Virus record (IMG/VR): IMGVR_UViG_3300032401_000690 | Span: 80,148-144,147 of that record | Length of the DNA: 64,000 bases | Reading direction: 5' to 3' (one strand) | Source of the DNA: a virus | Shown: piece by piece, positions 1-64,000 of the stretch | How the letters are laid out: each line of letters starts with the position of its first letter | Numbering within the stretch: position 1 is the first letter of the stretch | Program-made: the position numbers and the translations under genes | The notes under the pieces: model-generated | What the model saw: only the letters and a program-made list of their open reading frames with translations | What the model was told of the DNA's origin: nothing | Databases searched by the model: none

Positions 1-343
1 TGAGGTTCAACCTGCGGTTACAAGAATTTTTCAAATGTATGAAGTTGATACACAAATAAAAAAGAAACGACAAAAAAGGGAAGAACCAAATATACCATCG
101 GATTATATTCCAACATATCCATCAGGAGTAACGGAATCTATCCAAACCTTTGAATATACTGTTAATTTAACTTTAGGTGAAACAACTAATGTTGATAATT
201 TTAGTGTATACATTAATGGTGACTATTATGGTGATAATATTGAGTTTATACAAATCAATACAAATGATGTATTAAGGATAACAGTTGTTAAACCAAACGA
301 GTCTGATGGTACCAAAATTATATATAACCAAGAGTTATTATAA
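1..343 (+). CDS. 3' part of a probable virion/tail-completion protein (truncated by window start)
   Basis: Frame is open from position 2 (EVQPAVTRIFQMYEVD...) to TAA at 341-343, so the gene starts upstream. It lies just before the tail sheath. Confidence 0.5.
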   Translation, partial: EVQPAVTRIFQMYEVDTQIKKKRQKREEPNIPSDYIPTYPSGVTESIQTFEYTVNLTLGETTNVDNFSVYINGDYYGDNIEFIQINTNDVLRITVVKPNESDGTKIIYNQELL

Positions 344-508
344 TCAATCTTCCCCATAAATATCTTTTTTCTCCTTACACTTTTCAAATATAAGGTTTTC
401 CAAAAAACGATACATTTTGATCCCACGTTTATCACAATAACGTTTTAAAACTTCGTGCGACTCAACTGAAATCTTTAAATTCTTTATTTTTTTAACATCT
501 TCACTCAT
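344..508 (-). CDS. Small ribbon-helix-helix (CopG/Arc-like) DNA-binding protein, 54 aa, absent from the ORF track
   Basis: Manual translation MSEDVKKIKNLKISVESHEVLKRYCDKRGIKMYRFLENLIFEKCKEKKDIYGED*. Pattern of beta strand (KNLKIS), helix, G turn, helix. It fills the gap exactly and has a TATTTATA motif upstream on its own strand (544-551). Confidence 0.7.
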   Translation of the reverse strand: MSEDVKKIKNLKISVESHEVLKRYCDKRGIKMYRFLENLIFEKCKEKKDIYGED

Positions 509-587
509 AGGTAGAAAAAAGGTAGAATAAAATCATACCATAATATAAATAGTTTCATATAAGTAAAGTTTTTGCTTAAAACTCCAA

Positions 588-595
588 TATTTATA
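588..595 (+). promoter_or_regulatory. Putative phage late promoter motif TATTTATA (representative copy, upstream of sheath)
   Basis: The same motif recurs on the coding strand shortly upstream of most structural genes and all four homing endonuclease genes (see findings). Confidence 0.65.
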
Positions 596-627
596 TAATA
601 AAATAAATCTATAAACAAACAAACAAA

Positions 628-3600
628 ATGGCAACTAACAGTAAAGTATTTGTATCACCAGGTGTATATACTTCAGAAGTAGACTTAAGTTTCGTTGCAC
701 AAAGCGTTGGTGTTACCACTTTAGGTATTGTGGGGGAGACTTTAAAAGGACCTGCTTTCGAACCAATCTTTATCAGAAACTTTGATGAATTTACGGCTTT
801 TTTTGGTGGAACATCTGCTGAGAAATTCGTAAATACTCAAATCCCTAAATATGAAGCGGCTTACATCGCAAAATCATATTTACAACAATCTAACCAATTA
901 TTCGTAACAAGAGTATTGGGATTATCAGGTTATGATGCAGGACCATCTTGGTCTATCGTAACTGTGGCAAACGTTGATCCAACAACAATCGGATTTGATT
1001 GTGCTAGTGGTGAGACAGTAGATTGTAACTTTGTATGTACATCAGCACATACATTTGATATTAATGTTGATTTTACGGGATGTACTAATAACATATCATC
1101 TGTAGGATTTACAAGTAACTTCCCAAGTCAAATTCAATCAATCTTAAATAATTCTTACCAACAATTTAATGGTGGGACATCAACTTTAAATGATGATATA
1201 ACAGGAACAATATATGATATCATCACATTAGATAATCCTGGCGCAGGTCAAACAGTAATTGATTATTTCGGTTCTATTGATACCGATGATTATAATGTTT
1301 TACATCCAATTTTTTCTGCTGGAACTGAGAATAATAATTTTAGTGTTCCCTCGGTCTCTTTAGATGCAACTAATCTTGAATCACCATTAAATGATTCTTG
1401 GTATTATGCATTATTTGATAATACAGGAAATGGTAATTATACAGGTTTCTCATTCTATTCTTATGTAACGGGAACAACTGCCACATCAACATCAAGTAAT
1501 TGTGCGTCATTCTACTCACTTAGTGTTGGAGGGTCGGTTACTTCATTTGATCCTATTGTTTCAGGAGGTACAGGTTATACGGCATCAACAACAGGTTTAA
1601 CAACAGTTAACATAAGTGGTGTTGGTTCAGGATTAACGGTAGATGTGTCAGTAAGTGGTACTGGTGTTGTTACAGGGGTTACAATTAATTGTGAAGGTTC
1701 AGGGTATGAATTGGGAGACATTGTTCAGATAGTTCAGCCAGGTTCAGGTGGAGATGCGACCTTATCGATTATTGTCGGTGCAACTACTAATGGTATCATT
1801 AATTATAATACAAATACAATAAATGTATGTTTACCATCTGGGACATCAACTTGTGTATTATCTACGTTGGTTCCTACATTCAGTGCTTGTACGAGTGGTG
1901 TTAGTGTTAATTCAGTAATACAATCAAGTGGTGGAACCGCAAATAATTTCACGTCAGGTTCAGTAACATATGTGTTAACATCTGAAGATAGTACTTTAAC
2001 AACAACTTGGACGGTTAATGTTCAAATAAATGATCCTTGTAATCCTTGTTCTTTCGCTAGTGGTGGAACACAAAATACAGGAGAAATAACAACTTGTTAT
2101 TCAGGTCAAGTAGTAGGTAAATTATATCTATATACAGGTAATTCATTTACTGACTATGATGATATGGTAGTTGGAACATTAAGATCAAGAGGTATATCTG
2201 ATTATGTTGATGGTACAAACCCAACATATGAAATAACAGGAGTTACTGATGTAACACTTGATATGACAGGACCTTACTCAGGAGTTGCAAAAAATCCTTA
2301 TATGTCATTTGTTGTAAATGCAACAAATTATGAAGGAACTAATTATTCTTTTGAAACTTCTTTCACTGCGAGTGATGCTAAATACATACCTAAAGTGTTT
2401 GGAACTTCCAATTTTGGAAAACCAAGAAACGTTGTTCCATTAATGATGGAAGAAAGATTCCAAAACTTGTTAAATTACGCATACAAGAAAGGATACATTA
2501 GAGGTTTAAGTAATAACCTAATTTCTTTGAATTCTGCTCAAAGTGAAGAATCAACATCAATTGGATGGTACTTGGATAAATACCAATCACCAAGTTCTCC
2601 TTGGGTTGTATCTGAATTAAGAGGTACTAAAATTTATAACTTATTTAAGTTCTATACTATATCAGATGGTAATACGGCAAATACTGAAGTTAAAATATCA
2701 ATTTCTGATATATCATTCGCAAATCAAACATTTACTGTATTGGTTCGTGATTATTATGATAACGATTCTGCACCTACAGTATTGGAGAAATTCACAAACT
2801 GTACGTTGGATCCAAGTCAAAATAATTTCATTGCGAAGAAAGTAGGAACACTTGATGGTGAATATGAATTGAATTCTAAATACATAATGGTTGAAATGAA
2901 TGAAGATGCTCCGGTAGATGCGTTACCTTGTGGATTTGAAGGATTTAACTTTAGAGAGTATTCAGGAGCAATTCCTCCATTCCCAATTTATAAAACAAAA
3001 TACGATTTCCCAGGTGAAGTAATTTATAACCCACCATTCGGTTTACCTACAGGTGGAGACAATTCTACAACAACAGGTGGTGATAACATAAGAAGAACTT
3101 ATCTTGGGATGTCAAATTTCTGGGGTTATGATAGTAACTTCTTTGAATATAAAGGTAAAAGAAACCCAATTTCATCTTGTAATTTAGAAGGTGGTGAGTG
3201 GTCTTACAGAACAAAAGGTTACCATATGGATAAAAACGCAAGTGGTCTTACGATCTCAAGTGCGTTTGCTACAAGTGGGACACCAAGATTCTTTGTTGGA
3301 GACGCACCATTTGCATCTGAACCAACAAGTGAGTTAAGTCCTTATTATAGAATATTCTCAAGAAAATTCACTTTGTTTGTACAAGGAGGATTTGACGGAT
3401 GGGATATCTATAGAGAATTTAGAACTAACGGTGATAAATATGTTTTAGGTAGAATAGGTTTCCTTAATGGGGCTTGTCCTACAGATAGATACCCAACGGC
3501 ATCTGGATGGGGAGCGTTTAAACAAATCTCTATTGGTGATGGAACACGTACTTGGGCAAATACTGACTACTACGCATACTTGTTAGGTATTAGAACATTC

Positions 3601-4452
3601 TCTAACCCTGAAGCAGTTAATATTAACGTATTTGTTACTCCGGGTATTGATTATATTAATAACTCTGATTTAGTTGAATCAGCGATTGATATGGTTGAGA
3701 ACGAAAGAGCGGATTCGTTGTATATTACAACAACTCCAGATTACAACTTGTTCTTACCAACAACAACAGGTATTGATGGATTAATCTACCCACAAGAAGC
3801 GGTTGATAATTTAGATGGTACGGGTATTGATTCCAACTACACGGCAACTTACTACCCTTGGGTATTAACTCGTGATAGTGTTAATAATACACAAATCTAC
3901 ATTCCACCAACTGCTGAGGTGACGAGAAACTTAGCATTAACCGATAATATCGCGTTCCCTTGGTTCGCAGCGGCGGGTTACACTCGTGGTATTGTAAATG
4001 CGGTTAAAGCACGTAAGAAGTTAACTCAAGAAGATAGAGATACACTTTACCTTGGAAGACTTAACCCAATTGCTACCTTCTCTGATGTTGGTACCGTAAT
4101 TTGGGGTAATAAGACACTTCAATCAAGAGAATCAGCACTTGATAGAATCAACGTAAGAAGATTGTTATTACAAGCACGTAAGTTGATATCTTCAGTTTCA
4201 GTTAGATTGTTGTTTGATCAAAATGACGAACAAGTAAGACAAGATTTCTTAAATGCGGTTAATCCAATTTTAGACTCTATCAGAAGAGACCGAGGTTTAT
4301 ATGATTTCCGAGTAACAGTTTCAAGTGATACTGCGGACTTAGACAGAAATCAAATGACGGGTAAGATCTATATCAAACCAACTCGTTCGTTAGAATTTAT
4401 TGATATAACGTTCTATATTACACCAACAGGTGCATCGTTTGAGAATATATAA
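628..4452 (+). CDS. Contractile tail sheath protein (T4 gp18-like) with large decorative insertion
   Basis: N-terminal VSPGVYTSEVDLS and GPAFEP. C-terminal YYPWV, PWFAAAGYTRG, NPIATFSDVGTVIWGNKT, DRINVRRLLL and IYIKPTRSLEFIDITF sheath motifs. Confidence 0.97.
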   Translation: MATNSKVFVSPGVYTSEVDLSFVAQSVGVTTLGIVGETLKGPAFEPIFIRNFDEFTAFFGGTSAEKFVNTQIPKYEAAYIAKSYLQQSNQLFVTRVLGLSGYDAGPSWSIVTVANVDPTTIGFDCASGETVDCNFVCTSAHTFDINVDFTGCTNNISSVGFTSNFPSQIQSILNNSYQQFNGGTSTLNDDITGTIYDIITLDNPGAGQTVIDYFGSIDTDDYNVLHPIFSAGTENNNFSVPSVSLDATNLESPLNDSWYYALFDNTGNGNYTGFSFYSYVTGTTATSTSSNCASFYSLSVGGSVTSFDPIVSGGTGYTASTTGLTTVNISGVGSGLTVDVSVSGTGVVTGVTINCEGSGYELGDIVQIVQPGSGGDATLSIIVGATTNGIINYNTNTINVCLPSGTSTCVLSTLVPTFSACTSGVSVNSVIQSSGGTANNFTSGSVTYVLTSEDSTLTTTWTVNVQINDPCNPCSFASGGTQNTGEITTCYSGQVVGKLYLYTGNSFTDYDDMVVGTLRSRGISDYVDGTNPTYEITGVTDVTLDMTGPYSGVAKNPYMSFVVNATNYEGTNYSFETSFTASDAKYIPKVFGTSNFGKPRNVVPLMMEERFQNLLNYAYKKGYIRGLSNNLISLNSAQSEESTSIGWYLDKYQSPSSPWVVSELRGTKIYNLFKFYTISDGNTANTEVKISISDISFANQTFTVLVRDYYDNDSAPTVLEKFTNCTLDPSQNNFIAKKVGTLDGEYELNSKYIMVEMNEDAPVDALPCGFEGFNFREYSGAIPPFPIYKTKYDFPGEVIYNPPFGLPTGGDNSTTTGGDNIRRTYLGMSNFWGYDSNFFEYKGKRNPISSCNLEGGEWSYRTKGYHMDKNASGLTISSAFATSGTPRFFVGDAPFASEPTSELSPYYRIFSRKFTLFVQGGFDGWDIYREFRTNGDKYVLGRIGFLNGACPTDRYPTASGWGAFKQISIGDGTRTWANTDYYAYLLGIRTFSNPEAVNINVFVTPGIDYINNSDLVESAIDMVENERADSLYITTTPDYNLFLPTTTGIDGLIYPQEAVDNLDGTGIDSNYTATYYPWVLTRDSVNNTQIYIPPTAEVTRNLALTDNIAFPWFAAAGYTRGIVNAVKARKKLTQEDRDTLYLGRLNPIATFSDVGTVIWGNKTLQSRESALDRINVRRLLLQARKLISSVSVRLLFDQNDEQVRQDFLNAVNPILDSIRRDRGLYDFRVTVSSDTADLDRNQMTGKIYIKPTRSLEFIDITFYITPTGASFENI

Positions 4453-4470
4453 ACTCACTAACAACATAAA

Positions 4471-4506
4471 CAAAATCCCCCTAACATTAGGGGGATTTTG
4501 TTTTTT
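4471..4506 (+). terminator. Rho-independent terminator
   Basis: Long perfect inverted repeat CAAAATCCCCCTAA-CA-TTAGGGGGATTTTG followed by a T run, right after the sheath stop. Confidence 0.85.
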
Positions 4507-4568
4507 ATAATAATTCGTTATATTTATAATGTAGATACGTATTAATAACATATATAAATATTTTACCA

Positions 4569-6089
4569 ATGAAAATAGAACTTAAATGTACCCATTGTAA
4601 TCAATTATTCACAACGGATTATAAACACAGAGATAAACAATTTTGTGATAGAACTTGTTATTTTAATTATGCAAGAGAAAATAAATTACTCGGTAAAACA
4701 AAGGATCCTAATGTTAGAGAAGAAAGAGAGTGCGTTCAATGTGGAATTAATTTTACTGAAAGAATAAAATATGAACGTAAACTATGTTCCAATGAGTGTA
4801 GAGAAAATTGGCAATTAATTGAATCTAATAAAAACAATAGAATAGATAAATCAAAAAAGAAACTATTGGAAAAATATGGTGTTGACTCAATATTCAAATT
4901 AGATGATTTTAAAAAAAATAAATCTCCAAGGTTTTTTGAAAAATATGGTGTTTATCACCCAATGCTTGTACCAAAATTTGTTTCAAAACTTCAAGACACA
5001 ATACGGAAAAAACATTTAATTAATTTAATACCAAAATTAGAAGATAAAAAAATTGAACTATTAGATGATTATGTGACAAATAAATGTGGTAGTACTTCAT
5101 ATGTGTACAATTTTAAATGTAAGATTTGTGATAATATCTTTAGTAGTACCGTAATGGGTTCGGGTAAAATCCCCATATGCCGTAAATGTTATCCAATAAT
5201 TAAAAATTCAAATTTAGAACAAATCATTAAAGATTTTTTAAATAAAAAAAACATTAAACACATAGATGGTGATAGGACAATATTAGAAGGGAAAGAAATT
5301 GATATTTTTTTACCTGAATTTAATTTAGGTATTGAAATTAATGGTAATTACTTTCATTCAGAGTTAGGTGGGGATAAAACAAAATTTTACCACATTAATA
5401 AAACAACTTTATCAAATAATAAAAACACAACATTAATACATTTTTATGAAGATGAGATATTGTTAAAAACGGATATTGTGATTTCAAAATTATCAAGTAA
5501 ATTAAATTTAAATAACACAATTTACGGTAGAAAGTGTGTTATTAAAGAAATCACTAAAAAAGAATCAACTTTTTTTTTAAATGAAAATCATTTACAAGGT
5601 AATACAATTGATAAAATTAGATATGGACTTTTTTATGAAAATAATTTAGTGTCGGTAATGACGTTTGGTAAAAAAAGAAAATCGTTAGGAAATAAAATTA
5701 AAAATGATGGGGAATACGAGTTGGTTAGATTTTGTAATAAAAAATTCATAAATGTGGTGGGGGGATTTTCAAAAATTTTAAAACATTTTATAAAGTTACA
5801 TTCCCCAATCAAAATAGAAACTTTTGCCGATATTCGTTGGTCAGGGGTTAACTCATTAAAAACAGTTTACCACAAAAATAATTTTACATATGTAAGACAA
5901 ACACCACCCAATTATTGGTATATTAAAACGGATAAATATATTAATAGACAACATAGATTCTCATTTAGAAAAGATGTATTAGTAAGAGAGGGGTACGATA
6001 AAGAATTGACTGAATGGGATATTATGAAATTAAAAGGTTATGATAGAATATGGGATTGTGGGTCATTAAAATATGAACTTATTTTATAA
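4569..6089 (+). CDS. Free-standing homing endonuclease (Zn-finger repeats + PD-(D/E)XK + Hef-like C-terminal domain)
   Basis: CxxC...FCDRTC and LCSNEC zinc fingers, EIDIFLPEFNLGIEINGNYFH nuclease motif, FLNENHLQG, YELVRFC and RIWDCGSLKY Hef-like motifs. Lys-rich and inserted between sheath and tube region. Confidence 0.8.
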   Translation: MKIELKCTHCNQLFTTDYKHRDKQFCDRTCYFNYARENKLLGKTKDPNVREERECVQCGINFTERIKYERKLCSNECRENWQLIESNKNNRIDKSKKKLLEKYGVDSIFKLDDFKKNKSPRFFEKYGVYHPMLVPKFVSKLQDTIRKKHLINLIPKLEDKKIELLDDYVTNKCGSTSYVYNFKCKICDNIFSSTVMGSGKIPICRKCYPIIKNSNLEQIIKDFLNKKNIKHIDGDRTILEGKEIDIFLPEFNLGIEINGNYFHSELGGDKTKFYHINKTTLSNNKNTTLIHFYEDEILLKTDIVISKLSSKLNLNNTIYGRKCVIKEITKKESTFFLNENHLQGNTIDKIRYGLFYENNLVSVMTFGKKRKSLGNKIKNDGEYELVRFCNKKFINVVGGFSKILKHFIKLHSPIKIETFADIRWSGVNSLKTVYHKNNFTYVRQTPPNYWYIKTDKYINRQHRFSFRKDVLVREGYDKELTEWDIMKLKGYDRIWDCGSLKYELIL

Positions 6090-6094
6090 TTAAC

Positions 6095-6124
6095 AAAAAA
6101 GGGAGACAAGTTCTCCCTTTTTTT
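6095..6124 (+). terminator. Rho-independent (possibly bidirectional) terminator
   Basis: AAAAAAGGGAGA-CAAGT-TCTCCCTTTTTTT. Confidence 0.8.
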
Positions 6125-6145
6125 ATTTATATGATATTTATTAAT

Positions 6146-7045
6146 ATGAATTATAAAATCTTAACCAGACAAATCATTACCGAAATGGTAAATGAAATAG
6201 AAGAAAAACAATATGTTTTAAAGTATTATGCTTTTGATTGGGACGATAATCTAATGAAAATGCCAACACAAATTGTTCTAAAGAATGAAGAAGGTAATGA
6301 AGTTGGTATGTCAACTGAAGACTTTGCGGAATATAGAACCGAGATTGGTGAAAAACCATTTAATTATAATGGTGAGACTATTATTGGTTTTGGTAATGAT
6401 CCGTTCAGATATTTTAGAACTGCGGGTGATCAAAAATTCTTACGTGATATAGAAAACGCACCATTAGTAAGAGGTCCTTGGATGGATTTTGTTGAGGCGA
6501 TTAACAACGGATCAGTATTCTCAATTATTACCGCTAGAGGTCACAACCCAAATACCCTTAAAAAAGGTGTGTATAAATTAATAATGATGGGTCGTGGTGG
6601 TTTAGATAAAGAACAACTAGTTGATAGTTTAAATATTTATAGACAAAAAATGGGACTTAAACCAATGTCTGATGAAAATACCTTAATTAAAGATTATTTA
6701 GATAGATGTAAATTTTATCCGGTAAGTTTTGGTGAAGGATCTGCAACCAACCCTGAAGAAGGTAAAGTTCGTGCAATGGAAGAATTTATAAGTTATGTGA
6801 AAAGATTATCACTTAGATTACAGAAAAAAGAATATCAATTTGTAAATGATGTGAGTAATAAATTTGTTCCAGTTTCACCTATGGTAGGATTTTCAGATGA
6901 TGATATAAGAAATGTTGATGTTATGAAAAAACATTTTGAAAAAGAACCAGATAATATATTAAGAACTTATCATACTAAAGATGATGAAAAAACTATGATA
7001 GAGCAACTAATTAATAGAACAATATTAAAAATTAAGTCAAAGTAA
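6146..7045 (+). CDS. HAD-superfamily phosphatase (polynucleotide-phosphatase / RNA-repair-type HAD)
   Basis: Motif I YYAFDWDDNL, motif II IITARG, conserved Lys (EEGK), motif IV GFSDDD. Start placed at ATG 6146, just after TATTTAT (track start 6131). Confidence 0.7.
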   Translation: MNYKILTRQIITEMVNEIEEKQYVLKYYAFDWDDNLMKMPTQIVLKNEEGNEVGMSTEDFAEYRTEIGEKPFNYNGETIIGFGNDPFRYFRTAGDQKFLRDIENAPLVRGPWMDFVEAINNGSVFSIITARGHNPNTLKKGVYKLIMMGRGGLDKEQLVDSLNIYRQKMGLKPMSDENTLIKDYLDRCKFYPVSFGEGSATNPEEGKVRAMEEFISYVKRLSLRLQKKEYQFVNDVSNKFVPVSPMVGFSDDDIRNVDVMKKHFEKEPDNILRTYHTKDDEKTMIEQLINRTILKIKSK

Positions 7046-7113
7046 ATAGAAAAATTATTACTCCGGTATATTTATAATAAAAACAATAAACTAAAAATTA
7101 AAATAAAAAAATT

Positions 7114-7602
7114 ATGGCTGATTTATTAATGAAAATGCCAGTTCCTTACGAACCGAAAAGACAGAACCGATTTATAGTAAGATTCCCATCATCGTTGGGG
7201 ATAAACGAGTGGTTTGTTGAAAGTGCTGCAAGACCATCAATTAAAATCGGTTCAACAGAAATTCAATTCCTAAATACTTCAACATTTGTTGCTGGTAGAT
7301 TTAACTGGGATCCAATTACTGTTAAATTCCGTGATCCAATTGGACCATCTGCTTCTCAAGCATTAATGGAATGGGTTCGTTTATGTGCTGAATCTGTTAC
7401 GGGACGTATGGGATATGCCGCAGGATACAAGAAAAATGTTGACATTGAGATGTTAGATCCAACAGGTGTTGTTGTTGAGAAATGGATATTAGAGGGTACA
7501 TTCTTAACAGATGTGAATTTTGGTTCATTAGGTTATAGTACTGACGCATTGGCTGATATTAGTGCAACTTTACGAATGGATCGTTGCATCCTCGTGTATT
7601 GA
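7114..7602 (+). CDS. Tail tube protein (T4 gp19-like)
   Basis: 162 aa with EPKRQNRF, GRFNWDPITVKFRDPI, YKKNVDIEMLDPTGVVVEKWILEG and ISATLRMD. Located downstream of the sheath. Confidence 0.92.
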   Translation: MADLLMKMPVPYEPKRQNRFIVRFPSSLGINEWFVESAARPSIKIGSTEIQFLNTSTFVAGRFNWDPITVKFRDPIGPSASQALMEWVRLCAESVTGRMGYAAGYKKNVDIEMLDPTGVVVEKWILEGTFLTDVNFGSLGYSTDALADISATLRMDRCILVY

Positions 7603-7623
7603 AATTTATACTTAAAAATAATA

Positions 7624-7661
7624 AAAACCTGCAAGATTTACAATAGTCTTGTGGGTTTTTT
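7624..7661 (+). terminator. Rho-independent terminator
   Basis: AAAACCTGCAAGATT-TACAAT-AGTCTTGTGGGTTTT stem (with G-U pairs) plus T run after the tube gene. Confidence 0.7.
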
Positions 7662-7707
7662 ATTTACTATGGTCTAATGTGAATTATTTTTTAATAAAAA
7701 GAATTAT

Positions 7708-8472
7708 ATGGAAAATGATGCGTCACAATATGGACAAATGGATTTTAATTTACCACACGATGTGGTACAACTTCCTTCAAGAGGAGTATTTTATAAATCT
7801 AAAAAGAAAAGTGTAAAAGTTGGATACTTAACGGCATCTGATGAAAACATTTTATCAAATATAAATTCCAACAAAACAATTAAGGAATCAATAGTTTTAC
7901 CATTATTAAGAGGTAAAATATATGAATCTGATCTTAGGCCCGAAGATTTGTTAGATGGTGATGTTGAGGCGTTGTTATTATATCTAAGAAATACTTCATT
8001 TGGTCCTGAGTATGTTGTGACACTTAAAGATCCTGGAACGGGAAAAGAATTTGAGGCAACAATTCTTCTTGACGAATTAAATATTCAAAAAACTGAAGAA
8101 CAACCTAACGATGAGGGTTATTTAAAAACTACTTTACCTAGAAGTAAGTCAAGTGTTACTTTGAAGTTTTTAACTATGAGAGAAAATATTGAGATTGATC
8201 ACATTCTTGAGTCGTATCCTTCAGGGATTATACCACCAACGCACACATTAAAATTAAGTAAAATGATTGTTGATATTGATGGTAATAGTGATAGAGGTGA
8301 TATCTCAAAATTTATTGAAACAATGCCAATTATGGATTCAAAACATATTAAAAAATTTATGTCCAATAATGAATCTAGATTAGATTTAAATAAAGAAGTT
8401 ATCGCCCCATCAGGAGAAAGAGTGAACGTAAGTATCGCTTTTGGGGTGGAGTTTTTTCGGCCTTTCTTCTAA
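7708..8472 (+). CDS. Baseplate hub / tail assembly chaperone (T4 gp26-like)
   Basis: LPSRGVFY, LTASDENIL, DVEALLLYLRNTSFG and C-terminal FGVEFFRP. Lies between tube and tape measure. Confidence 0.75.
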   Translation: MENDASQYGQMDFNLPHDVVQLPSRGVFYKSKKKSVKVGYLTASDENILSNINSNKTIKESIVLPLLRGKIYESDLRPEDLLDGDVEALLLYLRNTSFGPEYVVTLKDPGTGKEFEATILLDELNIQKTEEQPNDEGYLKTTLPRSKSSVTLKFLTMRENIEIDHILESYPSGIIPPTHTLKLSKMIVDIDGNSDRGDISKFIETMPIMDSKHIKKFMSNNESRLDLNKEVIAPSGERVNVSIAFGVEFFRPFF

Positions 8473-8611
8473 TCACACCGCACATATATTAGATGAATAT
8501 TATCTATTAGCAAAAATTTTGAGAACTTCTTATACCGAATTTATGAAAATGCCAACATATATTCGTAGATATCTTATTGATAAAATTGTTGAGGAACATA
8601 AAAAACAATAA
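8453..8611 (+). CDS. gp51-like chaperone extension, probably translated by +1 frameshift from the upstream chaperone gene
   Basis: The +1 frame reads FFGLSSNHTAHILDEYYLLAKILRTSYTEFMKMPTYIRRYLIDKIVEEHKKQ* with no good 5' ATG. It overlaps GAG TTT TTT CGG at 8449-8460. Confidence 0.6.
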   Translation, partial: FFGLSSNHTAHILDEYYLLAKILRTSYTEFMKMPTYIRRYLIDKIVEEHKKQ

Positions 8612-8643
8612 GAAAACTATTTATTGTAAAATATTGATTATTT

Positions 8644-10443
8644 ATGATGGCAGATGAAAAGGCTCCCAGTGTTGATTCAGGAAATGATTACCTAGGATTT
8701 GATGTTGTTTCACAACTAAGTACATTATGGCAAAAACCCACAAATGTACTTAATCAAATTGGAACTGTTATGGAGGGTGCTTTAAAAGCAATACCCAAAG
8801 CCATTGCGGATTTAGATTCAAAATCGGCAGTTTTAATAAATGCTCTTGGTGTTGGTAGTGGTAGAGGTGCGGAATTAACACAAACACTTGCTAGGGCAAT
8901 TCCACAATATTTAGAATTAGGTTTAAAATCTGGTAAAGTTGTTGAAGATCAACAAAAATTAATTGAGGCATTTAATGTTAATTTAAGATTGACTGATAAG
9001 CAACTTGTTGAATTGGCAGCAACGGCAATGGTTACGGGTCAGGCTGGTGAATTAATGGGTAAAAGTTTCATGGATGTTGGTATTCCATTATCAATGGTTG
9101 GTGATAGAATGAAAGAAGTTGTTGAGGTTGCAAACCAAGCGGGGGTAACTGTTAAGTCAGTTTCGGCTGGTGTTGTTAAGAATCTTGACAAAATGAATAT
9201 CTACAATTTTGAAGGTGGTGTTAAAGGTTTGGCAAAAATGGCGGCACAGGCATCAAGGTTAGGTATTGATATGGAAAAAATATTCACTGTTACTGAGAAG
9301 GTATTTAATCCTGAAGGTGCTATTGAGATGGCGGCCGGACTCCAAAGATTAGGTGTTACATCAAGTGAAATGTTAGATCCATTGAGATTAATGGATTTGG
9401 CTCAAAATGACCCTGAAGAATTACAAAATCAAATTGTTAATCTTGGTAAAGAATTTACTGTTTTTAACAAACAAACCAACTCATTTGAAATATTACCAGG
9501 GGCTAAGAGAAGAATGCAGGAAATTGGTAAGGAACTTGGTATGACAGGTGGGGAATTCCAAAAAATGACTCTTAATGCCGCAAATTTTGATATGAAATTA
9601 AAATCAATCAAATTTGCTACTGGAGTAAAAGATGAGGATAAGGAATTAATTGCGACTATGGCACAGATAAATAAGTCGGGTGTTGCGGAGATTAAAGTTC
9701 GTCAAATGGTTACCGATAAGGAGGGTAAAGAAACTTGGACGGGTAAATATGATGTAAAAGATGTTGATAAACTAACTCCTGGTGATATAGAAGCATTAAA
9801 AGAGGAAGAAATGCTTCAGGGAGCAACTATGGAAGATATTGCTAAACAACAATTATCGCAATTAGTAACATTAAATGGGGCAATTGATAGATTAGGTGGT
9901 AGTGTTGCTTATGGTGTTGCGGGAAGTAAAACTGTTCAGGATAAGTTTAAAGGTGGAGTAAAAGAGGCAACAGAGGGAATAAATAAACTTAAACCATCTG
10001 TTACTACCGAAACTGTTGGTGATAATTTAGATGGTACTATGAAGTCAATAATGAGTTATATAGATACATTAAATTTAAATATGGGTACTATAACTACAGG
10101 TTTAGGAACTATTTATGACTATGTTAGTGATTATATTAAGGATCTTGGGGTTAAATTCCCAACATTAACAACATCAACCGCGACACCGGCAGGAACTACA
10201 ACAAGTTCTGCAAGTAGTTTAGCGGCCGCTGCCGGAACCACTACACCTCCACCACCAACAACAACGACAAATATTGCAATGACACATACATTTGATTTTA
10301 AAAATTTACCATCAAATGCTAATACTGCGGATATAAAGACAATGGTAGAGAAGGCAATAGTGGATGGTTTTAAAGATATCTCACAAGATCAGGCTCAAAA
10401 CATTATTAAAGTTGGTAGTGGGTCTAATTATGGTTTAACCTAA
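8644..10443 (+). CDS. Tape measure protein (putative)
   Basis: 599 aa, Ala/Gly/Met/Lys-rich and helical, directly after the chaperone. Confidence 0.7.
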   Translation: MMADEKAPSVDSGNDYLGFDVVSQLSTLWQKPTNVLNQIGTVMEGALKAIPKAIADLDSKSAVLINALGVGSGRGAELTQTLARAIPQYLELGLKSGKVVEDQQKLIEAFNVNLRLTDKQLVELAATAMVTGQAGELMGKSFMDVGIPLSMVGDRMKEVVEVANQAGVTVKSVSAGVVKNLDKMNIYNFEGGVKGLAKMAAQASRLGIDMEKIFTVTEKVFNPEGAIEMAAGLQRLGVTSSEMLDPLRLMDLAQNDPEELQNQIVNLGKEFTVFNKQTNSFEILPGAKRRMQEIGKELGMTGGEFQKMTLNAANFDMKLKSIKFATGVKDEDKELIATMAQINKSGVAEIKVRQMVTDKEGKETWTGKYDVKDVDKLTPGDIEALKEEEMLQGATMEDIAKQQLSQLVTLNGAIDRLGGSVAYGVAGSKTVQDKFKGGVKEATEGINKLKPSVTTETVGDNLDGTMKSIMSYIDTLNLNMGTITTGLGTIYDYVSDYIKDLGVKFPTLTTSTATPAGTTTSSASSLAAAAGTTTPPPPTTTTNIAMTHTFDFKNLPSNANTADIKTMVEKAIVDGFKDISQDQAQNIIKVGSGSNYGLT

Positions 10444-10496
10444 TGTTGGTTAATAAAAAAAATACATCTAAGGTATTTATAAGATAAAGGTTAAAT

Positions 10497-13400
10497 ATGT
10501 CAGATAGTATATTATCATTTGCGTCATCGTCATCATTTAGAAACAAATTAATTGCGAGGAATTTAGCACCTTATCAGGTGCAAGGTGCGTATACTGCCCC
10601 TTCTGGAAATGTAACTTATGAGGCAACACCATTAGCGGATAGTAATGTAATTGACTCACCTGATACGTTAATTTCAACAAATCAAGGGGCAAATCAACTT
10701 TATACGTTAAATGAGTATGGTCCTGAAGGTGGGTATAGTGGAAAATATAATGTACCGGGAGCACCTTACCCTGTTGAACCAAATAAAGGACCTTACGATC
10801 CAAATGATACGATATTAGATTTAATTAACGAATTTTATATTGATACCGCATATATTCAAAATAAATATGGACCTGAAGGTGGGTATAAAGATTTGGTCGT
10901 TGTTACAGATGTTATTACATCAGGTAAGATGTATTTACCATATTGGGATCCATCAATTTTTGTTCCATCATTTTATTCTCCGTATGAAATATTAAGTAGT
11001 AGTAATCCAAATGGATCTAGTGGGTCTTTATCACAAGATTCATATCTTGCAAAGATTGGAGCGGCACAACTAAAGGGGTATTTTGAGGATAGGATTGCAT
11101 TAGAAATCCAACAAATGACAATTGGGTCAATTAATTTGGATACGTTGTCTGATCCGTTCAGTGCGAGTTTATTGGCATCAGGACAACAACCATTTTTCAT
11201 TAAAAATTGGAAAATTACGGTACCTGAAAGTCCGGTATTTGCCGCAATATCATTTGCAAATAGATTAACGGGGACATATTTTCCTGTTTCATTTATTCCT
11301 GGTGATTATTTTGATGAGAATGATCCTGTTGGTAATGTTCCATCATCATTAAATACGGCTAATAATTTAACGGGTGGTGCTTTAGGACCTATATTAAATA
11401 AATTTAGAAATCCGTCAGAGATATTTTTGGCAAATACGGGTAATGGACAACAATCAGTATTGTTTGCAACATTAGATTATAATATATATAGACCACAATA
11501 CCAAAAGAACCTCATCCAAGGGGTGTCAAGTGCAATCAATAACTTATTTGGTGGAGGGTCGGCATCTGTTGGTGGTTATTATGTTGGTAGTGTTGATTCG
11601 GAACCAAGTCAAATTACAACACCCGCAAATGAAGTTGCCGTTGATAGATTTGGTAAACAGGTTGGAACTATTGTTTATGGTCCTGATGAACTTGCCAAAC
11701 TATATGAAGGCAATGAGGATAAAATAAATTTTGGATTAAAGGCGAAATCATATACTGATGGTGATGGTACGGATGGTAAATTTGTATGGACATCACCAAA
11801 ATATAAAGACAATGCAGGATTTAAGGTTGGACCTGGTGGGCAGAACTTCCAAAAAGATGAAGAGTTTAACATTATTGAAAGTCAATACGGACAAAACCTT
11901 TCAACGGGTATAGAATATAAGGGAGGATCTATTTTAGATAACACCCAACGAATTGTACAGGCCGCGGACAATGTCCAAGGTGCAAAAAGATTAAAACACG
12001 TTGGTAACGCAATTAATCAAGTGTCAAAAGTATTCAACGATGGATATAAAGAGATGACTAAAGGATCACAAGTTATTGCATATTACGATCAAAGTACGGG
12101 TGAAAATACAATTGGTGTTAGTGGTTTTGAAGTTGGTAAAGAATATTGTAGAGTATTCCAAAAAGACACACCATATTTAACATACGCCGATTTACAAAAA
12201 ACTGATGGTATAACAACATCAGGTAGAAAGTTTAGTTATTCTATCTTTGATAATACCTATAACTTGAATATTGCACCAATAAGAAATCCGGGATCAACAA
12301 ATATTGTTGATGGTAAAGTTAAAAAATATATGTTCTCATTGGAGAATTTGGCGTGGAGAACATCAGATCAACCAGGTTTTACATATGATGATTTACCTAC
12401 TTGTGAAAAAGGTCAAAATGGGGGTAGAATAATGTGGTTTCCACCTTATGATATAACATTTAGTGAGGATAGTAAGGCAAATTGGAACCCTACATCATTT
12501 TTGGGTAGACCTGAACCAATATATACCTATAAGAATACGACAAGAACGGGAAGTTTAAGTTGGAAGATAGTTGTTGATTCACCCGCGATGATGAACACAA
12601 TTGTTGAAAAACAATTAGCAAATAGAAGTTCTCAAGAGATAAATTCTATTATGGATTCATTTTTTGCGGGATGTGTTAAATACGATATCTATGATTTGGC
12701 AGCAAAATTTAATACAATACCGACAAGTGAGTTATATACATATCAACAAATACTTAATGACCCAAGATTAACACCTGAAGAATATAATAATATAATAAAA
12801 GAAGTTCCGGTGGATAAGGAAAGTGGTACGGTTACTGCTCCTGGTAAAGGAGCTGACGATGGTCCTGGAACTAAAACCGACAATAAAGATACGGTAGTTG
12901 CGAATGCTACTGATCCAATATCATTAGATGTGTTAAATGCATATTTAGGTTATGGGTTTTATTTTGAAAATGATTCACCATATTATAATCCAAACATTAA
13001 AAACCCTTCGGCTGATGATGAATGGAAAATTCAAGGACCATTAGGAAGACCACCGGCATCACAAGTTGATGGATCATCATTCACTTATGTTGATTACTAT
13101 AATTATTATATTGGATTACAGGGGACATATAATACTAAGGCACCTGAAATTGTTTGGGCATCAACTGGATCAACTTTAGATCAAGGAACAACATTTACTA
13201 AAAGTGCTATTGACCCATTCTTTTCTGATGTTGTTAAATATAATTTTGAAACATTACAAAAGGATTTTATTACATCATTAACAAAAATTCTTGTGGATAT
13301 GAAAGGTAGTGTTACTATTACGATGGAAGGATCCGCATCACCAATTCAAAATGAGACCTATAATAAATTTCTTTCTGATAGAAGAATTAATTCAGTTATT

Positions 13401-15596
13401 GCGTGGTTAGCAAGTTTAGATTTTGGGGAACTTAAAGGTCAAAAATATATTGATGATAAAAAATTAAATGTTATAGCATCAAGTTTGGGTGAAGTTGCAA
13501 ATGTTACACCAAAAACAAAAAATGGTCCTTTTTCGTCAATTAATTGTCACGAAAATGTTCGTAACGATAGTAAAACCGGAAAGGTTGTTAATACTGGTGG
13601 TCAGTGGTATTCGGCACCGGCAATGGCTTGTAGAAGAGTTTATATTAAGACCATTGTTGCAACCGGAATACCTGAAAGTCCTGTTGTTGATGATCCTGTT
13701 GTTATTGAACCAATACCTGTCGTTGTTATTGAGGGTACAGTAATAGGTAATACAGACCCGATATATGTACCCCCACTTAAAGTTGCTCCAGTACCTGATA
13801 TTAAACAATCGGTTAAAGATGGGATATCAAAAAAAGTATTGAGACATATGTTTTCTGAATGTGATTATTTTGAGGTAATAAAGGAAACTAACCCTATGGT
13901 GTTTGATAGTATTAAAGATAAAATTAAATACTTTAATCCGGCATTTCACTCTATGACACCTGAAGGTTTAAATGCTAGATTAACATTCCTTAATCAATGC
14001 ATGAGACCGGGTCAAACAATACCTGTTATTGGTCCTGATGGTAAACCAAAGTATAACGATGCGTTAAATACATCGTTTGGTGCACCACCCGTTTTGGTAT
14101 TAAGAATTGGGGATTTTTATAATACAAAAATTATACCTAACTCACTTGGTATTACATTTGATCCGTTGGTATTTGATATTAACCCTGAAGGTATTGGTGT
14201 TCAACCGATGATTGCAAAAATTAGTTTGGGGTTTGATTTTATTGGTGGTCACGGAATTGCGGGACCTGTTAAGGAACTTCAAAACGCATTGTCTTTTAAT
14301 TATTATGCGAATACCGAAATATATGATGAAAGATCGGTTGCAACGGAGAATACTTCTGAACGAGATAATACTTTAGTGAAGGCAATTATTAAAGATGGGT
14401 CAGTTAATGGTAATCCACTTATGGCAAACCAAGTTGATAATCAAATTCCACAAAAGGGTGGAAGTACTGTTGGTACCATATTATCAACAACAACATCATC
14501 TGACGGATCTTTTGCTGAAGGAGATATTGAATATAAAACATTAATGAGTGATTTATCAACAGGAACTCAAACTTATTTTAAAACAATATTTAATCAGTTG
14601 AAAACACTTACTTCAACCACAAATGGCGGTATAATGTCATTATCAAGTACTGATATGGAATTTAATAATGGTGTTTTTAATGAATATGATGCGGTACCAA
14701 CTAATGTGGATATATACGGTAAGTCAAATAGTGTTGAAAAATACATTGAAAGTTTGGTTAAACAAACAAAAAAAGATGTTAATGATGAGGTGTCTCCGAT
14801 AATTTCTGATATTGTTGGTAGTAGTAAGGGTTATCAAAGTTCATTAAAAAGAGAACTTAAAGACAATATGGGAAAAGAGGTTGAAAAGGCGGAAACTGAA
14901 TTAAATGGTATTGTTATTGGACCAATAAATGAAATGACTTCCTATCAAGAAGGGTTTAATTATACGTTAAGAAAGTTGGACGTAATATGTGATGGTATTG
15001 ACGGTATTAAATTGGGTACGGGAGATTATAAAGTTTATTCGTTAAGTGGTGATAGTGTTATAAGTAATATAAAGGATGTATATGTATTTACCGCTGGAAC
15101 ACAGATTACAAGTTTTTTAAATGATTTTCTAAGAGATAAACTTTTTGAAAAATTAGTATATAAAAAAGATGAAAATAATTTTGTTGGGATTACCGCAATG
15201 TCGATTCCTGAAAGTAGATTTTATATGGCAATGTCCCACATATTTTTGGATGATAATAAATATAATGCATTTGTTACGTCATTAACGACAAGTAAAAAAA
15301 TTAAAGAATCTGAAACAACAATTGTTGATGATATAAAAAAATATTGTGAAATTTTTAAGGTTAAATGTAAAGCAGAACACGATGCTGAAATAAAATTATT
15401 TAATGATATAGAAACATCTGAAGAGTATAAAAAATATGAAACCTTTAAACTTGTGGAGTTTGATAGTAAAGTACAATATACTACAGAAAAAACCGGAAAT
15501 AATTTACAGAAGATAAATAGAATTAAAAATTTATATCTTGATGTGAATGTTAAGACAAGTAATAAAACATATAATGGTAAAGTTAAATTTAATTAA
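10497..15596 (+). CDS. Large baseplate protein: tube-initiator (gp48/gp54-like) domain with inserted OmpA-like peptidoglycan-binding domain
   Basis: FPPYDITFSEDSKANWNPTSFLGRPEPIYTYKNTTRTGSLSW and PPVLVLRIGDFY...QPMIAKISLGFDFIGG tube-like halves flank an OmpA-like YFEND...EGSAS...YNKFLSDRRINSV...LGE...CRRVYI segment. Confidence 0.6.
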   Translation: MSDSILSFASSSSFRNKLIARNLAPYQVQGAYTAPSGNVTYEATPLADSNVIDSPDTLISTNQGANQLYTLNEYGPEGGYSGKYNVPGAPYPVEPNKGPYDPNDTILDLINEFYIDTAYIQNKYGPEGGYKDLVVVTDVITSGKMYLPYWDPSIFVPSFYSPYEILSSSNPNGSSGSLSQDSYLAKIGAAQLKGYFEDRIALEIQQMTIGSINLDTLSDPFSASLLASGQQPFFIKNWKITVPESPVFAAISFANRLTGTYFPVSFIPGDYFDENDPVGNVPSSLNTANNLTGGALGPILNKFRNPSEIFLANTGNGQQSVLFATLDYNIYRPQYQKNLIQGVSSAINNLFGGGSASVGGYYVGSVDSEPSQITTPANEVAVDRFGKQVGTIVYGPDELAKLYEGNEDKINFGLKAKSYTDGDGTDGKFVWTSPKYKDNAGFKVGPGGQNFQKDEEFNIIESQYGQNLSTGIEYKGGSILDNTQRIVQAADNVQGAKRLKHVGNAINQVSKVFNDGYKEMTKGSQVIAYYDQSTGENTIGVSGFEVGKEYCRVFQKDTPYLTYADLQKTDGITTSGRKFSYSIFDNTYNLNIAPIRNPGSTNIVDGKVKKYMFSLENLAWRTSDQPGFTYDDLPTCEKGQNGGRIMWFPPYDITFSEDSKANWNPTSFLGRPEPIYTYKNTTRTGSLSWKIVVDSPAMMNTIVEKQLANRSSQEINSIMDSFFAGCVKYDIYDLAAKFNTIPTSELYTYQQILNDPRLTPEEYNNIIKEVPVDKESGTVTAPGKGADDGPGTKTDNKDTVVANATDPISLDVLNAYLGYGFYFENDSPYYNPNIKNPSADDEWKIQGPLGRPPASQVDGSSFTYVDYYNYYIGLQGTYNTKAPEIVWASTGSTLDQGTTFTKSAIDPFFSDVVKYNFETLQKDFITSLTKILVDMKGSVTITMEGSASPIQNETYNKFLSDRRINSVIAWLASLDFGELKGQKYIDDKKLNVIASSLGEVANVTPKTKNGPFSSINCHENVRNDSKTGKVVNTGGQWYSAPAMACRRVYIKTIVATGIPESPVVDDPVVIEPIPVVVIEGTVIGNTDPIYVPPLKVAPVPDIKQSVKDGISKKVLRHMFSECDYFEVIKETNPMVFDSIKDKIKYFNPAFHSMTPEGLNARLTFLNQCMRPGQTIPVIGPDGKPKYNDALNTSFGAPPVLVLRIGDFYNTKIIPNSLGITFDPLVFDINPEGIGVQPMIAKISLGFDFIGGHGIAGPVKELQNALSFNYYANTEIYDERSVATENTSERDNTLVKAIIKDGSVNGNPLMANQVDNQIPQKGGSTVGTILSTTTSSDGSFAEGDIEYKTLMSDLSTGTQTYFKTIFNQLKTLTSTTNGGIMSLSSTDMEFNNGVFNEYDAVPTNVDIYGKSNSVEKYIESLVKQTKKDVNDEVSPIISDIVGSSKGYQSSLKRELKDNMGKEVEKAETELNGIVIGPINEMTSYQEGFNYTLRKLDVICDGIDGIKLGTGDYKVYSLSGDSVISNIKDVYVFTAGTQITSFLNDFLRDKLFEKLVYKKDENNFVGITAMSIPESRFYMAMSHIFLDDNKYNAFVTSLTTSKKIKESETTIVDDIKKYCEIFKVKCKAEHDAEIKLFNDIETSEEYKKYETFKLVEFDSKVQYTTEKTGNNLQKINRIKNLYLDVNVKTSNKTYNGKVKFN

Positions 15597-15598
15597 TA

Positions 15599-15922
15599 AT
15601 GGCATTACAATATTATAATAGATACAATCAATTTTTACAAGATGGACAACAAACAGTTGTTCCTTATATTAACTTGCCGATAAAATCGTCTGATAAACTC
15701 TATATATATAAAGTTGGAATTTCAAGGTTGGATAAAGTATCTCAACAATTTTATGGAACACCCTTTTTTGGTTGGTTAATACTACAAGCAAACCCACAAT
15801 TTACGGGTTTTGAGTTTAACATACCTGACGCGGCTATCTTGACAATTCCATATCCTTTGTTAAGTTCATTACAAGACTATAAAAATACATTAGAAAATCA
15901 TTTCTTCTACTATGGCAGATAA
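15599..15922 (+). CDS. Baseplate wedge LysM-like protein (T4 gp53 / P2 gpX-like)
   Basis: RLDKVSQQFYGTPFFGWLILQANP...ILTIP. Confidence 0.8.
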   Translation: MALQYYNRYNQFLQDGQQTVVPYINLPIKSSDKLYIYKVGISRLDKVSQQFYGTPFFGWLILQANPQFTGFEFNIPDAAILTIPYPLLSSLQDYKNTLENHFFYYGR

Positions 15923-18900
15923 CGGGGAAAATATATTAGTAGAGTTTGATTACCAAAACATTACAGTAATAGATCCAAATAAAATTATTGATAAAGATGG
16001 TAAACCACAACAAAGACTCATAAATCACGAAGATCTCGTTATGTATGCTAATTTGGAGTGCACGGTACTACCAAGAACAAAATTGGCACTTGGGGCACCA
16101 TTAAGTGATACAATTAGAACTGTTTCAGTTGCAAGTATGAACTTCTTGAATCCTGGAAATAAAACTTTTTTGGATGACGATTGGTCGGACGAAATTACCG
16201 GTAAAAACACCCTACAAGGTAAAGGGGTTAATCAGAAAAAATCTAATATCATACCGGGAAATACTTCAAATATTGATAAGAGTGATGATTATTATATAAC
16301 CCAAACATTGGTTTCAAACGGTAATCCCGGAGCGGTAGATAATGGTTTATTGGGAATTACACAAATTAATATAAGTTATAGTACGGATTTTATGCCCATA
16401 ATTGATGTTACATTGGAAGATGTTAAAGGTCGGGCATTGTTTGAGGGTGGAAATAATTCACCATATGCAGCATTTTTCCAATTACCATATCCACTATTTT
16501 ATTTAACAATAAAGGGTTATTTGGGTAAAGCGGTTAGATTACCATTAATGTTAGTTACATTTAATGCCTCTTTTGATCCTGGTTCAGGAAACTTTAGGGT
16601 TCAGTTAAAATTATATACATATAAGTATACTATTATGTCCAGCGTAAATTGGGGTGGAATGATGGCGGCACCATTAATGTATCAATCAAATGTTAAAACA
16701 AAACAAACTACTACCACAAAAAATGGTAATGGTAATGATAAGGTTACAAGTTCTTGGTCAAGTACTGGTTTTGCAAAAATGAAAGAACTTTACGCGACAT
16801 ATAAATCCAAAGGATTAATTGACGATGGTTTTCCTGAAATAACATTACAAGAATTAAAGGTTAGATTAGATACATTCCTTAAAAATATAATTGAGGAGTA
16901 TTCAAAAACAAATATGGATGTTCTTAATAAACTTGAAGAATATGCAAAAAATCTAACAGAATACGAACAAAAAGTTTATATATATTCTGGTGAAGATGCT
17001 TGGGCAAAAAAATATTTAGATTTTACTGATGTTTTTATTACAAAACCAACTAACACTCAAAAAGATGGTCTTACATTATATAAATTTAAAAAAGAATATG
17101 ATACTGCAGAAAAGAGACAATTAGCCTTAACGGTATTAGACGGACTTGTAATATCTTATAATGGGTTACTTAAGGGAAATGCGACACTTGGTGATAATAA
17201 ACCAAATAGTATTCCGGTGAATATTGTTTTAGATTTGAAAAAAAATGTTAGTACATTTTACAGTAATGCGACAGTTACGGATATTGATTTAGTTAAAACA
17301 TATTTCACAAGATCAAATAAAAAAATAACGGAAGAAGAAAAAGCAACATTTGAGGCAAAAGTAAAACTTGAATTTAATTCAAGTCAATTATTTTTCTTTG
17401 AGGGTAAAGGGTCATTTATAGATCAAACATCCACAATAGCCGAAAATTTTCAAATACAAAAACAAAAGATTGAGGAAGGTATTGCTAAAGATTTAACTAA
17501 CAAGATTGGTGCAACCTTTAAATCTGACGGAAAAGGTGGTGGAAGTGGTGGTATTGGTTTTGCTCCAACCATTAGAAACGTTCTTGCGGTGTTTTTTGCA
17601 CAAGGTGAGGCATTTTTACGCTTACTTGATGATGTTCATACAAAGGCGTGGGATCTTAGAGATAGTCCATTAAGAAAAAATGCAATACTATCTAATTCAT
17701 CTACCGTTAATAGTGTTGACCTTAAAGATTTAAGTATTGAAAAAACACCAATATACCCTTGGCCTCAATTGATTGTTGAAAACAATCTAAAAGAAGATGG
17801 GGAAAGGTTTGAATTAATGTATCCGGGACATCCATCAATTGCAACAAAAGTAAGAGCGTTTTCTCCTGAAATATGGCCTGAAGTTCAGTTTGTTGAGGAG
17901 TTTATTAAAGGAACTGTTGAGAGATCGGTTAAACAGGATTTCCCTGGGTCAGTTACAAATTCAGAAACAAAACCAAGTAGATTAAGTTTTAATGCTATTG
18001 AATTCCCAATTAGTAATGAAGTATATCAAAATACGGAAGAAGTTAAATTTTTCTATGAGATTTATGAAAGAATGTTATTGAACTCATTCTACAGTAAATT
18101 AAGTAGAGATTCAAATATTGATTTTAATATGAAGGAATATTACGCAGAATGTGAAGTATTAGATATTATTACTGCGTTGGGGTCTGATAACCCTTATTTA
18201 ACAAAAAAATTAAAAGAATATAATTTAACTTCAGGTTCGTATTTAGCGTTCTTAAAACACATATCAAACGAAGGGTCGGGAGAATCTTGGCAAAACTTTG
18301 TTAGAGGAGAATTTAACACATCATATATAAAAAATGAAGTTAATAGTTCTTTTGGGTTATTAAGTGGGGACATTATTGATAATGATAAATCAATGCCATT
18401 ACTATCGTTAAAGGATGTCTCACAATCTACAGAATATTTTGGAGATAATAATAATATTGAAAATTATGATTTTACCGACCTATATCCTATAACAAATTTG
18501 GGGTGGGATAACACTTATTTGGCAAACGCAAAGGGAATACAAAAAGCTGAAAACATATTTAAAACAACACAAGTTTTAGAATATAATAACACTAATAAAA
18601 TTATCACAAATTATTTAAATAAGGGTAAGGGTAAAGATCCTATCACAAACTTCAACTACAAACCGGCAATTTTTAGTCAAACAATAGATTTTACACTATT
18701 AGATCTAAAGGTCTTTTATAAAAATAGGAAATTTGAAGATCAATTTATTACGGAAGGAAACATATATTATTCTAATTATGAAAACAAATTAGATGCCGAT
18801 CAAACTACATCTATGTTAAACACTCCTTATTTTGTTAATGCAATACAACAAGGTGTATATAATTTTAGGTATAAGTCAAACGATCAATCACCATATAAAT

Positions 18901-21900
18901 CTGCGGCATTTTTATTCTTGAATAGTTTGCCGTTGGCAACTCTTAAGGAAAAATATAAGGAATATGGGGATAACGCAAGTACCAAGGAACTTGATTATAT
19001 TATATCAACATTTAAGAAATTTGGTGCGGTTCATGAATTACCATATGCTTGGATATTAAAATATGGGTCAATTTGGCATCGTTATAAAACGTGGAAGGAA
19101 ACGGGTGTTGATATATTAAGTGAGGTATGGACGGACTATAATTATGCTTATAATTACGACCCAACAAATAGTGCTACAACAAAAAATTATACGGTAACAA
19201 TAAATGGTGTTACTAAAGAAATTATCTTACAAGATAATTTTACAAGTGGTCTTTTAACTCAAACAAAAATAAATCCTGGGTTTTACCCAAGGACTATTGA
19301 TGATTTTAATGTTTTTTTACAGGGACAAAAAGTGTTCGGGGCAATACCACAATTAATAAATGGTACTTGTACTGTAAGTGGAACAACACTTGAAATTACA
19401 TCAATTAATTCCAACGATATTTTTACTGGTGCCGTTTTATCGGGGAGTGGTTTATCTATTGGTACAACAATATTAGATCAATTAAATGGAACTGCCGGTG
19501 GTATTGGAACATATGTTATTAGTCCATTACAGACTTCAGGAACAACACAATTTGTGGTAACCAATAACAACGCAAATGGATATACTAGTGGTGAAATACA
19601 AGGTGCGATTGATAACGGACTATCGTTGGTTAATACAACAGATTCTGTAATAACTAAAACTCCAGGTTTTGATCTTGGGTCTATAACTAGAGGTTTAAGT
19701 ATAACACCTTGGAGTTGTTATGTTGCAACAACTGATGGTGAATCAATATATCCTATGCCGTCATTTGGATCTACGATAAATCAAACACTTGTTGAATGTT
19801 TTAGACCTAATGGAACACTGAAGACTGAAGTTTCAAATAATGGTGCGATGTATAACGGTTCGGTTAGGACATTTTGGAAAGCACCCAATTATGGGTATTT
19901 TGATAATTCAAGATTATCAATACCATCACCAGATAGTTATTTAAAGGAAGTATTTAACGATGTTGCAATACAACAAAACTTCTCAATTAATGGGGAAACA
20001 AATAAATATTCAACAATAAGTGAATTATTTACAACCTTTAATAAAGAAATATTAGATATTCTTGAAACTGAATTTTTAAATTTTAGTAGATCAGAATATG
20101 ATTATAACTCAACTTTATCTTCAAATGATGAACTTGACTCAAGTAAACAAAATAAAAATTTCCAATCTTTGATGAGGGTTGTTATGAAATTACCAAAACC
20201 ATCACCAACTAGTACAAATGGTAATTCTATTGTAAAAGAAATACAGGAAAATCAAATAACTAATTTTACTAGTTATTTAACTACGTTTATGGAATATAAA
20301 GTTGTAATGAAGTATGGTAACCCATCAAATTACGATAAAAAATTATTCTATACATTCTCTAATCAATTTATTATTGACCCATATTCTTATCAGGGTTATA
20401 ATCAAAACTCACCAAATAGTTTACCAACTGCGGGTGGAACTTTAACGTTATCTCAATCTAAAACGCAATATCCTGAAACGTGGAAAACTTTGGAAACATA
20501 TATTGGTTTTTCTGAAATACCTGAATTAGTATATTCTGATAATGGATCTTATATTACTGACTTTTTTGTTGATATTGATGTTGAATTTAGTGAGAACAAT
20601 ATAAAGAATTTTGCACCAATTATTAAAATGTATGCAACTCAGAAACTACAAAATAGTGCAATCACTAAGGTTGAGTTTTATAGTTTAATGGATACCTATC
20701 TTACAAAAAACACAACATATTTAAATACTGTCTTGGATTTAGAATTAACTAGATTGAGAAAAGAGTTACCTACCATTGAAATAACCAGTGCGGATGGTAA
20801 TGTTAAGTCGGATCTTGAAGGTGAACAAACTAGATATGAATTGTGGGATTTATTTAAAACAATAAACGATACTTGGATTTCAGGGGCTGACTTTAAAAGT
20901 AAAACATTATTTGAAGATGTTTTAATAATGGATAGGGCAAGTAGGGATGTTGGTCAGAAAGTGTTTGTAGATATTTTTATGTTAAAGAATTTAATGGAAA
21001 ACGCTAATTATGCAAATAAATTACTTGATATTGTCCAATCAATTTTAACTGCTAATAATTTTGTAAACTTTACATTACCTGCTTATGCCAATTTCTATAA
21101 TGTAAAAGATGTGAGTAAAAATCCATCACCAAAACCTGAAGGAACACTAGAATTTGCAAACACTTTATTTGGGACATTTTTAGATGTTGATTATAGAGAA
21201 ACATCGGCAAAGTTTCTTTGTTTGTATAGTAATCCCCCAAGTAAACATTTGGCGATGAATGAAAATACTGATTATAGATATAGGGACGATGCGTTTGATT
21301 TAAGGAGAGCAACTGATAATCCTTTGTTGGAAAATCAAGATGGTAAAACTAATTGGGATAAATCAAATAAGGTAGTTGGGTTTAATGTTGATATTGGACC
21401 ACAAAATCAACAAATATTTAAACAGATTGATATTTCTCAAGACCCGGGATTACCAACAAGTGAGTCGTTAGAGGTATTAAACCAAATGGCGAATTTAGAT
21501 CAAAATAGAGGTGGGTATACACAAAGTGTTTCATTATATAACTTATATAAAAATAGAAGTTATAGGTGTAGTATTGATATGATGGGTAATGCTCTTATGC
21601 AACCTATGATGTATTTTAATTTACGAAATGTTCCTATGTTTAGTGGGCCATATATGATCACTAAAGTTTCTCATAGAATAGGTTTAGATGGGTTTGATAC
21701 AACAATAGAAGGTCAAAGACAACCATTCTATAGTATTCCTAAAATTGAGTCATTTATACAGTCGTTAAGTACAAAAATACTTTCAAACATTAGAGAGAAA
21801 GTAGAACAAAATAATAAGGAGATAAATGCGACAACAACAAATGTTATTAGTCAAACAAATAATGTTGTGAATAATAGTAATATGACTGTTGGTTTAAGTC

Positions 21901-22481
21901 CAAATCAAGAATGTAGTGATAATTTAAATTCTGATTATAAAAATAAAAATTATGTAACGGCAACACCACAAAAAAACACAATTACAATTAAAGAAGCAAT
22001 AACATTAATTAATAAGAAAATTAATGAGTTAAACCCACCAAATAAAGAAGATTTAGCGTTATTAATTTATTCCATAATGTCATTAAGGTTAAGTACTAAA
22101 TTTAGTGGTTATGGTAATAATTATGGTGTTATACCATTAACATCATCATATGGTGGTTCAGATGTTAGTTTTAGTAAGACATATTTCTGTGATACTAATA
22201 AAACTCCAATAGTTATTTTTAATACTCCTGATTTATTTATGGATTTTATGGTTAGTAAATATGGTACTCAGATGGTGGCATTAAACGCTTATTTATTGAA
22301 TTTTACGACTTATCTTGATCCCCAACAATTGGCTAAAGCGATTGTTAAATTCTATGTTATTAATTTCCCATCAATAAGTGATAATAATGTATACGACAAA
22401 TTACCTGAAGATGATAAAATTAAATATGAGAATATTGTTATTAACGCAATTAAGGAATATAGGTTAAATGTGGGTCAATAA
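15912..22481 (+). CDS. Very large baseplate hub protein (gp27/late-control-D/VgrG-like fold at both ends)
   Basis: N-terminal LGITQINISY...IDVTLEDVKGRALF and C-terminal SYRCSIDMMGNALMQPMMYFNLRNVPMFSGPYMITKVSHRIG...TTIEGQR. Follows the gp53-like gene. Confidence 0.65.
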   Translation: MADNGENILVEFDYQNITVIDPNKIIDKDGKPQQRLINHEDLVMYANLECTVLPRTKLALGAPLSDTIRTVSVASMNFLNPGNKTFLDDDWSDEITGKNTLQGKGVNQKKSNIIPGNTSNIDKSDDYYITQTLVSNGNPGAVDNGLLGITQINISYSTDFMPIIDVTLEDVKGRALFEGGNNSPYAAFFQLPYPLFYLTIKGYLGKAVRLPLMLVTFNASFDPGSGNFRVQLKLYTYKYTIMSSVNWGGMMAAPLMYQSNVKTKQTTTTKNGNGNDKVTSSWSSTGFAKMKELYATYKSKGLIDDGFPEITLQELKVRLDTFLKNIIEEYSKTNMDVLNKLEEYAKNLTEYEQKVYIYSGEDAWAKKYLDFTDVFITKPTNTQKDGLTLYKFKKEYDTAEKRQLALTVLDGLVISYNGLLKGNATLGDNKPNSIPVNIVLDLKKNVSTFYSNATVTDIDLVKTYFTRSNKKITEEEKATFEAKVKLEFNSSQLFFFEGKGSFIDQTSTIAENFQIQKQKIEEGIAKDLTNKIGATFKSDGKGGGSGGIGFAPTIRNVLAVFFAQGEAFLRLLDDVHTKAWDLRDSPLRKNAILSNSSTVNSVDLKDLSIEKTPIYPWPQLIVENNLKEDGERFELMYPGHPSIATKVRAFSPEIWPEVQFVEEFIKGTVERSVKQDFPGSVTNSETKPSRLSFNAIEFPISNEVYQNTEEVKFFYEIYERMLLNSFYSKLSRDSNIDFNMKEYYAECEVLDIITALGSDNPYLTKKLKEYNLTSGSYLAFLKHISNEGSGESWQNFVRGEFNTSYIKNEVNSSFGLLSGDIIDNDKSMPLLSLKDVSQSTEYFGDNNNIENYDFTDLYPITNLGWDNTYLANAKGIQKAENIFKTTQVLEYNNTNKIITNYLNKGKGKDPITNFNYKPAIFSQTIDFTLLDLKVFYKNRKFEDQFITEGNIYYSNYENKLDADQTTSMLNTPYFVNAIQQGVYNFRYKSNDQSPYKSAAFLFLNSLPLATLKEKYKEYGDNASTKELDYIISTFKKFGAVHELPYAWILKYGSIWHRYKTWKETGVDILSEVWTDYNYAYNYDPTNSATTKNYTVTINGVTKEIILQDNFTSGLLTQTKINPGFYPRTIDDFNVFLQGQKVFGAIPQLINGTCTVSGTTLEITSINSNDIFTGAVLSGSGLSIGTTILDQLNGTAGGIGTYVISPLQTSGTTQFVVTNNNANGYTSGEIQGAIDNGLSLVNTTDSVITKTPGFDLGSITRGLSITPWSCYVATTDGESIYPMPSFGSTINQTLVECFRPNGTLKTEVSNNGAMYNGSVRTFWKAPNYGYFDNSRLSIPSPDSYLKEVFNDVAIQQNFSINGETNKYSTISELFTTFNKEILDILETEFLNFSRSEYDYNSTLSSNDELDSSKQNKNFQSLMRVVMKLPKPSPTSTNGNSIVKEIQENQITNFTSYLTTFMEYKVVMKYGNPSNYDKKLFYTFSNQFIIDPYSYQGYNQNSPNSLPTAGGTLTLSQSKTQYPETWKTLETYIGFSEIPELVYSDNGSYITDFFVDIDVEFSENNIKNFAPIIKMYATQKLQNSAITKVEFYSLMDTYLTKNTTYLNTVLDLELTRLRKELPTIEITSADGNVKSDLEGEQTRYELWDLFKTINDTWISGADFKSKTLFEDVLIMDRASRDVGQKVFVDIFMLKNLMENANYANKLLDIVQSILTANNFVNFTLPAYANFYNVKDVSKNPSPKPEGTLEFANTLFGTFLDVDYRETSAKFLCLYSNPPSKHLAMNENTDYRYRDDAFDLRRATDNPLLENQDGKTNWDKSNKVVGFNVDIGPQNQQIFKQIDISQDPGLPTSESLEVLNQMANLDQNRGGYTQSVSLYNLYKNRSYRCSIDMMGNALMQPMMYFNLRNVPMFSGPYMITKVSHRIGLDGFDTTIEGQRQPFYSIPKIESFIQSLSTKILSNIREKVEQNNKEINATTTNVISQTNNVVNNSNMTVGLSPNQECSDNLNSDYKNKNYVTATPQKNTITIKEAITLINKKINELNPPNKEDLALLIYSIMSLRLSTKFSGYGNNYGVIPLTSSYGGSDVSFSKTYFCDTNKTPIVIFNTPDLFMDFMVSKYGTQMVALNAYLLNFTTYLDPQQLAKAIVKFYVINFPSISDNNVYDKLPEDDKIKYENIVINAIKEYRLNVGQ

Positions 22482-22536
22482 TCTACCAACACATAAATTT
22501 TTTAATACTTAATGATATTTATATAAAAAAGAAATT

Positions 22537-22761
22537 ATGAACACTAAATTAATATTAGATAACTACTTGGGTAAAAACACAAGAGTTACAGAAAAAGACA
22601 AAGGAAATGGTTATAAAGAAGTTTGTGACCTTGATAGTGGAGATTGCTACACAATTAGAATGAAAGATGGTTTAATTGAGAGAGTTGACAATACTATGAA
22701 TACAAATAAAAAAATCCAAGTAGAGACTAAAACAGGTATTAAACAATTATTAAACGGATAA
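22537..22761 (+). CDS. Hypothetical protein (late)
   Basis: 74-aa ORF preceded by TATTTATA (22516-22523) and an A-rich leader. Confidence 0.7.
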   Translation: MNTKLILDNYLGKNTRVTEKDKGNGYKEVCDLDSGDCYTIRMKDGLIERVDNTMNTNKKIQVETKTGIKQLLNG

Positions 22762-22765
22762 TAAA

Positions 22766-23416
22766 ATGAGTGTAGATAAAAAGATTTTAGAGGAAATTAA
22801 GAGATATAATTCTATTAATAGTTATATTATGGAACAAGACATTCCTGATTTACCACCACCATTACCGGGAGATGTGCCACCGGCACCTGATGCGGCACCA
22901 TTACCGGGAGATATACCACCTGCACCTGACGCGGCAGCACCTGTACCACCTGTAGGGCCAACACCTGAACCTATTGACATTGCAAATGATCCTGATGTTG
23001 AAGAAGTTGGTAAAGAGGAGGACGAAAAAGAAGATATTGAGATTACTGATTTGGTAAAATCACAAAAAAATATTGAGGATAAACAAGAGGAATATTTTAA
23101 TAATTTATTTGGCCAACTTGAGAATATGGAATCTAAGTTGGGTGAAATGGATAAAATTATGAATGCTCTTAATGCTCTTGAGGTTAAAGTTGAAAAAATG
23201 AGACCTAAAACCCCACAAGAAAAATTAGAATTAAGAAGTTTGGATTCAGGACCGTTTAATCAAAAACTATCAGATTTTTTTATTGACAAAGAAGAAGATA
23301 TGGAAAAATCGGGAAAAAATGAATATGTTTTAACATCGGATGATGTTGAGGACTTTTCACCAAACGAAATTAAGGGAACTTTTAATTCCTACGATGATGA
23401 TGATATGATGCCGTAA
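22766..23416 (+). CDS. Acidic, Pro-rich coiled-coil protein, possibly head-associated
   Basis: 216 aa with a tandem 13-aa PLPGD(V/I)PPAPDAA repeat and a central coiled coil. Confidence 0.6.
   Translation: MSVDKKILEEIKRYNSINSYIMEQDIPDLPPPLPGDVPPAPDAAPLPGDIPPAPDAAAPVPPVGPTPEPIDIANDPDVEEVGKEEDEKEDIEITDLVKSQKNIEDKQEEYFNNLFGQLENMESKLGEMDKIMNALNALEVKVEKMRPKTPQEKLELRSLDSGPFNQKLSDFFIDKEEDMEKSGKNEYVLTSDDVEDFSPNEIKGTFNSYDDDDMMP
22859..22936 (+). repeat. Two tandem 39-nt coding repeats
   Basis: CCATTACCGGGAGAT... begins at 22859 and 22898. Confidence 0.85.
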
Positions 23417-23456
23417 TTATAAAACCACAAAATGTGGTTTTATTTACGACAACAAG

Positions 23457-23485
23457 TTGACAACACACAATTTTCTATTTATACT
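23457..23485 (+). promoter_or_regulatory. Sigma70-like promoter upstream of SSB, overlapping a TATTTATA motif
   Basis: TTGACA (23457-62), 17 nt, TATACT (23480-85). TATTTATA at 23476-83. Confidence 0.6.
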
Positions 23486-23514
23486 TTCTATGTAAACTTT
23501 TAATTAATATATAT

Positions 23515-24378
23515 ATGGCGACAACAAATGTTTTAGATGCGGTTTTGGCTCAGTATGAAAGCTCAAAACAAGGTGGTTCTTCTAACACCACAAAAATGTC
23601 TCAGGACGAAAGAATGAAAAAATATTTCGCGGCTATCCTTAAGGATAACGAGAAACAAGGTCAGAAACGACTTAGAATATTACCAACAACTGATGGGTCT
23701 TCACCTTTCAAAGAAGTATGGTTCCACGAACTTAATGTGGATGGTAAATGGCAAAAATTCTATGATCCAGGAAAAAATGATAATGAGAGATCACCATTGA
23801 ATGAGGTTCACGAAGAACTTATGTCAACGGGTAAAGAATCTGACAAAGAAATGGCACGACAATATAAAGCTCGTAAGTTTTATATCGTTAAAGTAATTGA
23901 TCGTGATAACGAACAAGACGGAGTTAAGTTTTGGAGATTTAAACACAATTACAAACAAGAAGGGATCCTTGATAAAATTATTCCAATTTGGAAAGCAAAA
24001 GGTGATGTTACCGATTCTGATAAAGGTCGTGATTTAATCTTGGAACTTACCAAAGCAAAAACTCCAAAAGGGGCGGTATATACAGTAATTCAAACTGTAA
24101 TGTATGATGACCCAACACCAACTCACGAAGATGTGGAAACAATGAACACTTGGATCAATGATGAATTGACTTGGGAAGATGTTTATTCTAAAAAACCAAT
24201 TGAATACCTTGAAGCGTTATCAAGAGGTGAAACTCCACGTTGGGATAGTGAAAAAGGTGGTTACGCCTATAGTAATGATGTTGTTGCAGAAACTTCTATT
24301 GGGGGATCAAAACAAGAGTCAAAGACTACTGTTGACCCACAAGCAAATGAAGAGGTTGACGAGGAATTACCATTCTAA
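23515..24378 (+). CDS. ssb: Single-stranded DNA-binding protein (T4 gp32-like)
   Basis: RLRILP, PFKEVWFH, FYIVKVIDRD, GRDLILE and an acidic tail ending DEELPF. Confidence 0.85.
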   Translation: MATTNVLDAVLAQYESSKQGGSSNTTKMSQDERMKKYFAAILKDNEKQGQKRLRILPTTDGSSPFKEVWFHELNVDGKWQKFYDPGKNDNERSPLNEVHEELMSTGKESDKEMARQYKARKFYIVKVIDRDNEQDGVKFWRFKHNYKQEGILDKIIPIWKAKGDVTDSDKGRDLILELTKAKTPKGAVYTVIQTVMYDDPTPTHEDVETMNTWINDELTWEDVYSKKPIEYLEALSRGETPRWDSEKGGYAYSNDVVAETSIGGSKQESKTTVDPQANEEVDEELPF

Positions 24379-24400
24379 AAAAAAAAGAACCTAAATGATA

Positions 24401-24432
24401 GGCACCGATTTACAATGTCGGTGCTTTTTTTT
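24401..24432 (+). terminator. Rho-independent terminator
   Basis: GGCACCGA-TTTACAATG-TCGGTGCT followed by a T run. Confidence 0.8.
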
Positions 24433-24458
24433 ATCTTTTAAAAAACAAACAAATTATT

Positions 24459-25448
24459 ATGGCAATAAAAAAGAAAGAAATATCCTTGGATGCAATCAAG
24501 GGTAAATTCTCAACAAAAACAAAGTATAAACCAGAAAGTTTTTATAATTGTGGTGAGGCGTTTATGGGGGCTTGCGGACTACCCGGACCTGTAATGGGGG
24601 GTATAAATATGTTCTTGGGGCATTCAAATGCTGGAAAGACAACGGCAATGATCCTTGCGGCTGCGGACGCTCAGAAAAAGGGTCACTTACCAGTTTTTAT
24701 TATAACGGAGAAGAAGTGGAGTTTTGAGCATAGTGTGGAATTGGGGTTACAGGCTCAAAAAAATGCGGATGGAACTTGGGATGGGGACTTTATATTTAAC
24801 GATTCGTTTGATGTTATTGAACAGGCAACGGACTTTATTAACAATATTTTAGACGAACAAGAGAAGGGTAACCTCCCTTATAACTTATTGTTTTTGTTTG
24901 ATAGTATTGGGTCAGTTCCGTGTCAGATGACTTTTGACGGAAAGGGTGGGTCCATGCACAACTCAAGAGTTCTTGCGGATAAAATAGGTATGGGGATACA
25001 TTCCAGAATTTCTAAATCTAAAAAAGAAGATTATCCTTATTATAATACTTTAGTTATAGTTAATCAACCATGGGTCGAGTTACCGGACAATCCATTTGGT
25101 CAACCTGAAATTCGAGCCAAAGGTGGTATAGCAATATGGTTGGCGAGTAGTTTAATATTCTTATTTGGTAATCAGAAAAAAGCTGGTATCAGTCATATTG
25201 ATGCAACTAAAGACGGTAGAAAGGTGTCATTTGCAATTAGAACAAAGATATCTATTTTGAAAAATCACGTAAATGGTCTCGGTTACAAGGATGGTAAAAT
25301 AATTGCAGTACCGCAAGGGTATATTGAAGACACAAAAGAGGCTTTAGATAATTATAAAAAAGAATATTCGGAGTATTGGGCAACAAAATTAGGTTATTCG
25401 GAATATTCTTTGGATGAATATACTAATGACATTGACCCTGAAGAATAA
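24459..25448 (+). CDS. recA: RecA/UvsX-like recombinase
   Basis: Walker A GHSNAGKT, FIITEKK, Walker B LFLFDSIG, VIVNQ, AKGG and ILKNHV. Confidence 0.9.
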   Translation: MAIKKKEISLDAIKGKFSTKTKYKPESFYNCGEAFMGACGLPGPVMGGINMFLGHSNAGKTTAMILAAADAQKKGHLPVFIITEKKWSFEHSVELGLQAQKNADGTWDGDFIFNDSFDVIEQATDFINNILDEQEKGNLPYNLLFLFDSIGSVPCQMTFDGKGGSMHNSRVLADKIGMGIHSRISKSKKEDYPYYNTLVIVNQPWVELPDNPFGQPEIRAKGGIAIWLASSLIFLFGNQKKAGISHIDATKDGRKVSFAIRTKISILKNHVNGLGYKDGKIIAVPQGYIEDTKEALDNYKKEYSEYWATKLGYSEYSLDEYTNDIDPEE

Positions 25449-25501
25449 AAAAAATTGTTAATGGGACACTCTTTTACTTGATTTGACGATATTTATATGA
25501 T

Positions 25502-26389
25502 ATGTGTGATTGTAAAGAAACTATTGGCCATAAAACTTCTTGTTTTATTAAATGTGATGAATGTGATAAAATTATTAAATATAAGGCTTTATCTACATAT
25601 AAGACATCCATTAGACGAAGTAAAACTTTTGGGTTATGTTCGTCTTGTTTAAAGAATGGGGAAAGAAATCCGTTCTTCAATAAGAAACACACTAAAGAAT
25701 CCATGGTTAGGATGGTTAAAACCTCAAATAATAGTGAAGAAAGAAAAAAATATTACGAAAAAATAAGGTCAGAAGAATATAGAAAATATTTAAGTGATTG
25801 GATGAAAAAAAATAGTCCGATGAGAGGTAATTCATATTATAAAATATGGGTTCAAAAATATGGTGTCGATAAGGCCGATGAAATGAATAAAGAGTGTTCG
25901 TTAAAAAAATCGGTTAAAGGGGAAAAAAATTATTGGTTTGGTAAAACCCCCCCCTTTGGTTCTGGAAATGGTTGGTCAGGATGGTACAATGGGTGGTATT
26001 TTAGAAGTTTATTGGAGTTGTCGTATATGGTCAACGTAATAGAAAAATATGGGTTTAATTGGGAGACGGGAGAATCTAATAAATTTAAAATTGTTTTTAA
26101 ACATAAAGATGTGGTGAAGAATTATTTTCCGGATTTTGTATTAAATAATAAATATATGGTTGAATGTAAACCAAAAAGATTATGGAATACCGATTTAATT
26201 ATAAATAAAAAAAACGCAGCTGAAGAATTCTGTCAAAAAAATGACTTAATCTATAAGTTAAGAGATATACCAAAAATGTCTGATGATGAGATATTATCAT
26301 TATATGTAAATGGGGAATTAATTTGGATAGAAAGATACCGAATAAAATTCCAAGATAGAATTTTAAAAAAGAGTAACAAAATATTGTAG
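25502..26389 (+). CDS. Free-standing homing endonuclease (NUMOD3 DNA-binding + TnsA-like PD-(D/E)XK nuclease)
   Basis: GERNPFFNKKHTKES and GEKNYWFGK NUMOD3-like motifs. YFRSLLELSY and YFPDFVLNNKYMVECKP TnsA-like nuclease motifs. Confidence 0.8.
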   Translation: MCDCKETIGHKTSCFIKCDECDKIIKYKALSTYKTSIRRSKTFGLCSSCLKNGERNPFFNKKHTKESMVRMVKTSNNSEERKKYYEKIRSEEYRKYLSDWMKKNSPMRGNSYYKIWVQKYGVDKADEMNKECSLKKSVKGEKNYWFGKTPPFGSGNGWSGWYNGWYFRSLLELSYMVNVIEKYGFNWETGESNKFKIVFKHKDVVKNYFPDFVLNNKYMVECKPKRLWNTDLIINKKNAAEEFCQKNDLIYKLRDIPKMSDDEILSLYVNGELIWIERYRIKFQDRILKKSNKIL

Positions 26390-26411
26390 TAACAATTATA
26401 AAAAAATTTAA

Positions 26412-27431
26412 ATGACCAAAACACTTATTGTTGATGGTAACAACTTATTAAAAATTGGATTTCACGGAGTTAAGGATTTCTATAATGATGGGGAACACAT
26501 TGGTGGGACTTGGCATTTCCTTAACACAATCCGTAAATTTTTAGAGGAAACTAACTTTAACAAAGTTATGGTTTTTTGGGATAGTGATACAAACTCAACC
26601 CAAAGAAAATTAATATACCCCAAATATAAGATGAATCGTAAATCTTCTCCTGATAATATGGAGAAGACAGATTCATTTAACAAACAAAAAACAAGAGTTA
26701 AACAATATCTTGAAGAGATGTTTATAAGACAATTGGAGGTTGAAAATTCGGAAGCGGATGATCTTATTGCCTATTACTGTCAGATCTCTTTAGATGAGGT
26801 TAAAACGATATTCTCGTCCGACAAAGACTTAACTCAATTAATATCAGAAACGGTAACAATATATTCCCCCAACCTAAAGGCATATTATAAGTTTGGTGAT
26901 AACATTAAGTTCAAAGACTGTTTAATTCCCCATTATAATGTTAAAACATTTAAGATTGTTGCTGGTGATACATCAGACAACATTGATGGTATTAGTTTAA
27001 TGGGTGAGAAAACTTTAGTTAAATTATTTCCTGAAATACTTGATTCGGAAATAAGTTTTACAGATATTTTAACAAGAGGTAAGAAATTATTGGAAGAACA
27101 AGGTAAAAGTGTTGTTTTAAATAATCTAATAAGTGGAAAAACGAAGGAGGGTATTCTTGGGGAAAAGTTCTACGAAATAAACAAGATATTGGTTGATTTA
27201 TCTGAACCACTTATAAGTGAAGAGGGTAAGGAGATGGTTAAACAATATTATTCAGAAAGTTTAGATCCTGATGGAAGGGGTTATAGAAACTTAATGAAGA
27301 TGATGATGTCGGACGGATTTTTTAAGTATTTACCAAAACGTGATGACGCTTGGGTTGGATTTATAAAACCATTTTTAAAATTAACAAGAAAAGAAAAAAC
27401 AATTTACAAAAACAAAAAAACAAATTTATGA
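26412..27431 (+). CDS. 5'-3' exonuclease / flap endonuclease (T4 RNase H / Pol I N-terminal-like)
   Basis: LIVDGNNL, YPKYKMNR, EADDLIA, SSDKDLTQL and GDTSDNIDGISLMGEKT. Confidence 0.93.
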   Translation: MTKTLIVDGNNLLKIGFHGVKDFYNDGEHIGGTWHFLNTIRKFLEETNFNKVMVFWDSDTNSTQRKLIYPKYKMNRKSSPDNMEKTDSFNKQKTRVKQYLEEMFIRQLEVENSEADDLIAYYCQISLDEVKTIFSSDKDLTQLISETVTIYSPNLKAYYKFGDNIKFKDCLIPHYNVKTFKIVAGDTSDNIDGISLMGEKTLVKLFPEILDSEISFTDILTRGKKLLEEQGKSVVLNNLISGKTKEGILGEKFYEINKILVDLSEPLISEEGKEMVKQYYSESLDPDGRGYRNLMKMMMSDGFFKYLPKRDDAWVGFIKPFLKLTRKEKTIYKNKKTNL

Positions 27432-27877
27432 GAGATCAAGATTTTACAAAAGTGGAATTCCTTTTAAAGTGTAATGAGAACATCGTTGTTCAAAGATTCT
27501 TTAATGTTAGGGGTTTTAATCCTGAATCAAAAAATTCATTAGATGTTTATAACTATATTGGAGACTTATGTCGTCAATTGACTTATAATATGAAGATGAG
27601 AACTGTTGTCTATATGATGGACAACCAATATGAAATTCAGGAAAATCCTGACATCTTAAACACATCAAATACGGATGGTGAAGAGAACTTTAATTTAATA
27701 ATTAGGGTTGGGGATATGACAATTTGTCATAGAGTGTTTGATGCAAAAGTGTACCCACCAAAGGTAAGATACACCGTAGACCTACGTCCGCAACTAAAAG
27801 GTATACTATCTGACTTGACTGACATTTTTTCAGGCAAAAATTTTAATACGGAATATGGCGGATTTAGTTTAGTTTGA
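27428..27877 (+). CDS. Hypothetical protein in replication cluster
   Basis: ATG at 27428 overlaps the exonuclease stop (ATGA), which suggests translational coupling. 149 aa. Confidence 0.7.
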   Translation: MRDQDFTKVEFLLKCNENIVVQRFFNVRGFNPESKNSLDVYNYIGDLCRQLTYNMKMRTVVYMMDNQYEIQENPDILNTSNTDGEENFNLIIRVGDMTICHRVFDAKVYPPKVRYTVDLRPQLKGILSDLTDIFSGKNFNTEYGGFSLV

Positions 27878-27910
27878 TAGTATTTATCTTTACGAACGAA
27901 TAAAAAACAT

Positions 27911-29290
27911 ATGGCGACAAACAAAAATTTTGATTATTTAGGGAATAATTTTCAGATTCAGTTATTGAATCAAATCATTTTGGATAAAGAATTTTCACAC
28001 TCAATTATTGATGTGATTGAGTCTAGTTATTTTGAAAACAAATATTTTAAAATAATTATCCAGATGATCAGAGAGTATTATAAAAAATACGATCACACAC
28101 CATCATTTGACACATTAGAACAAGTGGCAAAATCCGAATTACAACAAGAGATTGCATCCAAGATTGTTTTGGATATGATTGGTAAAATCAAGGATGCACC
28201 TATTGACGGGGGGGATTTTGTTCAAGACAAGGCACTTAAGTTTTGCAAACAAGAGGAAGTAATTAAAGTTATGGGTAAGGCTCAAAAAATCATTGATGGT
28301 GGTGAATTTGAGAGTTATGAGACCATAGAACAAATGTTTAGAGAAGCATTACAAGTAGGTGAAAAAAACACAAATTTGGCAAGTGTTTTTAGTAACTTGG
28401 ATCAAGTATTAGATGATGACTACAGACACCCCATACCGATGGGAATACCTGGTATTGACAGGTTGTTAAAGGGTGGTTTGGCTAAAGGTGAGATTGGAGT
28501 TATTTTGGCACCGACTGGTGTTGGTAAATCAACTCTATTAACTAAGATTGCTAATCACGCATTTAACTTGGGGAACAATGTAATACAGATCTTCTTTGAA
28601 GATAATCCAAAGATTATTCAGAGAAAACATTACACATTATGGACTAAAATTCACCCGGACGAATTATCAGAAAAAAAGGATGAGGTTATCCGAAGAGTTA
28701 AGGAGATTGAGGATTCTATGCCGAACAAATTAATTATGCAAAAGTTGCCCTCAGATACGGTTACAATGCTTCAAATTAAGAACCAACTCAGAAAGTTAAT
28801 TGCGGATGGTACCAAGATAGATATGGTATTATTGGATTATATTGATTGTGTTGTTCCGGATAAGAATTTGGGTGATGAATGGAAGAGTGAAGGATCTGTA
28901 ATGAGAGGTTTTGAATCAATGTGTCACGAACTTGACCTTGTTGGTTGGACTGCAACACAAGGAAACAGAAGCTCAATATCATCTGAAGTGGTTACAACAG
29001 ATCAAATGGGTGGTTCCATTAAGAAGGCACAAGTTGGTCACGTAATTATCTCAGTTGCAAAAACATTACAACAAAAAGAATTAAAATTGGCGACAATAGC
29101 AATTACTAAATCAAGAATTGGTGATGATGGTATTGTCTTTGAAAATTGCAAATTCGACAACGGTATGTTAGAAATTGATACCGAAAGTTCTATGACATTT
29201 TTAGGTGTGGAGGAACAAAAAGAAGACAGACAACGTCAACGAGTAAAAGAGTTGATGGAAAAAAGAAAACAAAAAGAACAAATAAATTAA
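27911..29290 (+). CDS. dnaB: Replicative DNA helicase (DnaB / T4 gp41-like)
   Basis: Walker A APTGVGKS, FFED, LLDYID, WTATQGNR and ITKSRIG. Confidence 0.93.
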   Translation: MATNKNFDYLGNNFQIQLLNQIILDKEFSHSIIDVIESSYFENKYFKIIIQMIREYYKKYDHTPSFDTLEQVAKSELQQEIASKIVLDMIGKIKDAPIDGGDFVQDKALKFCKQEEVIKVMGKAQKIIDGGEFESYETIEQMFREALQVGEKNTNLASVFSNLDQVLDDDYRHPIPMGIPGIDRLLKGGLAKGEIGVILAPTGVGKSTLLTKIANHAFNLGNNVIQIFFEDNPKIIQRKHYTLWTKIHPDELSEKKDEVIRRVKEIEDSMPNKLIMQKLPSDTVTMLQIKNQLRKLIADGTKIDMVLLDYIDCVVPDKNLGDEWKSEGSVMRGFESMCHELDLVGWTATQGNRSSISSEVVTTDQMGGSIKKAQVGHVIISVAKTLQQKELKLATIAITKSRIGDDGIVFENCKFDNGMLEIDTESSMTFLGVEEQKEDRQRQRVKELMEKRKQKEQIN

Positions 29291-29305
29291 ACAATTAACA
29301 AAACT

Positions 29306-31165
29306 ATGGACGCATCACAACAGATTTTATCGGATCTAACGGTTTATATGAAGTACGCAAAATTTGTACCAGAATTAAATAGACGTGAAACTTGGGGAGA
29401 ATTAGTAACCCGAAACATTAATATGCACATTAAGAAATACCCATCACTTGAGAGTGAAATAAGAGAGGTATATAAGTTTGTGTATGACAAAAAAGTATTA
29501 CCATCAATGAGATCAATGCAATTTGGTGGAAAACCAATTGAGCTCTCACCTAACAGAATTTTTAATTGTGCGTATTTGCCAATTGACAATTTGGAATCGT
29601 TTTCCGAATCAATGTTCTTGTTATTAGGTGGGACAGGTGTTGGGTACTCAGTACAAAAACACCACGTAGATAAACTTCCTGAGATTAGAAAACCAAACCC
29701 AAACAGGTTTAGAAGATTTTTAATTGGGGATTCTATTGAAGGGTGGTCAGACGCAATTAAGGTTCTATTCAAATCTTATTTTGGAGAACAATTATCAACA
29801 CCTGATTTTGATTTTTCCGATATTAGGCATAAAGGATCTAGGTTAATCACATCTGGAGGTAAAGCCCCTGGACCCCAACCACTTAAAGATTGTTTACACA
29901 AATTAAAAAGTATTTTAGAGTCAAAAGAGGATGGTGATAAATTAACAACCATTGAGGTTCATGACATTATTTGTCATATAGCTGACGCAGTCCTTAGTGG
30001 AGGGATTAGAAGAGCGGCACTGATCTCACTATTCAATGCTGATGACCAAGAAATGATTTCTTGTAAAACGGGTAATTGGTGGGAAACAAACCCACAAAGA
30101 GGGAGAGCGAACAACTCGGCAACATTGTTAAGGCATAAAATAACTCAAGAGTTTTTTATGGGACTATGGAAACGTATTGAGGCTTCAGGAGCGGGTGAAC
30201 CAGGAATTTATTTCACAAATGATAAAGATTGGGGAACAAATCCTTGTTGTGAAATTGCTCTCCGACCAAATCAATTTTGTAACCTATGTGAGGTAAATGT
30301 TTCGGATATTGTGTCTCAAGAAGATTTAAATAATCGTGTTAGAGCTGCGGCATTCATTGGAACATTACAAGCGGGTTATACTAACTTCCATTACTTAAGA
30401 GATATTTGGAAAAGAACAACTGAGAAAGATGCGTTAATTGGTGTTTCTATGACAGGAATTGGATCAGGAGTTGTTTTAGGTTATAATATGAAAGAAGCCG
30501 CAAAAATCGTTAAAGAGGAAAATGAACGAGTTGCAAAATTAATTGGTATTAATAAATCGGCAAGAACAACAACTGTAAAACCTGCGGGGACAACATCATT
30601 AACATTGGGGACATCATCAGGTATTCACGCTTGGCACAATGACTACTACATTAGAAGAATCCGTGTTGGTAAAAATGAATCAATTTATGGGTATTTAAGT
30701 GAAAATCACCCTGAATTAGTTGAGGATGAATTCTTTAGACCCCACGATACTGCGGTCATATCAATCCCACAAAAAGCACCTGAAGGGGCAATTTTAAGAA
30801 CTGAAAGTCCATTCCAACTATTGGAAAGAGTTAAAAAAGTAACTCAAGAATGGGTAAGACCGGGACATAGAGGGGGTTCAAATATGCATAATGTATCAGC
30901 AACAATCAGTTTGAAACCTGAAGATTGGGAATTGGCTGGGGAGTGGATGTGGAAAAACAGGGATTATTACAATGGTTTGTCTGTTTTACCTCACTCCGAA
31001 CATACTTACATACAAAGTCCTTTTGAGGATTGTGATGAAGAAACATTTGATAGGTTAAATATGTCGTTAACCAATATTGACTTAAGTAAAGTTATTGAGT
31101 TGACAGATGAAACGGATTTAAGTGAGAGTTTAGCGTGTTCGGGAGGTTCATGCGAGATTTTATAA
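29306..31165 (+). CDS. nrdJ: Class II adenosylcobalamin-dependent ribonucleotide reductase (monomeric RTPR type)
   Basis: VLPSMR, FNCAY, GGIRRAALI, TNPCCEI, QFCNLCE, TTVKPAGTTS and C-terminal ACSGGSCEI redox tail. No beta-subunit gene nearby. Confidence 0.9.
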   Translation: MDASQQILSDLTVYMKYAKFVPELNRRETWGELVTRNINMHIKKYPSLESEIREVYKFVYDKKVLPSMRSMQFGGKPIELSPNRIFNCAYLPIDNLESFSESMFLLLGGTGVGYSVQKHHVDKLPEIRKPNPNRFRRFLIGDSIEGWSDAIKVLFKSYFGEQLSTPDFDFSDIRHKGSRLITSGGKAPGPQPLKDCLHKLKSILESKEDGDKLTTIEVHDIICHIADAVLSGGIRRAALISLFNADDQEMISCKTGNWWETNPQRGRANNSATLLRHKITQEFFMGLWKRIEASGAGEPGIYFTNDKDWGTNPCCEIALRPNQFCNLCEVNVSDIVSQEDLNNRVRAAAFIGTLQAGYTNFHYLRDIWKRTTEKDALIGVSMTGIGSGVVLGYNMKEAAKIVKEENERVAKLIGINKSARTTTVKPAGTTSLTLGTSSGIHAWHNDYYIRRIRVGKNESIYGYLSENHPELVEDEFFRPHDTAVISIPQKAPEGAILRTESPFQLLERVKKVTQEWVRPGHRGGSNMHNVSATISLKPEDWELAGEWMWKNRDYYNGLSVLPHSEHTYIQSPFEDCDEETFDRLNMSLTNIDLSKVIELTDETDLSESLACSGGSCEIL

Positions 31166-31186
31166 TTAATTAACATTATGTAAATT

Positions 31187-31216
31187 AAAAGGAATACGTA
31201 TTCGTATTCCTTTTTT
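31187..31216 (+). terminator. Rho-independent terminator
   Basis: AAAAGGAATACG-TATT-CGTATTCCTTTTTT. Confidence 0.85.
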
Positions 31217-31250
31217 AATTATTGGTGATATTTATAATAAAACACCAATA

Positions 31251-31757
31251 ATGTTATTAAAGGAATTGGCAATTAGAAAAGAAAAACTTGTAAAAGGAAA
31301 AAACAGGTATTATCTTTATATTTTTAAATGTGGGTGTGGTAAAGAACTATTGGTACAATCTTCAGCATTAAAAACACATTCTGGAAAATGTATAAGATGT
31401 GCGCAACTTAAAGAACCTTATAAGTACATTTATAATGAATTAAAATTACATAAAAGAAATGATACTAAGGTTGAGTTAACATTTGAGGAATTTCTTGATG
31501 TAATTAAAGTAAGGGACTGTCATTATTGTGGTGAGGAGTTAAATTATGAAGAATATTCTAGAGTTTGGGGGAAAATAAATAGTAGGGCTCACCAATTAGA
31601 TAGAAAAGATAATAATTTGGGGTATAGTAAGGAAAATGTTGTTACTTGTTGTTGGGAGTGTAATAGGTTAAAATCTAACAGATTTACTTATGAAGAGTTC
31701 ATTCAATTATCGCCCATCTTAAATAAAATACGAATTGAAAAGAAAGAATTAAAATGA
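31251..31757 (+). CDS. Free-standing HNH homing endonuclease
   Basis: CHYCG...QLDRKDNNLGYSKENVVTCCWECNRLK and an N-terminal CxC/CxxC module. Confidence 0.85.
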   Translation: MLLKELAIRKEKLVKGKNRYYLYIFKCGCGKELLVQSSALKTHSGKCIRCAQLKEPYKYIYNELKLHKRNDTKVELTFEEFLDVIKVRDCHYCGEELNYEEYSRVWGKINSRAHQLDRKDNNLGYSKENVVTCCWECNRLKSNRFTYEEFIQLSPILNKIRIEKKELK

Positions 31758-31975
31758 TGGTAACAAAAGATTGGATATATGATTTATATGTGGAGGAGAT
31801 TTCAAAAAAGAAGTCTCCCCCACTTGATTATTATAAAAATAAGGATGGTAATATCGTTATGACCGAAGATTACCACAAAAAAAGGGGTTTCTGTTGTGGA
31901 TCAAAATGTTTGCATTGCCCTTACGACCCAATTTATACTAAATATAGTACAAGAGTTAATGAATCACGATTATAG
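31754..31975 (+). CDS. Small Cys/His-rich protein (DUF5522-like)
   Basis: DYY...VMTEDYHKKRGFCCGSKCLHCPY. Confidence 0.75.
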   Translation: MMVTKDWIYDLYVEEISKKKSPPLDYYKNKDGNIVMTEDYHKKRGFCCGSKCLHCPYDPIYTKYSTRVNESRL

Positions 31976-31987
31976 TCGTGATTTTTT
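31962..31987 (+). terminator. Rho-independent terminator
   Basis: AATCACGA-TTATAG-TCGTGATT followed by a T run. Confidence 0.7.
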
Positions 31988-32024
31988 ATTTATATAAAAT
32001 ATCCGAACATTATATTTATTAGAT

Positions 32025-32483
32025 ATGGCAAATGGAATAACATATGGAATAAATTTCCCCTTTTTAGATTCTTACGTTGGTAAGTATTTGGATTGTTCTG
32101 ATACATCGGATGAAGAGATTAGAAGTAGTTTGGTTCATCTATTATTAAGTCGTAAGGGTACGAGGTATTTTTTACCTGACTTTGGTAGTAGATTATATGA
32201 GTATTTATTTGAACCACTTGATGGTCCGACATTTAATGAGATGGAGTCTGAGATTAGGGATTCGGTTCAAAAGTATATGCCGGGGATCTTAATTAGTAGT
32301 ATTAAGATAACGGACGCATCTATGGGTGAGGAAGATAAGGGTTCTTATGTTAATGGTGATGGTAAAAAGGAATTTACTGTTCCCAACATTGGGCAATTGG
32401 AGCACACGGCAAAAATAAGAATTGATTATAAAAACACCAATAACACATTCGATTCAAGTGATTTTGTAATTATCAATATTTAA
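32025..32483 (+). CDS. Baseplate wedge protein (T4 gp25 / GPW-like)
   Basis: GINFPF and IRSSLVHLLLSRKGTRYFLPDFGSRLYEYLFEP. Confidence 0.92.
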   Translation: MANGITYGINFPFLDSYVGKYLDCSDTSDEEIRSSLVHLLLSRKGTRYFLPDFGSRLYEYLFEPLDGPTFNEMESEIRDSVQKYMPGILISSIKITDASMGEEDKGSYVNGDGKKEFTVPNIGQLEHTAKIRIDYKNTNNTFDSSDFVIINI

Positions 32484-32489
32484 TAGAAT

Positions 32490-34328
32490 ATGGCAAATAA
32501 AAAAATATCTTATACGACTAGGGATTTCCAAGGGATAAGAACTGAGTTAATAAATTTTACGAGAACTTATTATCCTGATTTAGTTCAAAACTTTAACGAT
32601 GCTGGGGTATTCTCGGTATTATTAGATTTAAATGCTGCGGTGACGGATAACTTACAATTTAATATTGATAGAAGTATTCAGGAAACTGTATTACAGTATG
32701 CGCAACAAAAATCGTCAATTTATAACATTGCAAGGACTTATGGTTTAAAGATTCCGGGATTAAGACCTTCTGTTGCTTTGGTTAACTTTTCCATTACGGT
32801 ACCGGCTTTTGGTGATAGAGAAGATTTAAGATATTGTGGTATATTAAGACGAGGATCTCAAGTAAATGGAGCGGGACAACCATTTGAAACGGTTTATGAT
32901 ATTGATTTTTCTTCTGCGGTAAATGCTGAAGGGTCGCCAAACAGATTAAAAATACCTAATTTTGATGCTACTGGTAAGTTATTAAATTATACGATTACAA
33001 AAAGGGAAGTTGTTGTTAATGGATCAACAAAGGTTTTTAAACGTGTTATTACACCGAATGATGTTAAACCATTCTTTGAATTATTTTTACCTGAGAAAAA
33101 TGTGTTAGGAATCACAAGTGTCTTACTTAAAGATGGGACACAATATACAAGTACACCACAACCTCAAGAGTTTTTAGGGTTGGCTGATAGATGGTATGAA
33201 GTCCAAGCGTTGGTTGAGGATAGAGTGTTTGTTGAGGATCCTACAAAAGTTTCGGATCAACCGGGAATTAAGGTTGGTAGTTATATACAAACAATTGATA
33301 AGTTTATTAGTGAATATACACCTGAAGGTTTCTTAAAAATGACTTTTGGTGGTGGTAATGTTTCTGCTGACGAACAATTACGAGAATTTGCTAGAGATGG
33401 TTATCCACTTGATCTTAGTAAGTATATTAATAATTTGGCTTTAGGTTCTTCACTTAAGTCAAACTCAACATTGTTTATACAATATAGAGTTGGTGGTGGT
33501 CAAGCAACCAATTTGGGGGTTAATATTATTAATCAGATTGGAACTGTTTCATTCTTTGTTAATGGTCCGTCTGAGTCTATTAATACTACTGTTGTTAATT
33601 CATTAAGATGTAATAACGTAACTGCGGCGATTGGTGGGGCAAATGCTCCTACCACAGAGGAAGTAAGACAATATGTGACATATAACTTTGCTGCACAGAA
33701 TAGAGCCGTTACAGTTAATGATTATGAATCTATATTACGTAATATGCCTTCACAATATGGGGCACCTGGTAAAGTATCGGTAACTGAAGAAAATAATAAG
33801 ATTAAAGTTAAGATGTTATCATATGATTCAAATGGTAAATTAACTGAGGTTATATCAAACACACTTAAGAATAATGTTGCAAATTATTTATCAAACTATA
33901 GAATGATAAACGATTATATCTCAGTTGAAACTGCAAATGTTATTGACTTGGGAGTAACGATTGATGTTGTTTTGGATGCAAGTCAAAACCAAGGTGCGGT
34001 TATTACAAAAATAATTGATATTGTAACAACTTATTTTAGTCCTTTACAGAGACAGATGGGACAGAATGTTTATGTGTCGGAAATTAGACGATTAATTCAA
34101 AGTGAGAATGGTGTTATAAGTATTTCAGATATGCAATTCTTTAATAAAGTTGGTGGTCAATACTCTTCATCACAGACATCTCAACCATATTCGGATGTTG
34201 CAACAAAACAAATAGGGTTAATTGCTGATACCATATTTGCTGAACCAACACAGATTTACCAAGTTAAACTACCGAATAAGGACATTAATGTTAGGGTTTT
34301 GAACTTTTCTACGGTCAATTTCTCTTGA
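32490..34328 (+). CDS. Baseplate wedge protein (T4 gp6 / baseplate J-like)
   Basis: YTTRDFQGIRTELINF, IARTYG, YRVGGG, AIGGANAPTTEEVR and AQNRAVTVNDYE. Confidence 0.92.
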   Translation: MANKKISYTTRDFQGIRTELINFTRTYYPDLVQNFNDAGVFSVLLDLNAAVTDNLQFNIDRSIQETVLQYAQQKSSIYNIARTYGLKIPGLRPSVALVNFSITVPAFGDREDLRYCGILRRGSQVNGAGQPFETVYDIDFSSAVNAEGSPNRLKIPNFDATGKLLNYTITKREVVVNGSTKVFKRVITPNDVKPFFELFLPEKNVLGITSVLLKDGTQYTSTPQPQEFLGLADRWYEVQALVEDRVFVEDPTKVSDQPGIKVGSYIQTIDKFISEYTPEGFLKMTFGGGNVSADEQLREFARDGYPLDLSKYINNLALGSSLKSNSTLFIQYRVGGGQATNLGVNIINQIGTVSFFVNGPSESINTTVVNSLRCNNVTAAIGGANAPTTEEVRQYVTYNFAAQNRAVTVNDYESILRNMPSQYGAPGKVSVTEENNKIKVKMLSYDSNGKLTEVISNTLKNNVANYLSNYRMINDYISVETANVIDLGVTIDVVLDASQNQGAVITKIIDIVTTYFSPLQRQMGQNVYVSEIRRLIQSENGVISISDMQFFNKVGGQYSSSQTSQPYSDVATKQIGLIADTIFAEPTQIYQVKLPNKDINVRVLNFSTVNFS

Positions 34329-34402
34329 TGATTTATTTTTGAGATAAAAGAATTATTTTTTGAAAATAGGAAATAAACTATTTATCAAAAAAAGAATTAT
34401 TA

Positions 34403-37400
34403 ATGCCAAAATCATATAGAATAAGGACTCAACCTGGCGTTGACAAATCAATACAAATTAAATTAGATCAGGATTTTGAATTCTTGGAGATCTTATCTCT
34501 AAAGATACTTCAAAGTGACATCTATACTCGTTTGTGCTCCGATTATGGGGTGGTTGTTGGTAGAGTTTTAACGAATGGTGGAACTGGACTACCAAATGCG
34601 AAAGTATCGGTATTCATCCCAATAAGTGAGGTGGATCAACAAAATCCAATTATTTCCGAATTATATCCTTATACATCTTTAGAAGATTTAAATGTTGATG
34701 GGTATAGATATAACTTATTACCATATAAACCATCATATACAGGTCATGCAGCAACAGGGACATTCCCTGAGAGAGATGATATTTTAACTGATTTTTCATT
34801 GGTTGAGGTTTATAACAATTATTATAAATTTACAACCAAAACAAATGAGAGTGGTGATTATATGATATTTGGTGTTCCAACAGGGAGTCAGACCATTGTT
34901 ATGGATGTTGATCTTTCGGATATTGGGTGTTTTTCATTGACACCACAAGATTTGATTAATTCTGGAGTTGCGGGAGAAGGACAGTTTGATGGAAACAAAT
35001 TTAAAACCTCAAGTAACCTTCGTGAGTTACCACAAATTATTAATTTAAATAAAATTGTTGAAGTCCAACCATTATGGGGGGAACCTGAAGTTTGTTTGTT
35101 GGGAATTACAAGAGTTGATTTTGATTTAACTGCATCGTCAAACATTAATATCCAACCAACCTCAGTTTTTATGGGGTCTGTAATTTCAACTGCTAATGAA
35201 GATTCTCTTAAGAAAAGTTGTAAACCAAAATTAAACACGGGTAATATGTGTGATTTGGTTGCTGGTCCCGGACAAATATTGGCAATCAGACAAACAATTA
35301 ATGTTGATGCGAATGGTGATCCGGTTCTTGAAACTTATAAGATAGAACAAGATGGTAAGATAATTGACGGTGATGGTACGTGGTTAATAAACTTACCAAT
35401 GAACTTGGATTATATTACAACGAATGAATTCGGGGAACAAGTTATCTCTAATAACCCTAAAATAGGTATTCCGACAAAGGCAAAATATAGATTTAAAGTT
35501 AAGTGGCAAAACGAACAAGGATTACAAAATAACTTTATGAGGGGTAATTACTTAATACCTAATGTAAAAGAACATGGGTGGGATAGTACTAACCCAGATT
35601 ATGATCCATTTGACCCAACACTTGGTAGTGTATATGGGTTGGATATTCTTGTTGGATCAACACAAATGTCACAAATATTTCCTAAAGGTGGTTTAATATA
35701 TAATAGTAGTGTTAATTCTAATGATTTAAGTATTTTAATTGGTGGTGTTCCGTATTATGGTAGTTTAGATAGTATACCTCTAACTGGGTCAACAAATATT
35801 GTAACGTTAATATCAAATGCTATTGATGTGACTCAACAACAAACATTTTATTTTACTTTTTTACAGGATCCATATTTTACGGTATTAAAATCGTATGCGT
35901 TTAGTTTAGATTGGGATGATTATTACGATAAGGTATCAGCAATTAATTGTGAGGATACTTTTTATGAGTTTAATTATAATAAAGTTTATACTATTGCATC
36001 ATTTATTGATAGATATAAAAATGGTAGAAATAGGGCGAGACATCTTGGGATTAAAGAAATAACTGATAGGTCTTGTCAGAGTGAGAATAATAAAATGCCT
36101 GTAAATGATGTTGTTAGAAATTTTGATTTTTTATTTTTCTTATTTTCATTATTAATTGCAATTTTATCCCCAGTACTTGCGATTGTTATAGTCTTTAATC
36201 ACATATTGGCTTGGATATATCCTATTATTGTTAAAATAAATAACTTTATTATTAAAATTGTTAATGGTTTAATTTATGATTTATGTAAAGGGTTAAATGC
36301 TCTTAGGACTGCGGCAAATAAGAAAGAATGTAAGAAAGATGCTTTGGAATATATGTCCGATGAAAATCCATTTAAACGATTATCATTACCTATGTTAACG
36401 TATCCCGATTGTGAAGCTTGTAGTTGTGATGATAAAGGTTTGGTAACGGAAAATAGTGTTGCTGATGGTTTAAATGCCGCGGCTTTAAGTGTTAATTTAT
36501 CGTTATTATCTGATTTGGGGTCAATAGAAAGTTATAGTTCTTTCACACTTGATACTGCGTTAGATCCTTGTACTGGTTTGCCATTTCCTAACCCACCTGA
36601 TCAAACGGATTGGGATCAAGGAGTACAACAAATATTTGCGGGAACTTCAAATCCTGCTCAAGTTTATTATAAAGTACCTATTTGGGAAGAGGTAGGACCT
36701 AACGGAGTGACTCCTACTTCAGGTCAATTTTTTAAAAGATTTGGTGATGGTATGACACTTGGTCAGTCTATGAATATGGCTAATTTAAGAGCAAGATATT
36801 CTGATGCGACCGCTAGAAATAGAATTACAATAACTCCTAACCCATTATTAGGTGGTGATTCATATAAAGATTTATCTATGATTATATTAGTTGATGCGGG
36901 AACTACCGCACAATTAACTGGTAATTTAATAACATTTAATGATCCAGAACTTAATTCTGACCCAAATACTACGGGAGGAACTGAAAATCAGTTTGGTGGT
37001 AATGGGATTACAGGTATAACATTGGGAACTAGTACATATACGGTACCTTTAATTTATATGGATGATTCGGGTGTTAATATAACATCAAATATAAAAGTTG
37101 TTAGTAGTGAAAGTGAAAAAGAATACTTATATAAGTCGGGGTTAGAATATTTTCAAGTAATTACTGGATATACGTGGGATCAACTTACAATACCAGGTCC
37201 ATTACAACCAATAGGTAGTTATGTTGGTAGTTCAGTAATAAATTCGGGGGTTTTATATAAATATTTTTTACAAAATGAAATAAGTTATGTTAGTGCTTTA
37301 GCAGGATCACACTCTCCACCTTGGTATTGGTTTAATAGTTATCAACAACAAGAAATTTTAATTTTAGTAAGAGGTGTTGATCCATATACTGAAAAACAAG

Positions 37401-39634
37401 AAATAAAATATGATTTATCAGAATTATTTGGGCAACCATTAAATACCCTAACAGTGACTGGTGAATATTATTTAAATATACCAATACAACAGAATGATGG
37501 TGGGTTATATAGTTATGATCAAAAAACACCACAAACCCATGCAAATGCCAATAGTAACTCTAACACATTTTTATTTCACAAACCAATTGGGTTTACTGTG
37601 GATCCATTGGCGTTTACCGGATTCACCACCAATTCACCACAATATTATACATCAACAGATAGGTCTACTTTAAACTATATACACGGATCATATGATTCAG
37701 TCACTATGTCAGGTTGGATAGATATTGATGGTAGAATTACAGATGGTAATACTCAATTACAAAATTTTAGATGGAAAAGTACTGTTGGTCCATCTGGTGC
37801 AATAATTTTAAATGAATATATTGGAAGAGTTGATGGTGGATCATTCACAGTAACAAATGGTAATCAATATTCTTGTTATGATGGGGGACTTGGAATTTTA
37901 GCCCTGTCTGGGTACCCACTATTTACACCACTTAGTCCGTTAGCGAGATGTTACGCACCTGCTTATAGTGTCAATGCGAACGGTAATACACCATTAATGA
38001 CAAACATGAATTCAAGTGAATATTTAATATTTAGATCTGATAGGTTACCAACATCAGATCAAACGGATACGCTTGGTTATAATTCATTCCCATTACATCA
38101 AAATAATAATTTTTCATTTTACACCATATCACCTGAAGGTGGTGTTGTTAATTATAATATTTCTGCGGGTGGTGTTGCAGGTTTTAATGATTTGGATGCT
38201 ATTGGTGATTTAGGGACGGGTAATACTGCAAATTTGGTTAATACCTTCAGTTGTGAAGGTATGGTACCATTAGGTTGTTATTCAGGTGTGGGAACTAACT
38301 TTGGTATTGAGGATCCTTGTACTGATAATCAAACGGGTAAAAACGGACAAAATCAAAGAGTTTATAATGGGTGTTATTATTTTGTTGATGATAAACTAAT
38401 TAAAACAATTAAGGATGATTTAAAATTCCTTGCAGAATGGAGAACAAGATTTAGAATTATATTTGCTGCGTGTAGAGGGGTTTTCGGACATATGTTTCAA
38501 AACAATTGGATTAATGGTGTGTTATATATGCCATCATTTAATAAACAAACAAGATATAATATTGTTGGAATACCTAGTTATAAATATTGTAAGGATGTTG
38601 TGGTATTTAACGATATTAGTAATAATTTCTACTATAGAAGTTCTCCATACGCTGACGATATTGGTCAATTTATTGGAGCTCCAAGACCAACCGCATCAAA
38701 CTTACTAAATATTTCATTTGCGGGGGATGATGAGTCTGCAAATAAAAGACAAATTCTATTCCCAACAACAATTATGGATTTGGGTAATAGGGATGAGTTT
38801 ATTGCTGAAGTATGTGGTGATCCTGATTTTTCTAGTAGATATCTTGGGAATTCATTTAAAAGTACATCTTATCAAGATAGTTCAGATTTATTACAAATGG
38901 CAATTATTTCTAGAATTGTAAACTCAACATTTTTACAACAAGTATTGTCGGTACAAGAAGGTGGTATTGAACAATTTTTTAGTAGAGAAGGGGATAGAAT
39001 TGATGGTGATATTGCACAATCATTCTCAATTAATTCAGAATATCAGGTAACTCCATTTATTGGGGGTAACTATGATGATAATTATGTGTTTATTGGTGGT
39101 GATAATAGTAATGAACCTGTGTTTGGTATCTTCTACGTTAGTGATGAGAATGAGTATAAAAATAGGAGAGGATTATCTCCTGGTATTAATATTTACAGTT
39201 TTAGTACCGCACCTCCGCTACAAACTTTTTATGGTTATCCGAACACACAAGAAGTTCCATTATATAAGTGGCAAATATCACCTAATAACACAATATTTGG
39301 TGATCAAACAAATGAGTGGATGACTAATAATACTGGTAACCTTACCGGTAATGGTTTCTATAGTCAAAAATATCAAAGTTTGGATGTGGTTAATGATGAT
39401 TATTTTAAGACATCATTAATGTCTACAACATATCCGAACATTTATTATGGATATATAACAAATTTTGATTCAACACCGTCACCAGTAACACCACAACCAT
39501 ACGTGAATATATCACCAATAGTTGCAAATCCTGTTGTTGTGGGAGCTCCAAATTATTTTTATTTTGGTTTAAAAAATGGTAAAACCGCATTAAATAGGTT
39601 TATAAAAATATATATAGATACAACCGCAGAATAA
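34403..39634 (+). CDS. Large virion/baseplate-associated protein with N-terminal Cna-B/carboxypeptidase-regulatory-like beta domain and internal hydrophobic segment
   Basis: GVVVGRVLTNGGTGLPNAKVSVF...TKTNESGDYMIFGVPTG and hydrophobic FLFFLFSLLIAILSPVLAIVIVFNHILAWIYPIIV. Late motif at 34379. Confidence 0.55.
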   Translation: MPKSYRIRTQPGVDKSIQIKLDQDFEFLEILSLKILQSDIYTRLCSDYGVVVGRVLTNGGTGLPNAKVSVFIPISEVDQQNPIISELYPYTSLEDLNVDGYRYNLLPYKPSYTGHAATGTFPERDDILTDFSLVEVYNNYYKFTTKTNESGDYMIFGVPTGSQTIVMDVDLSDIGCFSLTPQDLINSGVAGEGQFDGNKFKTSSNLRELPQIINLNKIVEVQPLWGEPEVCLLGITRVDFDLTASSNINIQPTSVFMGSVISTANEDSLKKSCKPKLNTGNMCDLVAGPGQILAIRQTINVDANGDPVLETYKIEQDGKIIDGDGTWLINLPMNLDYITTNEFGEQVISNNPKIGIPTKAKYRFKVKWQNEQGLQNNFMRGNYLIPNVKEHGWDSTNPDYDPFDPTLGSVYGLDILVGSTQMSQIFPKGGLIYNSSVNSNDLSILIGGVPYYGSLDSIPLTGSTNIVTLISNAIDVTQQQTFYFTFLQDPYFTVLKSYAFSLDWDDYYDKVSAINCEDTFYEFNYNKVYTIASFIDRYKNGRNRARHLGIKEITDRSCQSENNKMPVNDVVRNFDFLFFLFSLLIAILSPVLAIVIVFNHILAWIYPIIVKINNFIIKIVNGLIYDLCKGLNALRTAANKKECKKDALEYMSDENPFKRLSLPMLTYPDCEACSCDDKGLVTENSVADGLNAAALSVNLSLLSDLGSIESYSSFTLDTALDPCTGLPFPNPPDQTDWDQGVQQIFAGTSNPAQVYYKVPIWEEVGPNGVTPTSGQFFKRFGDGMTLGQSMNMANLRARYSDATARNRITITPNPLLGGDSYKDLSMIILVDAGTTAQLTGNLITFNDPELNSDPNTTGGTENQFGGNGITGITLGTSTYTVPLIYMDDSGVNITSNIKVVSSESEKEYLYKSGLEYFQVITGYTWDQLTIPGPLQPIGSYVGSSVINSGVLYKYFLQNEISYVSALAGSHSPPWYWFNSYQQQEILILVRGVDPYTEKQEIKYDLSELFGQPLNTLTVTGEYYLNIPIQQNDGGLYSYDQKTPQTHANANSNSNTFLFHKPIGFTVDPLAFTGFTTNSPQYYTSTDRSTLNYIHGSYDSVTMSGWIDIDGRITDGNTQLQNFRWKSTVGPSGAIILNEYIGRVDGGSFTVTNGNQYSCYDGGLGILALSGYPLFTPLSPLARCYAPAYSVNANGNTPLMTNMNSSEYLIFRSDRLPTSDQTDTLGYNSFPLHQNNNFSFYTISPEGGVVNYNISAGGVAGFNDLDAIGDLGTGNTANLVNTFSCEGMVPLGCYSGVGTNFGIEDPCTDNQTGKNGQNQRVYNGCYYFVDDKLIKTIKDDLKFLAEWRTRFRIIFAACRGVFGHMFQNNWINGVLYMPSFNKQTRYNIVGIPSYKYCKDVVVFNDISNNFYYRSSPYADDIGQFIGAPRPTASNLLNISFAGDDESANKRQILFPTTIMDLGNRDEFIAEVCGDPDFSSRYLGNSFKSTSYQDSSDLLQMAIISRIVNSTFLQQVLSVQEGGIEQFFSREGDRIDGDIAQSFSINSEYQVTPFIGGNYDDNYVFIGGDNSNEPVFGIFYVSDENEYKNRRGLSPGINIYSFSTAPPLQTFYGYPNTQEVPLYKWQISPNNTIFGDQTNEWMTNNTGNLTGNGFYSQKYQSLDVVNDDYFKTSLMSTTYPNIYYGYITNFDSTPSPVTPQPYVNISPIVANPVVVGAPNYFYFGLKNGKTALNRFIKIYIDTTAE

Positions 39635-41376
39635 TGGGAATTGATAACAGTACAAACATAGTATTAGGGTCTTTGAGATATAAAACATCTCCAAACGTCT
39701 CTATGTTTGTAAATGTCCCTATGGAACAAACGCAAAAAGAATTAATTGAGTTTGATAGGAGTGTTGATTTGAACTTACAACAAGTATTTCTTGATGAAAG
39801 AGAGGGATCTAATATTTTTAGACCCGTAACTAAATTCACTTATATTTTTAAAAATCAATATGATGGGTTGGCAATATATCCACCATTTAGGAATAATTTA
39901 TATTATACTGACGCTATTAACAATGCGATTAGTGCAACAACAAATCCGTCATTACCTTGGCAAGGATATCCCCAATATTTTGAGTTTGATTTTATTCGTA
40001 ACGACAATAATAATGTTGGGTATACTCAACCACCTAATAATCACTTAACGTTTGTTAATAAGAGTGCAAGTACGTATAATTGGACTCATTATATGAGTTA
40101 TGCGTATGATAATGTGTATGACCGACAAATGGTGGCTATAGATCAAGAAACTTTGGCTAGTTGGTCTTGGGTTGCGTCTGATGGGTTACCATTTATAATA
40201 AAAGTGGGTAATGATAATAAGAAAAGGGTAATATCTTTTAGATGTGTTATGCCTCACGGATTATCGGTTGGTGATTCGGTTTATTTATCGTTTGATTATA
40301 ATGGAGAATACTTTTTCCAAGTTAGTAGTTTGGGTGATGTTGGTTTTGGGAGTGAGGAATTTATTTTTAACATTTCAAATGTTGGATATACGGGAACTAC
40401 GTTTAATCAGGGTGTTACTGGAATTTTTAAAAGACTTATTAGTAAGGCGAATTCGGGTGAAACAATGTCAACATATTATGTTAGAAGAAATAAGATTTTA
40501 ACAAATGTTAATGATTCTCAACTAATTAAGGCTGGTTTTGAGCAAAATATTTTTAATTCTAAAATAAAATCTGAACCTGCGGTATTAACACCGAATAATT
40601 TGGCGAGAACATCTATTAAAGAGGGTAGTCAAGCCTATACTCTATCATTTAACGATGACATTGATATTACGGAATTGATTGATAATCAAAAAAGACCATT
40701 ATCTGAATTATTTTTCACAACAATATGGAAAGGTTATTTTGGTTGGACAAACCCATTAAAAAAGGGGTATGAGTTTAATTTACCACTTTATAATAATATT
40801 CCAAGTCCTTGGTGGAATGTTGCAAATGTAAATTCAGATTCTGGAATACCAACGGGAACATATAATAGTCAAACTATACCACCACAAGGGCCTTTTACTT
40901 ATCAACAAGATCTAAATATTGGGGACATTGTTGATGGTGATTATTGTGAATATAATGGGTATGATCAAACAGAAAGAGTTATTTCAAACTTAAAACATAA
41001 ATTTACCTTTAATAATTTATTTTTTACTTTGGATACTATTGCCCCACAGAATAATCAATTTGGGTATTATTATAGACCACATAATCCGATTGTTATAAGA
41101 AGATTTTCGGATTATATTGAGGAGGGAAGTGCAACTAATGTTGTAGGGATACCTAATTATGCATTTTATTCTAACTTATCTAATAGTTTTAGGTGGAGAG
41201 ATTTATATCCTTATGGGTTTATTGATGCCGATGGAATTGGTGTTGATTATCCATTTATGAATGGAAAACAATATCCATTTGTTAATACGATATTTAGGTT
41301 GATACCTGAAGGTACGAAAACTGCAAATCAATACATAAACGAAATTGTTGAACCTGTTATAGATGAGTGTGAATAA
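39634..41376 (+). CDS. Putative virion structural protein
   Basis: 580 aa, start overlaps the previous stop, lies in the structural operon. Confidence 0.55.
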   Translation: MGIDNSTNIVLGSLRYKTSPNVSMFVNVPMEQTQKELIEFDRSVDLNLQQVFLDEREGSNIFRPVTKFTYIFKNQYDGLAIYPPFRNNLYYTDAINNAISATTNPSLPWQGYPQYFEFDFIRNDNNNVGYTQPPNNHLTFVNKSASTYNWTHYMSYAYDNVYDRQMVAIDQETLASWSWVASDGLPFIIKVGNDNKKRVISFRCVMPHGLSVGDSVYLSFDYNGEYFFQVSSLGDVGFGSEEFIFNISNVGYTGTTFNQGVTGIFKRLISKANSGETMSTYYVRRNKILTNVNDSQLIKAGFEQNIFNSKIKSEPAVLTPNNLARTSIKEGSQAYTLSFNDDIDITELIDNQKRPLSELFFTTIWKGYFGWTNPLKKGYEFNLPLYNNIPSPWWNVANVNSDSGIPTGTYNSQTIPPQGPFTYQQDLNIGDIVDGDYCEYNGYDQTERVISNLKHKFTFNNLFFTLDTIAPQNNQFGYYYRPHNPIVIRRFSDYIEEGSATNVVGIPNYAFYSNLSNSFRWRDLYPYGFIDADGIGVDYPFMNGKQYPFVNTIFRLIPEGTKTANQYINEIVEPVIDECE

Positions 41377-42181
41377 ATATAAAATAGTAAGACCAACTAC
41401 TGATCAACATATTGATATACCAATTGAAATTAAATGGGATTTTTCTGGTAGGGATGATAGTATTGATGATTATCAAGAAAAGATGGTTAAAGAGGTTACA
41501 GGATCTGCTAATGATTTTGAAATTGATAGATTTACACATAACGAATATACTGAAATTGGTGTTGATAAAACTTCCATTAATTATGAGTTTAATTTTTATG
41601 GTGGTGTTCCGGCAAATGTTACATCATCAACAATAACTGATTGGGTTAATTCATATATTACTGAGGGATTTACAAGTAATGAAATTTATTATTATGAACC
41701 CCAATTTACAAAATCGTTCTTCAAGTTAGATTTTTATGACACAAAGGATTTAAAAACACAAAAAAACTATTTTACAATAATATTACCGGTACAACAGGGA
41801 TTTTTTGAACTTGCATCAATATCTCAATTAATACCTGATGTTTATATTAGAAAACCACAATTTAGGTTGGATTATATTGGAGATAAAGAAGGGTTTTACA
41901 TTTATTGGTTACGAAAAAAAGATTATATAGACATTAACGAATTTTTTATGTCTGCAAAATTCTTTGATGCAAAACTTGGGGTATATGTTAAAATGACAAA
42001 TGTACCACAATCAACAATTAATAACCCATTCACATTTAATGGTGATAATTATTTTTATTATCAGGTTAATTTGGATTATACAACAAAAACCTATGAGGCA
42101 TATACAACTTCAAACTTAGTTCAAAGAGTTGGAACCGATAGTTTACCAATAAAATGGTATGAATATGTAAACCCTGAATAA
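41363..42181 (+). CDS. Putative virion structural protein
   Basis: 272 aa, aromatic/beta-rich, overlaps the previous gene. Confidence 0.55.
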   Translation: MSVNKYKIVRPTTDQHIDIPIEIKWDFSGRDDSIDDYQEKMVKEVTGSANDFEIDRFTHNEYTEIGVDKTSINYEFNFYGGVPANVTSSTITDWVNSYITEGFTSNEIYYYEPQFTKSFFKLDFYDTKDLKTQKNYFTIILPVQQGFFELASISQLIPDVYIRKPQFRLDYIGDKEGFYIYWLRKKDYIDINEFFMSAKFFDAKLGVYVKMTNVPQSTINNPFTFNGDNYFYYQVNLDYTTKTYEAYTTSNLVQRVGTDSLPIKWYEYVNPE

Positions 42182-42182
42182 T

Positions 42183-43355
42183 ATGGAAGAACAAAAGTAT
42201 TATTTTACAGTATCTCCTGAGAATATAATTGGGGATCTTCTTACCGTAAATTGGACGGGTGGGACTGATATTGCTTATAATGTGGATCCTTGTTGTCCAA
42301 TAACAGGGATAACAGAAACAACGACAACGGGAACTGTTGGTGTTTATACTGGGATGACATATGTGTTATCGGGTGGAACAAATGGTGAATCATTATTAAC
42401 GGGACTTACAATTCCAATAATGATAACACAAACTGCGGTTGATATTGGTTATTATTCGGTTTTTGATGGGGCAATAATCCAAAAAGATGTTATTACAAAT
42501 TTCTTATTTTCAGCAACAACTGGAAGTCCATATACCTATTATTTTTATAACACTTCAGATGTTGAATTAAAAAAGTTTCTTGAGGTGACAACCTTTAAAG
42601 TTGATTGGGGGGATTTAACAACAATAGAGACAATTACAGGTGTTGCGCCATTATCACATAATTACCCATTAGGTAATAATCAATATGTTATTACGATGAC
42701 GGCAACATCACCTTGGGGCATATCAACAATATCAAAGACAATAACCGTTCCATTTACGAATGTCCCAATATTGAACCCATCGGGTAATGCAACATTCACT
42801 CCTGCGGGAGGTAGTTGGGCATCAACACAATTTAATTATAATTATATCTACCCATATGATGAGGGGATGGACATAAACGATTACTATAGTTATAACTACG
42901 TTCCTGTCCCATTTATTGTCTCAGGATATACACAATCATCAATAAATGATTTGGCTCAATATGGTCCAAAATATACCTTAATTGATGGTAAATTTAAAGT
43001 TGGTGTTCAAGTTACTGGTACCTCAAATAGTGTTGGTACTTATTGGGGTCCAGATCCAACAAACACGTATGTGTCATATACAATAGATGGTATTGATTAT
43101 TATGATTATGAGGATGGAACAACATTATATGTTCTTCCCTCTTCAGGTTTCACTCCTGATGACTTAATATTATCGGCAATAACTAAAAATGAGGCATTGT
43201 TAAATGTTATTGATCAACCCGAAGTCCAAACAGATGTATTCATTGAACGGGGTAAAAATTCGGCATTGGAACGAGTACAAAGACTTGGGGAAGTAGATAA
43301 TGTTGGGGGCCTAATTAAGTACGGGTATGGATTTTTTAATGTTGAAAAACAATAA
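42183..43355 (+). CDS. Putative virion protein with PKD/Ig-like domain
   Basis: FKVDWGDLTT...SHNYP...YVITMTATSPWG PKD-like signature. Confidence 0.6.
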   Translation: MEEQKYYFTVSPENIIGDLLTVNWTGGTDIAYNVDPCCPITGITETTTTGTVGVYTGMTYVLSGGTNGESLLTGLTIPIMITQTAVDIGYYSVFDGAIIQKDVITNFLFSATTGSPYTYYFYNTSDVELKKFLEVTTFKVDWGDLTTIETITGVAPLSHNYPLGNNQYVITMTATSPWGISTISKTITVPFTNVPILNPSGNATFTPAGGSWASTQFNYNYIYPYDEGMDINDYYSYNYVPVPFIVSGYTQSSINDLAQYGPKYTLIDGKFKVGVQVTGTSNSVGTYWGPDPTNTYVSYTIDGIDYYDYEDGTTLYVLPSSGFTPDDLILSAITKNEALLNVIDQPEVQTDVFIERGKNSALERVQRLGEVDNVGGLIKYGYGFFNVEKQ

Positions 43356-43374
43356 TTTTAAGTATTTATTGAAT

Positions 43375-44304
43375 ATGAGTTATAATAAGAACTGTGGTAA
43401 TTGTGGTAAGATCCAAACCTACACAACTAAAGGTAGGTTAGATTGTTCTATCCGAGAAAATTGGGTGTGTAATAGTTGCTCGTCAACTCATATGAAAAAA
43501 ATATATGGTGATGATGTTATAACTAATGTGGTTGACTTATATGTTAATGGTAATAGTTTTAGTAAAATAAGTTTAATATTAAAGATTAAAAGAGATAATG
43601 TTAAAAATATTTTAATTGAAAAGAATATTTGGGTTGAAAATAGGGACGATATTAAAAAAGAATTTAATGATGTTGATATTGAGAATATTATTAAAAAATA
43701 TAATAGTGGGTTGTCGGTGAAAAAAATATCTAATTTATATGGTGTTAGTGTTGGACCAATTAAAAGAATTTTAAAAAATTCAAATTTATTAAGAAAAGGT
43801 CTTAGTGATGGTAAAAAAATTGTATTATCAGATGAACAGATATTACTTATTAAGGATTTATATTTAAATGAATTTAAAAATTGTGAAGAAATTAGTTATC
43901 AATTAGGTTTAACAAAATCATTTGTTGATAAATATTTGCGTAATTGTGGGTATAGAAGGAATAAAAGTGAGGGGGTTTCAGTTGGATCCATATATAAATA
44001 TCACGGTATTAAATATAACGAATATTTAAAAATTATCCCCGATTTGGATAAATATAAACTTGATGTCTCAAAAATGACTCGTCAACAACCAATACATAAT
44101 TTATTGAATTACGATAAAAGAGGAAATTCGGGTGTTGAAGGGGCATATCACTTAGACCATAAATTCTCAATATCAGAAGGGTTTAAAAATAGAATACCTC
44201 CCGAAATAATTGGTGGTATAAAAAACCTTGAATTTATTACTTGGGAGGAAAATATAAAAAAAAGAACTAATTGTTCAATAACAATAAATGAACTAATAAA
44301 TTAA
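43375..44304 (+). CDS. Free-standing HNH homing endonuclease with tandem HTH repeats
   Basis: N-terminal CxxC/CxxC, three LY..G.S...IS...G HTH-like repeats, YHLDHKFSISEGF...NLEFITWEENIKK. Start placed at ATG 43375 after TATTTAT (track start 43327). Confidence 0.8.
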   Translation: MSYNKNCGNCGKIQTYTTKGRLDCSIRENWVCNSCSSTHMKKIYGDDVITNVVDLYVNGNSFSKISLILKIKRDNVKNILIEKNIWVENRDDIKKEFNDVDIENIIKKYNSGLSVKKISNLYGVSVGPIKRILKNSNLLRKGLSDGKKIVLSDEQILLIKDLYLNEFKNCEEISYQLGLTKSFVDKYLRNCGYRRNKSEGVSVGSIYKYHGIKYNEYLKIIPDLDKYKLDVSKMTRQQPIHNLLNYDKRGNSGVEGAYHLDHKFSISEGFKNRIPPEIIGGIKNLEFITWEENIKKRTNCSITINELIN

Positions 44305-44307
44305 ACA

Positions 44308-45216
44308 ATGGCAACTGGCGTTTATGGTACAATTCGTGGGAGCGATGTCTCTCCAGCGGATGTTGATATAATAATGAATTACACTCCAAGTAGGGATCAA
44401 ACAGATAATTTTGTATTAACAAAATTGGATGCTAATAGTATATTAAGACCTTATTTTAATAACAATCAAACGGGAGGTAATTCAGGTATTGAGATACTTG
44501 GTGGTATGTATAATTTAAAATTACCGGCAGACCAATTTAATAAAATAGGGATTTATACTCTATATATTAGACCTGCAGAGATTAGAACAAAGATTACTGA
44601 TTGTGGTATTTTATCCGCATTACCAAATGTTAAGGGTATTGTTATTGATTTAAATAATGTTCCAACTCAATTTACAAATAAATTCACAAATCAAGGTTTG
44701 GTAGGGTTTAGAGTTGAGTATTTAAATGACGATGGATCTAAAATCCCAAATTTCTTTAGGGTTATAACCTCATCATTTTATTGTGAACCTGTAATTCAGA
44801 ATTTAACGAATACTTCGCAACAATCAATTAGATATAGATATACTGAGGGAACTACAAACATTATGTTCTGTACGTTATCACCATCGTCATCTCCAACTAA
44901 TAAACCAAATGCGACACCATATATTGGGCAACCTGATCAAAATATTATTATAACAAATACATTTTTTAACCCAATAACCACAGAAATTGAAATTGTTGAA
45001 CACGATATTTCTACATTGGCAATTGCGTTATATGGTAATCAAACTAAGTCTATTGATGATGGTATTTACACTATTTACGATAGTAATAATAACATCTACA
45101 AACAATATAACTTATATGAAATTAGAGATCAATTTAGTGATCTTCTTTATGAAGTTAGACAAGATAGAAATAATAATATTGATTTTACTAAAAACTTTAC
45201 AAATATAACAGGATAA
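44308..45216 (+). CDS. Conserved putative virion protein
   Basis: 302 aa within the structural operon, coupled to the next gene. Confidence 0.55.
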   Translation: MATGVYGTIRGSDVSPADVDIIMNYTPSRDQTDNFVLTKLDANSILRPYFNNNQTGGNSGIEILGGMYNLKLPADQFNKIGIYTLYIRPAEIRTKITDCGILSALPNVKGIVIDLNNVPTQFTNKFTNQGLVGFRVEYLNDDGSKIPNFFRVITSSFYCEPVIQNLTNTSQQSIRYRYTEGTTNIMFCTLSPSSSPTNKPNATPYIGQPDQNIIITNTFFNPITTEIEIVEHDISTLAIALYGNQTKSIDDGIYTIYDSNNNIYKQYNLYEIRDQFSDLLYEVRQDRNNNIDFTKNFTNITG

Positions 45217-48200
45217 TGGCGGTTACAAAATATACTTGTCCACCACAAACTGCTAGCGGGGAGGGGACTTTTTCTGATAACCTAGTTGGTCTACAGTTAG
45301 TTAGTGGGGGAGGTTTTACTCAAGGTAATTTTGAATTTACAACGGGATTAACTGAAAAAACCAATAGAACATTTAGTATTGGGTCGTTTTCAGATCCTAT
45401 ATCGTTAGAGACACTTAATATTGATGATATTGCTCAATCAAAACTGTTGGTTGCAAAAAACTTCCAAGTTTACCCTAACTACGATTTAAGTGAGATAACT
45501 AATTTTACGTTATTCGGATCTTTATCAAAACGATTATCTGTTTCTGTAAGTAAAATAATTAACTTTTTCCCTGGTGGGATGGAAGTATTCTCATCAACAA
45601 CAACGTTTGATGTAACAAAAACTGCGGATAACATATCATATGATTCTGTTGCGGATGAAACGTATCTTGAGATTTGCGCAAGTGTTGTTAGAAACCCATT
45701 TGATCTTGATTATACGGTTAATTCAACAAGAAACTTATTATTAAAGGAGATTGTTGTTTCTCCATTAAGAAATTTCTCAGTTGAGTATCAAAATTATTCT
45801 CTTTTTGTGAATGGTATTGAGTATGAGATTGTGACTTTTACACCACTTAATGATGGTGATACGACATTAAAATTTTATATTAGTGGAAACCCTTTTTCGG
45901 GACAAAGTTTTAGTCATGATACCTTATTGATAAGACCAACTGATTATTATGTTAATAAAGTTTTTAATGAGAATTTTGATCAAGTAGAGAACTTTTTATT
46001 AAATAGAGAGGTAAGTCCAATTTATACCGCATATTTTAACACTCCTGTTGAGAGAGACAATGGAACGTATGTTTTCAGTTATGAAATTTTAACCTTTCCT
46101 GTGAATGGTGTTTGGAATTTAGATATTTCGGGAATACCATTTAACTCTTATTTAACTAAATTAAGTAATATTGCTAATAGTTTAGATTTATATACGACGA
46201 ACTTAATATCAAGATTTTTAACTGCGGGAGCAATTAAAGAATTTGATACTCAAGATCAGAAAGTTGATAAAATATTACAAATTTATGGTAGAAGTTTTGA
46301 TGAAACTAAAAAATTCATCGGGGCATTGGCATTTATGAATTCCGTTCATTATAATGTTGGTAATGATATTCCTTCACAACTACTTAAAAATTTAGCACAG
46401 ACATTGGGTTGGAATAATAATATATCGCCAATCACTAACGAACAATTATTAAGTTCAGTTTTTTCTGCGGGTGAAAACACATTTACTGGGTTATCTAAAG
46501 GACAAACACCTGAAGAGTTAAACTACCAATACTATAGAAATTTAATATTAAACTCCGCTTATTTATTCAAGTCAAAAGGGACAAGAAAATCTATTGAGGC
46601 ATTGATGAGGTTAATTGGAGCCCCAGATGCGATAACAGAATTTAATGAATATGTATATGTTGCCGATCAAAAAATTAACTTAAGTCAATTCGGTGAGCAA
46701 TACGCACAAATATCAGGAGGAACATATGTTCAACAAATTCCGATATTAGATGTTTCGGACATTTACTCAATTATGGGTAATCAATATACAGGATTTACAA
46801 CTTCATCACAAATTCAGGATGTTTCGGTTACAGTTTTGGACTATCCAATAGATAGTTTCGGTTTCCCAAGTATGCCTGCGGTTAGTGATAGTTTTTATTT
46901 CCAAATTGGTGGAGGGTGGTTTGAATCGACACCACAACATAGAATGCCACAACAGATTGACTTAACGAATAGTGTATTTACGGGTCAAAATCCTGATTAT
47001 CAAACAGTATTACAACCATTTAATTATGGTGATGAATACTTACAAAGATATAGGGATTTTCCATATATGGATCTTGGTTTTAAACTAAAAAAGATCGCAG
47101 ATAATAAGAAAAGTTGGATTGATGGTGGAAATACATTACGAAAAAGTTCTGATGGTAATTTCAACGCATATTATAATACCGGTGATGATAGGTTGGTATT
47201 AAATGTTAAAAATGTTGATATATTTATGAATCCTGGTCAAGGATTAGCCTACGATGTTTGGTATATGTCAAGAACATATAATTTCCCAATTCCTGAAGAG
47301 GGTCTTAATTATGTTGTTCCAACATATTGTGATCCAAACCCAAATACACCATATCCACAAAGAGGGGGTATAGATTGGACGGTTATAATACCAAAACCAA
47401 AACAAAAGACATTTTTTGAGTTTGCTCAAAGTTTTTGGCATAACACAATTAATGTTAGAAATAGACAATATATTACTGATGGTAAGACGGGTGGTTATCC
47501 GACCTTACAATCTATTTATTGGAAATATTTAGAATCAAGACAATTAGCCGGTATAGACAACGATAATTTTACATATCAAACAATGATTGATTATGTAAAT
47601 GGGTTGGGGGATTATTGGATTAGATTGGTGGAACAAATGGTTCCGGCAACAACGATTTGGAATGCTGGTGTTAAATATGAGAACTCTATCTTCCATAGAC
47701 AAAAATTTGTATGGAGAAGACAAATGGGTTGTCAACTTGTTCCGGTACCTTGTAATCCTTGTCAGTTAGTTGCTCAATTATTTGCATATGATTGTCCGAT
47801 ACAATCAACAAATTGTCCTATTTATCCTTGGGGATCAAATCCACTTATCACTTCATTTGGTGGTGTGTTGGGATCAACTTTAAATTCATATTTAACGGCA
47901 AATGGATTAACAATGGGTTCTTGCGATTTAAATACGTTACAAACGACTTGGTATGTGAATGCTAAATTGGATGGTGGTGATGTTGTTAGTTATCCATTCT
48001 TTAATGGGGTGGGTTATAATAACCCATTATCGGTACCGAGTGATTCAACGTGGTTGTCTGCAATACAAACAAGTTTCGTTGATTTACAAAATTATGGACT
48101 AACTTATTATATCAATAGTAATGATACGATAACGGTTTATAATAATAATTGTACACCATTAAGTATCACACAAAATTTTGAACTTAATGTTGGAATAAAC

Positions 48201-48221
48201 TTTAATATTTTATGTAGTTAA
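45216..48221 (+). CDS. Baseplate wedge protein (T4 gp7 / P2 gpI-like domain)
   Basis: IPSQLLKNLAQTLGW and YYRNLILNSAYLFKSKGTRKSIEALMRLIG gpI-like motifs. Confidence 0.7.
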   Translation: MAVTKYTCPPQTASGEGTFSDNLVGLQLVSGGGFTQGNFEFTTGLTEKTNRTFSIGSFSDPISLETLNIDDIAQSKLLVAKNFQVYPNYDLSEITNFTLFGSLSKRLSVSVSKIINFFPGGMEVFSSTTTFDVTKTADNISYDSVADETYLEICASVVRNPFDLDYTVNSTRNLLLKEIVVSPLRNFSVEYQNYSLFVNGIEYEIVTFTPLNDGDTTLKFYISGNPFSGQSFSHDTLLIRPTDYYVNKVFNENFDQVENFLLNREVSPIYTAYFNTPVERDNGTYVFSYEILTFPVNGVWNLDISGIPFNSYLTKLSNIANSLDLYTTNLISRFLTAGAIKEFDTQDQKVDKILQIYGRSFDETKKFIGALAFMNSVHYNVGNDIPSQLLKNLAQTLGWNNNISPITNEQLLSSVFSAGENTFTGLSKGQTPEELNYQYYRNLILNSAYLFKSKGTRKSIEALMRLIGAPDAITEFNEYVYVADQKINLSQFGEQYAQISGGTYVQQIPILDVSDIYSIMGNQYTGFTTSSQIQDVSVTVLDYPIDSFGFPSMPAVSDSFYFQIGGGWFESTPQHRMPQQIDLTNSVFTGQNPDYQTVLQPFNYGDEYLQRYRDFPYMDLGFKLKKIADNKKSWIDGGNTLRKSSDGNFNAYYNTGDDRLVLNVKNVDIFMNPGQGLAYDVWYMSRTYNFPIPEEGLNYVVPTYCDPNPNTPYPQRGGIDWTVIIPKPKQKTFFEFAQSFWHNTINVRNRQYITDGKTGGYPTLQSIYWKYLESRQLAGIDNDNFTYQTMIDYVNGLGDYWIRLVEQMVPATTIWNAGVKYENSIFHRQKFVWRRQMGCQLVPVPCNPCQLVAQLFAYDCPIQSTNCPIYPWGSNPLITSFGGVLGSTLNSYLTANGLTMGSCDLNTLQTTWYVNAKLDGGDVVSYPFFNGVGYNNPLSVPSDSTWLSAIQTSFVDLQNYGLTYYINSNDTITVYNNNCTPLSITQNFELNVGINFNILCS

Positions 48222-50470
48222 TGAGTTGCGGACTTCCATATATATATAACTATTTTTTAAGTGGTGATTGTAGTAATACGAATTCTGGTATAATATCTTT
48301 TGATATATCAGGTGGTACGGGACCATATGCCGTTAGTGAGGTAACGACGACGGGGGTATTACCTTTATCTGCAAGTACAAGTAACTATTATTTTAGTGGT
48401 TTATCTGCTGGTACATATACTTTATCAATAACGGATTCTTGTGTGTCTCCGACACCGTCAACCATATATGTCCCCTTTGTAGTATCGTCGGGAAGTTGTT
48501 TGTCGTCCTCAATTACCAACACAATTTGTGGGTTTAATAATGGTACGTTAACTGCAACATTTAGTCCATATTATGGTACTGGAACTGTTTCTCTTTATGA
48601 GACAACTTTAGGGTATATTAATAGTGCTTTGACAATATCGTCAAGTGCTACTTTCTTCAATTTAACTGGTGGGACATATTATGTTATTGGGGATGATGGG
48701 GGTGGATGTACCGGAAAAAGTGAGTCGTGTATTATAAAATCATCAACTACTTTGGATTTTGGTTATTATGTTATAAATGATGGTAGTTGTGTTGCTTTGG
48801 ATGGTGCAGGAAAAATATTTATAACAGGACAAACGGGGACACCACCATATACTTATGTTTGGAGTTCAAACGCAAATGGGCAGACAGGATCTACGGTTAC
48901 TGGATTAACTGCGGGTAATTATGGGGTTACGGTTACTGACTCTTTGGGTTGTACTAAAATAGATAATAGTATTGTTATATCTGAGGTTTTACCTGTTGGG
49001 ATTGTTAATCTTACGACAGTATCACCAAGTTGTTTCTCAAACGATGGTGAGGTATTCGCCCAACTAACCGGTGGTACATCACCATTCTACTTTTCAGGAT
49101 CAAACGGTACTGTTGGAATAACATTTGCTAATAATTTCACATTTACTGGGTTATCAACGGGAACTTTAACTGTTAGTGTAACTGATGCGGGACTATGTAC
49201 GGCATTGGGGGTTGTTTCGTTATTAACACCTAATGGGTTCTCAATTGCAAACATTTCAACAATAAATTCAAATTGTAATAACAATGATGGTCAAATTAAC
49301 ATTGTATTAAATGGTGGGACTAATTCAGGAACATATGTTTATACGTTAATTGATTCTTCGGGTAATACGGTTAATATTGCAACTTTAGGAACTACTTGTG
49401 ACTTTACTAACGTATCGTCAGGGGTATATACTATTAAAATAGAAAATGGTGCCTGTGTTTTTACGGGTACAACAACGGTAAGTAATACCAATTTATATAC
49501 GATTTCGGCTTCTACTACGGGAACTACCTGTGGGTTTGATAATGGATCAATACAAATTATTGCAACAAGTGGTGGTACCTTACCATATGTATACCAAATA
49601 ACGGGACAACCTGCAGGTCCTGTAACGACATTTAATGGTCTTGCTCAAGGATTTTACAATATAACCGTAACAGATGGGTCAGGATGTCAACAATATGATA
49701 CCGTTTATATTAATGGATCAAGTAGTATGTATTTTGATTTGTTTGTTTCACAACCGTTATTTGGGAATGATGGGGAGATTTCAACACTAATTAGTAGTGG
49801 TGAACCACCATTTACGTTTAATTGGAGTTCTAATGTGAATGGTCAAACGGGTACAACTGTGACAGGATTAACTGCGGGAACATATTCTTTGGAGGTAATT
49901 GATGATAATGGTTGTGTCTTTACAAGAACAACGACTTTAGTTGGAACCACACAATATGCAACATACCAATCATATAATGTTTGTTCTCAAGATTTTGTTA
50001 ATACTGGTGTTTTAGGTAAAAGAGGGATTTTACAGATGTTATATGAGGGATATTTTGATTTAACATCGGGGGATACGAATTGTGTTCTTAATTCTGCAAT
50101 ATTCACGGCAGACGTTACAGTTAATGGCGTTGATCAACAAAGTGTTTTTTATACATCAACAGGGTTTGAAGATACTCCAACCGATAATGATTGGGTAACG
50201 GCAATAACAAATTTATTATACGCTTTTGCCGGTATTAGTAGTGTTTTAGTTAATCTTGATACAAATCAGATAATTATAACTAGTGGTTGTCAGACTGAAG
50301 GTGAAGGGTGTCAAACAAAGAGTGTTACTACATTGGATGACGCAAATGTTAAAATAAGTTTAAATATTGATTACGATATTTCTTGTGTGGAATGTGAGAT
50401 ATATCAGAAAGTTTTTCAAGATGATTTTGAATTTATATTCCAAGATGATAACAGTTATATTTTTCAATAA
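48221..50470 (+). CDS. Virion adhesin-like protein with SprB-type repeats
   Basis: Repeated C...DG.I....GG.PPY.Y.WS....G....TGLTAG.Y.VTVTD..GC units. Confidence 0.75.
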   Translation: MSCGLPYIYNYFLSGDCSNTNSGIISFDISGGTGPYAVSEVTTTGVLPLSASTSNYYFSGLSAGTYTLSITDSCVSPTPSTIYVPFVVSSGSCLSSSITNTICGFNNGTLTATFSPYYGTGTVSLYETTLGYINSALTISSSATFFNLTGGTYYVIGDDGGGCTGKSESCIIKSSTTLDFGYYVINDGSCVALDGAGKIFITGQTGTPPYTYVWSSNANGQTGSTVTGLTAGNYGVTVTDSLGCTKIDNSIVISEVLPVGIVNLTTVSPSCFSNDGEVFAQLTGGTSPFYFSGSNGTVGITFANNFTFTGLSTGTLTVSVTDAGLCTALGVVSLLTPNGFSIANISTINSNCNNNDGQINIVLNGGTNSGTYVYTLIDSSGNTVNIATLGTTCDFTNVSSGVYTIKIENGACVFTGTTTVSNTNLYTISASTTGTTCGFDNGSIQIIATSGGTLPYVYQITGQPAGPVTTFNGLAQGFYNITVTDGSGCQQYDTVYINGSSSMYFDLFVSQPLFGNDGEISTLISSGEPPFTFNWSSNVNGQTGTTVTGLTAGTYSLEVIDDNGCVFTRTTTLVGTTQYATYQSYNVCSQDFVNTGVLGKRGILQMLYEGYFDLTSGDTNCVLNSAIFTADVTVNGVDQQSVFYTSTGFEDTPTDNDWVTAITNLLYAFAGISSVLVNLDTNQIIITSGCQTEGEGCQTKSVTTLDDANVKISLNIDYDISCVECEIYQKVFQDDFEFIFQDDNSYIFQ

Positions 50471-50772
50471 TGACGCAATTACAGATAAATAATGTTACAG
50501 GTGCAACATTACCGTATGATATTTATATCTGTGATGTGTATGGTAATCAATGCATTTTGGTTGCAACTATTAATGTTGCGGTTCCACCAACAATAACAAT
50601 TACATTACCAATACAATTTAATACGGCTCCGGCAATTGGTCTTAAAATAATAACACCAGATTGTGAGAAATTTGTAATAATTAATTGTGATGAATTACCA
50701 CCTGTTGGTAAACAATTTCAATATGGTGATACATTTTTCTTTATGGATTATAGTGTTTATGATTTCCAATAA
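50470..50772 (+). CDS. Small virion adaptor-like protein (paralog of 60776..60997)
   Basis: PYDIYICDVYGNQCILVATI versus PFDIYVCDTGYTTCIYVSTI. Its C-terminal KxFQ...FxFxD...YxFQ motif is shared with the 48221 product. Confidence 0.6.
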   Translation: MTQLQINNVTGATLPYDIYICDVYGNQCILVATINVAVPPTITITLPIQFNTAPAIGLKIITPDCEKFVIINCDELPPVGKQFQYGDTFFFMDYSVYDFQ

Positions 50773-50806
50773 TGGTTTGGTGTGTATTTATATATAAAAA
50801 AAGACA

Positions 50807-53593
50807 ATGGCATTTTTAACGGATCAAATACCAGCAACCGGAGTTAATTTAACGGATTTATTTCACGTAGTGGATCCTAATGATTTATCTCAAGGTAATC
50901 CTGCGGGATCTTCATATAAGGCAACATTCCAACAAGTAATTGGGGCATTAACGGGTGGAACATCTGTAATGGTTGTTAGTTCTGGTGTTGGGTCTGTTGA
51001 GAGGTGTGGAAATGATAATGAGGCTAGTAGTTTTTATTCTACTGTAAGTGGAGGTCGTTGTAATACCTCAAGTTGTTATTACTCTACTATTGGTGGAGGT
51101 TATTGTAACATATCAAGTGGTCTTACCTCAACTGTTGGTGGTGGGTCAAATAACGAATCAAGTGGGGGTCATTCTACTGTAAGTGGTGGGGATCATAACA
51201 TATCAAATGGGGGTTGTTCATCGGTAGGTGGAGGTCATTATAACACATCAAGTAATTATAGTTCAACGGTAAGTGGTGGTTATAATAATAAATCAATCAG
51301 TAATTATTCAACGGTAAGTGGTGGTTATAATAATATATCTAGTGGTTGTACGTCAACGGTAAGTGGTGGTTATGGTAATACGTCAAGTTGTAATTACTCT
51401 ACTATTGGTGGAGGTGCGTATAATGTCTCAAGTGGGGATATATCAACCGTAGGTGGGGGTTGTCAAAATACGTCAAGCGGTTTATATGGGTCAACCGTAA
51501 GTGGGGGTTATAATAATAAATCAATTAGTGATTTTTCAACCGTTGGTGGTGGTAGACAAAATACCTCAAGTGGTTGTTACTCAACTATAGGTGGGGGTTA
51601 TTCTAACGCAATATTAACAGGTGGGACAAGTTCAACTATCGGTGGGGGTAATTCTAACACAATATTAACAGGAACAACAAATTCGTTTATAGGTGGTGGT
51701 TATAATAACACATCAAGTTGTAATTATTCAACCGTAAGTGGTGGTCGTCAAAACACATCAAGTGGTTATTACTCAACTGTTGGTGGTGGTTTATGTAATG
51801 AGTCAAGTGGTTCTATTTCAACCGTAAGTGGAGGAAGAAATAACACATCAAGTTGTAGTAATTCAACTATTGGTGGAGGTCGTGAAAATACGTCAAGTGC
51901 CTATAATTCAACAGTAAGTGGTGGATATCGTAATACAATATTAACAGGGGCAACAAGTTCAACTATCGGTGGTGGCAGTCAAAATACAATAACAACAGGA
52001 TCAACATATTCAATCATTGTTGGGGGTTATGGTAACATATCAATCGGAGATTTTTCAACCGTAAGTGGGGGTGGTCAAAATACGTCAAGCGGTTTATATG
52101 GGTCAACCGTAAGTGGGGGTTATAATAATAAATCAATTAGTGATTATTCAACGGTAAGTGGTGGTAGAAATAATACATCAAGTGGTAATGAAGGTTCAAC
52201 TGTAAGCGGGGGTAAAGGCAACACATCGTGTGGTTATTATTCAACTGTAAGTGGTGGGTATAATAATGTATCAAGTGATTGTAATTCAACCGTTGGTGGT
52301 GGTAGACAAAATACCTCAAGTGGTTGTTACTCAACTATAGGTGGTGGTGAATGTAATATGTCATTATGTTGTTATACGACAATTGGTGGTGGTCTTTGTA
52401 ATTTCCTTAATTCAGAATACTCAACAATAGGTGGAGGGTTAAATAATTCAAACGCACCTGTTGCGGGTAGATCGACAATAAGTGGTGGTGAAAAAAATTG
52501 TGTTAAATGTGAGTTTGATGTGATTGGTGGTGGATATAATAATACCACGTTAAATTGTAATAGTATTATTGGTGGTGGATCGTATAATACTACAACGGGA
52601 AGTACCTCAAGTATTTTAGGTGGACAACAAAATACGACAATAGGTATTTTATCAACGATTGGTGGTGGTGCATATAATAAATCTATTGGTGATTATACCT
52701 CAATTGGGGGTGGTAGTTGTAATACAACAACATCAACATTTTCAACAATTTCTGGTGGAGCAAACAACACGGGAGGTTGTGGGTCATCAATTGGTGGTGG
52801 TCTATGTAATAGTTCTAATGGGAATTACACAATGATTGGAGGGGGTTATAGAAATACATCAAGTGGTGTTTATTCGGCAATATTAGGTGGTTCAGGAAAT
52901 ACGGTAACACATAATTGTTCGGGAGCATTTGGTATGGGTGTAACATCAATATCGGCAAACACATTTCACGTAAATAATTTGGCATTACAAAATGTACCAG
53001 CAACTGACGTACAAACAACCACACAATATTTAACAAGAGATTCTGCGACGGGTGTTGTTAAAACTAAAATTATTGCGGGACCGGCAGCGTATGGTCTTCA
53101 TGCTCAAACTGGTAATAGTGTTGCGGTGTCGGCAACGACAGTTTCAACAACAATACTTAATGGTGGTGTTGGAACATTAACAGTTCCGGCAAATGGGTTT
53201 ACCGTTGGTGAAAGTTTTCTTGCAAAACTTGGTGGGGTTATATCATCTAAAGTAAATGATACTATAACAATTAATGTTATTAGTGGTGGGGTTACCTTAA
53301 CAAGTAGTGGTCCTATAACTATGCCTAATATAACAAATAAAGTTTGGTTAATGGAGGTTACGTTTACGATAAGGAAACTTGGTTCGGCAACAGTTGGGTC
53401 AATAGTTAGTCTTGGTAATTTTGTTTGGAGTAACAATGTTAACGTACAACAAGGGTTTGGATTTAATACTGTTAATAGCACAACTTTTGATACTACAATC
53501 TCAAACACATTAGATATAAAAGTACAATGGAGTTCCGCATCAACAGATAACAGTATATACTCAGATGTATTTGTATTAACTAAAACATATTAA
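50807..53593 (+). CDS. Tail fibre / receptor-binding protein with long beta-roll (YadA-head-like) 14-aa repeats
   Basis: More than 40 units of ST(V/I)(S/G)GGxxNxSSxxx, followed by a C-terminal globular beta domain. Confidence 0.75.
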   Translation: MAFLTDQIPATGVNLTDLFHVVDPNDLSQGNPAGSSYKATFQQVIGALTGGTSVMVVSSGVGSVERCGNDNEASSFYSTVSGGRCNTSSCYYSTIGGGYCNISSGLTSTVGGGSNNESSGGHSTVSGGDHNISNGGCSSVGGGHYNTSSNYSSTVSGGYNNKSISNYSTVSGGYNNISSGCTSTVSGGYGNTSSCNYSTIGGGAYNVSSGDISTVGGGCQNTSSGLYGSTVSGGYNNKSISDFSTVGGGRQNTSSGCYSTIGGGYSNAILTGGTSSTIGGGNSNTILTGTTNSFIGGGYNNTSSCNYSTVSGGRQNTSSGYYSTVGGGLCNESSGSISTVSGGRNNTSSCSNSTIGGGRENTSSAYNSTVSGGYRNTILTGATSSTIGGGSQNTITTGSTYSIIVGGYGNISIGDFSTVSGGGQNTSSGLYGSTVSGGYNNKSISDYSTVSGGRNNTSSGNEGSTVSGGKGNTSCGYYSTVSGGYNNVSSDCNSTVGGGRQNTSSGCYSTIGGGECNMSLCCYTTIGGGLCNFLNSEYSTIGGGLNNSNAPVAGRSTISGGEKNCVKCEFDVIGGGYNNTTLNCNSIIGGGSYNTTTGSTSSILGGQQNTTIGILSTIGGGAYNKSIGDYTSIGGGSCNTTTSTFSTISGGANNTGGCGSSIGGGLCNSSNGNYTMIGGGYRNTSSGVYSAILGGSGNTVTHNCSGAFGMGVTSISANTFHVNNLALQNVPATDVQTTTQYLTRDSATGVVKTKIIAGPAAYGLHAQTGNSVAVSATTVSTTILNGGVGTLTVPANGFTVGESFLAKLGGVISSKVNDTITINVISGGVTLTSSGPITMPNITNKVWLMEVTFTIRKLGSATVGSIVSLGNFVWSNNVNVQQGFGFNTVNSTTFDTTISNTLDIKVQWSSASTDNSIYSDVFVLTKTY
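51560..51684 (+). repeat. 125-nt near-exact repeat shared between the two fibre genes (copy 2 at 54500-54624)
   Basis: Direct comparison shows 2 mismatches (51608 G/54548 A; 51630 G/54570 A). Confidence 0.9.
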
Positions 53594-53605
53594 AAATAAA
53601 AAATA

Positions 53606-54826
53606 ATGGCAAATCAAAAACTTACACAAAGAACATTAGCGACAGGAGTCACATTAACTGATTTAATTCATATTGTAATACCAACTGATCCGACAGATGA
53701 TCCAGCAGGTTCATCATATAAAGCAACCGTCGGTCAGATGATGGACACAATCAGTGCATCAACAATTATGGTGTTAGGTGTTGGAACGGGATCAACAGAA
53801 AGATGTAGTAATTTAAATAGTGCTTATGGGAATTACTCAACAGTAAGTGGGGGTATTTATAATACCTCTAATAAGGATTATTCTACTGTGGGTGGTGGTA
53901 GAGTCAACACTAGTAGTTCTTATGGTGGTACAATTTCAGGTGGTTTAGATAATTTAACAGGACCAACAGGTGTTATTGCAACTCTAAGTTCATATACTTC
54001 AGCGGCTGGAATAGGACTTGCAGATGGGACTTACGGACCTTATACTCAAACAACAACGAGTGGTAATGGTGTTGGTGCGGACTTTACGTTTGATGTTAGT
54101 GGTAATACAATAACAGGTGTTACAATCACAAACGGTGGTGTGGACTATAATAATGGTGATACGATTTTTATAACGGGAACAACATTTACTTTGGGAACAT
54201 CATCAAATGATGTTACAATAACTATTGGTAATGTTTTGGTCTCAACATTTAATACTGTTGGTGGGGGGCGTCAAAACACATCAAGTGGTTATAATTCAAC
54301 AGTAAGTGGTGGTTATAGAAACACATCTAGTGGTCGTTATTCAACCGTTGGTGGTGGTTTATATAATGAGTCAAGTAATTATAGTTCAACTGTAGGTGGA
54401 GGATCAAATAACACATCAAGTGGTCCATATTCAATAGTAAGTGGTGGATATGGTAATACATCAAGTAACTATAGTTCAACTGTGGGTGGTGGAAAAATTA
54501 ATACCTCAAGTGGTTGTTACTCAACTATAGGTGGGGGTTATTCTAACACAATATTAACAGGTGGGACAAATTCAACTATCGGTGGGGGTAATTCTAACAC
54601 AATATTAACAGGAACAACAAATTCATATATTGGTGGTGGTACGTCTAATACGGTTTCACACAACTGTTCATTTATTCTTGGTAATGGAATTGCCACAACA
54701 ACAACAGGTACAACATTTGTTAATCAATTGAATATTGTTGATTTACAGGATGGATCTGCAGGGTTATTAGCTGGTTCAGTTTATTATTGTTCAACTGATG
54801 GTAATAGACTTTATTTTGTTCCATAA
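53606..54826 (+). CDS. Second tail fibre, paralog of 50807..53593
   Basis: Shares the N-terminal LT...ATGV.LTDL.H.V...D....PAGSSYKAT domain and the same 14-aa repeats, with a different C terminus. Confidence 0.75.
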   Translation: MANQKLTQRTLATGVTLTDLIHIVIPTDPTDDPAGSSYKATVGQMMDTISASTIMVLGVGTGSTERCSNLNSAYGNYSTVSGGIYNTSNKDYSTVGGGRVNTSSSYGGTISGGLDNLTGPTGVIATLSSYTSAAGIGLADGTYGPYTQTTTSGNGVGADFTFDVSGNTITGVTITNGGVDYNNGDTIFITGTTFTLGTSSNDVTITIGNVLVSTFNTVGGGRQNTSSGYNSTVSGGYRNTSSGRYSTVGGGLYNESSNYSSTVGGGSNNTSSGPYSIVSGGYGNTSSNYSSTVGGGKINTSSGCYSTIGGGYSNTILTGGTNSTIGGGNSNTILTGTTNSYIGGGTSNTVSHNCSFILGNGIATTTTGTTFVNQLNIVDLQDGSAGLLAGSVYYCSTDGNRLYFVP

Positions 54827-54915
54827 TACACTTTTTAATGTCGTTGTTTATCTTTAATTGTAATTAATTATTCAAAAAATAAATAATTGATTATTTATAG
54901 AAAACCATTAAATAA

Positions 54916-56466
54916 ATGCCAAATTGTTATTGTTTAGAATTTAGTTTTGCTAAAGTTAGTGAATATGACTTAACCTACACTAATTGTAGTGGAAATACTG
55001 TCACAGAAACATTTTTAAGTGGAACAACATATAATATATGTAGTCAGGATTTAGATCCGATCACATCTTGTCTTGATATTGTCTTTGAAGTAAAAGGATT
55101 ATGTATTGACGGAGATTGTCCCCAACAATTAATTAAATATCAAAATGAATGTGATGTGATAACGATATTCCCTATGGGAGTTCAGTGTTACGTTACACAA
55201 CCAACTAACTCAATAACATACAATGGATCGGCAACATTACAAATAACAGGTGGAACTCCACCATATCACGTAATGTGGGATAATGGGAATATATCATCAA
55301 CAATATCAAATTTAGGGCCTGGTAGTTATGGATCAACGGTGGTTGATTTTTATGGTGATTTTACGGCAAACACTATTTGTGTTTTAACGGGAGTTACGAT
55401 AAGTCCAACACCAACACCTACACCAACACCAACACCAATACCAACGTTTGGTGATTTATGTTTAGTTGTGAAAGGTAGAAAGACTGAAAAAGTATCTTTT
55501 ATGGAAGTGATTAACTTTAATTATAATGGGTATGTTAATGGAAAACCATCGTGGATCTCTGACGACACATTATATACGATTGAATGGGTTACATTAACTA
55601 ATCAATGGGAAATTATAGGTTGGACAATAGGGTCAATTATAAATATTAACCCAATTTATCCACCTCTAACAGGATGGCAAATATTGGGGACACAATATCC
55701 ATATGTTGTAACAGAATTAACAGTTTCTAATGGTAATTGTGGTAGTTTGGATATATTAAGATATGATTTAACGGTTAATCAACCAACTTGTAAATGTAAT
55801 GGTAGTATAATCTTTAATGTGATTGATGGTGTTCCACCATATCAATATAGTATTGATGGTTTAACATATTTTAATTCGCCAATTTTTAATAATTTATGTG
55901 ATGGATTTTACCCAACTAAAGTTAATGATTCTTCAGGTCAAACATTTACTGAAGTGGTAACATTAAATATTCCGCCACCACCACAAACATATTCAGTTTC
56001 ACTATTGTTAAATGTTGTTGGAAATAGTTTTAGTGTTAATGTTACCCCGCCATTACCTCTTGGTGCATCACTTATCTTTGATTTAGTACATAAATCTGAT
56101 TTTACAGTTGCTCCAACTATAGGCGTGGCAACATACAATAATGTTGTTACGGTTAATGTTAATAGTGTTTCTACACCGTATAGTACAACATCTGTTGTTG
56201 GAACATCAACACTTTTATCAAATAAACTTTGTATTGGGGGAACACAAACCAATACGATAACAACAAATATTTGGAATAATCTAACTATGGTTCAAGGAAC
56301 AACTATTAATGGTACGATAACTAATTCTGTTATACCAATAACCCCATTAGTTGCTTGTTATAGTGTTAAGTCAGGATATAATTTAATCTTAGATAATGTT
56401 AGATTGATTGATTGTCCTTGTTGTAATTTAGTGATAAAATTACCGGCAGGTACGAGTAAAGTTTGA
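54916..56466 (+). CDS. Cys-rich virion protein with SprB-like repeats and PT linker
   Basis: ITGGTPPYHVMWDNG, DGVPPYQYSIDG and SPTPTPTPTPTP. Confidence 0.65.
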   Translation: MPNCYCLEFSFAKVSEYDLTYTNCSGNTVTETFLSGTTYNICSQDLDPITSCLDIVFEVKGLCIDGDCPQQLIKYQNECDVITIFPMGVQCYVTQPTNSITYNGSATLQITGGTPPYHVMWDNGNISSTISNLGPGSYGSTVVDFYGDFTANTICVLTGVTISPTPTPTPTPTPIPTFGDLCLVVKGRKTEKVSFMEVINFNYNGYVNGKPSWISDDTLYTIEWVTLTNQWEIIGWTIGSIININPIYPPLTGWQILGTQYPYVVTELTVSNGNCGSLDILRYDLTVNQPTCKCNGSIIFNVIDGVPPYQYSIDGLTYFNSPIFNNLCDGFYPTKVNDSSGQTFTEVVTLNIPPPPQTYSVSLLLNVVGNSFSVNVTPPLPLGASLIFDLVHKSDFTVAPTIGVATYNNVVTVNVNSVSTPYSTTSVVGTSTLLSNKLCIGGTQTNTITTNIWNNLTMVQGTTINGTITNSVIPITPLVACYSVKSGYNLILDNVRLIDCPCCNLVIKLPAGTSKV

Positions 56467-56508
56467 TAAATAAATAATAAAATTAGATATACAATATTTA
56501 TATAACAA

Positions 56509-58950
56509 ATGGCATATATATTAAAAAATACTTCGGGGTTAATCAACACAAGAGTAACTGATACGGGAAGACAAAAGTTATCCGAAGGTAATTTCAACAT
56601 ATCATATTTCCAAATTGGGGATAGTGAAGTTTCCTATAACGCATTACCGAGTAGTTATAATCAACCATATAGTGTTGTATTGGAACCACCATTTAATACT
56701 CAAAATAGTTCAGGTGTTCCCCAATCTAACAGACAAGCGGTTAAATATCCGTATTATGTTGATGGATCTGCGGGTAATACATATGGTATCCCTTATATGG
56801 ATTCTATAATTGAACCTGTATTTAATAGAGCACCACTTCGTGGGTTTTTTACGGGAAATACTACCGCAACAACTATTAGTTGGAGTGCATTAACTAATGA
56901 TAATTATGTTGTTAGTCCGAACTACCTTGTTGATATGTCTACATTAAGTGGAACGAATGTTGTGAATTTAATATATTCAGGTCCTAACACATTTAATCAA
57001 ACCACACCATCTATTGGCGATTTTATAACGATGTTTTTTGATGGTAAGGGTAATATGAATTCGGCTTGTTATAACTTGCCGACTCCAACACCAACGGCAT
57101 CTATTGGTAGTACGGCAACTCCAACACCAACACCTAGTTCTACTAGTAATATTGATTGTTCAACACCTACACCAACGCCTACACCAACAAAGACACCTTG
57201 TTTAACACCATCGTCAAGTCCTATATGTCCTTTACCTCCACCGGCAGATTGTTATTTGGATGTAAGTAGTTGTTATCCGATTATGACTTATAGAATTGTT
57301 GATGTATGTAATACTTATACAATAACTTTAGATAGGGCAACACCTGATTTTTCAGCATTTTCTGCGGGATGTTATTCAACAACAATAATCTATCCTGCAA
57401 CGATGACACCAATTTACGATAGTATAACACCGGGACCACATTGGAAAACGGATGTTATTAATTTTGAATCGGTATGTGATGTGGATCAATTTGATGTTAA
57501 GATATGGAATATGAATATTCCTTGGACTGAGAATCCTGCGGGGTTAAACTCTAACTTATATATGGATTATACTAAATTTGGTTCGGTAGATTATATTGGA
57601 TCAAAAGAATATTTTGGATATAATTCAAGTTTGGGTCAGTCGGATACAAGTTCTGTTTTTTATATAAACTCATTTAATGAGAAAATTGTGGTTCAACCAA
57701 AGGAACAAAAGGCGGTTGCAATCATTCATTATACAAATCAAACAATTGATTTCTTCTATGGTGAAAAATTTGCACTTGAACCATATGATCCAACAAACCC
57801 TGAAGATACTACAGGTCAAGCAAGAAACTTTAAATTACACATTCCTTGGTTGATGTGGCATAAAAATCCTGAATGTTGTTATGGTGAGACTTTTTGGGTT
57901 GATCCTGCAAATTTTGAGGATAAGGATTTGTTCACCGTTCAGTATATTGAATCACTTAAGAACACTGGAATGAACCAACCTGGTATTAGATATTACCATT
58001 TATGGGATACGCACCCAAATGCTGATGGTAACCCAAGTAGAATTGGTAAGGTATTCCCTGATAGTAAGATTATTATTATTGATGATGAAGAAGTTGTTGC
58101 GGCAATGTCTTATAAGTCAAATAGAAATTGGACTCTACCAGCTCCTCAAATATCGTTAATCACACCAAATACTTGTGGAACACCTACAACGACTGTGGAT
58201 GGTATCTTAACGGGTAATAATGAGACAATGTTTGTTACTTATAGATTAACGAATGAGAGTGGATTCACAAATTCATTACATTGTAATTATTACTCAAAAG
58301 TTGTTGGTAATAATAACGATTGTAATCCTGATACATCTAAAAATGTTGGGATTAGATTTGGTGCCGAATTTAATTGTTTATCACAACCAGGATTTACTGC
58401 GGGAACCGAATGTTCGGTTGCGTGTAATGTACCTACAGGATTTTATGGTAATAAGTTTGAGATATTATGTCAGAAAGTTATTACGGGGACTAGACCTGAT
58501 CCTACGGGGTGGGTATTGATTGATTTTACGGACGCAATTAGTGCAACGACAGTAAATGGTTATTTAACACAATCGGGGATCACAGGGACGACCTTTGTTA
58601 TAACTCCTGAACTTTATAGTAGTGGATCAACATATGTACTTAATGATTATATTGATATGGTGGATCTTGGAACTACAGGTCAGACACTTAATTTTGGTGA
58701 TGAGTTCTATTTTTATGGTGGAATTGAAACCGATATTCAAGCAACAATATATGAAATGAAATATAAAGTTAATCTTGGGGCTGCTGAATTCCAAAATACT
58801 TCTAACCCAACTTGGACTCAAGGAACCAAATCATATATTACTGAAATATCGTTATTAGATAAAAATAAAGACATTCTTGTGGTATCTAAATTACAATCAC
58901 CAGTGTTAAGACAGGGGATACAACAATTCTTGGTGAAGTTGGATTTTTAA
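56509..58950 (+). CDS. Baseplate / tail-fibre attachment protein (tail-collar-like ends) with PT-rich insertion
   Basis: N-terminal RVTDTGRQKLSEGNFNISYFQIGDSE and C-terminal YITEISLLDKNKDILVVSKLQSPV. Confidence 0.6.
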   Translation: MAYILKNTSGLINTRVTDTGRQKLSEGNFNISYFQIGDSEVSYNALPSSYNQPYSVVLEPPFNTQNSSGVPQSNRQAVKYPYYVDGSAGNTYGIPYMDSIIEPVFNRAPLRGFFTGNTTATTISWSALTNDNYVVSPNYLVDMSTLSGTNVVNLIYSGPNTFNQTTPSIGDFITMFFDGKGNMNSACYNLPTPTPTASIGSTATPTPTPSSTSNIDCSTPTPTPTPTKTPCLTPSSSPICPLPPPADCYLDVSSCYPIMTYRIVDVCNTYTITLDRATPDFSAFSAGCYSTTIIYPATMTPIYDSITPGPHWKTDVINFESVCDVDQFDVKIWNMNIPWTENPAGLNSNLYMDYTKFGSVDYIGSKEYFGYNSSLGQSDTSSVFYINSFNEKIVVQPKEQKAVAIIHYTNQTIDFFYGEKFALEPYDPTNPEDTTGQARNFKLHIPWLMWHKNPECCYGETFWVDPANFEDKDLFTVQYIESLKNTGMNQPGIRYYHLWDTHPNADGNPSRIGKVFPDSKIIIIDDEEVVAAMSYKSNRNWTLPAPQISLITPNTCGTPTTTVDGILTGNNETMFVTYRLTNESGFTNSLHCNYYSKVVGNNNDCNPDTSKNVGIRFGAEFNCLSQPGFTAGTECSVACNVPTGFYGNKFEILCQKVITGTRPDPTGWVLIDFTDAISATTVNGYLTQSGITGTTFVITPELYSSGSTYVLNDYIDMVDLGTTGQTLNFGDEFYFYGGIETDIQATIYEMKYKVNLGAAEFQNTSNPTWTQGTKSYITEISLLDKNKDILVVSKLQSPVLRQGIQQFLVKLDF

Positions 58951-59004
58951 AAAAACTTTAATTTTTCTTGATAAACACTATATTGTTATTATATATATTT
59001 TTTT

Positions 59005-59607
59005 ATGGTAAAAAACATTAAAAATTCACCTAAAGTATTAGGTCTTGATGTCTCAACAACAACTATTGGGTGGGCGTTATTTGATATCCAAAAACAAGAA
59101 TTGTTGGAATTAACACATATCTCACCAAGACCAAAAAACGCTGGTGACAGTAAAATCTTGGAACTGATGTTAAAATCGGAAATATTCAAGACAAAATTAA
59201 TGGAGTATAAGAACTTGGGTATTGCAAATGTAATAATTGAAGAACCATTACTTAACTCAAACAACGTATATACCGTTCAAACATTATTAAGATTTAACAC
59301 TTTAATTTGTAAAGTAATATATGATGTGTTGGGAATTGTTCCTGAATTTATATCCACTTATAACTCAAGAAAATTTGCATTCCCAGAATTGGTTCAACCA
59401 AATGATAAAGGTAAGTATGTTTTATTTGGGGGTCTTCCAAAAGATGCTGATAAGAAACATATAATTTGGGATCTTGTTGCAAAAAAAGAACCACAAATAC
59501 AATGGTTATATACCAAAAATAATACGCTCAAGAAAGAAAACTTTGACCAAACAGATGCTTACGCCTGTGTTTTAGGTTATATGCAATCAAAAGAAATTTG
59601 GAAATAA
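59005..59607 (+). CDS. ruvC: RuvC-like Holliday junction resolvase
   Basis: VLGLDVSTTTIGWA, VIIEEP and FDQTDAYAC catalytic acidic motifs. Confidence 0.85.
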   Translation: MVKNIKNSPKVLGLDVSTTTIGWALFDIQKQELLELTHISPRPKNAGDSKILELMLKSEIFKTKLMEYKNLGIANVIIEEPLLNSNNVYTVQTLLRFNTLICKVIYDVLGIVPEFISTYNSRKFAFPELVQPNDKGKYVLFGGLPKDADKKHIIWDLVAKKEPQIQWLYTKNNTLKKENFDQTDAYACVLGYMQSKEIWK

Positions 59608-59668
59608 TAATAATGTAAAGATATTTCTTTACAAAACAATAATAATGTAAAGATGGTTCTTTACAAAA
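59606..59668. repeat. Two tandem 31-nt direct repeats (period 32), each with an 8-bp palindrome
   Basis: AATAATAATGTAAAGAT(AT/GG)TTCTTTACAAAA at 59606 and 59638. Confidence 0.9.
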
Positions 59669-59701
59669 AATATCGGTCAATAATTGTCCGATATTTTTTT
59701 T
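59665..59701. terminator. Bidirectional terminator between convergent genes
   Basis: AAAAAATATCGG-TCAATAATTGT-CCGATATTTTTTT. Confidence 0.75.
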
Positions 59702-60773
59702 ATGGGGTTGTTGATGATGGTGTTGGTGTTGGGGTTGGTGTTATACAAGGACAATCAACAAATACAACATTTATGTTAGTTCCACTAGGAACAGTCCAAG
59801 ATTTAATTGTTATAATAGAATTACCACCTATGTTATTAGTTTGTGGAACGCCATTACTACAATTAGTTGTGGTAAATGTGTTGGCAGAAAATAGTAAATT
59901 GGTAACAATATATTCACAACATACTGAAGGTGTTGATGAAGGTGTTACCGTCGGTGTCATTGTTGGTGTCATTGTTGGTGTTTGTGATGGTATTGGTAAA
60001 CAAGGACTACAATCAGGACCATACTCAATATTTAACGATACAACGTCAGATCCACTAATGTTATCAACAACCCCAATGTAAGTAACGCAAATATCGTTCC
60101 CATTAATTGTTGCACCATATACATACTCAACAACAGGAGTTCCTCCAGTTGGGTTTAGAACAACATCGGTTGTAGAATAGATAAATCCTGAACTACAATC
60201 TCTAAATTGTTTACTGTTTGCACATCTGATATAATCATCAACGGTATTAAATATTACTAACCCATTATAATTACAAGGTCTTAAAATACTTGCAGATTGG
60301 GTTGGTGTGACTGTAGGTGTTGGTGTAGGTGTTGGTGTATATGTAACACCACTAACTACGAGTGAAACTCCACCACAAGGATTAGTTGAGGATGGTGTCA
60401 TTGTTGGTGTCATTGTTGGGGTAACGGTTGGTGTTACTGTGGGGGTAACGGTAACCTCACAATCAAAAAGACCGTCAAAATCTATATTACAAGCGGCGGT
60501 TGGTGTTGGTGTTGGTGATGGACAAGGTCCTGGTCCAAAAAGTTCATCACATAAGTCAGGACATAAACTTGAGCAAGGTGATTTACCAAATAATAAACAA
60601 GTTGGATCTCCTAATGTGGATGCTAAACACCATTGTGTTTGTCCCGTGGAGTAATAAATAGTGTAGGTATCACCTGTGTAATAATCATACCCATCATAAG
60701 TTCCTGCGGAAAAATATCCACCATCATAATTTGTTCCGGTACCACTAATACAATATTCTAATAAACAAGGCAT
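59700..60773 (-). CDS. Cys-rich virion-type protein with multiple Pro-Thr linkers
   Basis: Likely start MPCLLEYC at 60773, just after the upstream stop. Several PTPT/PTVT/PTMT tracts separate small Cys-containing domains. Confidence 0.7.
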   Translation of the reverse strand: MPCLLEYCISGTGTNYDGGYFSAGTYDGYDYYTGDTYTIYYSTGQTQWCLASTLGDPTCLLFGKSPCSSLCPDLCDELFGPGPCPSPTPTPTAACNIDFDGLFDCEVTVTPTVTPTVTPTMTPTMTPSSTNPCGGVSLVVSGVTYTPTPTPTPTVTPTQSASILRPCNYNGLVIFNTVDDYIRCANSKQFRDCSSGFIYSTTDVVLNPTGGTPVVEYVYGATINGNDICVTYIGVVDNISGSDVVSLNIEYGPDCSPCLPIPSQTPTMTPTMTPTVTPSSTPSVCCEYIVTNLLFSANTFTTTNCSNGVPQTNNIGGNSIITIKSWTVPSGTNINVVFVDCPCITPTPTPTPSSTTP

Positions 60774-60775
60774 AA

Positions 60776-60997
60776 TTAAACTGTTACAGTATCGGTTACG
60801 ACACAATTATTATCATCAACCACTTTAACAATAAAATCTGTTAAAGATGAAAAAATTGGTGGAATCTCAAAAATATATGGTAAATCACCGGTGGCGATAG
60901 TTGATACATAGATGCAGGTTGTGTATCCTGTATCACATACATAAATATCAAAAGGTGTTTGACCCAAAGCGTTGGTTATTGTTATATCTGTTGGCAT
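60776..60997 (-). CDS. Small virion adaptor-like protein (paralog of 50470..50772)
   Basis: Similar to the 50470 product. TATTTAT on the minus strand at 61005-61011. Confidence 0.7.
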   Translation of the reverse strand: MPTDITITNALGQTPFDIYVCDTGYTTCIYVSTIATGDLPYIFEIPPIFSSLTDFIVKVVDDNNCVVTDTVTV

Positions 60998-61036
60998 ATA
61001 CCAAATAAATATAGTAAAACATAAAAACTTGTGAAG

Positions 61037-61068
61037 TTTGGATAATTGATTTTTTATTCTTATCTTTG
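61037..61068 (+). promoter_or_regulatory. Bacteroidota-type housekeeping promoter (-33 TTTG / -7 TAnnTTTG)
   Basis: TTTG (61037-40), 20 nt, TATCTTTG (61061-68). Ends 4 nt before the primase ATG. Confidence 0.7.
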
Positions 61069-61072
61069 TCTT

Positions 61073-61972
61073 ATGGACGAATTTGACGATGTAGTTGAAA
61101 TAATTAGTGAATTTTTAGGAGACCCAAAGAAAATTTATGAAAACAGATCCCAAGTTTCGTGGAATTGTCCAATATGTGATGATGATAATAACAAGGGTAA
61201 CTTAGAGGTTAATATTGAAAAATCAGTTTTTCACTGCTGGTCGTGCGGAGATAGTGAAGGTACTCACGGATCTTTAGGTAAGTTATTTGATAAATTTGGT
61301 AATAAAAAACAAAAAAAACTTTATAATATTCTAAAACCTGAAACAATTCAAGTTAGAGAAAAAAAAATTGATAAAGTAAGATTACCTGATGGATATAAAA
61401 AGTTTAGTGAGGTTAGTCAAGTATATCCTGTTAGGAGACAAGCAATGAACTATCTTAAAAATCGTGGGATTACAGATGAGATGGTTGAGAAATACCAAAT
61501 TGGGTTCTGTGATACCGGTGATCATAACGGTAGAATAATAATACCCTCTTACAATAAAAAGAATGAATTAAACTACTATATCTCAAGAAGTTGGGATCCT
61601 AACAGTAGATATAAATATAAGAATCCAATTGCACCTAAAGATGAGATAATTTTTTGGGAAAACATTATTGATTGGGATAAAGATATTTATTTGGTTGAGG
61701 GGGTTTTTGATGGGTTATTCCTACCAAACTCAATACCGATGTTGGGGAAACATATGTCTCAAGTATTGTTTGAAACAATTTACAATAACGCCAAAGGTGA
61801 GATTGTTATTTGTTTGGATGCCGATGCTTGGTCTAATGCTTCAAAGTTATATCACGAATTAAATGGTGGTTCATTGTATGGTAGAATAAAAATAATAAAA
61901 TTAATAGATGATAAGGATGTCTGTGATCTAAAAGGTCAGATAGATGATTTTTATTTTAAAATGAGAGGGTGA
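61073..61972 (+). CDS. dnaG: DNA primase (Zn finger + TOPRIM)
   Basis: CPIC...FHCWSC, YLKNRGI, RIIIP, YLVEGVFD, ICLDADA and KDVCD. ATG at 61073 (track start 61046). Confidence 0.92.
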   Translation: MDEFDDVVEIISEFLGDPKKIYENRSQVSWNCPICDDDNNKGNLEVNIEKSVFHCWSCGDSEGTHGSLGKLFDKFGNKKQKKLYNILKPETIQVREKKIDKVRLPDGYKKFSEVSQVYPVRRQAMNYLKNRGITDEMVEKYQIGFCDTGDHNGRIIIPSYNKKNELNYYISRSWDPNSRYKYKNPIAPKDEIIFWENIIDWDKDIYLVEGVFDGLFLPNSIPMLGKHMSQVLFETIYNNAKGEIVICLDADAWSNASKLYHELNGGSLYGRIKIIKLIDDKDVCDLKGQIDDFYFKMRG

Positions 61973-61973
61973 T

Positions 61974-62831
61974 ATGGATTTATATAAAATAAGAGACGAA
62001 ATTAATGAGATCATTAAGAATAGACAAAATGAATTAGAACTTACTTTTGAGGAAGAATCACATACCTATACTATGAGGGATGTGGAGACTAATTTAAGAT
62101 CTGATTGGCCGTCGGTATCAAAGGTAATGAAATATTTCTACGATGAATTTGATTCTGATGGAATTTCCGAGAAGAAAGCCAAAGGTGATCCTGTGGAAAA
62201 GGCTCGTTTATTAAAGGAGTGGTCTGATGCTGGAGAATACTCAACAAACATGGGGTCAAGAGTCCATTTCATATTGGAAAAAAAATCACTTGAAATGTTT
62301 GGTGTAACAAAAGAAGTGAGACAACCAATCTTTGATTGTGATTTCACACAAATATTAAAGGGGGATTCAATGGTATCTGCTGGTACTAATTTCTTGGAAT
62401 TAATGAAAGAAAGGGGTGCGGTGTTGTTGGATACTGAAATTGTTTTGGGTTGTAATGAATTTGGGTATGTTGGACAACCAGATAAGTTTTGGTTAATAAT
62501 GAATAAAGAAGGGACTGAATTTGGGTTGATAATAACTGATTGGAAGACAAACAAACCAAAAAACTTTGAGGAGAATTTCTTCACCAAAAAAATGAAATAT
62601 CCCTTCCAAAAACACCCAAACAATGCGTTGGGACATTACTTCACACAACTTCCGTTTTATGGTAAGTTATTACTTAAGATGTTGCAAGGATCAAAATATG
62701 GTAATATTAAGTTATATGGTGGGATTATTGTTTTGGTAAAAGAAACTGGTCAGTTTGAAGAGTTTAGAGTTCCAAAAGAAGTAATTAACACAATTCTTGA
62801 TATGGATATGAAGAAATACTTGAAAAAATAA
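61974..62831 (+). CDS. PD-(D/E)XK exonuclease (RecB/Cas4-like superfamily)
   Basis: FEEESHTY, PSVS, GSRVH, DTEIVL, GQPDKF, DWKTNK and YFTQLPFY. Confidence 0.8.
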   Translation: MDLYKIRDEINEIIKNRQNELELTFEEESHTYTMRDVETNLRSDWPSVSKVMKYFYDEFDSDGISEKKAKGDPVEKARLLKEWSDAGEYSTNMGSRVHFILEKKSLEMFGVTKEVRQPIFDCDFTQILKGDSMVSAGTNFLELMKERGAVLLDTEIVLGCNEFGYVGQPDKFWLIMNKEGTEFGLIITDWKTNKPKNFEENFFTKKMKYPFQKHPNNALGHYFTQLPFYGKLLLKMLQGSKYGNIKLYGGIIVLVKETGQFEEFRVPKEVINTILDMDMKKYLKK

Positions 62832-62848
62832 AAAAGATTAATTATAAT
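62820..62848 (+). promoter_or_regulatory. Sigma70-like promoter
   Basis: TTGAAA, 17 nt, TATAAT. Ends 5 nt before ATG 62854. Confidence 0.45.
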
Positions 62849-62853
62849 TGGGT

Positions 62854-62946
62854 ATGGAAGGAACGATACAAATGATATGGACATCAACAACAAGTTGGGA
62901 TTATGTTGGTGCAGGAAAAATAAAAGTTAATTATATAATAAAATAA
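62854..62946 (+). CDS. 30-aa small ORF absent from the track
   Basis: MEGTIQMIWTSTTSWDYVGAGKIKVNYIIK*. Fills the gap between the promoter and the next ATG at 62948. Confidence 0.4.
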   Translation: MEGTIQMIWTSTTSWDYVGAGKIKVNYIIK

Positions 62947-62947
62947 T

Positions 62948-63160
62948 ATGGATGAGATTTTAAAACCAAAAATTGATTTAAAAAAACAACCAACGGTGGT
63001 ATGTGAAAAATGTGGGTCAAAATACTTCAAAGAGGTTGTGTTAATAAAGAAAGTTTCTAAATTAATGACTGGAAGTTCGGAAGACACGTTGGTTCCGTTC
63101 CCCACATATATGTGTGATGGGTGTAACCACGTTAATATAGATTTTGAATTGTTTGATTAA
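62948..63160 (+). CDS. Small zinc-ribbon protein
   Basis: CEKC...CDGC. Confidence 0.7.
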   Translation: MDEILKPKIDLKKQPTVVCEKCGSKYFKEVVLIKKVSKLMTGSSEDTLVPFPTYMCDGCNHVNIDFELFD

Positions 63161-63172
63161 TATAAATAAATA

Positions 63173-63373
63173 ATGGGAAAGAAAATTGTATGGTTTGAAA
63201 CTTACGTCACAACTTGTAAGTATTTTACAAACTTAACGGACGAAGAGGCGGAACTTTTTGAACAAGATGAAGAAAAATTCTTTGAAGAAGTTGATTTTAG
63301 AGGAAATCAAGATTTGGAATGGGATAAAATTAGTGATGAAACAGAATCAGATTTTAATATTGAGGAGGATTAA
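63173..63373 (+). CDS. Small acidic hypothetical protein
   Basis: 66 aa, very Asp/Glu-rich, A-rich leader. Confidence 0.65.
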   Translation: MGKKIVWFETYVTTCKYFTNLTDEEAELFEQDEEKFFEEVDFRGNQDLEWDKISDETESDFNIEED

Positions 63374-63375
63374 AT

Positions 63376-63573
63376 ATGACACATAAACAATTTTATATTT
63401 GGTTGGATGGTTATTTAACTGGTAAGTTGGAAGACAAACATATTGCGATTGGACCTATTGTTGAAAAAATGGGTGAAGTTATATCTGACGAACAAAAATG
63501 GATTAATGATTTTACATCGTATCGGAAAATGGAAAAATTAAATCCAATTAAAATTGAGAACTCACCTGAATAA
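63376..63573 (+). CDS. Hypothetical protein
   Basis: 65 aa with an MTHKQFYIWLDGYL N terminus typical of small phage proteins. Confidence 0.65.
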   Translation: MTHKQFYIWLDGYLTGKLEDKHIAIGPIVEKMGEVISDEQKWINDFTSYRKMEKLNPIKIENSPE

Positions 63574-63596
63574 AGTGGGTTTTTTTTGTATCTTTG
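63560..63596 (+). promoter_or_regulatory. Terminator hairpin fused to a Bacteroidota-type -7 element
   Basis: ACTCAC-CTGAATAAA-GTGGGT plus a T run, then TATCTTTG (63589-96) ending 5 nt before ATG 63602. No clear -33 TTTG. Confidence 0.55.
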
Positions 63597-63601
63597 TGAT
63601 T

Positions 63602-63898
63602 ATGAATAAACAAGGAATTGTATTAAAGTGGTTAAACAAAGAGTTTGGTAATTTAACTCCGGTGGTTAAAAATGATAAAACATTTTATGTTGATAAGGAC
63701 AGATTGCCGTTATTTTACTATTACCAGGATTCAAAAAATAGGTATGTTTATATAAATTACGAAAGAATTTGGGTATTTTTTGAATCCATTTTTGGTCTGA
63801 ATTACTTGCAAACACAGGAGATTCTGAAGGTATGGTTGGGGGAGACCTATAATTTGAGGGGAGTCACACCTAAGTACTTTAAATCTGAATCACTTTAA
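63602..63898 (+). CDS. 98-aa array-associated hypothetical protein whose C terminus is encoded by repeat 1 + spacer 1
   Basis: MNKQGIVLKWLNKEFG...KVWLGETYNLRGVTPKYFKSESL*. ATG at 63602 follows the promoter element (track start 63554). Confidence 0.7.
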   Translation: MNKQGIVLKWLNKEFGNLTPVVKNDKTFYVDKDRLPLFYYYQDSKNRYVYINYERIWVFFESIFGLNYLQTQEILKVWLGETYNLRGVTPKYFKSESL

Positions 63899-64000
63899 TA
63901 GTTGGAAGAGACCTATAATTTGAGGGGAGTCACACCTAACAATTCAAAGTTCCAATGTGGAATTTCCTGTTGGAAGAGACCTATAATTTGAGGGGAGTCA
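63835..64000 (+). CRISPR. CRISPR-like repeat-spacer array with no cas gene in the window, truncated at window end
   Basis: 36-nt repeat GTTGGAAGAGACCTATAATTTGAGGGGAGTCACACC at 63835-63870 (2 mismatches), 63901-63936 and 63969->64000. Unique spacers of 30 nt (63871-63900) and 32 nt (63937-63968). The repeat structure is certain; CRISPR function is inferred. Confidence 0.65.

Follow-up and report, generated by a model that had tools for sequence, protein, structure and literature searches.

A small phage gene that ends in the first repeat of a CRISPR-type array

Known arrays and the phage locus

Type VI-B arrays offer the closest comparison for the locus described here. The F. columnare CRISPR-2 array, which belongs to this type, combines a 36-nt repeat with 30-nt spacers (PMC5395568, Table 4). 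The VI-B arrays of Flavobacterium have no cas1 or cas2 at the locus and are transcribed from the leader into the array (PMC8092290). These arrays gain spacers in trans through the type II-C Cas1-Cas2, despite different leaders and repeats (PMC8092290). By analogy, such filling in trans provides a precedent for a host machinery that could extend a look-alike array carried by a phage.

Arrays are also known from viral genomes. Virus-borne mini-CRISPR arrays and the cas-less arrays of huge phages hold one to few spacers and are presumed to use the Cas proteins of the host (PMC11656645, PMC7162821). The repeats of viral mini-arrays are identical to those of the host and their spacers mostly target related viruses (PMC11656645). 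None of the published mini-arrays is described as overlapping the coding end of a gene. Racr and Cracr are non-coding viral repeat units, sometimes multiplexed and often located near small anti-defence proteins, which occupy host Cas proteins (PMC10651486; 10.1101/2024.10.29.618823). The published search for Racr masked ORFs, and none was reported for type VI (PMC10651486).

We analysed a window of 64 kb, corresponding to the last part of a single virus record of 144,147 bp (IMG/VR; 31.7% G+C; CheckV completeness 49%). The analysis confirmed that a small phage gene of this window ends in the first repeat of a CRISPR-type array, and that the adjoining spacer is read as the tail of the protein. 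The repeat of the window and that of F. columnare CRISPR-2 are identical at 22 of 36 ungapped positions (hand count; PMC5395568). Both start with GTTGG, have a T-rich centre followed by a run of G and end with CA(A/C)C. The geometry of type VI-B, a 36-nt repeat of the form GTTG...CAAC with 30-nt spacers, is found in the phage, the 3′ end being CACACC in the clade of the window and ACAAC in the distant L101 clade. Unlike in type VI-B, however, no cas13b lies near the phage arrays, no host repeat matches, the leader is coding, repeat 1 is translated and the array is carried by an apparently virulent phage. Among 185,579 prokaryotic species genomes, none carried the repeat pattern, and neither cas13b nor a matching host VI-B repeat could be linked to the phage arrays (0/185,579).

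Like the viral mini-arrays, the phage arrays are Cas-less, hold few spacers and are located on a viral genome. However, neither host-identical repeats nor spacers targeting related viruses were found for them. Unlike in Racr and Cracr, the phage repeat belongs to an ORF, and polar growth is apparent in its arrays. A further comparison is offered by ectopic 'neo-CRISPR' integration in the E. coli type I-E system, where a repeat-like sequence can seed an array through Cas1-Cas2 with duplication of the repeat. This is a rare laboratory event, whereas the site in the phage is conserved in a gene family of hundreds of clusters. In the literature searched, no paper was found on a CRISPR-type array in which a gene finishes within the first repeat.

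The gene-array unit and its conservation

The features of the unit are collected in Table 1. The three repeats start at positions 63835, 63901 and 63969, with spacings of 66 and 68 nt, which gives spacers of 30 and 32 nt if the repeat is 36 nt long. As an estimate of chance expectation, the repeat pattern was matched 0 times in 100 shuffles. An earlier note on this DNA had placed repeat 1 in frame inside a 98-aa ORF, with spacer 1 giving the tail and the stop, and had described repeat 2, 66 nt downstream in the same frame, as silent behind TAA-TAG. Both statements were reproduced by translating positions 63602-64000. The conserved part of the protein ends in ...ETYNLRGVTP and is followed by eight spacer-coded residues and by TAA-TAG. 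Beyond these stops, the motif of repeat 2 appears in the same frame, then spacer 2, and finally repeat 3, which is read out of frame to a stop.

Table 1. Coordinates of the gene, its array and neighbouring elements (window positions unless stated otherwise)
Feature	Position	Strand	Description	Remark
Terminator-like hairpin	63561-63587	+	5-bp stem and 9-nt loop holding the stop of the upstream ORF (63561-63579), then T8	Read from sequence
TATCTTTG	63589-63596	+	Matches TAnnTTTG; 5 nt before ATG	Read from sequence; candidate promoter element
98-aa gene	63602-63898	+	Uncharacterised phage domain family; final 12 codons of the conserved part are repeat 1, final 8 codons are spacer 1	
Repeat 1	63835-63870	+	36 nt, within the coding sequence; 2 substitutions relative to repeats 2 and 3	
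Spacer 1	63871-63900	+	30 nt, translated as protein tail; 8 sense codons, then TAA TAG	No match elsewhere
Repeat 2	63901-63936	+	36 nt, untranslated in the window array	
Spacer 2	63937-63968	+	32 nt	26-nt core without exact match in IMG/VR
Repeat 3	63969-64000	+	First 32 nt	Cut by the window end, which is the contig end; the array may continue
497-aa fusion gene	Record positions 74636-76129 (L001:4637-6130)	-	4-5.5 kb before the window start	

Upstream of the gene, a terminator and an element of host type had been proposed in the same note. The hairpin with its T8 run and the TATCTTTG element are indeed present. The consensus terminator scan, whose loop limit is 8 nt, did not call the hairpin. 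TAnnTTTG is the -7 promoter motif known from Bacteroidota; genome-wide, it was found upstream of 5 of 129 ORFs as compared to 5.8 expected, showing no enrichment. From the sequence, it is plausible that the upstream hairpin insulates the gene-array unit. Autoregulation and a single near-leaderless transcript of gene and array, also put forward in the earlier note, are conjecture. No tRNA gene was found in the 64-kb window.

Three further modules are located in the same genome about 5.3 kb before the window, on the other strand, giving four modules in total. Each of the three encodes the same domain of ~95 aa that ends in the repeat and is followed by an array. These arrays contain 2 full repeats (in the 497-aa fusion), 5 repeats and 1 repeat. 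The 497-aa protein combines an N-terminal region carrying an HExxH motif, a complete Fe/Mn superoxide dismutase (PF00081 and PF02777) and the array-linked domain, the gene being followed by its own array. Metagenomes contain the superoxide dismutase fusion again (P0191), and the domain is also found fused to a lysozyme (P0135).

A profile built on the four domain copies of the genome retrieved 772 metagenomic proteins. Nearly all of them show the repeat peptide followed by ~10 unrelated residues and then by the next repeat, read in one of the three frames. In every module of 26 IMG/VR and 60 metagenome loci, a single plan is observed, gene(R1)-[spacer-R]n-spacer-truncated repeat. In the clade of the window, the truncated repeat corresponds to the first 21 nt, and the start codon of the next paralogue often follows it directly. 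Searched exhaustively with a profile, the family comprises 668 clusters at 50% identity, and in many of these the tail shows a second copy of the clade's own C-terminal motif. A second in-frame copy of the motif was located exactly 22 residues downstream in 12 of 139 cluster representatives. Four distant clades, studied at the DNA level, have their own 36-nt repeats with a period of 65-66 nt, matching their own C-terminal motif.

The loci L101/L102, L103, L104 and L025/L026 represent such distant clades, each with a 36-nt repeat of its own in which its particular version of the C-terminal motif is encoded. At L103, the reading frame stays open through five units, giving a 183-aa protein. At L027:253-620, a divergent homologue retains only the remains of an array, with decay of both the repeat and the terminal repeat and with a shorter spacer, indicating that the array can erode while the gene persists.

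Overall, the data show that the gene family and the array form one conserved unit. A gene joined to its own array had been suggested in the earlier note, together with the check that homologues should consistently end in the repeat-encoded peptide followed by arrays, and this is what is observed. Conservation across the family rules out a chance overlap or read-through. In the 185,579 prokaryote genomes, the protein family is essentially absent, with two weak partial matches only. GenBank phages gave no match to the family, and none to the 9 kb of DNA before the contig end. The family is abundant in lake and marine metagenomes. It belongs to uncultured large phages that are apparently virulent.

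Array growth, translation footprint and the protein domain

The behaviour of the arrays was studied on a set of 54 arrays containing 101 spacers of 29-33 nt, with adjoining repeats of 36 nt. Near-identical direct repeats, of a length within the 23-55 nt expected of a generic CRISPR array, alternate in this set with unique spacers of near-constant size (101 spacers in 54 arrays). The polarity of CRISPR arrays, with homogeneous repeats at the leader end and a degenerate terminal repeat, is also observed. Indeed, gene-proximal repeats are identical and variants are distal, arrays reach up to 8 identical repeats with unrelated spacers, and the last repeat is truncated in 51 of the 54 arrays. A non-coding AT-rich leader is not found; repeat 1 is preceded by the coding sequence of the 98-aa gene. 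One spacer and a truncated repeat are all that is present in 34 of the 54 modules. Spacer lengths modulo 3 are distributed as 40/32/29. A tandem-repeat protein mistaken for a CRISPR array was rejected because the frame shifts between units and stops occur in two of the three frames; only some arrays are wholly in frame (L103).

We compared the codons of repeat 1 with those of the rest of the gene in 65 genes. Arginine is encoded by AGG in 100% of cases in repeat 1 versus 13% elsewhere, threonine by ACC in 49% versus 10%, leucine by TTG in 68% versus 19% and glycine by GGA in 68% versus 14%. GC3 amounts to 0.50 in repeat 1 versus 0.28 in the rest of the gene. This shows that constraint acts on repeat 1 at the level of the nucleic acid and at that of the protein. 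The repeat RNA folds weakly, and in Rfam the repeat matches no CRISPR-DR family.

Several features bear on how the arrays arose. Because neighbouring paralogues carry different repeat variants, the homogeneous arrays do not result from a collapse of diverged modules. Because the spacers are unique, they do not result from tandem duplication either. With identical repeats and unique spacers side by side, insertion is a better candidate than swapping for the origin of new tails. In near-identical phages of different samples (L028-L031, about 9,900-10,700 in L028), the third module exists in two lengths, one form having a repeat-spacer unit more than the other at its distal end. In the shorter form, the truncated repeat is a hybrid, which is what recombination of repeat 2 with the terminal repeat would produce. 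No gene-proximal spacer difference was seen between near-identical genomes, the sole strain difference being distal.

Three neighbouring spacers of module b (L001:4140-4390, - strand; the same array is found in L050) have 7-9 of their first 9 bases in common and then diverge wholly. Such shared spacer starts were observed in 4 of 119 pairs within arrays, mostly in one array, and in 0.5% of pairs between arrays. They were given no weight.

Stop codons were then counted for each spacer in the frame set by the preceding repeat (frame 0) and in the other two frames. Of all 101 spacers, 5 have a stop within codons 1-5 in frame 0 as compared to 40 in frame +1 and 29 in frame +2 (p=1.5e-12). In codons 6-10 of the same spacers, no depletion was detected (21 in frame 0, 25 in frame +1, 20 in frame +2). 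Of the 49 spacers that do not adjoin the gene, 3 have a stop within codons 1-5 in frame 0, 17 in frame +1 and 18 in frame +2 (p=1e-6). Otherwise, the spacers behave like random sequence, with no codon-usage signal and no three-base periodicity, and their use as long-term coding cassettes was rejected on these grounds. Their amino-acid composition in frame 0 resembles that of the other frames, with a slight hydrophobic excess at codon 2.

Read most simply, this footprint means that each spacer has at one time adjoined repeat 1 as the tail of the protein, and was kept only if the last strand was not truncated. Insertion would then occur at the gene-proximal repeat with duplication of this repeat, which is the polarity of CRISPR adaptation. 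These results bear on the swappable C-terminal tail of the earlier note, which holds in part. Translation does turn the spacer adjoining the repeat into a replaceable tail, and the mark of such reading is present on every spacer. However, recombination between repeats, its suggested source, was seen once, as a distal deletion. Tails as selected cassettes were not borne out, since the tails resemble random sequence filtered only against early stops.

AlphaFold models of two paralogues with different tails had pLDDT values of 92.4 for the 98-aa protein and 86.5 for the other. The modelled fold consists of a helix, four strands, two helices and a last strand. In both models, the last two residues coded by the repeat and the first three coded by the spacer form this last strand, after which the confidence collapses. 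The predicted placement of the last strand would account for the stop-depletion pattern in the early spacer codons. No family for the domain was found in Pfam, PHROGs, PADLOC or NCBIfam. Foldseek against the PDB gave no convincing fold match (best E 0.058), and neither did a wide structural comparison (VIA; best Z 4.5). In BFVD, the domain matched only uncharacterised proteins of uncultured phages.

Partners of the array and competing explanations

The search for Cas1 gave no match in this record or in 13 related ones, all of them at most 51% complete. In the colinear relative G001, no ORF of more than 740 aa is present in the 80 kb after the module, and no cas13b-sized ORF lies near the arrays. 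The three largest window ORFs tested (1274, 599 and 506 aa) had no match in PADLOC. As all the records are fragments, the absence of cas genes from the phage is no more than likely.

Matches to the spacers were searched in several sets of sequences. The spacers of the genome have no match within its own 144 kb, and their derivation from the phage itself was rejected accordingly. The 101 spacers compared with 740 kb of related phage DNA gave only chance matches of 14-19 nt. Two arrays had no match in GenBank phages or in plasmids. In IMG/VR, the exact cores of four spacers matched only themselves or nothing.

Concerning the host, the best matches of the SNF2 helicase are to phages of unrelated hosts, at less than 33% identity. 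Shine-Dalgarno-like motifs precede only 1 of 129 ORFs. Only a few bases separate the stop and start codons in the truncated repeat between tandem modules. The near-absence of Shine-Dalgarno motifs and this closeness would fit a Bacteroidota-type host and possibly reflect translational coupling. In the relative G001 (149.7 kb; L032-L036), the sequence opens with a module and stops ~1 kb short of the site of the other arrays. Together with the end of the window record, this indicates that contigs of the phage group tend to break at arrays. The true phage genome is probably larger than 200 kb.

The explanation that we favour, with a probability of about one half, is that of a Cas-less CRISPR-type array with VI-B-like geometry, in which the 3′ end of a conserved phage gene provides both leader and first repeat, and which is grown by host Cas1-Cas2 and serves a host Cas13b-type effector. 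As in CRISPR adaptation, each new spacer would enter immediately behind the repeat embedded in the gene, and this repeat would be duplicated. Insertion would most likely take place in trans through host Cas1-Cas2, as for the cas1-less VI-B arrays of Flavobacterium. Every insertion would replace the tail of the protein, and survivors would be those leaving about five sense codons; according to the models, such a length may be required for the domain to complete its last beta-strand, to which the first three or four tail residues contribute. Spacers of earlier insertions would be pushed distally and would retain the footprint. The mRNA of the gene would carry crRNA-like units that load a host Cas13b-type effector. 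Such units might act as guides, directed against competitors or against transcripts of the host, or they might be inert decoys. That the newest spacer is translated may then be a tolerated side effect of the gene serving as leader and promoter. The selected role of the array is the least certain part of this explanation, RNA units for a host Cas13b-type effector being favoured.

Several observations stand against the favoured explanation. The repeat diverges together with the gene across clades, so that either many host repeat types are tracked or the repeat is independent of the host. With the polarity of type VI-B, where the spacer is 5′ of the repeat, the 34 of 54 modules made of one spacer and a truncated repeat would hold no complete foreign guide. 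In the searched data, no Cas1, no host repeat and no protospacer were found. The weak folding of the repeat RNA and its lack of a match among the Rfam CRISPR-DR families also weigh against it, as does the strain comparison, where no proximal spacer gain was seen and the one difference is distal and explained by recombination.

Other explanations compete with the favoured one, above all tail diversification and a pure decoy. Diversification of the tail may itself be the selected function, with spacer capture writing new C-terminal strands or tails on a constant domain by insertion, not swapping, and with no RNA guides. We regard this as possible though doubtful. The overlap between repeat 1 and the coding end, kept across an old and diverse family, speaks for it, as do the translation footprint on all spacers and the position of the tail start within the modelled fold. 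The domain is moreover found at the C-terminus of enzymes (superoxide dismutase, lysozyme), where it is adaptor-like. Yet apart from early stops the tails have a random composition, the slight hydrophobic excess being limited to codon 2, and the models are disordered beyond about residue 4. In addition, distal untranslated units would be useless, yet arrays of 7-8 units with intact repeats are observed. On this explanation a virulent phage family would use CRISPR-type insertion of random 30-nt pieces to rewrite the last strand and tail of an adaptor-like domain, whether alone or fused to enzymes such as superoxide dismutase and lysozyme, perhaps with an integrase other than host Cas1-Cas2; we would give this version of events only a minor share of the probability. 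An array unrelated to CRISPR would need either recombination of the truncated repeat with repeat 1 of the next module, collapsing tandem paralogues, or phased iteron- or centromere-like DNA sites for the protein. The modules are tandem and the region is plastic, the one strain difference is a repeat-repeat recombination, collapse would likewise leave a translation footprint on every spacer, and the period is constant at 65-66 bp. This origin is nonetheless very unlikely: the repeats of neighbouring paralogues differ, yet as many as 7-8 identical repeats occur in one array between unrelated spacers; the length variation of the spacers, 1-4 nt, is that of CRISPR arrays; and structure comparisons of the domain gave no DNA-binding resemblance.

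The two other explanations concern the RNA. Repeat 1 might be a decoy of the RNA anti-CRISPR type, placed in an abundant early mRNA and titrating host Cas, the arrays being a by-product of host Cas1-Cas2 and the spacers functionless. Inhibition of host Cas by solitary repeats of viruses, and by multiplexed crRNA-like units, is indeed known (PMC10651486; bioRxiv 10.1101/2024.10.29.618823), and the masking of ORFs in the published search (PMC10651486) implies that such a class would have been missed. Most modules are minimal, tandem modules multiply the repeat, and no spacer with a target was found in the searched data. What makes the decoy unlikely is that no host repeat matches, that the repeat diverges together with the protein motif and that no reason is given why a mimic must sit in a coding end across 668 clusters. 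As to a compact protein-plus-array system, in which the small protein would bind or process the repeat RNA and the spacers would act as guides, we consider it highly improbable. It had been raised in the earlier note and gained no support, since the protein could not be placed in any known fold or family and folding of the repeat RNA is weak. Strict linkage of gene and array and the co-evolution of the repeat with the C-terminal motif family-wide could be taken in its favour, but this co-variation follows trivially from the physical overlap. Moreover, the ~90-aa domain shows no nuclease or RNA-binding similarity and also occurs as a C-terminal appendage of superoxide dismutase and lysozyme.

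CRISPR arrays are taken as non-coding and the tools used for viral repeats mask ORFs, so that a class of phage-borne arrays has probably been overlooked. The stop-codon footprint is a sequence-only way to read where spacers enter an array. If tail diversification were the selected function, proteins would be diversified here in a way that differs both from diversity-generating retroelements and from cassette recombination. If, as in the favoured explanation, the adaptation machinery of the host writes into a phage gene, this would constitute a new interface between phage and CRISPR, serving counter-defence, inter-phage warfare or as a decoy, and a natural case of spacer capture changing a protein.

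Follow-up and report, generated by a model that had tools for sequence, protein, structure and literature searches.

Cas-less arrays and repeat-mimicking RNA anti-CRISPRs are already known from viruses, and in the mini- and compact arrays the repeats reportedly match arrays of the host and the spacers are said to match related viruses. The mini-CRISPR arrays of archaeal viruses are cas-less or partial (PMC6858448), compact CRISPR arrays occur in huge phages (PMC7162821) and both are presumed to use machinery supplied in trans. Repeat mimicry also takes the form of Racrs, single repeats without spacer turnover, and the survey of these elements reported viral solitary repeats of all CRISPR types except type VI (PMC10651486). 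VIPR is likewise phage-borne, cas-less and repeat-based, its guide RNAs serve mobile-element conflicts, and these vrRNAs display alternating GGY/NN motifs and require the Vipr protein (10.64898/2026.04.26.720920). Among cellular systems, type VI-B arrays alternate 36-bp repeats with 30-bp spacers, their transcription proceeds from the leader, and those of Flavobacterium columnare are filled in trans by the Cas1 and Cas2 of a type II-C system (PMC8092290; PMC13187072). The entire repeat folds into the hairpin by which the effector Cas13b recognises it, and cleavage takes place at the repeat's 3' end (PMC13187072; PMC8092290). An extraneous crRNA from a first repeat sequesters Cas13b and weakens defence (PMC13187072).

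The locus described here lies at the end of a 64,000-nt window, that is, the whole stretch of viral DNA that was analysed, and the coordinates of its features are collected in Table 1. The original prediction of three 36-nt repeats at the window edge, the last one partial, is borne out by the copies found there, and both the lengths (30 and 32 nt) and the mutual dissimilarity of the two predicted spacers were reproduced. The third repeat is incomplete because the window end is also the end of the 144,147-bp IMG/VR contig, for which CheckV estimates a completeness of 49%. The two mismatches of repeat 1 result from GGGG replacing GAAG at repeat positions 5-8. The repeats are near-identical and of fixed length, the spacers are unique and constrained in length, units are gained at the leader end and distal spacers are common to related genomes, and the window array is confirmed as a real CRISPR-type repeat-spacer array, located in a phage and without cas genes. 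Like the viral mini- and compact arrays, which have no adaptation genes and frequently no effector genes, the phage arrays are short and cas-less; in contrast to them, no host array with a matching repeat and no spacer target came to light, and each phage array grows from the coding end of one gene family. They share with Racrs the nature of phage-borne CRISPR-repeat mimics that could titrate a Cas effector (PMC10651486), and differ from them by their spacer turnover.

Table 1. Coordinates of the array and of the other features mentioned in the text. Positions are those of the window, unless the source contig ("contig") or another locus is named.
Feature	Position	Strand	Remarks
Small gene	63602-63898	+	98 aa from the ATG at 63602 (likely start); mechanical ORF starts at 63554
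Perfect 14-nt inverted repeat	63727-63740 / 63774-63787		within the small gene, 48 nt upstream of repeat 1
Repeat 1	63835-63870	+	2 mismatches to the other copies; encodes (W)LGETYNLRGVTP
Spacer 1	63871-63900	+	30 nt; doubles as protein tail KYFKSESL plus stop
Repeat 2	63901-63936	+	reference copy, exact
Spacer 2	63937-63968	+	32 nt; identical to the second spacer of the 8-repeat array of contig L040
Repeat 3	63969-64000	+	first 32 of 36 nt
Eight further repeat copies	contig 73718-74786	opposite to the window array	about 6 kb before the window
Module 2	L009 6137-6371
497-aa fusion protein	L009 6640-8130 (contig 74639-76129)	-	ends in the array-bearing C-terminal domain
Counterpart of the window array in contig L040	L040 6940-7180	-	contains the shared repeat 2, spacer 2 and repeat 3
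Giant ORF	10497-15593		1699 aa, no Pfam or PADLOC family
Giant ORF	15912-22478		2189 aa, no Pfam or PADLOC family
Giant ORF	34403-39631		1743 aa, no Pfam or PADLOC family
Giant ORF	contig 56456-60454		1333 aa, no Pfam or PADLOC family
RuvC-type Holliday junction resolvase	59005-59607		200 aa
Tandem 6/12-nt repeats	60288-60534		GGTGTT-like
ORF with Thr-Pro linker repeats	59700-60806	-	368 aa
SprB/T9SS-domain protein	48221-50467
SprB/T9SS-domain protein	contig 10488-12929 (L126)

The small protein had been described as adjacent to the array, and its gene does lie there; in fact the 3' end of this gene is itself repeat 1, which corresponds to its last 12 conserved codons, and the small gene therefore represents the leader side of the array. 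Both window spacers begin with TAA, as previously noticed, which had raised the possibility of a 39-nt repeat. This longer repeat is ruled out, as TAA opens 3 of the 80 unique spacers gathered from the window, L009, L010-L018, L030-L059 and L070-L115, for 2.5 expected, and the repeat measures 36 nt. The small gene contains a perfect inverted repeat upstream of repeat 1 (Table 1). The gene end and array were compared with shuffled sequence, and neither a stable structure nor a leader-repeat hairpin emerged (z = +1.4); scans for promoters and terminators of the locus stayed at chance level. Elsewhere in the window, a stretch of tandem 6/12-nt repeats is not a guide array: it corresponds to the reverse strand of the Thr-Pro linker repeats of a 368-aa ORF.

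The module formed by the gene and its array is repeated within the genome and among related phages. A scan of the whole contig allowing up to 9 mismatches recovered eight further copies of the repeat as its only matches outside the window array. They are distributed in three modules, all just outside the window, which share the same plan: a paralogous gene ending in the repeat is followed by one to five full repeats with spacers, and the module terminates in a repeat that is intact for about 21 nt and missing or degraded beyond them. The repeat core was also retrieved in 9 IMG/VR contigs and in 30 metagenome stretches, all of which are phage modules, and the repeat is present in most of the 46 loci retrieved through the protein. 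Dozens of related phage contigs were thus found to carry the gene-plus-array module, with 53 slightly differing variants of the repeat collected over the loci, and this recurrence of a 36-nt repeat is far beyond chance. That the locus might instead be a non-CRISPR element (a chance tandem repeat, a protein repeat or a VIPR-type guide array) is scarcely credible: this reading accounts for the absence of cas genes and nothing else, and it is opposed by more than 130 copies in many contigs, arranged in units of 36 plus 28-32 nt, and by spacers that are unrelated to each other and break the reading frame. Visual inspection of the spacers led to the rejection of the VIPR-type array, as it revealed neither the alternating GGY/NN motifs that distinguish VIPR guides nor a 5-nt pattern.

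Comparison between phages also reveals the direction in which the arrays change. The loci L089 and L080 have one additional gene-proximal spacer relative to L090, and the three agree in their distal spacer and in a degenerate unit at the end of the array; this unit is conserved as well in module 4 of the source contig. At a single locus represented by L095-L102, arrays harbour one to three unrelated spacers whose number differs between phages. The closest comparison for the window is provided by the metagenome contig L040, in which repeat 2, spacer 2 and repeat 3 are 100% identical to those of the window, spacer 1 differs and the gene ends are about 88% identical. Spacer 1 is missing from L040 and is therefore the newest unit of the window array. 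Gain of units on the gene side combined with old distal units shared between phages is the pattern seen in CRISPR adaptation. The identical block stands behind two different small-gene paralogues in the window and in L040, and sequence comparison suggests either a recombination through the repeats or a gain of spacer 1 after the two lineages had split. L040 is also the best available view of what may lie past base 64000. Its array continues with five spacers beyond the shared part and is followed by genes for an Mre11-type metallophosphatase, a DUF559 protein, a DUF1360 protein and an SbcC/Rad50-like protein; a cas operon directly downstream, which would have turned the array into an ordinary phage CRISPR locus, is thus absent from this sibling. 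In L010, L011, L013, L015 and L016, a diverged 149-aa member of the family is accompanied by one 28-nt spacer and a degenerate second repeat, both identical in all five contigs including a complete 296-kb record, and this locus looks like a frozen one-spacer array. In module 2, three neighbouring spacers are alike in their first 7-9 nt.

The claim that no cas gene lies in the 63 kb preceding the array holds over a larger territory. Models of Cas13b (the Bergeyella zoohelcum protein and NF038190), Cas1 (PF01867) and Cas2 (PF09827) matched nothing over the whole 144-kb source contig and four related viral records, one of which is 296 kb long and rated 100% complete; Cas13b and Cas1 were likewise absent from five more related records of 104-158 kb, which brings the number of records to 10. 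Altogether, none of the known cas genes was detected in about 1.1 Mb of related phage DNA. The Cas9 model (TIGR01865) gave no credible match in the source contig, G001 and three others, and its single 11-bit match was rejected as the N-terminus of a RuvC-type Holliday junction resolvase (Table 1). PADLOC, applied to the small protein and to the contig's 14 largest ORFs, returned no match, and a 587-aa SNF2 helicase matched generic SNF2-helicase models only; across the largest ORFs, Pfam and PADLOC revealed no cas or other defence-specific family. The contig encodes four giant ORFs without any family in either collection, which are candidate partners of the array.

The 98-aa protein belongs to a large family whose members come exclusively from metagenomes and viral contigs (902 clusters at 90% identity, 1022 representatives at 50%). 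Pfam, PHROG and PADLOC have no family for it, and no relative was found in cultured phages. A 1072-aa protein of L044 that clustered with this family was discarded, the domain being absent from it. The AF2 model predicts a small alpha/beta fold (pLDDT 89.9) with no convincing match in the PDB (best Z 4.9), its sole structural relatives being uncharacterised multi-copy proteins from uncultured phages. The first two-thirds of the repeat encode the conserved last helix of the family, W-L-x-E-x-Y-N-L. Remote homologues retain W-x-x-E-x-Y-N-L at the end of this helix, often without RGxTP, and the first two-thirds of the repeat are therefore an old coding motif. The repeat was probably derived from the 3' end of the small gene itself, and a coding sequence appears as a plausible source of such a repeat.

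The seeding of new arrays by off-target integration is known from the literature, the primary work reportedly being that of Nivala in 2018. The repeat-like gene end could accordingly have acted as an off-target site for a host integrase (a "neo-CRISPR", a term used in 10.1101/148544), leaving arrays that are neutral and functionless by-products. The ancestral coding nature of the 5' two-thirds of the repeat agrees with such an origin, as does the failure to find either spacer targets or a strand bias. We nevertheless regard it as rather unlikely that the arrays have no function, considering that their repeats are near-identical in many phages that have diverged and that carry several modules each, that old spacers are retained between phages, and that the repeat codons are fixed, rare AGG and ACC included, in a sample picked by similarity to the repeat.

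A different origin and use of the arrays would be autonomous, with repeats read by a phage-encoded non-Cas partner and a phage enzyme supplying the new units. In nearly every locus examined, the array begins in the C-terminus of a member of the small-protein family, and no other gene family is consistently adjacent that could represent a candidate effector; both observations point to the phage itself, and the small alpha/beta protein or the unannotated giant proteins, four ORFs of 1333-2189 aa without Pfam or PADLOC family, would be candidate partners. The failure to find a cellular array with this repeat and the frequency of the modules across phage habitats, when Cas13b is rare, argue in the same direction. 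Against it, the predicted fold of the small protein carries no RNA-binding or nuclease signal, and spacers tightly held at 28-32 nt together with exact duplication of the repeat are the mark of Cas1-Cas2, which is absent here. Moreover, unrelated proteins such as a superoxide dismutase carry the domain as a C-terminal fusion, which fits a carrier better than an effector. One such fusion is the 497-aa protein of the source contig, in which an N-terminal region with an HExxH-like motif and a complete Fe/Mn superoxide dismutase precede the array domain; relatives carry similar fusions of 548 and 602 aa, and the superoxide dismutase domain groups with viral proteins. On balance, an autonomous reading by a non-Cas partner is possible though doubtful. 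It is also unlikely that the modules form a self-contained phage system, with a repeat born from the codons of the last helix and phage proteins that read it and perhaps extend it. A phage-encoded reader is kept in play because no matching cellular array was found and because Cas13b is rare.

The repeat had been predicted to resemble those of type VI-B systems, and this likeness is real but modest as judged from the sequences. Lengths, polarity and identity speak for it, while a covariance model, the predicted hairpin and the search for a cellular array speak against it. Type VI-B arrays (those of B. zoohelcum and of F. columnare, L021; PMC8092290) and the phage arrays have in common a 36-nt repeat and spacers of about 30 nt, a 5' GTTGG, a central TTTGA(G/A)GGG block and a 3' CACA-C. 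In both, the leader is situated at the GTTGG side with the newest spacers beside it, and the distal repeat is degenerate; the type VI-B loci, which are filled in trans, usually lack Cas1 and Cas2 (PMC8092290), as the phage arrays do. The two differ in that 24-26 of the 36 positions are common, with CACC for CAAC and a short inner stem, and in that the phage array has a protein-coding first repeat, no non-coding leader and no Cas13b. The two-thirds identity to the Bergeyella Cas13b repeat, proposed at the outset, is correct and amounts to 24/36 without gaps against the real repeat, part of this identity being forced by the degenerate search pattern, which fixed 20 positions. This pattern retrieved arrays of Bergeyella, Riemerella, Capnocytophaga, Kaistella, F. 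columnare, F. covae and a Bacteroidales genome, and the array of B. zoohelcum (L022) adjoins a 1224-aa ORF scoring 839 bits on the Cas13b model. When both strands of the contig were scanned with the Bergeyella repeat, the array copies came out on top with 24 matches over a background reaching 22; the gapped score to the F. columnare repeat was 25-26, for a maximum of 21-22 in 5000 shuffles.

The structural comparison is less favourable to the resemblance. A covariance model built from 11 cellular VI-B repeats did not detect the phage repeats (best score 8.2 bits, E = 9), the window copies not being among the matches listed, and Rfam offered only a weak reverse-strand match to CRISPR-DR8 (E = 0.62). 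The phage repeats are predicted to fold at -3 to -6.8 kcal/mol, compared with -7 to -11 kcal/mol for cellular repeats, and the variant of the window, at -3.0 kcal/mol, would form a 3-bp CCU/AGG as its sole stem. The closing stem GTTG/CACC proposed earlier is recovered as GUUG/CACC in the predicted fold, where the U2-C35 mismatch breaks it, and the whole-repeat hairpin closed by GUUG/CAAC that characterises type VI-B is lacking, whereas the 36-nt repeat, the spacer of about 30 nt and the leader on the GTTG side are present. The exact core of the repeat is absent from 185,579 species genomes, and cellular arrays with the repeat were found neither in 401 Flavobacteriales nor among the 30 metagenome matches; a host carrying a matching array may simply be unsampled. 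The flanks of cas9 in F. columnare and B. zoohelcum were examined and type II-C arrays were not found there.

The 80 unique spacers are 28-32 nt long with a mode of 30, and their [G + C] content of 34% is close to that of the phage (32%). They do not show an antisense bias relative to coding strands (estimated 43% sense). The verification of spacer targets called for by the original prediction did not yield a convincing one: the 80 spacers have no match in the source contig or in 733 kb of related phage DNA outside arrays, and those of the window array and of a 7-repeat array matched nothing in 50,697 cultured phage records. Among five spacer 20-mers compared with IMG/VR, three matched nothing, including that of spacer 1, one matched its own arrays only, and the fifth, from spacer 2, matched two copies of one viral contig. 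This last match extends over 22 contiguous nt (25/32 overall) and is probably due to chance; the contig has 50-53% [G + C], and the matching stretch falls within a 499-aa gene, in sense orientation. Spacers starting with AAC or TAC are in excess (9/80, about 3 expected); an AAC start produces a repeat ending in CCAAC, which could pair with the 5' GTTGG and restore a closing stem similar to that of type VI-B.

The translation of the first spacer as a protein tail raises a further alternative, in which the array would store alternative C-terminal cassettes of the small protein, switched by recombination or by gain of units. In the LEETYNL frame of the repeat 57 of the 80 spacers are free of stop codons, compared with 42-49 in the other five frames, and the AF2 model allows the first tail residues to add a strand. 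The stop-free excess, however, sits in the later, normally untranslated spacers (32/40). First spacers have an in-frame stop in 15 cases out of 40 and give tails of 3 to 68 aa with nothing conserved, and around half of the spacers break the frame by their length (28, 29, 31 or 32 nt). A cassette role of this kind is very improbable.

Indications on the host come from two phage proteins containing an SprB repeat (PF13573) and a T9SS-associated galactose-binding-like domain (PF23759). Both domains are typical of Bacteroidota and give a hint, at the level of domain content, that the host belongs to this phylum. The phage DNA polymerase shares only 23% identity with its counterparts in Salinibacter phages and cyanophages, the window contains no tRNA gene, and the -7 promoter motif of Bacteroidota is not enriched upstream of the ORFs.

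The explanation that we tentatively place first, with a probability approaching one half, is that a T4-like jumbo phage, whose host is probably a member of the Bacteroidota, has at least four arrays anchored in genes and devoid of cas genes, which are filled and read by the machinery of the host. The transcript of the small gene would run on into the array, an integrase of the Cas1-Cas2 type supplied by the host would insert new units in trans, for which acquisition in trans as in F. columnare (PMC8092290) provides the model, and a host effector, most likely of the Cas13b type, would take up the spacer-plus-repeat RNAs. These RNAs could then dilute the anti-phage guides of the host, as decoys, or guide the effector against competitors. 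Our analysis leans toward the decoy role, because the collateral RNase activity of Cas13b would also harm the phage that triggers it and because extraneous crRNA has been shown to sequester Cas13b (PMC13187072). Several observations count against this host-dependent explanation, namely that the repeats escape the cellular model and fold weakly, that the search pattern forced part of the identity, that neither a cellular array nor spacer targets nor an antisense bias were found, and that phages of many waters and sediments carry the modules although Cas13b is rare.

Three aspects of this locus appear to be new relative to the literature searched. The first is an array that has the coding end of a conserved gene as its leader and first repeat, in a module that recurs several times within a genome and, among phages, in hundreds of contigs; no description was found there of an array whose first repeat is a conserved coding gene end. 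The second is the resemblance of a viral array to type VI-B repeats, and the third is the plausible derivation of a CRISPR repeat from coding sequence. If the array RNAs load or titrate Cas13b, they would represent the first RNA-based counter-measure against type VI systems, or hijack of them. A self-contained system, if true, would provide the phage with heritable and updatable guide RNAs or protein tails outside the known CRISPR-Cas types. If the array RNAs do not act on Cas13b, the modules would imply a new reader of CRISPR-like RNAs in common aquatic jumbo phages.
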